Positions 1 to 64,000 of a stretch of DNA of 64,000 bases are shown in pieces; positions within the stretch are counted from its first letter, which is position 1, and each line of letters opens with the position of its first letter. The translations under genes were made by a program, and so were the position numbers. Under the pieces are notes generated by a model that was given only the letters and a program-made list of their open reading frames with translations, was not told where the DNA came from and ran no database searches. Origin of the DNA: Lingula anatina (taxonomy: Eukaryota > Animalia > Brachiopoda); the NCBI GenBank assembly GCA_051362555.1, contig CM120646.1, positions 1,178,001-1,242,000 on the forward strand, read 5' to 3'.

Positions 1-539
1 TTTAACTAGGCAAGCTCAATGGTCTAGAGTTACCAAGAGTTAGGTTTATTTTTATTACAAGCATGCCTCGGCTTAATTGGTTTTATAGGTTGAACAAAAA
101 GTGATTCAATGCACTGTGATACATTGCAATGGATGTTATAGTAAATAAACTTGAGTCATTGCATCATTTTTGGTTTGCTTTCCTAGGACATATAGAGAAG
201 AGGGGGGGGGGGGGGGGTTAAGTTGAAAACTTTGTAAATTTAAGTAGTTAGTATTTGTATTTTATAACCTTGTTTAGACAGCTTTCCAAAAATATGTTCA
301 TTGGTTAAGATGAAACCAAATGTACACAGGCAAGCATAATAATAATAATAATTTAATAATTTAATTGACTGAGCATTAAAATGTGTACAGTTACATTTTA
401 CAAGCTCTCTAAACTACAGTTTTACATAAATTCATAAATAATATGAATAGAGGAAAATAAAGATATTGAACAAATCCACTTCAAAAATTTCTTCAAATTT
501 TTCCAGTATGAAAAAATAAATAAAATCATGAAGATGCCT

Positions 540-2060
540 ATTCCATGTGACACAGTTACATCAGCGTGGTGAAGGAGTGCGGCAAAATGATAAACATTAG
601 CACCTGTTGATTGTAAATTTATAAATATTTGTATAAAGACAGATAGTAGTATGAGGCACCTGACACTGGGAATGTGGCTACACTGGAGCAAACTGAATTA
701 GCTGGTGTCAGTTTGCCTGTTAAATGATCACCCCTAGCAAGACACGGGCTTTTAAAATTTTTTTCAAAGCACAGACACAAAAGGTGTGATTTTACGAAAG
801 AAAAACATGGTAAACCAAGGCATAAATATATAGTGTTCAATGATTTCACCAGCAGGCATGCAGCAAAGAAGTCTTCTATCATCAAACTTTAACTTGAGTG
901 CATCAACCTCTCTTTTAACCTCATTTTTTAATTAAGATCACAACGGTACTTAACCAATGAAGGTGACCTTCTTACACAAATCTTATTTTTCCTTGCTGTT
1001 TTGTGGATGGATGGCACTTGGAATACATGACCCCATTCTAAAGCCAGTCCAAATGTGAGCACACAAGGTGATACTTACGGGTATCGAGATCAATCGTAAA
1101 AGGGCATGGCACTTCTTTTCAAGGTTATCAAATGGTTTCAGAAACAAAACTAGAATAGGGGACAGATTTAACGTCAAGGACTCGAAAAAAGACCTTGGAA
1201 CTGCAGTAAATATGATCAAAACTTTTCAGCATATGCCTGCATACAAAACCAGTGTTTTCTATACCCAAAAATCTGTAAATTTACAAGTTTTCCTTCAGCA
1301 TGGAGCCTCAGGGCTAATTCTCAATGAAGCCATTACTCTACTAGAAAGATCCATCTCTCCAGGTTCTCCTGCTGAAAGCAATCAGGTTGACAGATTAACA
1401 CACCTCCTGTTTCTAACATGCCTATATTTTAACCACCTGTATACTCTCATCCTTCTTTGAATCCAAGATGGGTCCAGCAACAATTCTTTATTTGGCAAAA
1501 ATGGCTTTGTTTTTGAGGAAAAAATCAATTTAGTGGGATAATCCCAGAGATCATCCTTTAAACCTGTGTACTATCTTTGAGCTTGTCAACACCAAACATA
1601 ACACCTGATATCAAAATCTTATTAACCTGATACCATGTTCACACATCATCCACTTTACAAGATTTTATCATATAAGAAAACAAATGTTAAATCCTATCGT
1701 TTGACAATACAAAGAGGGGGCAAAATTTCAAAATGCTCAAGATAAATGTTTTTATTATGGGACTACTGATTGTGTACCATTAAACTGACAGAACAGGATC
1801 TGATACATTTTGGTACAAAAATACACAAAAAGAACTTGCCTAGTTAAGAATCTATAATAACCAGCCTTTTGGAGTAATGAACAGCTTTCAATTTCTATTC
1901 TTCTTTATCAACTTTCACTATGTAAGTTCAGTCATTTTTTTGATTTTCCTTTTTCACCATAAGGCATACATCTGATCATCTTTCAGCAGTAAGTAAGTTC
2001 AGCATCATTTTGATCTATTATTTCTTATCAAATTTTTAATGTTTCTTACAAAGAGCAATC
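540..2060 (-). pseudogene. Possible decayed coding relic (SWIM zinc-finger/Mutator-like transposase remnant)
   Basis: Several stop-poor minus-strand stretches are broken by stops and frameshifts. Around 1215-1290 adjacent frames give TCKFTDF / ENTGFVCRHML / KVLIIF, resembling a SWIM CxCx(n)CxH motif. No clean splice structure; boundaries are approximate. Confidence 0.25.
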
Positions 2061-2230
2061 AATTCTATGGTTAATGAGTGCAGTTCTGTAATTAACACCC
2101 TTCCATGTCATTATCACAAATATTCTTTGAAAACTCTCTCTCTCCTCTCTTTCTGTCTCTCTATCACACACACACATACACATGCACACACACACATACA
2201 TGTACTTACACACACACACACACACCTTAC

Positions 2231-2382
2231 CTCATGTTATATGTTGATGATCCGAGCTCTTCCCCCAAACCTGACAGAGAGCCATCAAAATCAGCCGCCA
2301 GCCCATCATTAATGTCATCTACCCTCCATCCGTGCAGTGCGTTTGCTGTGATATTTGAGTGAACATCGGGGGTGTGAGCCAT
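2231..2382 (-). CDS. Probable first coding exon of an unidentified gene running off the left window edge (MAHTPDVHSNITANALHGWRVDD...STYNM)
   Basis: ATG in aaaATGg context at 2382, open frame to a strong donor GAG|GTAAGG at 2231/2230, and CpG-rich promoter-like DNA shared with PFDN5. No downstream exon or homology recognised. Confidence 0.5.
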
Positions 2383-2937
2383 TTTTCGATCAGTCTTTGG
2401 TTTGCCTGAATGGGAATGCGAGCCGGAAACTTTGCTGAACTTCGCAAAATTTCTTTTCCGACCTCGCCCTTCCAAGGCCTTTCTGCTCTTGTCTTGGGAC
2501 GCTCCACAAAACCACTTTTCCAGGCTGTTTGTATCTGAATTTAAATCAAGAAAAATGTTACCGTACATGCTGCGTGACAAGGTGACTTTTACATCAGCGA
2601 TCACCTACAGCGCAAGTCGTTTCTTTTCACTGGCCTTCTGGCCTTGACGTCAACAAAGTCAAGAGCAAAACCAAGTCCCACGTTGGCGCGTTTTCGAACC
2701 AAATCAACCTAGCTCTTAAAACACAACTGCTATATTCTAGAGGAGCTACGATCTCATCTCTACTCCATGTTTCTAGCGTGACGTTACAAGCAGTGGGGTT
2801 ACCTAGGAATGAGATTTCTCAAATAGAAATTGTCGTCCTTGCACACGGTCTTGTTTACTTCCAGTAAGTTGCGTACATATCCGGGAACTTTTGGAGAAAA
2901 GGGCAACAAATCTCCACCGCTGTTACAAGAAGCTAAA

Positions 2938-4818
2938 ATGGCGGCCAAGCAAATAGATCTGTCGGCTCTAAATATTCAACAATTACAACAATTATCGCAA
3001 CAAATAGACCAGGTAAGGTTGCATGTGTTTAAGATTATGGTTTCCAATGAATAAAGCTACTCTTAGGATAATTGGTGTTTTATACATTTTAGTAGATGAT
3101 GCTAAGTGGGGCATCTTGTTTCCCCTTGTAACCTAGGCAGTAGGCTAACTGACATGTAACACGAGGTACCTCATTTTAAGTTAATTAATGTTTTTGGGAG
3201 GGAAAGAGGAGTCATTCGATGGTTGTAACATGTTCTTTTGTTCTGATTTTAATGGCGTGTTAGTTACTACGTTTTGTAATGTCAATATAATTTTTTATTC
3301 AAGGCATAGAATTAAGGTTAATATTCAGTTTGTGAATCTTTCTTCACATAAGGAACATTTGAACAAATGTAAGCTTCTTTGAACAAGTTGAAATTGACTT
3401 TGGTGTTTCAGGAGATAGAATTCTTTACCTCCTCCCTCAGTCAGCTAAAGATGGCCCAGCAGAAGTTTGTTGAATCTCAGGATTGTCTCGGAAGAATCAG
3501 CCCAGAGACAGATGGGAAAGATGTCCTTGTTCCCTTGACCAGCTCTGTATCCTTCCTTACTGATATGAGAGAGGGAGAGGGGTTAAAAATTGCCCGTAGC
3601 TGCTGTGGAGCGTGTCTATCTTTGTCACATTTCACTAAGAATCACTTGCATTGTTTTCGTTTATCTGTCTAGTTAATGATAATGATTACTTTAAATATGC
3701 CTTCTCTCTCTCTCTGGATCAGTACCCCCCCCCCCCCCCCCCCAAAAAAAAAAAAAAAAAAAAAAAATGCAGATTGATGAACAAAAAATTTTTCCAAGTC
3801 GTTAATAATGATAATGTCAACCTCACATTATAATGTAGTAATAATGTTATATAATATTACTATTATTATTATTATTATTATAATTATTATTATTATTATT
3901 GCTCCTTGACTTCAGACTTAGATGTATGTACCAGGAAAGCTGTCAGATGTAAGCAATGTTCTTGTTGATATAGGAACAGGGTATTATGTGGAACAGGTGA
4001 TTTAATAGTTGTATTATTACCATTTTAGGATTGTTCATAAACTCTACTTTCATAAAAATCAATGCAGAATGTCAAAGTCTTTCCTTGTTGCAGTGGTTTC
4101 AAATGGTTCAAAGGGCTCAGCAGCCAAAGACATATTTTTAAATTTGTTAAAACAAAGTTATTTTATGATGGTAAAGGCTTTAATTCTGCTGAATATCTTT
4201 GGGATCAATGCATTTATAATTCAATTTTTTTACGTATTTATTTAAATAAATGTGTAATATTCTGTCTCCAGGAGGTGGAGAATGCCAAGCAGTACTTCCA
4301 AAGAAAGGTGGATTACCTTACCAAACAGATGGAGAAACTACAGCCTATACTACAGGATAAATATAGGACCAAACAAGGTGGGTTGCCACAGAACACGTGA
4401 TCATTTTTACACATTGTGGTATTTATATAAAGCATTTTGTTACCTTAAGTTCCTTTTTTCTTGGATATTACATAACTTGAGAAATAAGGCATAATTATGT
4501 AAATAAACGAAGGTCTCATTTGGCAGCATATCCCCTTGTAGGAAGTGTTCCAATTTCTTTATATTTTCTTAGAGCACAAAGTGAATTTTGTGCTCTTATT
4601 GCAGTGTACATAATAAGCAATCAGGTGACAAAAGTTGTACATCAGAATTCTTGCCAACCATCAATTCAGTTTTCTTTTGTTAGAAATGTTTAAATGTTTT
4701 TTTTTTTTTTTTAATTTCAGCTGTGATGGAGGTACTGCAACTCCGAGTACAGGCGCAGTTAGCCGCCCAACAGCAGTCATATGCAGCCGCAGCACAGACA
4801 GGGGCAGCCAAGTCATGA
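2938..4818 (+). CDS. PFDN5: Prefoldin subunit 5 (162 aa, 5 exons)
   Basis: Exons 2938-3012, 3412-3546, 3922-3996, 4272-4377 and 4721-4818 join in phase. Alpha-prefoldin signature [15 protein letters not shown]...[12 protein letters not shown]; AATAAA near 5204. Confidence 0.96.
3547..3921 (+). other. U12-type (minor spliceosome) GT-AG intron in PFDN5
   Basis: 5' site GTATCCTT at 3547; branch point TCCTTGAC at 3903-3910, about 10 nt before the AG at 3920-3921; no polypyrimidine tract; splits LTSS|MYVPG. Confidence 0.92.
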
Positions 4819-6620
4819 GAATAGTATACCTGTAGTTTTACACCTTTTTAAATTTAAATCTTCACTGGCTGGCTTGCAATGGGAGTCGGGAAGTGTACTT
4901 AAAAGTGAAGCGCTTAAAAAAAGAATCAATTTGATTTTTCATAATTGATGGATGGTGAGGCAAGATTGATATCATGGACTTAAAGAAAACTTTGGCTGCA
5001 AGCGAGGACTGGAGTTACCTCTATCTTGAATTCAGTACATCATGTGGCTCACATATCTTTTGTGGAGAAAATGGGGTCATTTTGAGACGTACAGACTTTC
5101 AGTGTTAAGATCATGGAGTCCTTGCCACAAAGTATTGTGTTAGCCTAGTATTGCTTATGTTGGCTTGTGTGGTTTGTAGCCATAGTGTTTGCTTGAATGT
5201 AAAAATAAATTTATATTAAACATCCAGATTTGAATTGTTTGTAATTGTAAAAGGGAAGTATAAAGATATTAATTGAAGGGTAGAGAAGAGCCTAAGAGGA
5301 TACCTACAGTTATTAAAAAGTATATAAGCCTTATCGAATTATTGAAGACTGCTCAATAACAGCTTAAACTTGCTTAAATGTGTAAATTTGTTTTTCCATC
5401 ACCAAATCATAACAACTGTTGTCCAACTCTGTTGGTTTTCTGTTTTTTTATTTCATCTAAAACAAATGTGTAAACACCCAAAAATAAAAATGTATAATTT
5501 ATTTTATACATTTAATCAGTCGTGGATGAAGGCCTACACCTTAAAAATGCACTAAAAATTTACAGACGAACGGAGTAATACACTAGTATATGTTAAATAT
5601 GGTTTACAACAGCACTAGAAAAATATTTTATGGAATGTTATGTTTTTCTATAAAATCAAAATGCATATTATTTTTAAAAATAATGGCAAACTAAATAATG
5701 AAATAAAAAACATATTATGACTTCCATTTGTTACACTGATAAATGTCATGCTTATTAAACATTCCAACAAGATTTAAACCCTGATTAATTTATGCAAATA
5801 CTGGACGGAGATTACATATATATCTTGGATAAATAATCATATAATAGATTACCCTGACTATAAACTAGTTCTCTTAAGAGAATTCATGAAAGAAGAATAG
5901 TGCAGACAAATACCGATACAATTACATACAACATTCATTGTACACGAGTGCACTATGAGGACAGTAGACATCTTTCAGTCATGAGCAAAACAAAACAAAC
6001 AAACAATAAAAGTAAATATCGAACTCCACTTCCAGTTTCATAATGTCTTCCTTTTATGCTACATTCTTTTGGCATTTAAAATTTTCAATTCTCCTTTGTT
6101 AAAACATAGAATTGATTATGTAAATTTTTATCACAGTTGGGTAAAACATATGTAATATCACGCTTAGTAACTACACAGGCACATCTCACAAACACGATTA
6201 CAGAGTACCCCACAAATAAGATTCAGATCAAGGTGGTTGAACACAGAGTCGATGATGATAATTGTGGTATTTTGTCTCTGTTACACAAAGTACACTTAAA
6301 ACATTATGTACTCAGAGTAACTGCAAGCTAGTAGCTAGACTTTCTTTCTTCTAAACTGCCCATCAAACATAGCGCAGGTGTTGACCTTACTATTGCCCAG
6401 AATTGGAGAGCCTTTCGATCCACACTGAAATCTATCGAGTTCAACCCTATTGTGCTTTGACACAAGAATTCAGAACATGAAACATACTGGCAATCATGAT
6501 GCAGTTGGGCATTCAGCGTTTGTTATGTTTGCTTCGATCAAGTCTTTTTACATTTATAACGAGGTGACTGCATCTGCTATTTTAAAATGTAGGGAGTCCC
6601 TTCACCTGCCCTTCATGGTT

Positions 6621-8575
6621 TTAAAAAGCTGCATTTCTGTTCAGCGCCACCTGTCTGAGAGTGTTCAGGTGGCCTCCGTACAGCTGAATCTTGGAGCTCA
6701 CTGGTTGCCAGGCAACATGTTCAACTGATGCCCCCGCCTGAAATAGGAGAATATTTCACAATTAGAAATGTTAACACTGTAAATAACAGTGGCCTACATG
6801 CACATCAATACTACCTTTTCTATGAAAGTGTGGTTAATTTAAAGTAAATTTATCTTTGATGTATGAAAAAAGATGCACCAATTGCACAACGGTGTGAATA
6901 TGATAGAAAATACCAAAAGTTATCAAAAAGCAATCAAACTCCAGCATAGAAAAGCGTGGTGATTTTCCTCATTCTGGTGGTTTTCACATTTTTCATTATT
7001 ACTTGGCACAGATTCATTTTGAAATAACCAATTATATTCAGGCATGCTTCTTTGCTACATAGGCACACTATGTGAACTGCAGACTCTTCATATTGATGCT
7101 CTGTGACAATTGATTTGAATAATTTAATACTGCAACTGTTGATGGCATAGACAAAAACAGATAAAACGTTCACTGCCATCATTAAACAACCTTTCAAAGA
7201 GTTGTAAAAATTCACAAAATAATACAATAATAAATAGGATGAATGTCCATTAATTCCTGATAGTTATTGTAACAGTCTAAAGAGGCACACCTACCTTGAG
7301 GTTCAAGGTTTCCAGTATCTTACCCTCTTCATCATGGTAATTATAGGCTGTAGTTTCTAACCAGGCATTGTCCGTATTCCGTGGATCATCGGCGTAGCCC
7401 TCATATACCTGAATAGAAAAAACACATCAGTGATAGGTAAAGTGAAATATTTGTTTAAAAACTTTCATCAAATTTGTAGATAGCAGAGATGAAAAACCTT
7501 TTGACCTCTATGGACTAGTGCAATATTTCTGATACTATTGTTTTATTTCCATACTCTAATGACGCTCGGTGTCCCTATAACCTTCAACTTGTTAATAAAC
7601 AAATTGCTCCCAACATATAAAATTTTCAAAATTTTTATATTCCCATGTGAAATTTACAGAAATGAATGACTGCAATTATAAATTTTTTCACTAAAGGATT
7701 TTAGTTATCATACACTTGTTCATTTCTGGATATCAATATTAAATTAGAGATACTTGCCTTCTGTCCTTTCTGTATCAACTGTTCCAACTTTTCATTTTTG
7801 CGTTGGGAAGTATCTGCGGCGTTTTCACCCATAGCTTCTTCAGCAAATTCCATCCTCAAGCAATCCAGGACATTTTGACCAGGCTGGATGATACCCTGAA
7901 ACAAGCCCATTGTGTTGTTAGGTGAGAAATATGTCCATTGTGTTAGGTGAGAAACATGTCCATTGTGTTAGGGAAGAAGCATGTCCAATGTGCTGAAGGA
8001 GAAATATGTCCATTATTATTTTTTTTTTTGGTAAATGATAAACTAAAATGTACAAATTTAGTAAGGCTTGATTTTTTTTTAATACATCCAGAGTGTTAGG
8101 CGAGATATTTTGTTGAATGGTCTCTTCAAATATTTTCAAATTTGAATCAAGCCATGTTGTCTTCTGTCATGGTTCTGTATAAAGTGTACTGGAAACTATT
8201 TCAAACTTTTGTCTGTAAAACTGAAAAATCTCAATGATGCATATTCTATATTTCTCACTCTGTCATGTCTTCCTTACCCCTGGGATGCCCCATTCACGAT
8301 TGCCATCTTTCCGTTGAATAGCCACAAATTCTAGTACTTTTCGCCCATCTTCAATAACAATTTGGCCATTTTCACCACGTTTCCACCTAAAAAGACACAT
8401 TTCAAGTTAAATCCAACAGATGTTTTCATGACCAAACTGTATCCTTGACCTACATATAAATCTTACCAAGTCTTTGAGGTTCTAATCCATATCAGTTACT
8501 GTAAGGAACGACATGTCTGAAGTGTATGACATTTTAACGCACACATAAAATTTATGTGACAAAAAAAAAAAAAAA

Positions 8576-8632
<57 letters not shown>

Positions 8633-11600
8633 ATGTATATTTCAAAGGCTGTGTGTCTGAAACAAAATGTAATGAAATTACAACAGGCACAGAAAGCATT
8701 ACAAAGTATACACATATTAACTATACCTGGTGACAACTGGGTCACCGCTGAAATTTGGTCCCCAGCGTCCCAGCAGTCCGCGCCCCATCAGTCCCGTCCT
8801 ACCCCTGGGGTTAAGAGGCAGGCCATTCTTGTCAATCTTGTACTGCCCTTCGAAGCTCTTCCTGTTCACTTTGTAGGTCTTGTCATACTCGTTGAAACTC
8901 AGCTTCTTCTCAGGTTTGCTGTATGATAAATATGTTATTTTATAAATGTAGGCAAAAAAACAGATTGACAAAAAAGAGAAGATGAAAACATTCATGGCAA
9001 ATGTGGCGTTTTATGTCTCAAACTGCTTATGAATAATATATCTTACACAAATAATGACTGATATCTTACTGCATTTGTTGTTGTGTTAGGTGTTACAGTG
9101 TGTTGAGTGAGTTAGGTGTCACACTGTATTGGGTATGACATTGTGTTAGGTGTGTTATTGCGTTGGATGTGACAGTGTGTTAGATGTGACAGTGTCCTAG
9201 TGTGACTGTGTTAGATGTGACAGTGTGTTAGATGTGTTAGGTTTGACAGTGTGTTAGATGTGACAGTGTGTTAGATGTGTTAGGTGTGACAGTGTGTTAG
9301 ATGTGACAGTGTGTTAGATGTGTTAGGTGTGACAGTATGTTAGGTGTGACAGTGTGTTAGATGTGACAGTGTGTTAGATGTGTTAGGTGTGACAGTGTGT
9401 TAGGTGTGACAGTGTGTTAGATGTGACAGTATGTTAGGTATGATAGTGTGTTAGGTATGACAGTGTGTTAGGTATGACAGTGTGTTAGGTATGATAGTGT
9501 GTTAGGTGTGACAGTGTGTTAGGTATGATAGTGTGTTAGATGTGACAGTATGTTAGGTATGATAGTGTGTTAGGTATGACAGTATGTTAGGTATGACAGT
9601 GTGTTAGGTATGACAGTGTGTTAGGTATGATAGTGTGTTAGGTGTGACAGTGTGTTGGGTGTGACAGTGTGTTAGGTATGACAGTATGTTAGGTGTGACA
9701 GTGTGTTAGGTGTGAAAGTGTGTTAGATGTGTTAGGTGTGACAGTGTGTTGGGTGTGACGGACAGTGCAATCTCACCTGTTGAGAATATCAGGGTCTGCC
9801 CACTCAGGACCCTCCAACACTACTGGACTGGTGTATACTGTTGGACTGTATTCAGGGAACGGGACCTGATATAATGTGAAATACACTTAAAATAAATGTT
9901 TGTTGAAACGAAGATGGAAAGATGAAACTTATAAATGGGGCCTAAAATAAATTAACATACACTTTAAAGATATTATGCTGAAAAGTTTTAAGTGTAAAGT
10001 TCCATATTATACATTATAATATACATAAAGTGTTTTCCAAAATCATATTGTTATAAATATTTCTTTCAGGTATACATAAAGCATTGACTGTAATTTCTGT
10101 ACCAGTAAAAAAAAATTGAAAAACTCACCGTCCAAGGAACATTGGCATCCGGTACTTGAAATCTTTTCACGTCTGGCCCTGCCTCTGGATACGGAGATGT
10201 GCGGCTCTTCACGTGAAGACGCACTTGTTCCGACAACATCATCACGTAACGCTTTTTTTCTTGTTCGGCCAGATCATTCTTCCTTTCTTCCTCTGAAATA
10301 TCCAATAAAACCAGAGAATTATATACCACAGTTACTAATAAAAATGTCAGGAAACAACATTCGATTTTGTCACTTTTTTCAACATTTAAAAGTGGTGAAT
10401 AGCTAAATAAAATTTAATACTCTGTAAAAAATAGAGAATGTGAAGTTCATTTGAATAGGAATGTGGCAGGAAACTCAACATTAATGTGTTAATGTGAGAT
10501 CAGGTCTGTTACATATGTCAATTGCATTCTACTAAGTATTATTTAAGCGAAAAAATGTTTTTTTTCCAAAGCAGAATGAAGGTGATATTGATGATCAGTC
10601 TCATATGTCACCTATTTACCTTCTATTTTCCTCTGCTTGGGGTCTTGCAGTTTTGGGGGGTTGCCCTTAGCTTGCCCACTCATGTTCTGGACTATCCAGT
10701 GGAGAGCTTGGAATGTTGTTTCCAGCTGGCGATGGGGGGAGAAAAGATAATATTAATAGATATCAAATCGTTACATATAGTCAATATAACATTCCATAAA
10801 AAATCACTACGAGTGCTAGGACTACTAAATGAAAATTAATGAGGTTGAAATAGTCTTGGATACAAGGCTTCAAATGGTAAATTATGCATGCCATTGGATA
10901 GTTTTTTTAATGTACAAGCTCTTAAAGGACAACTCAGTGGGTTAGATTAATGTATAGAAGCAGGTTCTATGTAAAACTTTGATCAGATTTGTGTTTTGGG
11001 AGATTGTTTATTATTATATGAATAAGTCTGGGTCACAAAAGTCCTGTTAAGACAACTAGAATAAAGAATTAGAAAACGAAAACTATTTATCATGATTTCG
11101 GAGCACAGCCAGAAGTACTTTCGGCTCAAGGTCACGACCTCGATTTTCCCACGCTTACGACCAATCACAGCAGGCTTCAGTCAGAATGAGATAGACGTCA
11201 CGACTACACAGCGAAACTTGTCAGGCATGTAAGTGCCGCCTGTCCATCTTTTCGGTACATGTACCGATCAAAAACAGAAAACGTAAAGCCCAAAACGCTC
11301 TTATACACGTAACCAACTTTGTATGAGCACAAATATTGTCATTTATTGTGAACAGGATAACAGTGTTCTCCACGACCTGTTTTTAGGTGGCGCTGCGCCA
11401 CCTTATCTTGGCGCTGAGCCACCTTATTGAGTTTTGTGCCACCTTATGTAAACGGCCCGCCACCTTTATTTTGAGCAGTGAGCAGACCTTCAGATTATTT
11501 TCTTGTAGAAAAGTGAGATATTAAACTTGAACTTGCATAGCTTGACTGTTGTTTTTGCATCCCTTTGACATTAACATATCGAAAAGATACATTGTACATT

Positions 11601-14600
11601 TGCCGCTCACGTACACAGTGTACGTACGCACGACCATAACTGCTCTTCCCCCACCTTATAATTTCAAGTTGTGGAGAACACTGGATAATATGATAATCAG
11701 ACACACTTGAGACCTGTGAAGCGCATACTCACGTGTCGAGGAGTAGTTTTGCCATTGCCTCGTATGTGAGTCCTAACTCAGCTTTAAGTGTCCTCCACCG
11801 CCCCACCTCCCTCCCAACATACACAGTCTGAGTGCTTCTTCGTCTGTCTCTAATTTTCTTTCGTATCTTTCGAACTGGAGTGGCTATTTTCTTTCGCCCC
11901 CTTTTGTCGCTCTCCTCTTCAGACTTGACGCGCGTCTGAGCCATCTTTGCTGTTTTGGCGCCAAATAGTAATATCCGGGTCTCAGCCGTAGTACTTCATT
12001 CATAGTAAACCGCGAGACTTAGCGAGAAATTGCGCGTTCTGAAGCCGTACTGTGAGGTGGTAGCTGAGTATTTAAGACGAGTCGTCTTTTATTATTTAAT
12101 GGAACTTAAAAACGGTATTAGGTAGCTTCATTTTCTGAACGGTTTTGGATAGGATATACCTTGGTCATTATGGGGAAATTGGTGAGTTTTCCAGGAAATT
12201 TCATTTTCGTGCTATTTTAAGGGTTTAACGCGCTGAGACTGTCTTTAAATATGTCATTCTTTATTGCTTTATAAATCTAAAAGGACAAAATGTAATATGA
12301 AGTCAATCTCAGACCGGTTAAACTGTCACTTCACTAAACATGAACTCTTCTGTAATCATACTACCAGTTCACTGGCAACCATTGGGGTAACTACAACCCC
12401 CTTCACACTGGACGGCTGCGTCCTTTGTGCGACCATGAAACTGGCCTCACTGTTGTCGTAAAAAGGAGACACAAGCATCGCTTTGGTTGCAGAAAGAATG
12501 CTCAATAATCAGCCAGTTGTTAAGTTTTCTTTTTTACTCTTAAACGAGGCCATACTACAAGGAGGCTTAAATAAGAGGAGTACCTGTTCTTCGATGGAGT
12601 TGAACCTCTCTTCCAGGTAAGATGGCTCTTTGTTAGCCAGGGCTTGCTGTTTGGACCTCATCCCTAACATTGCGTCCTTCAATGCCTCCACATTCACAGA
12701 GGCAGTCTCTAGCCTGGAGGGTAAAATATCTTTATAAATAATATTTATACAACACGATTCAGCTCTTAAAGCATTTCCTTCACCATTTTGTATATTTTAA
12801 TCCTTCATAGATGCTATGGTCAGAATTGTCATCATATGTACAGCTATGAATGTACTGTGTAAGAAATATCAGGCACTGTGCTTAGAGAATAACAACTTTG
12901 GAGAACAGAATTAATTAGAAGAACAGTGCGCTTGTGTAGAGTAGAAATATGTTTGGTCAAAAGTACTTTTGAAGCAAAGGTCAGTAGCAGTGCAGCTGTT
13001 TATCATTCTCATCATTTCAAAGTCATACTCACATGTTCTTACTGTCCATGACCTGCATCTCCATCGTTGCCTTGTGAAGATGGGCGCGTCTTCGTATAAA
13101 CTCTTCTCCGTTCATAAACTCCCATTTATTGAGACGTTTAGACACACCTTCGTCTTTAATTCTCCATTCTGCAGGGGAAATAAGGGTATTAGTGCTCAAA
13201 ATAAGTTGTATTTGACATTAATATTACAGTTAAATTACTCTCTTGTAGGTTTCTTGTAACTTTGATTACAAATTTCAGGAAATGTTCTATTTAATACTTA
13301 ACAAAACTTTCTTAAAAAGTAATGCTTCTTAAGTCTAAAATAAAAGGCAATGCTTACAGGCTTTTATATAGAATTTAAAAATATCAACATATAGTTGAAA
13401 TTAGTCTTTGACAACTCTAAACAAATATCATACCAAAAACTCCTATAATCAATATGAAAATTAACAGGCATGGGTTGTATTTGATAACAATTTGCCCTCC
13501 ACACAACTTACTGAACACATTGCGTTTCCCAGCATTATGGGCTTTCTTACAGCAAATTCTCAGTACGGTACGGATGGAGAGGTATATATGGGATAAGATA
13601 ATGAGGGGCGGGGCCAGCGGGGGGCGCGTGTGGTACTCGTAAATGAGGAAGTAGCGTTGGTAGTGCCAGTAATGGTCTGTGTTTTCCTTCACCTTATCAA
13701 ATGTGTAGCTGCAGAGAGAGAGACAACAGTGATGGTAAACAACAATAGCAACAACTAGGACTATGACATGCGCCAGGATCTGCAATTGCCAACATTTAGC
13801 AGAGAATCGTACCTACCAGTCATTCTACAAAAATTGACTCTCTGGTTCATGTCACTGATGCACAAATTTTGTGATGTATTTGCATAAATGTTTTTTATCA
13901 CTGTAGTCTGTTTTTTTTTTTTTTTTTTTTCAACCACTGGTGTTATAGTATAATACAGCAAAATATGAACTGAACAAATCAGAATTATAAAAAGACTACA
14001 CAAAATGTGTACATCACTGGTGTGACTCTGAGAGTCATTTTTAGGGAATGACCCAAAAATTACATAAATAAATAACAAGCATGCAAAATGTATAATGGCT
14101 CAAGCAAGCATGATATATTTTGTTACCTTCAAAAATATTTTTACCTGCAAAAATATTTTCTCTTCGTGAAAAAGCAATAAATGACAATCTTTCATTTTTT
14201 TGCCTTTGGTCACCAAATAGTTTAAGTAATTTGTTTAATTTGGTTGAGAACAACACCTTACATGCCAAAGCAAAATCATGCTTTCAAGCTCTAGCATTAC
14301 CCTGAGTTTCAGAGAGCTGAAAGAGTGACAGGAACCATAAGTCACATGGAAAGGTGTCCTGTTATCAGTCATCAGTTATCTGAGACTCAGGGAGTACAAT
14401 AACCATAAATGCAACAATGACCGTAGCCTTGAAGATAGCTGGTATGAGGCTCCCTGAAATATTGACGGTTAAATTGCAACGTGAATATAATATATTACAA
14501 AGCCATTATTCTGAGCACCACAGTACAGACAATGACATGCCGTTATCTGGGATATGCTATCTGTATCCATAAACTGTTTACGATAACAATTTTTTTAATT

Positions 14601-16476
14601 CTCAAAACTACACTTTTTCAAATATTTGAATATTTAAAAATATTCAAACTTTTTTCAAGTTTCATCTTTTTCTGACACTTTCAATAAGGAATTTTTTCTC
14701 TCAAATCCAACTTATTTTTCAATAATTTGGAATCAACATTTTACATGTGTATTACTGATAAAGCATTTCTTGGAGAAAATTTCTGATTCATGTCACAGGA
14801 ATTTAAATAGCAATTACAGAAAACAAACTCTGAAACCCCCAGGTGGATTCTTGAAATCAACGAAATCAAAACTTTGCTGCAAATCACAATGCAATTGCGC
14901 TGCTTGATAATTATTATGCTTGACCATCTAAGCCACAAATTTCACATACATGCAAATAACACAAAACAACCGAACTTAAACACAAGAGAAAGCACTGTTA
15001 GTAGCAGGATACACGAATCCTAGTGTTTCATGCAGCGGTGAGTGAGTTAAACACGTGCATGGCATGCATTTAGTATCTACTGTCGAACACTGGGGGGGGG
15101 GGGGGGGAGACTGGGATTACTGGGGTGTGTTTCCATTTCAACGTACAGACTTAGGCCTGAGATAGTCTAAATGCGGCACAACATTGCAGATCTCTCAAAG
15201 TTGTGTCATTTTAGGTCCCTGGGGGTTTCCACATTGGGATCTTTATGAACTGGAGGCCACAGGGGGACAGGGGGGGGGGGAGGGAGAGGGGCCTTCATGG
15301 CATATGTCCCCCTGGTGGCATCTGTTTGGATGTTTCTGTTCCAGTTCAAAGTGGGGTTGAGGAATTTTTGAACTACAATGATAACCATATGACACCTTTA
15401 TGTAGGCCATATTCTACTGTGTTCCCCATACATGTGCATGTGTGATCTACCCCGCATGCACGACTTACTGAACAGATTCTGATGATCGTCTTTCCTTCTA
15501 CACCCGCACTGCCCCAGCAGCCATTCTATACCCATCTTGATGTGAGAGATAATTATAAAAGGGGGCGCCAGTGGAGGACGACGAAAATACTCATACGCCA
15601 GAGTGTAACGCTGAAATTTCCACACCACGTCAGCCTGGGCCTGCACCCGCTGGAATGTGTAGCTGGAGAAAAATATTGTGTTAGATGTGAATTGGAGAAG
15701 ACAAAACACAATTGATGGCCTCTGGAATGCATTATCACACCACTTCAGTCTGTGTCAGCACAATGTAGAATGTGAAGCTGGAGAAATGTGATTTTTTATT
15801 ATTGTGTTAGGTGCGACATGGAGAAGACACAGCACAATGTAAAATCTCAACATCATGTTAGCTAATGTGAGAACAAACTGGAAAATTGCAGCTGCTGGAG
15901 AAAATGAGATGAATTTTATTTAAAATGTAGCACAACTTTTGGAAAGTTTGTAGTGCTCAGCATTTCAAAAATTGAAAATTGGACACTTTTAAATCTTTTT
16001 CTTTTTCTGCTACATGTATTTTAGTAACTAATTGAAACAAAGTAAATCATCAACTGCAAATACAAAAATAAATAAGTACCCTGAAATTATAAGTTCTAAA
16101 ATAATGACTTGCTTGCTAATAATAATTCCCCCTAAATGTCATGAAATAAAGAGCAGTATAAGTTGTTTTCAACATCAGTGAAAACAGAGTTGTTCCTGAA
16201 GTCAAAACAATAAAAACTTCTTTTATTAACAGAACATTCATAAAGATTTTATTACCCATTAAGTGTAACTTTTTAGCCAATTTCCATATCCTTGTTTAGT
16301 CCTATTACAAGTTAAATAGGAAAACATTTCCCTAATGTAAAATATCTCCTTTGATCAATATTTTCATTGGTAAAACTAAAACACCACCAAATAAATGTGA
16401 AAATATAAAATTTCCCATATATACTTCAAATAAAGTGTGACCATGAACAGATATAATAATCTTACATATAATTAAC

Positions 16477-16517
<41 letters not shown>

Positions 16518-19500
16518 CATGCACGCACGCGTGCACACACACACTCTCTCCCTCTCTCTCTGAACACACACACACACACTACCCTATCCAAACCCAGGAC
16601 TTACCTAAACATGGCAATGAGGAGGTTAAACATGAGGATGTTGGTGAACAAGATGTAGAGGCCTAGCAGTATGGGGGTCACCCAGGTCCCTGCCTCTGAA
16701 GGACACCGCGGCAATGTACTATTATCAGCCAGGTCTGTGGTACAGTCAGTGATACCTACAACACAATGTGAATATATTATTAACAGGTGTGTGTATGTGT
16801 GTGTGTTTGTTTGTGTGTCATTGTGTGCATACAAGCGTGCATACCAAGAAACTGTAGAGGTAAGAGAAACACCACCATCACCATACTTCACAATATCAAA
16901 GAAATCACAACATATCTACCTTCAATATCCTCTAAGAAGAGCTCTCCATACATCTGCCAGTATGCTTTCCTCAGCACGTCCACAATAATCACTGGTGTAA
17001 GGTCCACGTTAGGATACAGAATAGCCTGCGACGCCAGGCCATACGCCAGCACAAATACCATCAGGATCACAAAGAAACCAAGCAGATCTATCACCTATAA
17101 AGATAAATGGAATATTTTACACAACAATATGACAAAAAAAGGACAATCCCAGATTTGATTTCTAATCATTACTTTAAAAATGAAGCTACAAAGATATAGA
17201 CAATTACCATTCTTCCAATCATCACAAGCATTGGCCCCAGGGTTTTCTGTACTGAAAAAATGTGGAGAATTCTGAACCAGAAGGTCATCAGATTCAGAGC
17301 CAGCACAATCCTTGCCGCCTCAAAGCAGCCCTCGCACCCAGGAATCAACCTCAGCACAGTACCCGTGAGAAAGAACAACAGCGTCACAACATCCACGACA
17401 TTCCAGGCATCATAAATGTAGCTCATTAACTTCAGGCGGAACACCGAGGCATCGTCTGCGAGCAGCTGCCGCACCTCTTCAACGAGGAGAGTGAAAACCC
17501 ACACCATGAGGATGTACTCGGCCGTGGAGACGGTGGGATAGAAGTTGGTGAGGAGGATGTAACTGAACAGCATCAGGAAACAGAGATATGAAATCTGGAA
17601 GTGGGAAAATACGTCTTAATTTGGTGGATAAAAACACATTGTCTATTAACTTTGAATTTTATGGTATACATATATGTTTAATAAAATGATGAAAATTTTA
17701 ACTGACTTAAAAATTCTGTATCACCCATTCTTTTATTCAAGTGTTCAATCACAGTCTTAGTCACCCTGTGTTTCAGAGTTCTGACATTGACTTCTACTAA
17801 CTCAGCTTTGATGATACAAGTGTGGATTTAAGCGAGTTTCTAACTGACCCTCAGGGTGATTCACAGCAGTTGCGAATTTTCAAAATATAAATAAATAAAT
17901 AAATCCCCAGGGGTGTGTACTTACACAGTTGTGCAAGAAGGTGGTGAGGGGTGCATTGTAGAAGAACCTAATCCTGTCGTACCAGGTCAGTTTACGCCCA
18001 GTATTTCGGATGTCTAAGCCTTCATCTCCGAGATTTTTCGCTCCAGGACCTGCGTCACTCGCCTTCTTTTTGAGTGGATAAGCAGATCGTTGACGCTTCA
18101 GGCTAAAAAGATTATTTGAAATTAGGCATTTCCTATTTTCTCATCAGACAGCATTATAAAACAAACTGTTTTGAAAGTTTGCACATGGGTCTTAACGAAA
18201 TTCACTATTGAAACAATAAAATAAAAAATTTGACCAGAAATATACTGAAAACATGACCAAGCATTTTTCAGATATCGAAGTGGTCCTTTTGAAAATATCT
18301 AAAATTCAAGCACCAAAGGTGTTCAGTTCTATATGGGAGTCTGAGGCATAAATAAAAAAAAAAAATATCCACATTTCTGAATAAATCTGGAAGTATTTCA
18401 TCTTTTAGTTTTATTATTTGCCAACAATTTGCCCCCTATGCATTGAACAACAAAAACTAAAAAAAGTGTCATCCATAATTACCCTCTTGGGTTGTCCTGC
18501 TTGCCCTTGTTCTTGTTGGCAAACCTACTTTGCTCATCTTCCCTGAAGTAGATCAACCCCAGCAGCAATGGAGGAAACAGAATAGAGAGCCAGATCTAAA
18601 ATAAAGATAAAAAATTCAGAGGAAATAAATCAAATGTAATAATTACTACTACTTACAGACAAAGCAACCTTATTTCTCATCTATATCTTAAATCCATATA
18701 TCACTATTTCTATCTATTTATTACTATAACTTTTGCTATCATTATTATTATTAGTTGATCATGTACTTATTTATTCATATACATATTTCTTCTTCATTTA
18801 TTCATAAGCTTAAGTTATTTACAAGTTTATCTATTATTAACTATTTTTAAATGAGACAATATATATAGCAATTACATGAAGAAAAAATTATACAAATTTC
18901 ATATCTAAGGTATTACAGCTAATTAAACAGATAACCCCCCCCCCCCCCCCCTCTCCACAACTTGTGATAAACTCCTCACCCTCCACAACTTATTCTTGTG
19001 AGACATCTTCCCCATCCAGATCTGGTTCAGCAGTGACTGGCAGCAGGCGTGAGAGATGAACGTCTTGTTGTCTCCCTCCACAGCGAGCTGGAGACATGTA
19101 GAGTTCCCGTAGTTTGGCAGTTCTCGGATCAGGAGTTCCTGCGAGGCACGAGCCTCGTCAGATAAATGGCACTCGTTGAGGACGCCACAAGCGATTTCCT
19201 CGTAGTATCTAAAGGGAGATTGAATATGTCATTTTAACAGAATTGGTCTATGATGCTGTATTATATGGGGGTGTATTTTTTGTTTAGAGCTAAATCATAT
19301 ATACATACATAAAAATCAAATTTGTGTTTAGAAAGCCTGATATCATTTTAAAAAAACATTCAATAAAATGTTGTGCCAGTTCTAGGCACCAAACAAACAT
19401 CCCTGACCAATACTTATGTTTGCCTGCATACAGAAACACACTGTCCATATATCCATATGAGTTTGAACTGAAGTTCTGGCTATTATCCATGAGGCTATAT

Positions 19501-22500
19501 TTTCACTTGGAGTTGACATGTGAAATATAAATGTAAAGTAAAGCTAGAGAACTGGGCTATATCAACATACTGTCCATGTTTCCGTAGTTTAGACTGGAGT
19601 TCCGTGTCCTCCGTGTGTTTCTGCATGGTCTGTAACATCTGGGCAGCAGTCAGGGCAGCTCCTATTGGTTCCTGGAATACAGCAGTTGATTGCAATTAAC
19701 CAGCCAATTAGGTATACAATAAGACAAGGTGTAAGATGATTAAGTTCCTTATCCTGTTCATGTCAAGTCTTATTTGGTCTAGAAAGGGAAGCGCAGTAAC
19801 AATTAACAACATGTGTGCTCAGACAAGAACTTTGGTCCTGCTCACATTAGTTCTAACTAAGACTATAACTACTAGGCAACATACCAGCAATATAAGTGTC
19901 TGTTCACACAAGAATAACACTAAGCATCTATAGGTAACAGACCAACTACACATAGCCTCAGACTCAACAAATTGATAAAATCACCATCTGCTCTGTATTC
20001 TACTCAATGCCAGGAGAAGGCGTGTTAATCCATTTAATATAATCTGATTGCATTCAGCAAGAGTCCATTCAGCTAGTGCACACTTACTCATTCTCAACGA
20101 CTCCTTACCTCCAGTCTCTCCCAGAACAGTTTGGACATTTCCATTCTGTTCATGAGCACTGCAAACACAAACAGCTCTCGAGCAGGGACATCAAAATACT
20201 CATGGTTTTGGTCTAAATCACTGCTGGATGCTGCTGTAGCTAAAATATGATAAAGTTAACATGAACAATTCTCTGGCTTGGATATCGTAAACGTTATGAT
20301 GTTTGACTGATGTTAATTAGTCTTTAAGTAAAGAATAATTCCATTTTATCAAGGTAGAGCACATGAAAAGCTATTATCTCCTTAGCCTTACAAAGCTGAC
20401 CTTATATCTTAAATTCTCAGAGACATATCACTTACACATGTGCCCTTCAGTCATGGAGTGTCTCCTCATTGGTAGCCGTGATTCCTCATCATCTTCACCA
20501 TAATATCTGATTAATAAATAGATATAACACATCGTACATGTGCTATCACCACAACAGAAAGAAGACCAAATACCACAATGATTATCATTTATAATTTATA
20601 CAGTATGAATGGTAATCAGTCATACCTTCTGGTCTTGGCGTGTCACTGGAGAATTTTCAATTAACATTTTAAGAAACATAACAGCGTGCCACTTAATTTT
20701 TTCAAGTTATTTACCAACACAATCCCCACCTTCACAAACACACTGTTTCAACTACAACATCTTGTCTCCACTAACACACTACATATCTCAACTAACACAC
20801 TGCATCTCAACTAGCACAGTTCATCTCTCAGACTCCGCCCTCATCTCTCAGACTCCGCCCACATGTCTCAGACTCCACCCTCACCTGGGATCTCTGGTGT
20901 ACAGAGGAGAATAAGAGTCCCCCATCAGTTCCTGGATCACCATGGCGATGTCATAAAGATTGACACACATACCCTAATGAAAAATCAAATTTCTTTTTAT
21001 AAATAAAGTTCTTGATATCTAAGAAAATGGCCTTACTTATCATTATAACAATGATTACATTCTAAAATAAGACCCTTACAAAAACTTCAATATATGTGGG
21101 AAATAATTTTATACACGTTATACTACATCTTGCCTGTGAGACATCAGTATGCTTTACATCAAAGAACACACACTTCAAACAATAAATGGTGTTAAATGAA
21201 ATATTTGCACTTTATTCACTGCACTTTTCTTTACAAAATCACCCAATATTTCTATATATTAGAGGTGATACCAACCTTTCTTTTAGGATCCCTGAATAAA
21301 TCAATCAGGGTGTTCAAGTAGCTATTTTCTGGAATCTGCAATTAAATGATCAGAAGTTACTGGTGTATAAACACTGTTTTTAAACACCAAAAAACATATT
21401 TTAATCTTATTTTAATTTCTCTCTTAAATTTCTACTTTTCTAAAGCAAAACAACACCCAAAAATGGTGGTCACCCTCATCCATTCTCAACATATGCCAAG
21501 GGTCCTTAAAAAACAAACAAAAATGAAAAAAAAAATGAAAAAAGAATTATATGTTGTGCTTGAAGCTCAGGAGCACCAATTACAATACAAGACATTATGT
21601 TACATTAACTACCCTATATACTTACACTGTCATATAGATCTTCTAGTCGATCCATTGTCAAGAAGTCATGGAGGTTGATACCATTATCTAAAAAGAGGCT
21701 GATGAACTGCACCTTTCCAGCCAGTACAGCAGTTTGCATGACTTGATTGAAGCCACCTTGCTGAAATGAGACACAAATATAAGAATATTAAGATTTATTA
21801 GACGTAATCGCCTCACCAATTAAAAGATAAAAGCACATCCCAGGAACAGTGCATTGTAAGATTCATAAACAGGATTTTGTCCTCTTAAATCTGCCTCTTC
21901 TTTTATTGTGGAATACCTGGGCTGAAATGCACATGCTGATGGAGCAATGTTTCTGTAGAAAAAAACTTGACTGTGTTTGAAGAAATCAAGGGTAACCAAA
22001 TTTTAAAGTTTATAATTTGATAACGAGGTAAAACATGATCTCCAAAAACTGAACAAAAATGCATATTGTAAAATAGAAATAAAAGTACTTACGTCCAATT
22101 TGTAGTCGTCTGTGAAGATTTCTGACTCCGCCACGTCTATTCTGTTCCAAGCTAAAGCTAGCCGCAGTTGTGTCAATGTCTCATTGCGATTGGCTGAATT
22201 AAAATGAAATGTAATAGCAATAAATTTTCTTGAAACACTGCTAAATTTCATCTGCTGTGTTATGTACTGAAAGTTACAATAACATTTTCAACTTCAAGTT
22301 ATCAGCACTCCAATATTTCAGTGACTACCAAACCACCTTCATCTGGGAATGCAGCCCCAGGTGGCAATGGCCCCATTCAGAATAGGGGACTAACTACATG
22401 TAGTCCGAGGGCCAAATATGGCTGACCCACTTGAATACTTCCCCATGGGATATTTATTCAGTGTCTATTAGCCAATTAGACGACAAGCTTTGTAGTGGGT

Positions 22501-24610
22501 TGCCAAATTTGACCATTGGACCCTATTCTGAATGGGGCCATGTATATTATGACAACCTAAATACTTAATGCAAATAATCATTAGAAGCACAGACAAACCT
22601 TTCAGTAAAGCATGCAAAATGGCCACATCAATGTCTTTGGCAGTTTCCCTTTGGTCTATGGTGAACACTGTCACCAAGTCACGATGGATCAGGGACTCTT
22701 TAATATACGTCACATTCTGAATCAGATTCGTTTCTCCAAATTCCTCTTTCACCATCTCCGTGATTTTCTTGTCAGTGAACTCATCTATCACTGTGATAGT
22801 CCTGCAATGAGAAAAAATATCTTCTTGTATATTTGATAGTTTTATAATAATATAAAAGATTAAATATTTTCTTAGACATTAAATTTCATCTTGCTGAGTT
22901 TAACTTAGCTTAGCTAAGCTTGGTTTAGATCAGTTAAGTTTATCTGATTCTGTTTAATTTTATCTATTAGTAATTGCAATTGAGTGTCTTAATATCACTC
23001 CAGGAAATGGCGAAGGCACAAAGTTCCCTTCTCCCAAACAATATTCCCTCATTTAATGAAAACAAACAGAATTTGCCTCTTCTTACCTTTAAAATTTTTA
23101 ATTTAAAATTTGAGAAAAAAATACTCACTTAGATTTTTTAGCCCCAGTCTGATCAACAACAGGGATAACGACTTCTCGAGAAAACTTGTAAGCAAAGGCA
23201 AAGATATCTGCTGCTCTGCCAGAGCCCTGGAAGCAAGAAATAAATAAATAAATAAACAACAATAACAACAACAATAATAATAATAAATCATATCTTTATA
23301 TCTCACTTGTAATAATTCTATTCAATTTAATAAAATCCCAAAACAACATGAATTTTGTTTGATAAATGACTATTTTGTACCAAATAATTAACAAATAAAC
23401 CAAAATTGTATAAATGATCAGCTGTTCCTTACGTCTACAATAACAGCAGGTGTCCCGTTCATGATGGCACTGTGAACAGTGTGGATGGTGCCAGGACCTC
23501 CTTCCACCACCACCAGGACTATAGGAATAGCTGGGGGAAAGGAAAATATATATGAGGCTGAATTCACATATTTATGGATGAAAATCTCTATGGATGAAAT
23601 CTGAATGCTATTTTCTTTAACAAAAATGAAGTATCAGTATAAAAAGTACATAAGCCTGAATTCACATATTTACGGATGATATCTGAATACTAGTTTTTTA
23701 TAAAAAAAAACAGATATCAGTTTGAAAACCTCTAAACCAAAAATCTTTTAATTCATAATTATATCGTCTGGGAGACTGCATAACAAGAGTTTTAGAAAAC
23801 TCAAATTTAATAAATAACATCATATTTGTAACTGGCATCAGGCAATTACTTATCCCCCCCTCTCTCGACCACCATTTGAAGACCCTCTCTACTTACTTGT
23901 ATCCACAGCATTCTTCTGCTTGGCAATCTCGTTCTCTAGTGCGGCCCTGAAGTCAATCTCTTCCCCAAAGATCAGTTCAGTCCCCTGATCCACCAGGATG
24001 AAGTGGGTGTGGTTGGGGTCCAGAGACGCAGCTCGCTTGTTGTTCTTCTGGGGTTTGTACATGGCTGGCCACAACCCCTGTAATATAAAGACTACAGATA
24101 AGTACTGCTGGCTACCGACACGTGTGGCTTGTAACGAAACTAGAATATGCACTGTATTCTCAAAGCTATATCTGTCAGACAGACAAATTAACCAATATCA
24201 GTGAAAAAACAGTCATCTTCACTAGAGTACATAATAAATATGAATAAATATAAATGCATAATAAACAAAATGATATACGTCTCATTACTTCTGATTTCTT
24301 GTCTCCAGCCGCCAAGTCCGTCAGCTGCTCTTTGCTGGCTACACAGCCCCAAGTGGCGATGCCAATGGTGACAAGTTTCTGCCGCGACCCTGCTGCGACC
24401 GTGTAGTCTAGAACTGCCTCTCCGACGTGCTTCATCACCCCAGCGTTCATACCGCCCGTGATAATCCAGGCACCTGTGAGGAAGGGAGATCTGTGTTATG
24501 TCACTATGTAGAACAGTATACTAGCTATAGGCAACACTGACCAGTGAGGAGAGAACTGCTGATCAAAATACCCAGCCACTTCCTGGGGTGATGGCAATTT
24601 ACCTGCCATT

Positions 24611-24674
<64 letters not shown>

Positions 24675-26765
24675 AAAAGAAAGAAAGTAAGAAAGAATCT
24701 TATTTCTGTAATGGTATATATGCATCTGTGCTGAAGGCCAGAGACAGCTTACAAAACCCTTACAATGGCAACCTGCAATAAGGCCACATCTCTCACTATA
24801 TGTTACCTGTACTCTGTCCTGCCTTCACAAGACCCCTCCTAAACACCTCCTTCAGTCTCGGCTTCATGGTGAAGTTTTTCGCACCCCCTGTGACGGAGAT
24901 GAGGAGGTTTGGCAGCTCTAGGTTCCACTTGTCCATCAACAGCTCTGTCATGATCTCCATGTTGGTGTCTCCAGCCACACGTACATACTACAATAGATAT
25001 ACATTATATCATTGATTATATGTTTAATTTACGATGTATCATTGTATTGTATTGTATTGTATTGTATTGTATTGTATTGTATTGTATTGTATTGTATTGT
25101 ATTGTATTGCATTGCATTGTATAGTGTTGTGTTGTTGCATTGCATTGTCTTGTATTGTATTGTACTACTTTGCACAACATTGTGTTGTATTCACAGTACA
25201 CACAACTATCCTCCAGTCACTGAGGTGGCATGACTGCTGAGCTGGTAACTTTCTGATTTAACATAATGAATTAATTACCAATTTGAATGAATATGAATGA
25301 AAATGCCAGAAAATACCTGAAGGGACATTTTGTGTGATATGAGACCCAAACTAACATCACATTTATCTGGGGGCATAATGACTCAAAAATTTAGTTTTTT
25401 AAAACTTAAGACAAATTTTCAAGATGAAGTTTTTTTTAGTAGTAAGTCCCCAAAAGTGTCTGACTAGTCTCACCTTCCCTGATCTGTCATTGAACATCTT
25501 AAACTCCACCTCACCGAAGGCATTAGTAGGTAAGTGTTTGGTGTGTGAGTGAACAGTCCATTTGTCTGGAATGCTGGACTCCTGTGCTTCTGGGGTGTGG
25601 GCCTGTTTTTCACGACCGCAGTAACACACCCTGGAAATGAAATAGAAATATATGCAGGATCAACCGACAGATGAAAAACTTCAGCTTGAAAAGTTAACTC
25701 TGAAATGTAATTAGAAAATATTATTTTACTCAACTATTACTGTACATGCAAATTTTTCTGTCATAAATATTTTAAAAATAATTGGTTATAAATCTTCAAT
25801 ATGTATATCAATAATTATTCTCCATTCCACAACCATATGCATTCATATAGCAAAATGGAAAACTTACTTCTTTTCATCAGGAGTTTCACTAGAAAATTAA
25901 AAAAAATACATCATAATGTTTTTACATTTTTATACAATATATACAAATATATTATCTACACAAGTCATATTTCCACCATTATTATCAAAATCTCTTACAA
26001 TATAAAAAGCATACTGTTCTTACTACTTTATTAATGTGTTAATCATTTTAAGGGATTTATCATATTCTTTACTGAAAAAAATGTACAAAATGAGAAAATT
26101 TGACAGACTAATACGTAACAACCCATCTTGAATTTAAAACTATCATCAGGTATGATACAAATGGAGAATAAAATTTAATGTTATTGTGATCATTTTCAAA
26201 AAAAAAAAAAAAACATATATAAGAAGCTTAAGTTACAAAGCATTTATATGCACATGAATACATGTTCTTTATGTGCGTAAGAGTGTGACTGCAAGTATAA
26301 GTGCACGTGTATGTGTGTGCATGCATGTGAGTGTAAATGAAGAAAAACGAGTGAGTCAGTGAGGACAGGAAAGCAAGCAAATCCCTACTCATCGGCTCCT
26401 TTCTTTGAAGGTTTCTCCATAAAACTGCAACATTCTCGCCGTTTGATGTGTTTTGGGATCCAATCTGATAATTCTAAATCCTAAAATGTACGGAAAAAGT
26501 TATAAATGCTATGATAGTCACAGCCAAATCAATTTTGAGATATTTGCATTATTTTAATACGTAAATAATTCATCCAGAACTTTTCAGCAAAAAAAAAATT
26601 ATAATAATAATATATAAAACTATTTACTTCTTCTGTTTCACAAGGTGGCATTTGTACAGCTCCCGTCTCCTGAACACTTTCAGCTTGGATCACATGCTGT
26701 AACTCCACCGTGTCATTTGGTACCAGCTCTTCCTCCATGGGGGATACTTTACCATTACGCTTCAT
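6621..26765 (-). CDS. TRPM2: TRPM2-like cation channel with C-terminal NUDT9-H domain (~1580 aa, 33 coding exons per isoform)
   Basis: Phase-consistent exons: 26765-26628, 26480-26389, 25630-25474, 24987-24807, 24473-24289, 24077-23897, 23530-23433, 23226-23129, 22801-22599, 22193-22093, 21760-21626, 21335-21276, 20973-20885, 20506-20436, 20239-20109, 19671-19571, 19208-18980, 18595-18483, 18102-17925, 17594-17208, 17094-16920, 16755-16605, [15662-15469 OR 13708-13512], 13168-13033, 12713-12584, 10725-10620, 10292-10129, 9865-9777, 8918-8727, 8386-8278, 7895-7758, 7408-7295, 6737-6621. Motifs: [42 protein letters not shown], pore [46 protein letters not shown]. Strict orthology to vertebrate TRPM2 is not established. 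Confidence 0.95.
7409..7757 (-). other. GC-AG intron within the NUDT9-H coding region
   Basis: Exon ends ...GQK with AAG|GCAAGT. The phase-0 join to [16 protein letters not shown] at 7408 works with this GC donor. Confidence 0.85.
7906..8013. repeat. ~25-bp tandem repeat x4 abutting a TRPM acceptor
   Basis: Unit approximately GTCCATTGTGTTAGGTGAGAAATAT, degenerating rightwards. Confidence 0.8.
9085..9760. repeat. Intronic minisatellite, 17-bp unit
   Basis: Dozens of copies of GTGTGACAGTGTGTTAG and variants (ATGTGAC.., GTATGAT..) with occasional partial units; starts about 15 nt from the donor at 9776. Confidence 0.95.
11361..11683. mobile_element. MITE with CAGTG termini and 5-bp TSD (hAT5-like), nested in the Kolobok-like element
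   Basis: Perfect 13-bp TIR CAGTGTTCTCCAC/GTGGAGAACACTG; GATAA on both sides; subterminal GCCACCTT repeats about 20 bp apart. Confidence 0.8.
11733..11944 (-). pseudogene. First exon remnant of a transposon-borne gene (basic N-terminus, ...[30 protein letters not shown])
   Basis: aagATGg start; donor CAC|GTGAGT at 11733/11732. Resembles the R-rich V-x-I-G...RW..L....G......A..LLD module recalled from Kolobok-associated proteins (not database-checked). Confidence 0.5.
13512..13708 (-). CDS. TRPM alternative TRP-helix exon B ([36 protein letters not shown]...)
   Basis: 197 nt; polypyrimidine-CAG acceptor and GTAAGT donor; phase 2 to phase 1; no stops; paralogous to exon A. Confidence 0.92.
15469..15662 (-). 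CDS. TRPM alternative TRP-helix exon A ([36 protein letters not shown]...)
   Basis: 194 nt; CAG acceptor and GTAAGT donor; phase 2 to phase 1; canonical TRP box WKFQR. Confidence 0.92.
20821..20880. repeat. 20-bp tandem repeat x3 next to a TRPM donor
   Basis: TCATCTCTCAGACTCCGCCC x2 plus one diverged copy. Confidence 0.85.
22367..22541. mobile_element. MITE with 21-bp perfect TIR
   Basis: ATGGCCCCATTCAGAATAGGG ... CCCTATTCTGAATGGGGCCAT; internal sequence shared with 32372-32538. Confidence 0.8.
24612..24697. repeat. (AAAG)n microsatellite
   Basis: Direct reading. Confidence 0.95.
25040..25165. repeat. (ATTGT)n microsatellite
   Basis: Direct reading; source of the spurious CIVLY and NTIQY ORFs. 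Confidence 0.95.
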
Positions 26766-26938
26766 ACTGGTCACGGTTTACTACTCCACTGGTGCTTTAT
26801 GCCATAATATCAACTGTGGTTATACTTGAAAGGGACTGAAAGAGATTGACATATATTTGCTGTACCGTGTTGTTCAGAAGTTGTTCATAAATCTCTTAAG
26901 CTCTGCATATTTTAATCCCTCCCCCTCCCCCCTACACA

Positions 26939-26986
<48 letters not shown>

Positions 26987-28431
26987 CAACATTGTCACTA
27001 GACAAATGTGAGTCCAGTAATGTATTCAAATAATTCAATTAACAAAGACACAAGGTAAAATCCCCACTTTAATACAGTGTGGGGTAGTTTTGACCTGACA
27101 TCCATTCACCATGCAGAAAGACACCTCCATTTATTCTCCACTACTACCGTCTCTTCCAGCGAGAAACTAGACATGATGCCACCTTCAGATAACAGTGTGA
27201 CTTAGCTAGAGATCCCATTGACTCAGTTTTCGACCTTACAAATTAAGCCTGCGGTAAATACCTAGCAAGTAAGGCCGATAACTGAAACAAGAAATCCTAG
27301 AATTTTTCCCACTTGCTAGTCGACCTAGGGATTTATAATTGCTGCTTACAAGGTTACTTTTTTTAGAAATATCCGTAACCACTAACCTTTGAACAAGATG
27401 TATGCACTGTGATGCCCCTTGTTATTAACAATCAAGACAACGCCGCTGATTTGTCATTTTTGGCAACTTTTTTCCTTTGACAGTGTCAACCTTTAAAACT
27501 GGCAATATGGCGGATTTACCTCGTACCTTCAACTGGGCTTATGCACCACGTTATTTTAACCGGAAGTACCCATATTTGAGGTACGAGGTAAAGCTTACCA
27601 CAGGTGCTTGGTGGTTGCTAAGCGACAAGTATCATTACTGTAAGACGATATAATGTCCAGAACAAACATGAACAAAAGATGTCTATATTTAATTTACTTC
27701 ATAAAAGATGTGAGTGACGTGAATGAAAAATCGAAATCAAGGTTTGCTTAAGATAGCGCGGCGAAATTAAAGCTTCTTGTTCTTGTTTGTAAGGACGTGA
27801 AACGTCAAGCGCCCCATTTTCGTGACTCGTTCTTGCGGCTTTTTATTCCCGCCCTTCGTGAAATTAAGACATCATATACACAGTAATCCGACATTTTCAT
27901 GATTTTTGACGCGCATTTTCAGTGAAATATAAAAGAAGTTTATTTAATTTTATTTGTAAATCGATGACTTTTAAGTTAAAATTTCCCGTGCGCTATGCAT
28001 GATCAGTAGCCCCACACCCCTTACCCCCGCCCAATGGGACACTCTTGTGATTAATCTTATTAGTAGGCCTACGTTTTCTATAGTTTTTATTCTTCTGTAG
28101 CACATATTGATCTAATTTATAATTTCCTAGAAGGCTCACTGTCAAAAGTGCGATAGCTCTGAATTATGTAAATATAGAGAACACGGTGTTCCATCTAACG
28201 CATCGTCTGCCAGCCATGCAGTGCTATAGCCTATACAGGGCCTATCACTGCTTCACCCCGCCCTGTTGCTAACTTCATTTTCAAAGGAAAAACAAAATCA
28301 ATTAGGAATGTCTTAACTTATGATAGAACCTATGACGGAAATGGTCACGGTTAGCAAAGGTTTTTTAAAGACCAATTTCAAATTTCGTAGACCTACTTTT
28401 AAAATTGTCTACCGCTTAATTGTAGGCCTAC

Positions 28432-28612
28432 CAGGCCCGTAGCTGGGGGGGGGGGGGGGGGGGGGGGGGGAAGAACCCCCCTTTTTGCTGGAAAAAGGTC
28501 CACTCTGGGTAAAATTTGACCTAGGTACATGGGGATTATATGGTAAAAGGTCCACTTCTTCAGAAAAAAGACCCCCCCCCCCCTTTGAAATTGCTGGCTA
28601 CGGACCTAGCTG
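28432..28612 (+). mobile_element. CAGG-ended MITE with poly-G, copy 1 (5-bp TSD CCTAC)
   Basis: CAGGCCCGTAGC ... GCTACGGACCT(AG)CTG; highly similar to 56162-56338; CCTAC on both flanks. Confidence 0.8.
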
Positions 28613-29312
28613 CCTACTCTAGCTCGTGACGCGAGTCAAGGGTAAAGAACTCGATATCAGTCATTCTTCATCTATCACTCTATGGTCTAAATTAAATGTT
28701 GTCTTATCGGACGTGACAATTCTTCTCACGAGCAAAATCAATTTCCATCACTAGGCCCTACCAATGAACCATTTTTTTTTCAGACCGTGAACGTCATGAC
28801 TGGTATTTTCCCCCGTACTATAACCTTAGTTCCCAAGCAGGGATTTACTGTATAGGAGGCGGGCTTATGCATCTTGATTCTCAGAGGGTGATGGGGACGT
28901 CATTTGTGTCAGGGTATGTTCTAAGACCCTACAAAGGATCGAGTTTCTAATAGAGGTTGCGGAACGCAGGGTGGCTGTGTTCAAAAACGCTCACGAATCA
29001 CGTTACTTTCAACAAGCTTATTTGTTTAAAAGCTTGCAATAAGCATTAGTTTAAATAGGCAAAAAATTCCGGAAATTTTCTTTATCAAAAACATGCAATA
29101 AGCATTAGACATGCAAATAGTAAAAATAATTTGAAAATCCCGGAAATTTCAACCACTTCCCCCTTTATCTCCAAGGCAAAACCTGTGGAAAATTATTGAG
29201 AAAATTAATCAATCCGGTGAACCCGCAGCACGTATTTCATAACTACTGTAATTCCTATAATTCCAATGTCTTCATTACTGGAACATGATACTGCAGCAGA
29301 CACGTAAGAAAT

Positions 29313-29392
29313 ATAATATAATATAATATAATATAATATAATATTATATTATATTATATTATATTATATTATATTATATTATATTATATTAT
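29313..29392. repeat. (TATAA)n/(TTATA)n head-to-head microsatellite palindrome
   Basis: Repeat orientation flips at about 29342/29343. Confidence 0.85.
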
Positions 29393-30572
29393 AAGACTGG
29401 AGACAACGTATGCTGCATTCCACCTCGTCCAGAAAACTCTCTGACCCTAGAGTGCACTAGTAGTCTGTTACAAAAATGTTATATCGCTCTTTCTTAAACT
29501 TTGTGTGCTATTTTAATATTCATGATATCAGAAGATAAGTCGAAAAAAGGTATGCATGATTTGATGATGCTATCAATTTCTTTTATTGCATAACCAGGAT
29601 GGGTAAGCACTGTGAGATATAACTGAAAAACATCTAGGCCCTACAGTATTTCTTTCAAAAATAAACCCAGAAAATCCGTACTGAACGATTTAAATCTGAG
29701 ATTGATTTAAAATGATATGTGCAAATGCTTGCAAAACAACGGCTAACGGTGTCGGGTGTTGCACTTAAGTGATCTACAAAAGATGGAATACGTGACATAT
29801 TGTAGTCAGTCCCGTTGAATTAAACCGGCAATATATTATTTATATCCGTGCCGCCTACTTATCTGTATTTAAAACCCACTGAGTAAGCTTTATCTTTATT
29901 CTGTATTAGATAATCGAAGATGTAGTAGTCATCATCGACATGTACTATCACTGTAGACGGCTGTCTAACACAATATACCTTGTTGGCCTGTATTTTGGAC
30001 GCTAAAAGCCCTCATCAACTTTATTATCTTCATTCTCGGGACATAAGGAACGATAACATTAAATCATGCAAATATCCTGGGCAAAATTAGATTAGTAAAA
30101 CATACCGTATTGATTAATCGAAAACCGGGAATGAGTGCAATTTTGTGTAGTAGCCTATGGAATTGTTGACATAAGAGATGTTAATGGCAAGAAAAACGCG
30201 GCAGTATATTAAGGTGAAGAAGATTAATCGTGCTCTCGTTTGTTCATTGCACGCGACATATGGTTCATTTGATTACCTTTTTTCCTGGAGATCGGAATAT
30301 CTGAATAAATGGAGAAAAAAATTAAATGCACAAGCGCTTGTTGGCCTGTAACCTCAAACCTACAAGCGGACGCTCTTGAAAGCGCGACACCTTAATCACA
30401 CGCGCGCGTACGCATAACTTACACACCGGGTACCCCAATAGAGCTTAGTCGGCTATATACGCAGACAATGTAACGATCACACATTTCAACACACCCGCAA
30501 TCCAAGCACCCACTTCGAAAATATACGTAAACGTACGCGCGGAACATGGACGGGAACAAGAATGAAGGACCT

Positions 30573-30789
30573 CATGGGCCGTAGAAAGGTTAAGAGGGGG
30601 TGTCCCAGGAATTTTGGAAACAGATTTTTTGTGTAACCTAAAAAATGTCCTTTTCTGCCCCCCCCCCCCCCCCCTCCCCAAGTCCGCCAGAAAACTCTTA
30701 CTTTTCCATCAGCACTGAGTACGGTTAAATAATGCCTTCAACGGCTGCTCCCCCCCCCCCCAAATCATTTTTCTCAGTCTACGGCCCTG
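30573..30789. mobile_element. hAT-like MITE with poly-C tracts
   Basis: Termini CATGGGCCGTAGA / TCTACGGCCCTG; no clear TSD. Confidence 0.55.
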
Positions 30790-31127
30790 ATTTTCTCTCT
30801 CTCTCTCTCTCTCTCTGCAAGCATTTCCGTGTACTCGGCATAGCTAATGCGGGGGCTCAAGATTCTCGATGAGAAATGTGATTGATCTATGTCTAAACAC
30901 AGCGGCTAGAAATGAGGTGGGAAGTAAAATATCGTTTCCACGAACTCTCAGTACGGACGAACCAACTCTCTCGCTGTGCGTGTGGCTGGTCTGACTCAGC
31001 TGGCATCGTATCATCAGCAGTGTGTACGTGTTCTCGTATTTTGAGGAAAGCTCTCACTGCTCTCTCTCTCTCTCTCTCAGAGTGTTTGGAGTTTTATTGG
31101 CGCTGAAAAGGTTAAAAAAGACGGAGA

Positions 31128-31899
31128 ATGGATTGCTATCTTGGAAAATGGGTTCTGGTACGTGAAGCCTCTGACAATATTGTTCCCCAACTACAGGCGG
31201 CAGGTGAGAGTTTCTTCTTTTTCTTTTTCTAACTTAGGCATGTTGTGATATGAAAATGATTAAGATTGCTAAAAGGCAAGTGGAAAGAAAAACATTATTT
31301 GAAAATCTTAAAAGGAGGAATATATGTCTTCACGATAACAGAGCTCCTTTAAAACTCAATTATATTTTTTCACCAAGGAATTTAACACCTTTAGCATCTT
31401 CCTACCTATTAATAACCGTCAGAAGTATATTAATGCAGACCTATTCCTTTAGCTCAGTCAATTTGGTTTCTGTGGCTCTTTGTGATCGAGTAACTTGAGA
31501 GGGGAAAATAATCCACGAACTTTGTCTTTATGGGTCTCATATTATCAGAGATCACGACAATCCACCGATAATCCTAGGCAAGAACAATGAGCCGGTGTTT
31601 GTTTCTAAGTTTCCTGGAATACTATTCATCAGTTCATATCGCCATAGACACTGTGGATAATGCGTTTTTTACTAACGTTGGATTGCAGACATCATATCTG
31701 GATATCAGAACAAAAATCTCACAGTGTTGATAAAACGGATATGCTTAGAACACCAGTGAATGTACGGTGTGTGTTCGTTGTAAGGTGGATGATATGCGAA
31801 GAATGTGTTTCCGAAATGAGTCAGATTATGTGTGATATGCCGTACGACCACGTTCAGGTTATTCCAAGCAATCCTTATTTTTTTTACACGACCCTTTGC

Positions 31900-31940
<41 letters not shown>

Positions 31941-32599
31941 TTGTAATGGCAGTGAAGAATTTTTTTGCCATTTTAAACCGACTTTCCCGTTTAAAACAAA
32001 AATATACCCATTAAATACACGATTTATAAAACCGAAGTTAACAAGCAAACGCTCGCTAAATATATATTTTAGGAGGGGTGGAGAAAAGCATGAAAGCTGC
32101 CTTTTAAATTAAACATACCTGCTTGCTTTTAAGTAGAAAAACGAAATTGTTTAGATAGAAATAAAAGGGGTAATGTTAGAGACACGTGATTGCAAGACTA
32201 TTAACGGCATGTTGATACAAAGGTAAGAAATACGTATCTGTGTATCGGATTACTGTAACATAGGACATGCAGTTAAGTTCGATAAATTCCAACCTTGCCC
32301 TATTTTTATCCATGTATTTTTCTTATACGATAAGAGTGGTACATTGTACACGCTAACAAAGAGAGGGGACTTAAAGCGCATTCAGGACAGAGGACGAACA
32401 GATCCGCGGATCAAATATGGTCGACCCACTTGAATGTCTGTTGCGTAATCCCTGAGGGAAATCTTCTCAGTGTCTAATTGGGCATTGAGCGGCAAACTTT
32501 TTAGTGGGTCGCCATGCATATCTGAATGCGCTCTTTAACCCCACGTTCCTAGGATTACAAAAGACGCTATTTCACCATTATCACCCATGAAAGAACGAA

Positions 32600-32648
<49 letters not shown>

Positions 32649-35600
32649 AAATGATTACAGATGAAACAGATAAAAGACAGAAGGGGATATCCTAACTCCC
32701 CCCCCCCCTTCACTCCTGCCCTCTGCGCCCATAATGCCCCTATTTCACACAGACCACGAATCCCACGAATCGCCAGGAATTGACAAATTTCAGGATTCGT
32801 GAGGATTCGTGAGATTTGCCAATTTTCTGGTCTAATTCGACACGCTCTACGATTCAGTTGCGATAGTGTTACGATTATTCGTGGAATTCGGCTGGAATCG
32901 AACGAATATTGTCCAGAAATTCACTACGATTTTTTGGAATCGGGAGTTTGTGGCCAAAATTTTGAACTGCTCAAAATTTTTGCCACGAATTCCCGATTGA
33001 TCAAGAATTGCAAGAACGGACTACGATTATATACGAATATGTTAAGAACTTCACGAACTGATTACGATTCAAACACGAATCCGGAAATTTTCAATTCCTG
33101 GCGATTCGTGGGATTCGTGGTCTGTGTGAAATAGGGGCATTAAAGTTTTTGCCACTAATTCCTGTTGGTCAAGAAGTGCAAGAACTTACTACGAATATAT
33201 ACATATATACGGATCTGTTAAGAACTTCACGAACTGATTACGATTCAACCACGAATCCCGAAATTTGTCAATTCATGGCCATTCGTGGGATTCGTGGTCT
33301 GTGTGAAATAAGGGCATTACAGACGCCTATAGATAAGTCACGCTAGTGCTTTCACATCTAGAACAAGATGACCTCGCCAATGTCTGCCCTTGTATCCGCA
33401 GCAGCAATTACTAACCACTATACGCTGCTGATATCTGTTCTATAAACCTGCTAACATAGATTCCATGGAGGATGTAGCACCGGCAATTTGCAACGCTGTC
33501 AAGAATTATCTGGAGTTACAAACCACACTATTCGCCTTAGTTCGTTTCATAGCTAGATTTATATTTTTCTAAACGAGATATGTGGCTTCGCCTGCATGTG
33601 CCTTTTTTATACACATTATACTATTGCTATCTTAAATAAGGGGAGACTCTGCATTTGATAATGAGTTTATTTATTATATTTTCAGTCCATTCCACTTTTC
33701 CTTTTAATCCGTTAGTATATTTGCTTTATATGTACATTGCCTTGCAAAAATTTAAGGCCCATTTAGGGACCGTCAATTCCTGGCAAAAACATGTGCGGGT
33801 GGGTTGGGGGGGGGGGGGGTATGTTATTATTGTTGGGTCCTCGTGCCGTAGGTTTATTGGAGTTGCTAATAGCCACCCGGTTTCTCCTTTAACAGGCGTG
33901 AGCGGAGCTGTTTTTTAAGTGGTACCACTAACCTTTCTATAAAAATAATAACGTAATAATGATGATAATAGCATGATTTATGGGTGGCGAAGGGGGAGTA
34001 ACCCCTTGATTATCTACACGTATATGAACCTCTCTGACATGTTTGAATAAAGAGGGACGCTCAGCCCCCCTACCCCGGCCCCGCCCCCTTCCCCCTAGCC
34101 CTTTGGCCCCTACGCCTATGTCTTGTGAACATACGGGCAGGAGGTGAAGAACAAGAAGGTGTTTATTCCGCCGACTGTCAAAAGGAGATCGCATAAACTA
34201 GTTCATTATACCTGTCGGATGTCGGTTATGTATACGGTCTTCAGACGGAAGACTGAGCGGGCTCGTGGCACGGGAGAGAGGAAATATTTGAAGTTCCGAA
34301 TGTGAAATGATTTACCCTAAGTTGGTTGCAAATTTGCTTCAGAGAAAAATGATGTCATCCAACATCTGTCCAATTTTCGAAATGAGGTATTTGAAAAATG
34401 ATTTTATCAAGCTTTACATGCATTAACTCCATTCCTCCATTCGTACTTTTACAGCAGAGCAGATAAGGTGAAAATATACAGTGGTAAAAATAATAATCCG
34501 ACTGTATCAGTTTCATAGTTCTAGAAATAAGATATGTCACTTTGTCATGACACACAGCAGAAAAAGAAGACTCACTCCAGGAAGCTATTCATTTGCTTGT
34601 CACTACCTTTTATGAGAGTTCAGCAATATCATCACCATTATACACAACTTAATGATTCTTGAATAATTCTGATAGAAACGCATTTACAAGTGTAGTGGTA
34701 TCGTGTTTGCCTTTTCCGCAGACTAATTTCCTGTTTTATGTCTCATCATTGAATGGTAGTTTGTGTATGGCGTGGTCTTTAGGATGTAGTTGTAACAGTT
34801 GTACAGTTTAGTTGTTATTGATTTAATCCGACAAAGCATTATGGTTACGTCTAGGTGTTAAAGCGCCACAAAAGTTCTCCCCTTTAACTTGAATAACTTT
34901 GTGATTTAAGGGGGTGGAATTATAACTGAACAACGTTTATTGATTTTGAATGTATTTAGAATAAAAGCAATGTCTTGTTTCTTCTTTAAATCAAATAAAA
35001 CGGTCGAATGTTGGGCGAATGACATCGTCAAATTCTCAGGTTCAGTAATAGACACGATGGTCATTGTTAATTCCCTTATGTCCTCTAATGGCTCTAACTT
35101 TATTATCAAGCGTATAATGTGACTTGCATACATAGACTCTCTAAACTGCAGTCTAATACTCACATTGATGAGTACAGTTATTTTACTGTTGCCGAGTGCT
35201 CTGCGGTTTGAATGAATAGAGCCACGAGATTAAGGATGTTTTCTGAGATCCAGTTCAGGAGACAGACACTTTCACATTATTGTCTGCTAGCCTTCAATTG
35301 TGCAGTTCTTCATCTATTAATGGCTTATTCATTTTTCCTTTTGCATTATGGCGTGTAACATATTCTGGGGAGTAGAGGTTTACTATTTCACAGTTTTACT
35401 CTGCAGTGTTGTCACAGTCTGATGTTCATTGGTGGTAAGGGGTTTGGACACATGATCCAAGTTCGAGGGGGGGGGGTTCGATGCGTTTTTGTTTCGAGAT
35501 GAAGCTTATTAACTTTCATTTTTGTGATACACAGTTTACTCTTAACTGTAGCTCTCTATTCAGTGCCCGTTCAACTACAAATATCTTAACACTTGTTTTT

Positions 35601-38600
35601 GGGGAGCAGAGAACTTAAATGCAATGGAATGTTTGGCTTACTCTAGAAAGGAGTCGACAGATAGGTCGTGCAACCAAAGAATCTATTGTTTTTACACTGA
35701 CAAACAGCGCTAGTTGCAGTCAGTGCTTATTGCTGTTATGACTCTTTAAAAAAATCCATGCATGAATACAATACCTCTACAAAACCATACCCATGGCTTA
35801 ATTTCGCTACAACAAACTAGACACTGCAGGTTGAACACTATCTTAACAATTGCACTGTTCCCATTTTAAATGATTCTGAATTATACAAATTATCACATGT
35901 GCATGTGTGAGTCATTGACTTACGTTTTTTAAAGACACGATGATCATAACAAAACAATATCAAATTTAAAAAAAAAGATATTTCACACAAGCTTTTTTCA
36001 CCATAAATCCACCCCTTAAAAATGACCCTCTCTCCACCCTCAGGTGTACCAGCTGAAAGCGTAGAACAGGTGGCTAAGATAATGCAGGACAACGACCAGA
36101 TCATCTCTCTGGCTAAAGATGGCGACGGCTTCTTCTACAGCTTCGAGTGCGGCCCTCTGAAACAGGAGTACACGTTTAAGCTGGGAGAGACGTTTGAACA
36201 CTTGATGCCGCATGTGAACAAAATGGCAAAGGTGAGACAAAGGACAGAGCCGCCGGTTGTGATTTTGGTTTTTATTGTCCTTATCTGGAAAAATATAATC
36301 TAGCTTTCTTACAGGTCCTTTTTTTAAATTTATGTGGTGCATGTGCACTAGTGAAGCCTAGAAGTGCAAGTGTACGAGAGATTGGAAACGTGACACTGAA
36401 GCTCTGACATTATGAATTATCGGAAAAAGAATAAACGCGGTCTGCTGTCTGTAGATGGTTTGGAGCAAGACATCTTTAAATGGTAATAGAACTCTTTTTG
36501 CCTTTTGAAAAAAAAATAAATTAGCGGTTAATAGTTCTTGTCACGCATACTCAGATGTGGCAGGATAGGAATGACAGGCCTAGGAATGGAAGTGCGGTTT
36601 TCCATCAGTTTAGGATTAGTTGGGGTATTGGGGTTAATGTATGGGACAAATGTCACCTGTTCAATGTATTATATGGGAGTGAACTACGGTTCCTAGAGGA
36701 CTTCCATTCCTGCCACAACGGGTGCACCATAATGGAATGACTGCTTCAGACGAGAGGTACAGACTTTGGGGACTCTGATCTACTGCATAAAGGCCAAGGC
36801 CCCGTTCCCAAAGCCACCATCGGTCTGCATAGATCGATCCAACTCTGCAGGGACTCTCGCTGAGTGCAATCAGCGTTACTGAATAACGCGCCTACAGTTG
36901 TTTCCAACATACTCATATAAGCACAAGCAAACAAACAAACAAACAAACAAACAAATCAATGAGTAATGCATTCCCCAATTCTATAATCTTCTTTCTCAGA
37001 GTAGTTAATAAAAAAAAAAAACAAACACACTACATAAACAAACAATAAATAAATAAAGGTATCAGTAGGACAGTGTCCAATAATTTTAATATATTTTCTC
37101 GAATTTGCGAAACGTACACATTCAAAAGATTTACTATTCAATTTTATCCATTCAGTACAGAATAACACTTGTCTGTATTAAAACTCTATATAACTCTGTA
37201 TAACAACTCTGTTATAGTTTCCTATTTCCAATAGAGTTGTTATAAGACAGTGTCTGGTACAAACAGACCTTTTATCTGGAACGTTTTTGATTTGCCCGTA
37301 CAAACTACTCAAAGGTATATAAATAATATTTTTACGTAATCAATTACTATCTCTACGTACGCAAAAAGTGCATTTATAAATTGTCTGGAAATGTAAACGC
37401 ATGAAATTCGCGGAGACCCTAATTGATTATTTCACTTAAGGCAACATTTAAGGTTAGATGTCAAACACGTGTTATAATTTTTTGGGGATGGGTTAAGGTA
37501 ATGAAAGGGTAATTAAAGATTTTTGAGAACCTCCGGCAAAATCATTATTTTTTTATCTTTTTCGCGCTATTAACTACGAACTTTGTGCACACATGACGTA
37601 ATTTCTGCTAGAAATCGTTTCAATTAAGTGTTTGTTCATGTAGCGTTGCATTACGTTTTTCAATTAACAGAATAAAGAATTACTATTGGCAGACTAATCA
37701 AATACTGTAGTTTTTTTCGTTTATCACCTATTATTGATCTGAGATGGATGCCCCTAACTTCCTTTCGTTTCTGTCGGGAAAAATAATTATTATCGTGAAA
37801 TTAAGAGAGTGCATGTAAATTTGTCCTTGCTTTGAATCAATTTCCCATTTTTATACATTTGCATAAGTTTTATATTCATCATAGCAACTACACATCGCAA
37901 TATCCAATAAGTTGATATGCCTGAAGGTGAAAACCTAGTTAACCGTCCAAAAGGAAGAGCAGACGAATGTTTTCCCTGTCCTATGCATGTGCGTATGAAG
38001 CTCTGAGCTATGGTTATAAGCAGTTTTACGAAACCTGACCCTTTAGGCAGGAACGTTACCGTTGACAAGGGATGAATCCACAGTTTTCCTTTGCCAAAAA
38101 TCATAATATAAATAAATAAATAAGTATAAATAAACAAATAAATGATATGAAAATTAATAATAAGATATGTTTGAGTAAGCCCCATCCCCACCACACCCGT
38201 CCCCAGCTAGATGTTGGTCTATGTACTGTCAGTGTGAACACGTACACCTACAAAGTGTTTGAAGGCACTCTTTGTATTGTGATGCACTGTATATGCCACT
38301 CTAAAACGTTCAGCTGTTTTCTCCATCCTGAGTTTTCAAAGGTCACGGGAGGCATGATGATTATATTTATGTGAGTTCTCAGTAACTTCTGAAACTCAGT
38401 GTGTATTTCTTGCTCTCCCTGCAGATCACGTTCAGCCTGGTGAACGGTTTACTGGTTGACGACATTGAGATGGAGGGAGCAGGGAAGATGACGTATTCAA
38501 GGGTGGTGGACGGGAATGACATGACTGTGGTAAGGACGTCTTCTTTTCTTTTCTTTTTTATTTTCAGTCTTTTTTCTCTTGCTTCACTTACAACTTGCAT

Positions 38601-38855
38601 CTCACTTCTACTTTCTGTCCTTCACAATTTTTAATTCTTGTCGTTTTTGCAGCATTTTTGTAACGTTTTTCCTCGCTCTTGATAAGCGCAGAGTAGGTCG
38701 TTTTATAATTTCACTTTTTATACATCTTCTAATTTATGATTAAATCTATTCGGTAAAAGCAAAAAATAAAATTTAAAAAATCGGTCCTTTATTTCCAGAC
38801 AATGAGTGCAGGCGGCCAGGCGGAGACAGGAAAGCGAAAATACAGGAGAATGTAG
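31128..38855 (+). CDS. Fatty acid-binding protein / intracellular lipid-binding protein (141 aa, 4 exons)
   Basis: Exons 31128-31203, 36044-36231, 38425-38529 and 38799-38855 have the canonical iLBP intron phases 1,0,0. N-terminal YLGKWVL (GxW), YTFKLGETFE, YSRVVDGNDM and C-terminal R-x-Y (KRKYRRM). Confidence 0.88.
32372..32538. mobile_element. Diverged MITE of the same family as 22367-22541
   Basis: Ends AGCGCATTCAG / CTGAATGCGCT; shared internal CAAATATGG..GACCCACTTGAAT and TCAGTGTCTA..TAGTGGGT.GCCA. Confidence 0.7.
32734..33140. mobile_element. Long-TIR MITE (~70-bp arms), TA-flanked
   Basis: ATGCCCCTATTTCACACAGACCACGAATCCCACGAATCGCCAGGAATTGA at the left and its reverse complement at the right; many ACGAAT/ACGATT subrepeats. 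Confidence 0.9.
33146..33319. mobile_element. Second, diverged right-half copy of the 32734-33140 MITE
   Basis: Repeats TTTTTGCCAC...GTTAAGAACTTCACGAACTGATTACGATTCAA...GGTCTGTGTGAAATAAGGGCATTA. Confidence 0.85.
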
Positions 38856-41351
38856 TGACGCACTGGGGAGTGACTGAAGGAAGACCAGGCACGCGTTTAC
38901 ACTGACCAAGAGGGTTAAAGACGAAAAAGTATTAGGATTAAAAAGAAAAATTGCCAGTGCACTATAAAGTGGAGAATAAGGACATGTTAGTGTGTGCGTT
39001 GTTCGTGAAGTTTTCGTGACCCCGGGCTATATGTGAAATATATGTCTTTTCCAATGCAACTGCTTCTTTTGAGGTTTAATTTTTTTCCTAAAAGTATGTC
39101 AACAAGCAAGTAGTTTCAAGTACACGAACGTGAAGTTTGTTGCATGAGTGTATTCATTTTATACTTCAAACAAAAAAAATTGGGTCTAATTTTTTATGGT
39201 CACTGTGTATAGTGCATGAGAAGTTGTCGTTATACTAAAATAAGATTTGAAAGAATCTATTTCGGAGAGTTAAGGATGGCTAGGAAGTAACAATGACAAC
39301 GATCGGACAGATAATTCCACGCAACCCGGTGAAGCAGGCAATAAGTAAGCCGACTGGAAATCAAGTCATCGCGATGATATTACGAAAAAATATATATACA
39401 TGTACGTTTTATTATGTAAATGTAATTTTTTGACGGACTGTGTGGCACTTCGTTTCTTTTTTATTGCTTATTTATACTTGTAACATTAAATATTTGTGAT
39501 ATTTCATGAAATAAAATGTATAGAGTAGACGGGTGACTAAACGTATGTAGAGAATGACTGGCGGGGGAGATACTGGTAGTCCATAAAACATTTAGTTCGA
39601 GATATTGAATGTTTTTATCAATTTAAGACACCAATTCTGAACAGTCGAAAGACAGCGCTTCTCCTTATTAATTTTTTTCATTATCGATAACGTCCAGTCT
39701 TACAGCATTACTATACAGTGTCATTAGTACGTTTGCACCTAAACTTGGTCTTGATTTAGTGGAGACAATTCCACCGTACCCTTTACCAGGGTCACAGACG
39801 GTTTTTTTTTTCACTAGATATTCACTGGTATGTCCCTGACTAATTCAAGACACAATTCTTTGCTGTGAGAAAAGTGCTCATTATTAATCTGCGGTCTTGA
39901 AAGAAGGTAATTCCACCATAATTTTCCTGCCAAATGCTTCACATCCGAAACAGTAATTAAACAGGAGCACTTAATTCACAGCACAGGTGTGAATTCCGGC
40001 GAACATAAATATGGTAGTCCTGGCCATCTAAGAGAGATATTTTAGGAAACTATCATCGGACTTCGAGGAAATTAATTCCATGTGTTATTAAGAAATACGT
40101 GAAGGTGGAAAGCACACGTTATACAACTCTGTATTGTTTTATATATTTTTTCCTTTACTGAGATTTTCGCATCTCTCTTCCTCTTCCCTCTCAATTATCC
40201 GCTAAACACTGTCTCATAAGATAAAATTTTTATTTATTTCAATGAAAACAAAACAAAATTCATAAATAGTACAAGTCCTCCCGCCTCCTGCGTATTTGAA
40301 CAAGCGATGATATGAAGATAATATAAACTATGTGAAACAATATATTAATGATTAATAAGCAATCATTAAACTTAAAACTTATTAATATACACCAGATCCA
40401 CAGAGTTAGAGAAAATAGCAGCTCTCTTTTTAAAGATTTCAAAGCTGGTGCCATTCAGAAGATCAAGGATGGCATAATTTAACACTCAAATAATTAACAA
40501 CATTTTAATACTGAATACTCAGAATAACAAGTAATACTCATTTGCCATCTTAAAGTCAGAACATACACATAATTACTATACCAGCACCTTATGTGTACAT
40601 ATTATAGAACCAAGGCAGTTCAACAAATATTTTTAGGTTTTTCTGATGAGTAAGATATTATTGTCAAATTATAAGAAATTTACAAGTACCAGTAATATCT
40701 TATATGTGTTGGAAAAAAAAAGCTCACCCCATCCCCCAGGGACATGTGTAAATATCAACAGAAATGGAGGGGGGCGAAAACGGTGGGGGGGGGGGGGCGC
40801 TTTGTTCTCCTTGCCATGAAATCACTTTTAAGTTAAAACAGCATGACACGATACTGAAGCAGTGCAGAATAAATATGGAGAGATGTGCAGGGATGTCCAA
40901 TGATGAATTGAGTTTTCTTCAAATCAGCATCATGATGAAAATATGTGATGGGTAATCACTGATTTGATTCAACTTTGCTCCTCTTCCTCCTGTTTCTGTT
41001 TTCATTAATCCCTGATTCTGTTCCTTTACTGTGAAGTTTCCCTCCCTGCTCTAACGTTACTTTTCTTCATAATCTTCTCCGACTCGACCTCCTGGTCTGA
41101 CCTTTGGCCTGTTCAAAGGAACAGAGATTATTAAAATTTTTCAAACTTTTCAATTTTTCTCATGTATCGCTTTTTTAAGATTTACCACTGTCAGACTGTC
41201 CCATTATTGTCCTTTCTGACACAGATGCAACTAATTTTCAAAACTTTTAATCAACATTAAGCAGTCCCTGCAACTGTAACATACATAAAATCTTATTCAT
41301 GTTGTACAAATATATAGTGTAATTACCATATTCTCCCTAGTGCCACCCTCA

Positions 41352-44300
41352 TCAAGACCTGCTCCCTGCTCTGTGTCTACTGTAGGTGTTCTCTGGGCCA
41401 GGAGATTCTTTTGAACGAGAAGATCTCTTTCCTCTGACAGAGTCATCAGGGGAGCTCTCTCTGGACTGGTGAGATTCAGCATTTTCCTCATCCTGTGGGA
41501 TCTAAAATGTAAAGGAATGTTTCTGTGCTCTATCATAGGCTGATGAATAGATTGTGTATTGTTTACAATACATTCAGGATTAAAAACCTGAGATATACCT
41601 GTAAAGCTTTACTTAATTGGTGTAGGGGGGTGACGGAGGGGGGTGAGAAAGGGGTTGGGGGGGGTGTCACCTCACAGGTAAGTGGACCACAGGTTACCTG
41701 ACAAAGCCAGCCTTAAGTCTGCCTTTAAAGGTATGACTCAGGTTTTTATTTCTATACAGTCTATAAAACTTTTTAAATTAGCAGTAAATGTTACATATGA
41801 CAAACACAGCAAAAAGACCACCTTGAGTGTCAGTGTACCAGTATCTTAAGTAAAAATTTGCCATACCCAGTGGCTGTGAGGTAAGGGAAAGTGTATGCTG
41901 GAAAATAGGCACTTATGATCAGTGTTAGGAAATCTGGGTGTAAGAGACTGTGATTATACACTATACATGTTTGTAGTCAGAAACCCACTTCCAAAAATCT
42001 TGAACCACAAAAGCCCAAAATTAGCATTGAGAATGACTTCTGAAGTTGCACTAAACCCAACGCTTTCCATGCCTCCCCCCCTTAAGCACTGGATATATAT
42101 CTTCTCCCCCAGTGCAGTAAATGGGATGGAGGGAAATATAATTGTCTCATCACTGTAATATATAATTTTCTCATCTACTACTATAACCATGCTGAAACAT
42201 TCCAGGAGAACCCCCCCCCCCCCCCTCTCCCCCCCCCCATTCAGCCTCCCCGAGAACTGCCAGTAGTAATAAAGCCTTCCTACCATACTACGTAATACTA
42301 ATTGATTAGATTACTTCCTGCTTTATCGCCACTTTCATCAAAGTGTGACATCTGGTACAAGCCTGTGAGTTATCTGATTATGAATCATCCAGCCGTAGAC
42401 GATCAATCACTTAGTTTAACCTACTTCAGGCTTCATTTGGTCATTATCAAGGTTAATCCATGTGGAACAGAATTATCATGTTCTTATTAAGTGAAATTAA
42501 CACGAGTTCCTTTAAATTATATTTCTGATAATTGAAATATTTTTTTCTTTTTTTTTTCTGTGTGTAAATGTGTGTTTTAAAGGCATGTTTGTAAAAAACA
42601 TTCTTTTTTTGTTTTTTGTATATTTTTAAAAATACATATTTGTAATAAATAAACATTCTTCTATTTTTTGCAAATAAGTCTACGAGTGCATGTGTGTGTG
42701 TGTTTGTGTACATGTACGAGTGCATGCATGTGTGTGTGTGTGTGTGCATGTGTGTGTGTGTGTGACATCTTCCATCAGTCTCACAATCATCACCACTGTG
42801 TCAAGTTTTTCACCAATAGCCACCAAGACAGCAACTCCGCCTAATTAAGTACAAAATAAAAATCTGAATTTAATGAACTAACCTCAGTGTCCTCCTCAGG
42901 ATTTTCTGACGATGCTCTATGCGATGGCGGGGGTTTATAAGTAGTACTGGTGTGATCCATACAGAAAGGGATGTGCTTGTTGGCGGCCGTGGAACTGAAG
43001 TAACGATAGCAGAATTGGCACTGGATACGCTCTGTAAGAAATAAGACACATTTCAAAACATATGACAAATACTCTGGTCAGTAGAGTCTTATTGATTCTG
43101 TTTACTCAGGCATTGGTATAGAATTTTGCAGATGAATGTTCTGCAAGACACTTAATGATGCTACAAGTCTGTTCAGCTTAGTGAACAGGAAAATAATCCA
43201 CCAAACACCTAAACCACATTATCAGATGTGTGTGTGTTTTTTTTCTTTTGTTGAGGTTAAAGAGACAAAGAAACCATTAAGATGATAAACCACAACACAT
43301 TTTATGCAGCTGGCTGCCTTCTGGTAAATTTTGGACCAAATTTCAGTTTAATTTCAGACCCTGTGTGAACAGACATTTAAAGTGGCATCTTCATACTTGG
43401 ATCATTAAACTTGTATGTTGGAGTCTCTTCATGAGATGGGTGTGACTCCTTTTTAGCTGCACGTGAAGCTTTTTTGTCAGAGCGCACTTTATTCAACATT
43501 TCCTCTCGTTGCTGGCGCCAGTCGCTCTCTGTGTTGTATCGTGCTGACCACGGGCCGCAGGTTTTTTCATGCTTTATCTGATATGAAAATAAACGAATAG
43601 TTATTAATAAACAGACAATAAAGAAATATCATATTAACTTGGAACGAAATTCAACTCAACGTTATTTTTTCATTAAGCATGCCAGTGACTTACTTTACAG
43701 ACAAAAAAAAATAAAAAATAAAAAATAAATAAATAAATAAATAAATAAATAAAAATAAATAAATAAATAAATTAAAAAAAATAAATTAAAAAATAAATAA
43801 ATAATAATTATAATCACATGACAAAATTTGAGATTCACAGAGAACTTTGTAGGCATGTCTTACCAGATTTGTAAGAGTGAACATCTTAGTGCAGTTGGGA
43901 CATTGGAATTTTCTGATATCTCTGCTGTCTTGTTCCTCATCTAAAAAGAAAGAGGAAAGAGAGATTATAATTTAATGTGTTTCTAACATTGTGATTTATG
44001 TTACAGTAACTGTTGAAATATTCTGCTACAACTTGATATAAATTCTATAAAGCTGAAAGTTTCATCATGCTGAAATTAAATTAAAAACCTTGTTGCTCAC
44101 ATGCATATACTGTATATCTGACTTCATGTTAAAAACAGGACTACTTAACTGACAATTAATGAAGCCACAATTCAACCCACTTTATTCAAAGGGTATAAGA
44201 AGAAGTTTTTTTTTTCTGCCACCCTCCTGTCAGATAGCAGTTGAAAATAGCTTTTCCAAGACAGTCATTAAAAGCGGTATGGTTTTGCTTTTATTCTTTT

Positions 44301-46012
44301 ACACAAAGATACATTCACCGTACACTGTGTACATACTAACACATGCACGCACACATGCATGTGCGCACACACACTTCTCTTACCATCTTCTGAGCTGTAA
44401 TAATCCTCAGTCTGGTCAACATAGGGTCCACCAGGCTTTGTCTTAGGAGTCCAGTCAAAGAGGTCATCGTCCAGGTCAGAGTCGTAGCCGTACATGTTGT
44501 ACTTGTGTTTCTTGTGACGTTGCCTACTGGGCTGAATAAGAGAGGAGACATGAGTTTATTGTTTCTGTTGTTAGAAAATAAATGCATATCTTGTTATATG
44601 TTATATATGCATATCATGCAATCAGTGTTAGAAATTAATGCTGGACCGTCTGCCAGGGGCTGACAACTTTCAGAACGGGCTGAGAAGTTTTTTCCACCTG
44701 GCAGACATTCGAGCCAGCAACTTTTCAAGATGGCTGAATTATCCCAAGAGGCGAACACTGCATGCGATGTATTTAAATGAACATTACTTTGCCTATCATT
44801 TTAATTTGTTATCATTTGTAATCAATATAAAATACTCTCCCACTCGTTCCCCCCTCCCCCCCCCCCACACACACATACAGATAAACATACATACGGTTGT
44901 ATCAATTTTATCAAAATGCTAAATCCACTCCAAAAAATGGTTCCTAAGCAGCCTAGAAAAAGTTTGCTGATAATAAAAATATTTTTCTTCAAGACCATAA
45001 AACATTTGCTTTGTATAACACTTTAAAAAACTGCCTTTTGTCTATAAATAGATACTTTGAAAATGCTGTCAAAGTACTCAATTTCAAGATTTTCATTTCA
45101 GATAGGTATGTCTTTTTTACCTTGTGTGGTTTCTGTTTAGCAAAGTCATCGGGGGAGGCACGACTACTACTCCGAAACCCTGGAGTGCGCTGTCCGTACC
45201 TAGAGAAGTAAGGACTGCTAAAAATTGGGTCGTCGAAAAATGCTTCAAACTCCGTGTCAAAGTTCCCCATGTTACAGAAAGCACTGAAGGAAAACATGGG
45301 GACACCCCCGACATTGAAACTGGTCCTGAAGCTGCGGTTTGGTTTTCTCTCAGTGAATGGTTTTGATTTTGGTTTGGACTTTGGCTTACTGTCCTTATAA
45401 CTATTGTTGTACTTTTTATAAGCACCAGGCGTGTCATCAGCCGTGTCTGAGGAGTCGTTAAATTTGAAGTCAAACCCATCCCGGAAATTGGAGAAAGGTG
45501 AGCTTGTGGAGTAAAAGTGATATCTGGATCGGCCTCCATAACCAGTTTTACTGGAGTAAGATGTACTGCTCTTTGCCATACTGCACTTCTTCTTTATTTC
45601 TTCAAAGTCACAATCCAGATGGTAAGACTCTCTGGAATCTTCATCTTTCAGAGCCTCATAGGCCTCTTTCACCTCCTAAATAAGACAAATTCAATATCAA
45701 ACTGACTATTAGCGATGGATTTTTATTTCAGAACAGCACATATTCTGTCTGTCATGAAATAATACAATTATTAAATTTTCAGTGTATTTTAATCAAACAG
45801 AAAATTTAATGTTTAATTTATAACTTAAGAAAACATAACATTGGGAAAATCACATTAAAAAATAAATAAATACCTACCCTAAACTTATCGTTAGCATTGT
45901 GGGAGCTGTTTTTGTCAGGGTGCAGCTCTCGGGCCAGAGTGTGGAAGGCCCTCTTGATGTCCTTGTCCCCGGCCCCCCTAGTGAGCCCTAACACAGCATA
46001 ATGATCCTTCAT
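41352..46012 (-). CDS. J-domain (DnaJ/Hsp40) protein with two C2HC zinc fingers (~464 aa)
   Basis: Exons 46012-45878, 45675-45121, 44531-44384, 43940-43864, 43577-43397, 43031-42883 and 41501-41352 are in phase. J domain DHYAVLG...LHPDKN...EAYEALKD; G/F/S-rich linker; CPNCTKMFTLTNLIKHEKTC and CQFCYRYFSSTAANKHIPFC; in-frame TAA just upstream of the ATG. The last exon assignment is less certain. Confidence 0.82.
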
Positions 46013-46850
46013 CTTGATGCTGAATTATCCACTCACCAATATTTCTGGATATATCACAAATTTTTCTGTTAGTACATGGATGTTTCTTCCTCAGAGTCTG
46101 AAAATGTTTGTGTTGGTCAAGGCGTTAGTATGCTGTTGATTCCCTGAGCAAGATGGATCAGGACCAACACAATCTGGAACAGCTAGTCAATACAACTAAC
46201 ACAATCCTGGCAATGGAGGAGCTACTGAGCACAATGAGGCACAACCAATCACTTCAGGCACATCTAACACAATCCTGGTCCTAGTTCAAGCTGTCCACCC
46301 ACCATCCTAACTGAGACTGCCACAAAGAGACTGCCCACCCTGAAAAAATAATAACAATATTTTTAGCAAATCACAATACACCTTAATTTTACTCTTTAAC
46401 TATATATGATAAAATAGGTTTTCAGCGTCATTTAAGTACTAGTAATGAAGATTATCAAAAATTCAGTAGATAGTTTTTAAAACTTTCCCAAACTCTGACT
46501 AAGACCTGATGCCCCTTTGACCCTATCATTCATACCATTCCATTCTTACCAACAGAAATAAACACCACAGACACCTGTCCAGAGATTTGTATCAATATAG
46601 TATGGAGCAACCTTGCCTTAACCATGGCTGTAGTTACTGTTAGGCTGCCGCAGTGGAAGCACATAGCTCCTCTGGTATTTCCTTTATATACTAGCATTCT
46701 AGTAATAAAGCCAGACCCCAAGGAAATGGTCTGCTCCCCCCCACCCCAACTCTCATAGAAGGTGCGCAATTTTCAACAGCGTTTGTGTTATATATTTCAA
46801 ATTCATCAATTATTAAGGTTAATAATATTCAGTAAAAGCCACGTCTGGTT

Positions 46851-48625
46851 AATAATAATAATAATAATAATTTAATAATAATAATAATAATTTATTGTCA
46901 TATTTATACAAATATAAAATGAAAGTTGGTATGATCTGTCGATAAAATGTGATACAGTGGAATTATTAAAATACATTTTGTTCATTAAAAATACGTACTG
47001 CTGATGGATAAAAACTATTCTTAGTGCGCGTGGAGGTTGCTTTTAATGACCGCAGTCGGCTTGTTGACATATGCATAAGTAGGCTATTCGCTGGGTGACC
47101 AGGGTCACTCGTGATTGACTTTACTTTCTTGAGCACTCGTCTCGTATACAAACATTCAATAGACGGCAGGTCCCTACCTACAATGCGCCTGGCAGTTTTT
47201 ACTACGCGGTTGAGGCGATTCTTGTCCTCTACTGTAGCACTACTGTACCAGACGGTGAAAGATTGTGTTAGCACACTCTCAATCACAGCCCGGTAAAACT
47301 TTGCCAGCAGTTCTTGGTTGACATAGAATGACCTCAATCGTCGTAGAAAGTAGAGTCTTTGCTGAGCTTTGCGGACAATATCATCTATGTTAATGTGCCA
47401 TTTAAGATCATCAGATATATGTATGCCAAGAAATTTGAAATGTCTGACTATTTCAACCTCAGAACCATTCAGCGTAAGATGGCTAATTTCTGTTGGGTTT
47501 TTCCTAAAATCTACAATAATTTCTTTTGTCTTTTTAACGTTAAGCTCGAGGTCGTTTTCAGAGCACCATGAAACAAGGGCCGAAACTTGATTTCGATAGT
47601 CAGACTCGGAAGTGCTAATAAGGCCAGCGCAGGTGGTATCATCCGCAAACTTAACAATCAAGCAATCAGGATACGAAGCCACACAGTCGGATGTAAACAG
47701 AGAATATAAGAGAGGCGAAATGACGCAGCCCTGAGGCGTGCCAGTATTTATCTCTATAGTCTTGGAAAAGTTATTGCCGACTCTGACCTGTTGTGTACGA
47801 TTAATTAAGAAATTTAAAATCCAATTACTTAGTGATTTACTAAAATGGAGAGAGTTAATAAGTTTTTCGTGAAGTTTAAAAGGCGATATCGTGTTAAAAG
47901 CAGAACTATAGTCAATAAAAAGTAACCTTGCATAGTTAGGGATTTTACGATCCAAAAAAGTAAGAACATTATGTAGAGTAATAGCAACAGCATCTTCCGT
48001 CGACCTGTTTTTTCTATATGCAAATTGAAAAGGGTCGAAGGACGTCGGTAATTTTGATTTCACATGTTGCATAACAAATTTCTCAAGCACTTTCATAACA
48101 ATGGAAGTTAGAGCTACAGGCCTAAAGTCATTAAGACAGGTAACAGGCGTGCGCTTTGGAACAGGTATTATCACAGATTGTTTAAATATTTTTGGCACAT
48201 AGCTAGAGCGTAAAGACCAATTGTAGATGTTGCACAGTACACCAGAGAGCTCATCGGCACATAATTTCAGCAACCTAGGTGTAATCCCATCCGGACCTGC
48301 CGCTTTCTTAACTTTCAATCTTATAAGACCAAGCCGGGTGTCTTCTTCCGACAGCTGGAAGGGTGCTTCTTTATCTCGGGAACAGATGATAGGAGATATA
48401 GTATTTGGTCTGTCGAAGCGGGCGTAGAATTCATTCAACTTGTCTGGTAGGCTGGTGTCATCCGTGGGTGAGAGTTTGGTTTTAGGTTTGTAGCCGGTGA
48501 TTTTGTTCACTCCCTGCCAGAGCTCACTAGAATTACAGCTGGAGATGTCTGCCTCAAGTTTATCTCTATACCGCAACTTAGCGCGCTTGATGGCCCGGCG
48601 CAGGTCATATTTTGACCGCTTGATG
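46851..48625 (-). mobile_element. 5'-truncated non-LTR retrotransposon (Rex1/Babar-CR1 group) with (TTA)n tail
   Basis: Uninterrupted RT ORF 46966-48639 with KAAGPDG, FRPVALTS, QFAYR, FIDYSSAFNT, GTPQGCVISP, KFADD, FLGIHI and KAQQRLYFLRRL. No endonuclease domain (truncated). Short 3' UTR followed by TTA repeats at 46851-46890. Confidence 0.93.
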
Positions 48626-48639
48626 TTAAAGTTTTTCAT
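46966..48639 (-). CDS. Reverse transcriptase ORF of the LINE (the first few codons probably derive from flank)
   Basis: 557-aa ORF containing the RT motifs and no stops. Confidence 0.9.
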   Translation of the reverse strand: MKNFNIKRSKYDLRRAIKRAKLRYRDKLEADISSCNSSELWQGVNKITGYKPKTKLSPTDDTSLPDKLNEFYARFDRPNTISPIICSRDKEAPFQLSEEDTRLGLIRLKVKKAAGPDGITPRLLKLCADELSGVLCNIYNWSLRSSYVPKIFKQSVIIPVPKRTPVTCLNDFRPVALTSIVMKVLEKFVMQHVKSKLPTSFDPFQFAYRKNRSTEDAVAITLHNVLTFLDRKIPNYARLLFIDYSSAFNTISPFKLHEKLINSLHFSKSLSNWILNFLINRTQQVRVGNNFSKTIEINTGTPQGCVISPLLYSLFTSDCVASYPDCLIVKFADDTTCAGLISTSESDYRNQVSALVSWCSENDLELNVKKTKEIIVDFRKNPTEISHLTLNGSEVEIVRHFKFLGIHISDDLKWHINIDDIVRKAQQRLYFLRRLRSFYVNQELLAKFYRAVIESVLTQSFTVWYSSATVEDKNRLNRVVKTARRIVGRDLPSIECLYTRRVLKKVKSITSDPGHPANSLLMHMSTSRLRSLKATSTRTKNSFYPSAVRIFNEQNVF

Positions 48640-50955
48640 TCAAATATATATATGTGATAGTTTTGAGGATAAGAAGATATGTTATGCTTTGACATCCAAA
48701 TATAATTTTGTGGGCCCGGTTGCTGATGATCTTTTGTTTTAATTTTACAAAATCAAAGACTCATTGGAACTGGAAATATAGAAAATAGATATTTTCAAAT
48801 AATAATTATCCCTGTTAAATTCTTTTAAGAAACTGAAATGCTAATTAAGTTAGACTTAAAAAATAAATGATCTTGACTTAAGAAGCCTCTTTATTATATC
48901 TTAAGTACCAGAGTCCTGAGAAAATGTTTCAGATAACCCAACTGAATTGACGTAAGAAATTCACTTATTACTTCACGCAAGCGTACACCTTGTGTAAATA
49001 TTTTAGCTACTTATAAACCAAAAATAGAATGTTCCAAGACTCCTTGTGGTAACAAACATGCATACCAGTATCACGCTGAAGTGAACTAATTCAAGACAAC
49101 GAAGTTTGTTTAACCATATGCATGCACCAAAATTTCAGCTACTCAAAATTGTTGAACTTCAATATTCTAACCACTCAAATTCAACCAAAAATGTCATAAA
49201 GACTACATCATACATGTACAATGTAGCTGCCAAAACAAAAAGGAAAGGGCATACAGTACCTGCATTCCTAGAAACTGTTTCAGAGAACTTGACCTAAGTG
49301 AAGGTAAGAAATCTGTACTAGTATGTGTATAAAACTATGAACCAATATATTACCCCAGGTTAAAAAAATTCATACCTGTATCCCGCAAAATTTTTTCAGA
49401 GAGTCTGACTTAATTCAAGATAGGAAATATTCCAAACACCAAACCTACATTCAGGGAGCCCAATAACTGCAGTCTAGATTCATGCCATAGTTTTCTCCAT
49501 TTATAACCATGGTGATGTATGTGTGGGAGTCCTAATTGATTTACCTAATGGTATTCAGCAATGACCCAGATCAGACTAACATAGTACCATGCTGATTAGA
49601 CCTACCTAACACCTCACTAAATTACAGATATCTCTCTCTGTTCTGAATCAGTAAGGAGTATAGATTACACTGTTTGTAAATAATGTTTTTCTAGAATATA
49701 CTCGAATACAACTCAGGAAATGAAGTTTGTAGTGACTGATACTTAAGTACACCTCGCAAAATTATATCATACAAACTCTAAGACTAGAAACTTCCAGATT
49801 TCCTGGTAATTTTTACCCTGAGGTTCAGACGACACTGAGAAATCACCTACAGTATATCTATACTATCCATATGGCTGTAGTTCATACTGGACACATAATG
49901 ACTTTATGTCCTTTGAAACTCAGGGCAGGTAATTTTGGTAAGAGACTGATTTTTAAAAATATTCTCTGACGCAATTTGATAAAAAAAGTAGGGAAAAAAA
50001 TCAATATTTACCTTGACATTAATATTCCAAGCAGACTGAGAAGTCTACAAGCCAGGTAGGAAAGTTAGCAGCTAGAACTAGACAGTTTCAACCTTTAAAC
50101 TTGTATCTATCTTTCTGTCTATGTTCACTGCTCAGGTAAGTAAAAAAACAGGTGTTGACCTCAATTTGCAAAGAGGTGAACCCTAACTGCTGCCAAAAAC
50201 GCAATATAACTCCCGTCTGAATCAGCCAGACAGGTAATGGTTGGGGAGTGAACGGTTGACTAGATCTACCCACATGCATTCTTTATAGTAATTCTGATTG
50301 AAATAAGCTGTTTTTGTACATGAACTGTAGCAAAATATTATTGATATCAAGCCTGGAAGTTTATTCATGAGTACTTTATTACTTCTCTAAATAAATTCAT
50401 TTTTTAAAGATATTTTTATACATCATAATTATTCCTGTTTCTGTCTGCATATGTACAAGTATGTGAAAATAAAACAGGAGTGGCTACAGAATGTGGGCTT
50501 AATTTACCTGTAATTTACCTGTTATGTCAACTTTAATCCATCTAACTGATTACATGTATAAAAAAACAGAAGGCTGTTGATTGGAATTATTCAGCAGACT
50601 TGGCAAGACCCAAGTTTTGATAACTTAAGACCTGCTGTGTCGTAGCCTACGTGACCTGGATAGACAAAATAAGATGGAGAAAAAGAAAACTTAAGAAAAA
50701 TAAGATAAGAAGATAAATTTTAGTACACCAGTTAAAGCTACTTTAATCTGATGAAATAGTATCTGTAACGACATGCCAACTACTGGTGCATATACATGTA
50801 TGTAAATGCAGATACAGAATTAGAGTAAATATTTAGAACAAATCCAAATCTATAGGATCTATAAAACTTTTCTAACTACTGGTAGTAACTTTTGGTTATT
50901 CAAGTCTCAATTTTCGTAATACATTCATGGGTGTGATTCTTCATACTGTAAATAA

Positions 50956-51170
50956 GACCCCATTTCCAGAGATAACATAGGTCTACTTTAGATCGACCTA
51001 ACTCCCTGGGGGTTCACGCTAAATAGCTGTCAGCCAAGCGGACCCGAAAGTTAATTACCCCCTTACAGCTTGTAGTAGGCGGGACGGACATTTAAGCCGG
51101 ATTATCTGACAGTAATCTAGTGAGACTCCCCGTGGGGATAGATCGATCAAAAAGCTCTGGGAATACAGCC
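50956..51170 (+). mobile_element. PIF/Harbinger-like MITE, copy 1 (TSD TAA)
   Basis: GACCCCATTTCCAGAG ... CTCTGGGAATACAGCC flanked by TAA/TAA; homologous in inverted orientation to 55881-56094. Confidence 0.85.
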
Positions 51171-51249
51171 TAAAGCCCCTTCACATTTGGATTATTTTCA
51201 CCACAATGGAAATAAGTGTAAAAAGCTTTTTGTGCTATCATATGTAATA

Positions 51250-51254
<5 letters not shown>

Positions 51255-51297
<43 letters not shown>
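51255..51297. repeat. (TG)n microsatellite
   Basis: Direct reading; similar tracts at 32603-32645 (GT) and 26942-26983 (AG). Confidence 0.95.
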
Positions 51298-51300
<3 letters not shown>

Positions 51301-51958
51301 ATTTTATTGCAAAATAAATATGTACTTTTGCAATATCCACCCACACTGTAATTCCCTAATTTTTTAAAAATATAATCAAAATTAATTTTTTTGGTGACTG
51401 ATCAATGTCTCTGCTATTCAAATAAATAGTTTGGAAATTTAATAAGTCATTTTAATATTTCACGATGAGATTGCAGCAAATCTTCACCCCAGCTATAACC
51501 TCAATCAGCTCTCATACAGTAATACATGTAGAAGGCATAAAATTTCATGTGATAAAAAACATCTTAAAATAAGTAAATGGATTGCCAACGACTTTATTTG
51601 AGTAGTGGAGACACTGCTGAAAGTCACCACACATATAAATTTTGAAAAGATACTGAAAATGTTCAAAGAGATATATGGTGAGGAGGATACTGAAAAGTGC
51701 CCATTTATCTTTATCAAATTTTACTCAACATACTGTAGAGTTCACAAATATAATTCCCAGACGTTTTAATTAATTTGATTAGAGTCGATTGCTTGTGCAC
51801 TCGACTAGTTTATGACCTTACCTGTAATTATGTAACTTAAGTGGACGTGTGCAATCTGAATAATTAAAATTAGTATGTATCGTTAACAAGTAGAGGTTCT
51901 ACTGATCTGCGTCTTCTACCTTCTCCCCAACCGAGAGTTTTCTAGACCTTATATACTG

Positions 51959-52395
51959 AGTGGTGAGGAAGCTCGTTAAAAGGTCCTTATCCGTTAATAT
52001 GCTTGATGTCGGTTCAATGTCGCAACCCTGGCCGAACCCTCGGCGACGGTATGTCTGTCGAACGATCGACCTGTATTGAGGATTGGTAAGGTTACGATCA
52101 TCTCCCCGACATCTGAGACAAAACGACCCCTTAACGAGCTAATCCTCACCACTGCCGCGGCCCAACGTTGGTGGCTTTTGATAATGATACTCTCCAATTA
52201 TTCCTTTTGTCGGTGAATCCTGATATGGCTTAATTATTAAGATCGGTACGTTACAATTGTATAAAAGAAGTTCAGAATTAATATCGGGAGTTCAGACTGG
52301 AGAAGACTCGAAGGTGACCGCTCGACAGAGCCATGCGAGACGGCTTGATAGTTGGAGACTTCACGTAGACGATGTAGTTAGAGAGCGTCAACCAA
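51959..52395. other. CpG-rich segment folding into two long imperfect rods (candidate structured ncRNA or old foldback element)
   Basis: Rod 1 (51959-52153): AGTGGTGAGGA/TCCTCACCACT, AGCTCGTTAA/TTAACGAGCT, GATGTCGG/CCGACATC. Rod 2 (52168-52395): TTGGT/ACCAA, TCTCCAATTAT/ATAGTTGGAGA, TGAATCCTGATAT/ATATCGGGAGTTCA. Confidence 0.55.
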
Positions 52396-53439
52396 TGAAC
52401 CATTAAATAATGTATATGTAAAGGTACATAACAGTACGTGTACATGTACACGTACAGTTACAGTACAAAAACCGATTTAGTAGTACGGTAAAACTTAAGA
52501 AAAGAAATAGCTAACCATTTCATGCAGACGTATGATCTCCTATCATATTCCACACATGTCATTGAGCACAGTTCACACCATTTAAATTACCTGCTCAACG
52601 CGTTTACGACAGAATATCAGCTTACCTACCTCCAGCTGGCAGCGTACTTGACAACATTCCTTTGAAATTAGGTCAAGGTGAAGGTCGCACTTTGTTTTTT
52701 TATCGTTTATGAAATGTAAACATGCCATATTACCTAGGGCGTGCATTCACTGTCACAAATGACCAAACTAAATACAAAAATAAATCACACAGATGCTTTC
52801 AATAATGTACAAACAGGGAAACTTTATACTGTGTTGGTGAAGAAATAAAGATGGCGCCACATTGAATTGTAAAATGGGTAAAATAGTATCGGTGTTTGGC
52901 TAGCAAAGCAAAAATGATAAAAAATTAATGCCTAATTTTTAATATATTTTTGATGTCAGCGCCATAATTACTAATGTGAAAATGTATTTATGTTTTGTAT
53001 TGGAATGAACAATATATGCATGCATAGAAAATCACAAATAAGAACAAAGCAATGGTTTTATGAAAAAAAAAAATAAATAAAACTAACCTACAGGACACTC
53101 TAATATAGTATTATTGCCTTAATTTAAGTGCCATTTGGTGGTCAACGTATTGTATGCTTGGAGTCACCCTTCTTGACAACCCAAACATGGTACTTTGCCT
53201 TTGAGCGTGCCAGTGTGGAGTGGAGGGGGGGGGGGGGGTTAACTTTACACAATGTTCAGTGTTAGGGCTGCATCATACAGAGTTCAGCTTATAGATGCAT
53301 TAACGTGACATATTGCTGTAATTCAGTTACAATAGCATCCAGTTAAAATAGCAAGTAGGGTTTTTAATACTTTCATAATACAAATATATTGAGAACTATG
53401 CAATTTTCGTCTTCTTGTTTATAATAATTTCATTGTGAC

Positions 53440-53475
53440 CCGGAAGTTAAAAGTAACCAATCACGTCTCGCCACA
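53440..53475 (+). promoter_or_regulatory. HYOU1 promoter: ETS site plus ER-stress response element (ERSE-like)
   Basis: CCGGAAGT at 53440-53447; CCAAT-N9-CCACA at 53457-53475; about 110 nt upstream of the non-coding exon-1 donor CAG|GTAGGT at 53585. Confidence 0.75.
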
Positions 53476-54220
53476 CCGATTGCCGGCACCTTCCGCTATA
53501 GTTCAACGTGTTCTTAATTTCTTGTTTAAAATTCCGACTTAAAGTTGACGCTTGCATCACTAGTCCGTATTTCAAGATTGAGCAGGTAGGTTTAGTTAAC
53601 TGTTACACCGTCTGCATTGTTTTCTTTCAATAATGTACTTTGTCTTTGATTGTCAGCTATTTGAAGTCTTGTACGACATTTCACACATGTGCACTTCTCT
53701 GTCAACGACAATGTGACAATGACATTGTAACAGAATTTTTTTCTTAATGCCGACTGCTTGGATAAAATATAAATAATGACAACAAAAAGATCACACTTGG
53801 AATGATCAACTTACCAAGATGTTTAACTGAATGTGAAGAATTCAGTAATTTTGACATATTAATTTTATTACCTTTAAATAAAAATATGGCATGATTAACA
53901 TTTGACTGCATAATTGCCGGTGCATTGTCTATGAACCCCTTAAAAATCAAGTGTATATATTTTCTTTTTGTTGACGAAATTCATTATGGTCTAACTGTTA
54001 TGACAGAAGTTTTTCACACCTGACAACAGGGAATTAAATTGGTGTTTATTTATATCGCAAAGACAGACAAAATTCACTTGTTAAGTGTAGGCTGTGACCA
54101 ATCTTATATATTACACATAGTTGACTTTAAATGATTGCTGGGCTTATCTTTATGACAGTGTTGCTGGTGAGCTACTTGGATATATATTTGTTTGTATTTT
54201 CAGGATACATTTGCTGTAAG

Positions 54221-57200
54221 ATGAGACAAAGTACTAAAATCCTGGCAGCATTGTTGCTGCTGGGATATTTATGGACAAGCGCAGGTAAATTATAGGCTTT
54301 TCCTATTAATTATTACTCTGCATACTACTCTGTTAATATGAAATATTGAACATGAATGGGAAGTATATAGATAAACAAGCTTAAGTTTAAAAAATCGGGG
54401 AAAGGTGTAGTTTTTTTATCTCTATAAGTCAACATCATTTAATATTATTATTCCGTGGCTTATTATTTCCAGAGGGTATGGCAGTGATGTCAGTAGATCT
54501 AGGAAATGAATTTATGAAGATTGCCATAGTGAAGGTTTGTCGTGCACACTTTTCATCTGTTAAAATTTTTCAGTTAAACTTCTATATTAAGTTAGCTAGG
54601 TATAGTTTGTAATCATATCCTATAATCCTTCTGAATTACAGGTATAAAAATGTAATTTTATGTGTGAAATTTGTAAAAATCTAAAATCCTGAAAACATAA
54701 CTTGCAATTTCTCATTGCATTGAGAACATGTGAGAAAAAAAAAATGCGATTAAAAAGAGAGACTAAAAATCCTAAAACTAGGCATAATCCTGAAAATTTT
54801 CACCTATGTGTCTTTAATCTTTGATATTGGAGAACCATGTTTTTTTTACTTTAAGAAAAATATTATAATCTCTCATATTATACTTTCAGCCTGGAGTCCC
54901 TATGGAAATTGTCTTAAATAAGTAAGTTGTTTCTCATACACTCTGTCCTCCTCCCTGCTTTGTTAATTCTTTGTCTTGAATAAGTGATATTTTCTTTCAC
55001 ATTCTATCTCTTTCCTTGTTTCTTTCTGATAAAATAAGCATTAATTGCTTTAATTTCAATTGATAAATATAAAAAAGAATAATACTACGTGTACAGGCAC
55101 CTGTATATGGTTTCTATACACTTATTAACAGAAGCACACCTGCATGGTCATTAAGTGTCTCATCTTAACTCTTTCAGAGAGTCGAGGAGGAAAACTCCAG
55201 TTGTTGTAGCATTCCGTAATAACGAGAGAGAATTTGGGGACCAAGCCATGAATACGGTAAATGTTGATGCTGGAATAAAGAAGCCAAACACCAAAACTGT
55301 TTCAAACTCATAAAGCTGGTTGCCATAGTCTGATTTATTATAATTATATAATATAAGATAATAAAGGCCAGCATGGGGCCATGCTAAAAGCTGGTTGATC
55401 TGGTTTATATCATGCACTAAAAAATTTTAAATTATAGAATAACTCTGCAGTTTCATAGGTGTGATATTTTATCTCATTCTTCTTTTTCTATAGGCTGTCC
55501 GTTACCCAGCCAATGCCTTCCTCTATCTGAAGGATCTCCTGGGGAAGAAAGTGGACAACCCAGTAGTGAAACATTATCAACAGAGGTTCCCTTACCATAA
55601 CATTGTACCCAGTGATACGGGGACAGTTATGTTCCAAATAGATGAGTAAGTGATATAGGGGAATCGTATTATTTAGTCGGAAAGGATTAGAGACATGGTC
55701 GTGGTAGTTCAGGTAACTGTAGGTGATAGGAAGGGTGCCACATGTGCTGCTATTTGGGTTGTTTTGCCCCCAGAGAAATGAGATTATTTTAGGATCAAAC
55801 AGATCGACCAGGTGTAAATTATAAAGCTGAATTGTTATGTCTTTTGAGACTTTAAATGGTATCATTTAAAAGTACCCCAAGGGTGTATTCCCAGAGCTTT
55901 TAGATCGATCTATACCCCCAAGAAGCCTCACTAGATTACTGTCAGATAATCCGGTTTAATGTCTGTCCCGCCTACTACAAGCTGTAAGGGGGTAATTAAC
56001 TTTCGTGCACGCTCGGCTGACAGCTGTTTAGCGTGAACCCCCAGGGAGTTAGGTTTGTCTAAAGTAGATCGATCTAATCTCTGGGAATGGGGTCCAAGTG
56101 TTGCACTGTAGAAGCATTGTCTATGTGATATCATGCATGCTTGTAAACAAGTGTTTTTAAACAGGCCCGTAGCCGGGGGGGGGGGGGGGGGTTCGGGGGG
56201 TTCGAAAGAACCACCCCTTTTGCTGGAAAAAGGTCCACTCTGGGTAAAATTTGATCTAGGTACATGAAGTTTTTATGGGAAAAGGTCCACTTTTTCAGAA
56301 AAAGAAACCCCCTTTTGAAATTGCTGACTACGGGCCTGTTAAATGACATATAATATATAACATTCTGTTTATACAGAAGACCTTGCATATAACACACTTA
56401 TTGGAACCTGTTATTTTTATCCCTGTTATGTGAAAAGTTCACTAAAAGAGTATAGCCATGTTTGTGTTTAGATGGGTCTCACATTCAGTACATTAAAGAC
56501 AAAGTGTCCGGTTTATGTGAGGTTGTTAAGTACAGGGTCTGCTGTACGTGAAAATACATAATTTGAATTGTGAAGATAGTGGCTAATATTAACTGCATGT
56601 TCAGATCACTGTATGCTGGGCTGTGAAGGTGATAAAGGTTATCTGCATGGAATGGGAAATGTCCAAGACTGATGTCATTTTCATGAATATATACAGCCTT
56701 GTTAATATGGCATGGATCTTCACTGAAAACCTTTTCAGTACTAACAAAATTTGCACAGACTGTCAGTTGCCATTTATTTTCAAAACATAGATCACTTCAA
56801 ATTCATTTTTATTCATATTATTGAAGTGTTAAAAGTGACAAATTGATTTGTGAAGTCAACATACTGAAGTATTTTAACACAGCATGTTTTTTTTTTCGAT
56901 TTGACATTATCTGACAAATATATAATTACATAAAAAATACAATTTACTAAATACTCTTCAAAAAAAGTCTTATAAACAGCAGATAAATATAAGACGTAAT
57001 AAAATTTCCTGCTGCCAGTGTTATACTTCTCAAAGAGAAACACTTTCTCAGTCTGTACATTCCCATCCTTGCAGAGTTCATCTTCGCAGCCCTCATTCAA
57101 AACCTAGTTTTGGGTAGGTAGATGTTTATGTTAGTTAGTATAACCTTAAACCTTAACTAACGCTTTTTGTGAATAATTTTCGGCAAAAACGTTACTATGT

Positions 57201-60200
57201 CATAGGAATCGTAGAAGAGATTATTGTATATTTCTCGTTGTTAAAGGACAAAATGCAAGATAAACCATATTAAATACTTCATAGGAAATTGTGAAAAAAA
57301 AAAAGAACTAAATCTCTTTATGTTATTGGCATCACAGTATATACATTCATAATATCATTGTTTCCAGGAACACCAAGTATTCTGTGGAGGAACTCTTAGG
57401 AATGGTGCTCCAGGAAGCCAAACACCTGGCTGAGGGATTCGCAGGTAAGTAGTATAGAGTTATAACAGATTTATAGAAGAGCCAATTCAATAAAAAACCA
57501 GTCTTTTGTAGACCATAGCAAGAAAGAAAATGATGAATTGCCAAATGAAACCTGTATTTGTCTGTATAGAAATTTCTAAGAATAAAAGCATTAGTTTATT
57601 AATATGACAGTCATGAAATGGGACTCCACACTTAGCATCCAGTTTTTCCTGATGAAAATGAGACCAGTAATGTGCACAACTTTTGAAAGTAGTACTTTCG
57701 ATTGTGGAATAGGTGTATTTCCTCGTGTCATTACTAAATATTTATTAGTAAGTGATTGTTTATTTTAATTATTATTTTGGACATAATCAGCATACTTACT
57801 TATGTTCTAAATATGCTAATTAAACCATTACGTCTTTAGTAGATGAACTTAAGATAAAAATTAATTTGCAATGTTTTTTTTTTCAATATTAGCTGCCTGG
57901 ATGAATAAAAATTATAATATTTTAATATTTGCAATGTATATTTAAGAGCAACCAATATCTGATGTGGTGATCACAGTACCTCCATTCTTCAACCAGGCAG
58001 AGAGGAGGGCGATGACACTGGCAGCGGAGTATGCTGGTCTTAAACTGCTGCAGCTTATGAATGATAACTCTGCAGGTAAATAACATTTATAATTCTCTAA
58101 GTGATATTTATTAAGTGGCTAATGGATAAAACGTAGGAGGTAAATAACACCCTTCTTCCGCCTGTCTTTCAAAGGGAAGTAGTCTCATCCCCCCTCACCC
58201 CCCCCCCAAAAAAAAAGTGTGTACATTATGAAACCATACACATTTGCCATACATTTTTTGTTTATAACTTATTTTTGTTTTGTTTAATTTTGTTGTCAGT
58301 GACTGAAGGTCTGAAAGAGTGTGTATTAAAAAAAACCCTTTATTTACATTATGTAATTTCCTGTTATAATTTTTGTTCTGCCTCTTTCTCTTAATACATA
58401 AATAATTAATTTCCCACAGCCCCAACAAATTTTAGACATCAACTTTTTTCCCCCATGCAGAGCAATATAATGGTTACAAGATATATGTCATACAAATTCT
58501 GATACCATATTTCCTATTCCAGTTGCACTGAATTATGGAGTGTTCAGGAGAAAAGAATTTAACGGCACGGCACAACACTATATGTTCTTTGACATGGGAG
58601 CCACCAGCACCATAGTTACCATTGTGGGTAAGTTTGGTTGCCATGGAAATGGCCACATTGATGTCACGACAGCTATATTTAAAGTCACACAATGAGTGTC
58701 TGGGCTTTATATAGTAAGCATTAAATTATTTTCCTGGAAAATTCTTTTTCCCGAAATAAACAAAGGTCTAAATCATCAGGTAGTGCCCACAGAGTTTGAA
58801 CGCTTAAAATCTTTTGGGTACCTCTTAGCTTGTAATTGAGGTAGGGACCAGTTTACTGCACTGGTGATGGTAAAAATGTGAAACTTAGGTCTCCGTAGTG
58901 GGTGTTTAGATAATAGTTTTGCCAACAAATTTCACAAATTTACTGGTATTTTGCTAAAGGTCTAACAAGAATGGTATATACTTTTTGCATTGATTCTGAA
59001 TCAGAGTTCATATTTTATGACAGACTTTATGAATATATTATATATCTAAGTGAATGATATATCTTTTTTAATATGAAGAAGTGAACTTTAATATTGTGCA
59101 TGGTTTTGCATTAAATATCTTTATTAGATTATCTGTAACTTATTTAATTAATTTGTTTTTGTATTCAGGTTACCAGTTGGTGAAAACTAAAGAGGGTTCT
59201 TATACAGAGACAAATCCTCAGGTGACAGTTAAAGGTGTTGGGTAAGTAGAGGTTTGGACAGGTATATGGGTACATGCCTCTACCCAAGTAACAGATGTCA
59301 AAATATTCCTGATATATATGAGATGTTTAGCAGACAAGAGACAAAAGTATAATCAATGAAGATTTATTGAATTTTATGTTTTGAAAAATGCAGAAAACCT
59401 CAGATTTAAAGGGACGAAGGTCTCAGTTTTCAATCTTTCCTCCTAAAAGTCTGTTGCCTGCTCCACATTTTTTCTTACATTTACAACACTATGAAACCCT
59501 AGCATACAATAATTACCCAATGAATCATCCACACAACCAGACTTTTCCTAAAATTGTCTTTTATTTATTAGTAAAACTAGAAAGTGTTGATTCAAAATTT
59601 TTGAAAATTTTGTTTGCTCCTTCTCAGAAAGTTCATTTTAAAAGTTGTTAATGACAAAAAATTCATTCACTTTTGAATTATAAAATATTACAAAACAAAA
59701 AAGAATTCATTTAAAAATGCATTTTCCATTTCTTCCCCGTAGGTTTGATCGTGATCTTGGTGGCTTGGAGTTCCAGCTGAGGTTCCGCGACCACCTGGCG
59801 AGATTGTTCAACGGCCAGAAGAAGACCAGCGCGGATGTTTTCCAGGACAAGAGGGCCATGGGCAAGCTGTTTAAGGAGGCCGGGAGGGTTAAGAATGTCC
59901 TCAGTGCCAATACTGAACACTTTGCACAGGTGAGGGCTTAAGATTGTAAAATGTTATTAACTTAGGTTTAGCTTAGATTGTTACTATCAGTGAACTGTGT
60001 TAAATCAACTGTTTTGTGTTGTTGTTAATTCATAAAATGATGGAAGACTCTTAGATTTATCAAGATTTTTGGATATTTGTAAAAAATTGTAAAAGATTTT
60101 CTAGGGGGCATACCTTTGCATTTTAGGGATTTCTTTAAGAAGATCCACTTCATCTCTGAAACATAGAATCTCTTTGTTTATATCAGGTTTCTTTTTAAAA

Positions 60201-62234
60201 ACCTCCACTTCATCCCATATACATAGAATGTGTTTCTTTCCTCCAGGTTGAGTCCCTGTTAGATGACCAGGACTTCAAGGCCAAAGTGACCAGAGAAGAG
60301 CTGGAGGAGATGTCCCAGGACATGCTGGACAGAGTGGCCAAACCTATAGAGGACGCTCTCAAGGTGTCACAGATGACCATGGTGAGGGGTTTTGTTAATT
60401 TGTTTAAGAATTCTCAGGACAGAAAATAAAGTCGAGTTTTTTTTAACTAACACTTTGGTATTCAGTTTTATTCTTAAAAATGTATTTATCAAACTTTCTA
60501 TATTGATGGTAAAACTCGTTAAATATAAATTTTATCTTCTCCAGACCTGTGTTTATAAGGTCCCCAATTCATTCCTTTCTCCCTGTGTCTTACAACCCCA
60601 AGCCGCGTCTCAATATATATCTATAGAGCTTAATGATATGAATTGCTTCACAGTAAAGTCAGGGCTCTAGAACAGAGATTTCACATTTTGTTTCATCACT
60701 GCCATACTAAGTGATTCAAGAAAGCTTGCTTTTTCCAAATCAAAAGTAAAAATGTCTACACAGTTTTTTATGTCTTTTATGTCTTTTATCTGGTATTTAA
60801 CCCCAAGTATTTTAACTGTGTATTCTCAGGGGGAGATCAAGGAGGTGATTTTGATGGGGGGAGGGACCAGAATGCCCAAGGTCCAGGAACTCATCTCCAA
60901 GGCTACAGGAAGGTATGTGAAAACTGTCTTCCCTCACTATGTAGTGAAGTCATAAGTCCAGTGACATATACAGTGAACCAGTAGTTCTGTAAAGATTTTT
61001 TGTGACAAAAAAGGGTTTGACATCAAAATTTATCAGTGAGTACCTCTAATAATTATTAGTTGATGATAAAATAACTATGTTATGATATATCATGGGTGTG
61101 TATTTTGCTTTCGTTACTATGGTGAGGGAATTTTGAGGATTGCATCCTTCCATCTGTCATTTGTCACATCAAAACCTTGTAAAGCAATAATTGTGTCACT
61201 GAGTACCCACAAAACTCTGAACACAAAGTCTTTCATAAGAACAGTGTACAGATTTGTGTAAATGCCATGAATTTGACCTGGACGCACAACCTCGACCTAG
61301 ATGCACATATTACCTTCACCTAATTACATGGCACTGATATATATTGGATTCTGTCCCGTATCATATAAATATATGTATGCAAATAAATAGCACTGAAGTA
61401 CATCAGTCATGTTTCTCTCCTCCAGACAGGAGCTTGGCAAGAGCATCAACACAGACGAGGCTGCTGCGCTGGGAGCTGTCTACCAGGCCGCTTTCCTCAG
61501 CAAAGGATACAGAGTCAAGAAATTCCTGGTCAAAGATGCTAATCTTTACCCTATACAGGTGAGATAATGCAGGCTTCTTTCGGTTACCTGCAGTGTGATA
61601 CACCTGAGCTTCATGTGAAAGCTTGAAAGCTGTTTATGCTCTTGGCCCATGAAATTCACCTGTTAATGAAATTAAAGTATTTAAACAAAATGCTTATATA
61701 TCTAAAATAACGTTGTAGCTCATGTGTTCATAGTTTTATTTTGATTTTCCGTTTTGGAAAAAATGCATTTTATATTTGTTTTTCAGAAATAAAACTTGCT
61801 GATAATTAATCTCACAGTGCAAAAAATGATATACATTTAGTGTAAATAATTAATCACATGTAGCTTTGATATATATTATAGACACCATTAAAGTCTACAC
61901 AAATTTATAAGATGGCTGTCTTATGAAAATGTTTTATAAAGCCATGGTAAACTGTTTTGATACCAAATCATTTGTCGCACAGGTTGAGTTTGAGCGACAG
62001 AAGGAGGGAGAGGCTGTCAAGACAATCAAACGTACCCTGTTTGGCCGTATGAATCCTTACCCACAGAAGAAAGTAATGACGTTCAACAAGCACACAGAGG
62101 ACTTTCATTTCCGTGTTAACTATGGGGACCTTAGCTACCTGGAGGAGGTGGATGTCAAGTAAGTGAAGAAATTGGAATTTTGTTTTTTGGGGAGTTTGAA
62201 AAGAGAAAGTTTGTGTGTTAATGTGTACACATGC

Positions 62235-62304
<70 letters not shown>

Positions 62305-63166
62305 TAGAAGACAGACAGAGAGAGAGAGAGAGAGATTCCCATTTCCAGGAGGAAAATTCCTATTCTGAATTAAACATGTATATTTAACTTATTTTCAGGA
62401 ATTTTGATTCCCTGAATCTGACCAAAGTGACTTTGAAAGGAGTCAAAGCTGCCCATGAGAAGCACAGTAAAGATGCTGAGAGCAAGGGAGTCAAGGCACA
62501 CTTCAGAATGGACGAGAGTGGAATTCTAACTCTTGACAGGGTCAGTTGATAATATGAAGAGCTTCTGATATTTATCATTCCACTTTAGACTCTTTCCTCC
62601 TTTTTCATTTATAAAAATTATAACATCAAGAGAATCATGAACCCTTGGCCCCAGGCCTGAAATACTGAATTGATGACCTTTGAACTTGAAAAACTAACAA
62701 AGCCGATTTTAGCATTCTACAGACCACTACTGTACTGCAAGTTTTTAATGCAGTGGCATTTGTTTTAAACAGTCAGTCAATATTTATTTTTTACCTTCAC
62801 CAGGTGGAATCAGTTTATGAAAAAGCTCCTCCTCCGGAAGAAGAATCTACCCTAGCAAGTAAGGGACATTTTTACCATAAGATAATGTTTTTTTTTTTAC
62901 CACTTAAACTCACAGAATTACTTTTGTTTTGAATAAAGTTTTCATTCAAATGTATATTTTACTAAAATGAATTGGTTTCATGCAAAAGTTTAATCAGTGA
63001 ATTTATGTCTGGAGTTTTTTTTTCAGAGCTTGGTAACACCATTTCCAACTTTTTCTCTGGTAAGAGTGAGGAGGAAGGAAATGTTGAAGACAGCAAAGAG
63101 AAAGATGACAAAGGGAAGGAGAACGGAGGAGAAAAATCTACGGACAGTAAAGATGACACATCAGAG
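54221..63166 (+). CDS. HYOU1: Hypoxia up-regulated protein 1 (GRP170/ORP150, ER Hsp70-family chaperone/NEF); the 3' part lies beyond the window
   Basis: Exons 54221-54284, 54473-54534, 54890-54921, 55178-55256, 55494-55645, 57368-57444, 57947-58075, 58523-58627, 59169-59241, 59743-59929, 60247-60381, 60830-60912, 61426-61558, 61983-62158, 62399-62540, 62804-62858, 63027-63166. Signal peptide, [94 protein letters not shown]. Confidence 0.96.
55881..56094 (-). mobile_element. PIF/Harbinger-like MITE, copy 2 (TSD CAA)
   Basis: GGGTGTATTCCCAGAG ... CTCTGGGAATGGGGTC flanked by CAA/CAA; reverse-complement homologue of 50956-51170. Confidence 0.85.
56162..56338 (+). mobile_element. CAGG-ended MITE with poly-G, copy 2 (5-bp TSD TTAAA)
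   Basis: TIR CAGGCCCGTAG/CTACGGGCCTG; TTAAA on both flanks; same internal sequence as 28432-28612. Confidence 0.85.
62236..62332. repeat. (AG)n microsatellite
   Basis: Direct reading. Confidence 0.95.
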
Positions 63167-64000
63167 GTGAGAACTTTTAGATGATATTTTAAATTTGATG
63201 AAAAATAAAGGAGTAACTTAAAGCTGCAGCAAATTGAATGGCTTTATATGCAGCTTCCACTTCCTTAGTTGAAGCTTGCTAGAATAATTTATTTTCAATA
63301 TTAGGTTATATTGTTTTAAGTTAGAGGGCAAATTTTTTGTTTATTTAATTTCTTAATTTACTTTGTTTTTGGCGCATTGAAAAAATATAAGAAGATCAAA
63401 ATTTCTAACAATAGAAATTGAAATTGAATTTGAATATAATACTAAAGCTTTATCTATAGCATGTAATTGCATGTTAACTTATGTTATCTCATCAGCCTAA
63501 ATTTTATTTTTTGATAAATGTTTGACATACAAGTACAAGCTAAAGAATTTTGATGCAAAGTAAAAAATAAATGGGCTTTTGTGAATGATTTAATAATTTA
63601 AGAATTTGAAAAAATTCAGATTCCAATTTAAGTATACCCTCTCTTAGACACTAACCTTCAGTCACGAAGTAACAAATTGCTGCTCACAAATCTCGGTCTT
63701 GGATAATTATGGTCAGCATATGTTTTCTCTAAACCTCATTCTTAAGACCGCTTTTTGCATTCCTGTTGTTAACATATGCTAGACTTGTCTGTTCTTCAAA
63801 TCTCTGTATGTAAATTTTCCTGTTTAGCTCACAGTTTAACTCAAACAATGGTATTATGTTAAATAGATCTCTGGCGACATCCTTTCTGATTGTGCCTCAT
63901 TATAGACCAACACATGGTCCTGGATTTAAGACCCTAACTTATTTTCATACATAATATACATATATATTATAACCCACTTTGCTTGCTTTTATTGTTTTTT

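Follow-up and report, generated by a model that had tools for sequence, protein, structure and literature searches.

The TRPM2 gene of the brachiopod Lingula anatina possesses two old, selectively maintained copies of an exon encoding the S6 end and TRP helix. No more than one copy is compatible with the reading frame in a given transcript, and the gene likely produces two isoforms by mutually exclusive splicing, with predicted differences in PIP2 sensitivity and in the charge of the inner gate. The two intact exons, together with the same swap annotated in five molluscs (scallop, oyster and snail species), suggest that one gene likely makes two channels predicted to open differently. New here are the annotated mollusc isoforms, which exchange precisely the TRP-helix segment of Lingula while the flanks stay identical, as well as a Nucella model with both copies in tandem. 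In TRPM2, TRPM4, TRPM5 and TRPM8 the TRP helix couples movements driven by Ca2+, PIP2 and ADPR to the S6 gate, and it is normally a conserved, single-copy element.

The host gene, TRPM2 (TRPM-beta), occupies positions 6624..26765 on the minus strand of the window, the stretch of 64,000 nucleotides that was analysed, and is represented by a RefSeq model of 1588 aa (XP_013398789.1), whose domains are SLOG, TRPM2-like, Ion_trans and, at the C terminus, NUDIX/NUDT9H. A Pfam scan recovered PF18139, PF25508 and PF00520, with PF00293 weak; PF25969 is a precomputed annotation, and no Pfam model matched exon A or exon B alone. The TRPM2/TRPM-beta layout is complete, with SLOG/MHR regions, six-helix channel domain, TRP domain and C-terminal NUDT9 homology domain, and equals in domain architecture the Nematostella nvTRPM2 (PDB 6CO7), as far as the available text of PMC5976436 and PMC13143021 describes it. 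A quick tree, computed from the constitutive part upstream of the exon swap, united the gene with lophotrochozoan TRPM2-like genes in a 34-row clade (SH-aLRT 92). The RefSeq protein contains exon B and lacks exon A.

All exons of the switch lie on the minus strand. The constitutive upstream exon (16605..16755), which encodes the end of the pore turret and S6, ends in phase 2, splitting over its junction a Ser codon that yields the same residue with either alternative exon. Exon A (15469..15662; 194 nt, 64 full codons) spans the last part of S6, TRP helix 1, TRP helix 2 and the start of the TRP loop and carries the canonical box WKFQRY; exon B (13512..13708; 197 nt, 65 full codons) encodes the same segment with the box WHYQRY. 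Both lead to a common phase-1 acceptor on the constitutive downstream exon (13033..13168), which runs from the TRP loop into the stretcher/rib helix, and the introns around the pair measure 942, 1760 and 343 nt. On rechecking, the coordinates, lengths, open frames and phases (2 to 1) that a sequence-only reading had given for the two exons proved correct, as did their acceptors (CAG/CTACACATT) and donors (TTCA/GTAAGT). Its claim that exactly one exon must be used likewise held: with A alone or B alone the frame continues without a stop across the two exons that follow (203 and 204 aa, respectively), inclusion of both meets a stop 17 nt into B and omission of both a stop 10 nt into the downstream exon, so that only one exon fits the reading frame at a time. 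A profile search with this segment found only two full copies in the 64-kb window, A and B.

A decayed partial third copy of A, here A-prime (15731..15838, minus strand), which the sequence-only reading had not mentioned, comprises a duplicated branch/acceptor region and the first 13 codons of A, followed by TGA TAA (alignment score 99 versus a maximum of 36 in 1000 shuffles), and was also recovered as repeat family D2/D6. Its acceptor lies 115 nt upstream of that of A, with 15777 as the first base, and is possibly a decoy acceptor.

The proteins encoded by A and B are identical at 31 of 66 positions (tblastn E about 1e-16), and diverge most over the final 20 residues. The first 48 codons contain 26 identical residues, of which only 8 use the same codon, and over 44 codons synonymous sites are saturated (pS 0.85) against a pN of 0.34. 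Nevertheless A keeps 17 and B 16 of the 18 columns conserved in the family; neutral simulations gave no case among 20000, at each of three distances, that was open with at least 17 conserved columns. By these codon comparisons both copies are old and under purifying selection, in agreement with the earlier description of an old, selected pair, and hence neither is an artefact or a pseudo-exon. An assembly artefact merging two haplotypes or paralogues, which that description had named as a possible refutation, is effectively excluded: the DNA of A and B is 51% identical over 144 nt, no further exon of the gene is doubled, the molluscs show the same swap, and the introns of the pair share short matches only (best E 0.008), so that the duplication is neither recent nor made by assembly. 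The one point in favour of an artefact, scattered residue differences between the window and the RefSeq protein, indicates that the species is polymorphic.

Nine RNA runs were assigned by species label, and depths were compared in four of them (X1, X4, X7 and X8); reads fall on A in three of the four runs and on B in two, as read depth rather than junction counts. The bin with A has a depth of 2.83 in X1, 1.8 in X4, 1.26 in X7 and 0 in X8, and the bin with most of B 0, 0.01, 0.72 and 0.86, respectively, values that amount to a few reads only and compare with an intronic background of up to 1.45 in X7. In X8 the depth of the bin with the last 40 nt of B corresponds to some 3 reads x 40 nt, the value that reads ending at the donor of B would give. 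X4 shows depth on A and none on the downstream exon, and X1 has zero depth also on two constitutive exons (16441-17082); as such dips are uninformative, the zero for B in X1 and for A in X8 do not indicate a sample-specific switch. No junction of A or B occurred among 15 of 53 joints listed for 9700-19300, where poly-G reads are abundant. A Lingula protein with exon A was found neither among 8 matches from 11 candidates nor in a wider protein search, in which the best identity was 68% among the 150 matches listed of 642. The reading that B alone is used, A being silent or in decay, would accord with the lack of A junctions among those joints, with the RefSeq model and with the decayed copy adjoining A. 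We regard it as very unlikely, as A is nearer the family consensus than B despite the saturated synonymous sites, has intact splice signals, and in X1 is covered by reads in the sense direction (about 4.9x versus 6.9x on the downstream exon) with neighbouring intron-only bins at 0.

Residue positions are those given by an ungapped alignment with chains of known structure. The segment had been taken for the S6 end and the TRP helix, and it indeed aligns to residues 1087-1141 of nvTRPM2 and 1050-1105 of human TRPM2 as the end of S6 plus TRP helices 1 and 2; for both A and B the match to nvTRPM2 starts at residue 1087, and the E1110 position is retained. At the Q1053 position of the inner gate A has Gln and B has Asp, at the TRP-box position equivalent to TRPM8 K995 A has Lys and B has His, and the copies also differ in TRP helix 2 and the loop. 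Common to both forms are the positions of human I1045/N1049 (nvTRPM2 I1082/N1086), which form the main S6 constriction, the Ca2+ glutamate E1073 and the PIP2 arginines R998/R1008 of TRPM8. The earlier description of two gating modules should be moderated accordingly. In the available text of the structural papers, Q1053 and N1049 restrict the pore and E1073 binds Ca2+ (PMC6759353, PMC8145809), and the basic TRP-box side chains of the apo nvTRPM2 structure face away from lipid (PMC8145809); in that of PMC9805079, TRPM8 K995Q, R998Q and R1008Q reduce PIP2 sensitivity, the effect at K995 being smaller than that at R1008. From these correspondences the A and B channels may be expected to gate differently.

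In the proposed mechanism, donor 16605 would join either A or B, and the chosen exon would join acceptor 13168. In transcripts with both or neither an early stop precedes many introns, and nonsense-mediated decay would presumably remove them. Isoform A would present the ancestral TRP-box lysine and, at the cytoplasmic gate position, an uncharged Gln; in isoform B these two positions would have His and Asp. As neither isoform has lost the Ca2+ glutamate or one of the two PIP2 arginines, both should remain gated by ADPR, Ca2+ and PIP2; mutagenesis of TRPM8 and TRPM2 and the structures suggest that B would need more PIP2 and have a more acidic inner mouth. In molluscs the same switch would operate, with the upstream copy more strongly altered. 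Exclusion by steric clash, a distant branch point or U2/U12 mismatch was rejected given the 1760-nt intron, the 44-nt AG-free zone of B and the identical GTAAGT donors, and hence frame and decay are the likely safeguard. A check for RNA pairing (docking/selector), on the Lingula introns alone, gave 26 inverted repeats in 13169-16604, a raw count without shuffle control, one of which (I8) overlaps the polypyrimidine region of B. It is also conceivable, if rather unlikely, that exclusive splicing is real while the isoforms gate alike, the pair being kept for trafficking, partner binding, palmitoylation via the Cys-rich TRP helix 2/loop, or regulation of how much channel is made, by way of the decay of mis-spliced transcripts. 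The best-established ligand and gate positions are indeed shared in Lingula save Q1053 and K995, it is over the last 20 residues that the copies differ most, and the putative decoy acceptor of A-prime could supply unproductive splicing. Across molluscs, however, copy-specific residues are fixed precisely at the gate and the TRP box, which fits selection on gating: one mollusc version of the segment (type 2) has E at the Q1053 position (column 4) in 11 of 11 cases, where the other (type 1) has Q in 18 of 20, and K/R at the TRP-box lysine position (column 15) in 11 of 11 versus non-basic residues in 19 of 20 of type 1.

These mollusc versions came from the search of related species that the sequence-only reading had suggested, in which the isoform swap was found annotated, as database gene models, in Mizuhopecten, Pecten, Crassostrea virginica, Haliotis rufescens and Pomacea (5 of the 15 mollusc clusters examined). 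The members of each pair are identical as far as the S6 motif and again throughout the suffix, and differ only in the 56-64 (about 60) residues in between. The tandem Nucella model was the only such case among 405 proteins in an HMM scan. Clusters of Acropora, Branchiostoma, Asterias and Lytechinus TRPM2 showed no swap (0 of 4; 15 of 40 members listed for Acropora and 15 of 18 for Lytechinus), their examined members having one version of the segment in contrast to two in Lingula.

We favour, without considering it established, one ancient duplication behind the Lingula and mollusc pairs. More tentatively, a single duplication in the ancestor of brachiopods, nemerteans and molluscs, of Cambrian or older age, may have placed on TRPM-beta a two-position TRP-helix switch between a PIP2/Ca2+-sensitive and a re-tuned channel, acting on the TRP-box lysine and the charge of the inner gate and, in several snails, on the R998 and E1073 positions as well. 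If a single origin is true, nature has provided TRP-helix chimeras within an otherwise identical protein. In a free tree B, mollusc type 1 and the two nemerteans come together to the exclusion of A (94/82, narrowly short of starred), loss of the TRP-box lysine takes one step (plus a reversal in Pomacea) under a single origin and more under separate ones, and the lysine-bearing copy is upstream in both Lingula and the Nucella model. Convergent, separate duplications of the same exon in the two lineages are nonetheless a distinct possibility, if short of probable. AU tests (44 columns) rejected none of four hypotheses, including one clade of A and B (p 0.367) and one clade of mollusc types 1 and 2 (p 0.345); A is closer to type 1 (52% identity) than to type 2 (40%), with which the free tree does not group it; in Lingula the acidic residue at the Q1053 position sits on the lysine-less copy, in molluscs on the lysine-bearing one; re-duplication at this exon spot is shown by the A-prime remnant; and convergent exon duplication in ion channels is documented in the available text of PMC9741552. 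A residue-for-residue equivalence of A with mollusc type 2 was rejected, A being near-ancestral and type 2 strongly derived.

The natural TRP-helix pairs of a brachiopod, bivalves and snails are ready chimeras for finding out which residues of the TRP helix determine sensitivity to lipids, affinity for Ca2+, conductance and the response to heat. In the available text of gene-level TRP surveys of scallop and abalone we found no mention of isoforms, and stress and temperature expression studies in farmed shellfish may hence average two different channels.

Ion channels commonly have exclusive exons that arose by duplication, and we found no description in the literature of such an exon for the TRP helix of a TRPM channel. 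The term TRPM has no match in the main text of PMC9741552 (nor has TRP) or in one supplement, which may not include the full human list; its Drosophila list names TrpA1 and slo. As in Lingula, the tandem exon substitutions of Drosophila slowpoke, Ca-alpha1T and para described there involve adjacent, old paralogous exons of equal phase for one homologous channel region, and slowpoke isoforms have different Ca2+ sensitivity or conductance (PMC9741552); in Lingula, unlike there, the cassette belongs to a TRPM channel and encodes the S6 end together with the TRP helix. According to the accessible text of PMC4843867, Drosophila TrpA1 exons 12/13 are also exclusive exons in a TRP channel and switch heat activation, but they belong to the TRPA family and encode 36-37 residues before the first transmembrane helix, as against the post-S6 TRP helix in Lingula. 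Further TRP-gene splicing, as given in the available parts of the respective papers, includes alternative first exons in Pieris TRPM and a 9-nt TRP-domain deletion in Pieris TRP-gamma (PMC7143563), and N-terminal alternative exons 2/3 in Bactrocera TRPL (PMC6137742), whereas in Lingula the whole TRP-helix exon is duplicated.

Two paralogous exons on the minus strand of the Lingula anatina TRPM2 gene, A (15662-15469, 194 nt) and B (13708-13512, 197 nt), form an old, constrained pair usable one at a time, and the same swap is annotated across bivalves and gastropods. Both begin with CTACACATT directly after a CAG, both end in TTCA before GTAAGT, and both are open in the same frame; the coordinates, lengths and splice sites in the sequence-only reading match the window exactly. 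That reading had also claimed open frames running from phase 2 to phase 1 and a one-exon-only rule, and translation of joined exons agrees. Flanking the pair, the upstream exon (16755-16605, minus strand) has a phase-2 exit and the downstream exon (13168-13033, minus strand) a phase-1 entry; with either A or B alone the frame stays open across the next two exons, with A and B joined a stop falls 17 nt inside B, and with neither it falls 10 nt inside the downstream exon. A and B are identical at 31 of 66 aligned residues and at 51% of their first 144 bases, and between the introns around them no more than short matches occur, so a recent duplication and a doubling during assembly are both excluded. 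Mapping the gene model onto the window revealed no second match for any other exon of the gene. Exon B matches at 100% the RefSeq TRPM2 protein XP_013398789.1 (1588 residues, mapping over 26765-6624, with SLOG, TRPM2-like and Ion_trans domains and a weak NUDIX match). As this protein is the sole member of its cluster and no Lingula protein containing A was found among the matches listed in protein database searches, A appears to be unannotated. In a quick tree of the constitutive 480 residues preceding the swap, the gene groups with lophotrochozoan TRPM2-like genes (34 of the 54 rows, SH-aLRT 92), named TRPM-beta in PMC13143021.

Over 44 ungapped codons A and B differ with pS 0.85 (saturated) and pN 0.34. 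Conservation reached 85% or more across 35 reference sequences at 18 columns, of which 17 are preserved in A and 16 in B. In neutral simulations started from B (20000 at each of three distances) 5-15% remained open and none kept 17 conserved columns. Judged from these comparisons both exons are constrained, in line with the earlier proposal of an old, selected pair. In contrast to these intact exons, a genuinely decayed partial third copy, A-prime, lies 115 nt upstream of A (15838-15731, minus strand); it duplicates A from the branch and acceptor region through the first 13 codons and then runs into TGA TAA, with an alignment score of 99 against a maximum of 36 in 1000 shuffles. A-prime retains a branch-like CTAAC and TTTCTCCAG and so might serve as a decoy acceptor. 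Given the 1760-nt A-B intron, the 44-nt AG-free zone of B and the identical GTAAGT donors, exclusion by steric clash, a distant branch point or spliceosome mismatch is unsupported. The intron region also contains inverted repeats, counted without a control, one of which overlaps B's polypyrimidine region. The reading frame would ensure that only single-exon transcripts yield a full channel, and transcripts with both exons or neither are expected to be decayed. We regard mutually exclusive use of A and B as highly probable.

Nine candidate RNA runs were picked by species label, and four (X1, X4, X7 and X8) were compared with the window, 6-26% of each being read. Depth on the bin holding A was 2.83, 1.8, 1.26 and 0, respectively, and on that holding most of B 0, 0.01, 0.72 and 0.86, with X7 carrying intronic background. 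The X1 reads on A run in the gene direction, adjacent poly-G-free intron-only bins are empty (depth 0), and A reaches a depth of about 4.9 per exon base versus 6.9 on the downstream exon; X4 has depth on A and none on the downstream exon. In X8 the depth over the bin that contains the final 40 nt of B amounts to about three reads x 40 nt, as would be seen if reads left at B's donor. The reads thus support the presence of both exons in Lingula RNA but neither exclusive joining nor sample-specific use, and the A and B junctions by which splicing was to be checked are absent among the joints listed (15 of 53). X1 has zero depth across 16441-17082, spanning two constitutive exons (S5-pore and S6) whose neighbors have several reads per base; such dips may stem from read filtering and are not a finding in themselves. 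An intronic stretch at 10984-12267 shows strong depth in X1 and X4 with opposite read directions, includes a non-canonical 328-nt skip (11354-11683, 6 shared bases), and is probably a multi-copy repeat. Within 73 coding bases (10645-10717) X1 and the window disagree at six sites, and residue differences between the window and the RefSeq protein are scattered, which suggests that the species is highly polymorphic or that cryptic species share one label.

The search of relatives for the exon pair, proposed with the sequence-only reading, recovered two kinds of post-S6 segment, types 1 and 2, in mollusc orthologs (120 of 229 homologs listed). Isoforms of either kind come from one locus in 5 of 15 mollusc clusters, a fraction biased upward because the 20 clusters whose members were listed were picked for multiple members and partly for showing type 2. 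These are Mizuhopecten yessoensis (XP_021362499/498), Pecten maximus (XP_033724836/821), Crassostrea virginica (XP_078332505/504), Haliotis rufescens (XP_048236492/491) and Pomacea canaliculata (XP_025081224/227). Within each pair the isoforms have the same sequence up to 1-5 residues beyond the S6 motif, differ for 56-64 residues, and then coincide again; the junction residue in Haliotis is R in one isoform and W in the other, which would fit a phase-1 exit as in Lingula. Type 2 is present in 11 species (5 bivalves, 6 gastropods), and a Nucella model, the sole double match in 405 fetched proteins, has both kinds in tandem, type 2 first. This mollusc evidence consists of database gene models, standing in RefSeq as unremarked X1/X2 isoforms; RefSeq isoforms are usually based on transcripts. 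No swap was seen in the one Lineus cluster, nor among members listed for the four clusters of Branchiostoma, Asterias, Lytechinus and Acropora, annotation absence being weak evidence since Lingula A is itself unannotated (members listed: Magallana 15/75, Mytilus 15/27, Lytechinus 15/18, Acropora 15/40).

With modest confidence we favor a single duplication before the brachiopod/mollusc split. In a free tree of 44 columns the 20 mollusc type-1 exons and two nemerteans form, together with Lingula B, a group with bootstrap 94 and SH-aLRT 82 (below the starred level); type 2 forms a clade (100/99), and A lies near the base with weak placement. The TRP-box position following Trp is K or R in 12/12 outgroups, A and 11/11 type-2 segments; B, the two nemerteans and 19/20 type-1 segments have a non-basic residue there. 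The lysine-bearing copy is upstream in both Lingula and Nucella. This grouping, the TRP-box pattern and the copy order speak against separate duplications in Lingula and molluscs, an account to which we give a little under even credence. On the other side, A is near-ancestral and type 2 strongly derived, the acidic column-4 residue is on B in Lingula and on type 2 in molluscs, and none of four groupings is rejected by AU tests: A+B (p 0.367), type 1+type 2 (0.345), A+type 2 (0.408) and A+type 2+Owenia (0.321). The annelid ortholog P0160 (Owenia fusiformis) has a lysine-bearing segment, A-like or unduplicated, and its genome could aid in dating the duplication.

The exon aligns without gaps with human TRPM2 from 1050, Nematostella nvTRPM2 from 1087 and TRPM8 from 981, upholding its earlier assignment to the S6 end and TRP helix; the swapped region runs from the S6 end through TRP helix 1 and the re-entrant TRP helix 2 into the beginning of the TRP loop (PMC5976436, in part). 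Common to A and B are: 1) the main constriction (nvTRPM2 I1082/N1086, human I1045/N1049), encoded by the upstream exon together with the split Ser codon; 2) the Ca2+ glutamate (human E1073, nvTRPM2 E1110; column 24); and 3) the positions of TRPM8 R998 and R1008 (columns 18 and 28). At column 4, which matches human Q1053, a residue that restricts the pore (PMC6759353, PMC8145809, consulted parts), A has Gln and B has Asp. At column 15, which matches TRPM8 K995, A has Lys and B has His; neutralization of K995 lowers PIP2 sensitivity (excerpts of PMC9805079). By analogy with other channels, both isoforms would most likely remain ADPR/Ca2+/PIP2-gated, B being less PIP2-sensitive with a more acidic inner mouth. 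The predicted PIP2 difference is tempered by the shared R1008 position, which had the largest effect in TRPM8, and in apo nvTRPM2 the TRP-box basic side chains point away from lipid (PMC8145809, same part). A gating difference between the isoforms is, on this analysis, moderately likely. Mollusc type 2 departs further, with Q or N at column 18 in 5/11 segments and D or N at column 24 in 5/11. Several gastropod copies lack the TRP-box arginine (TRPM8 R998 position) and have the Ca2+ glutamate shortened to Asp, and Mactra has Asn there; these type-2 copies (P0316, P0192, P0199, P0209, P0184, P0229) are the best candidates for a change in gating.

Ion channels are enriched in tandem duplicated exclusive exons, which have often arisen convergently (PMC9741552, in part); the known TRP-superfamily case is Drosophila TrpA1, with its exclusive exons 12/13 (PMC4843867, in part). 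The sequence-only reading knew of no such swap in vertebrate TRPM2, and one supplement of PMC9741552 does not contain 'TRPM'. The consulted parts of a TRPM evolution study (PMC13143021), a scallop survey (PMC8539334) and an abalone survey (PMC12980990) do not mention such a swap. The pair belongs to a kind already known in ion channels, of which we found no description for the TRP helix of any TRPM gene in the literature searched, subscription journals lying mostly outside it.

Translation of the window also showed a 557-codon open frame (48639-46969, minus strand), presumably resembling a non-LTR retrotransposon reverse transcriptase, and exon fragments of neighboring genes, which we take to be a DnaJ-domain gene (46024-44992, minus strand), an Hsp70-like (HYOU1-type) gene (54391-63181, plus strand), fatty-acid-binding-protein-like exons (about 35000-38750, plus strand) and a prefoldin-like exon (4056-4397, plus strand).
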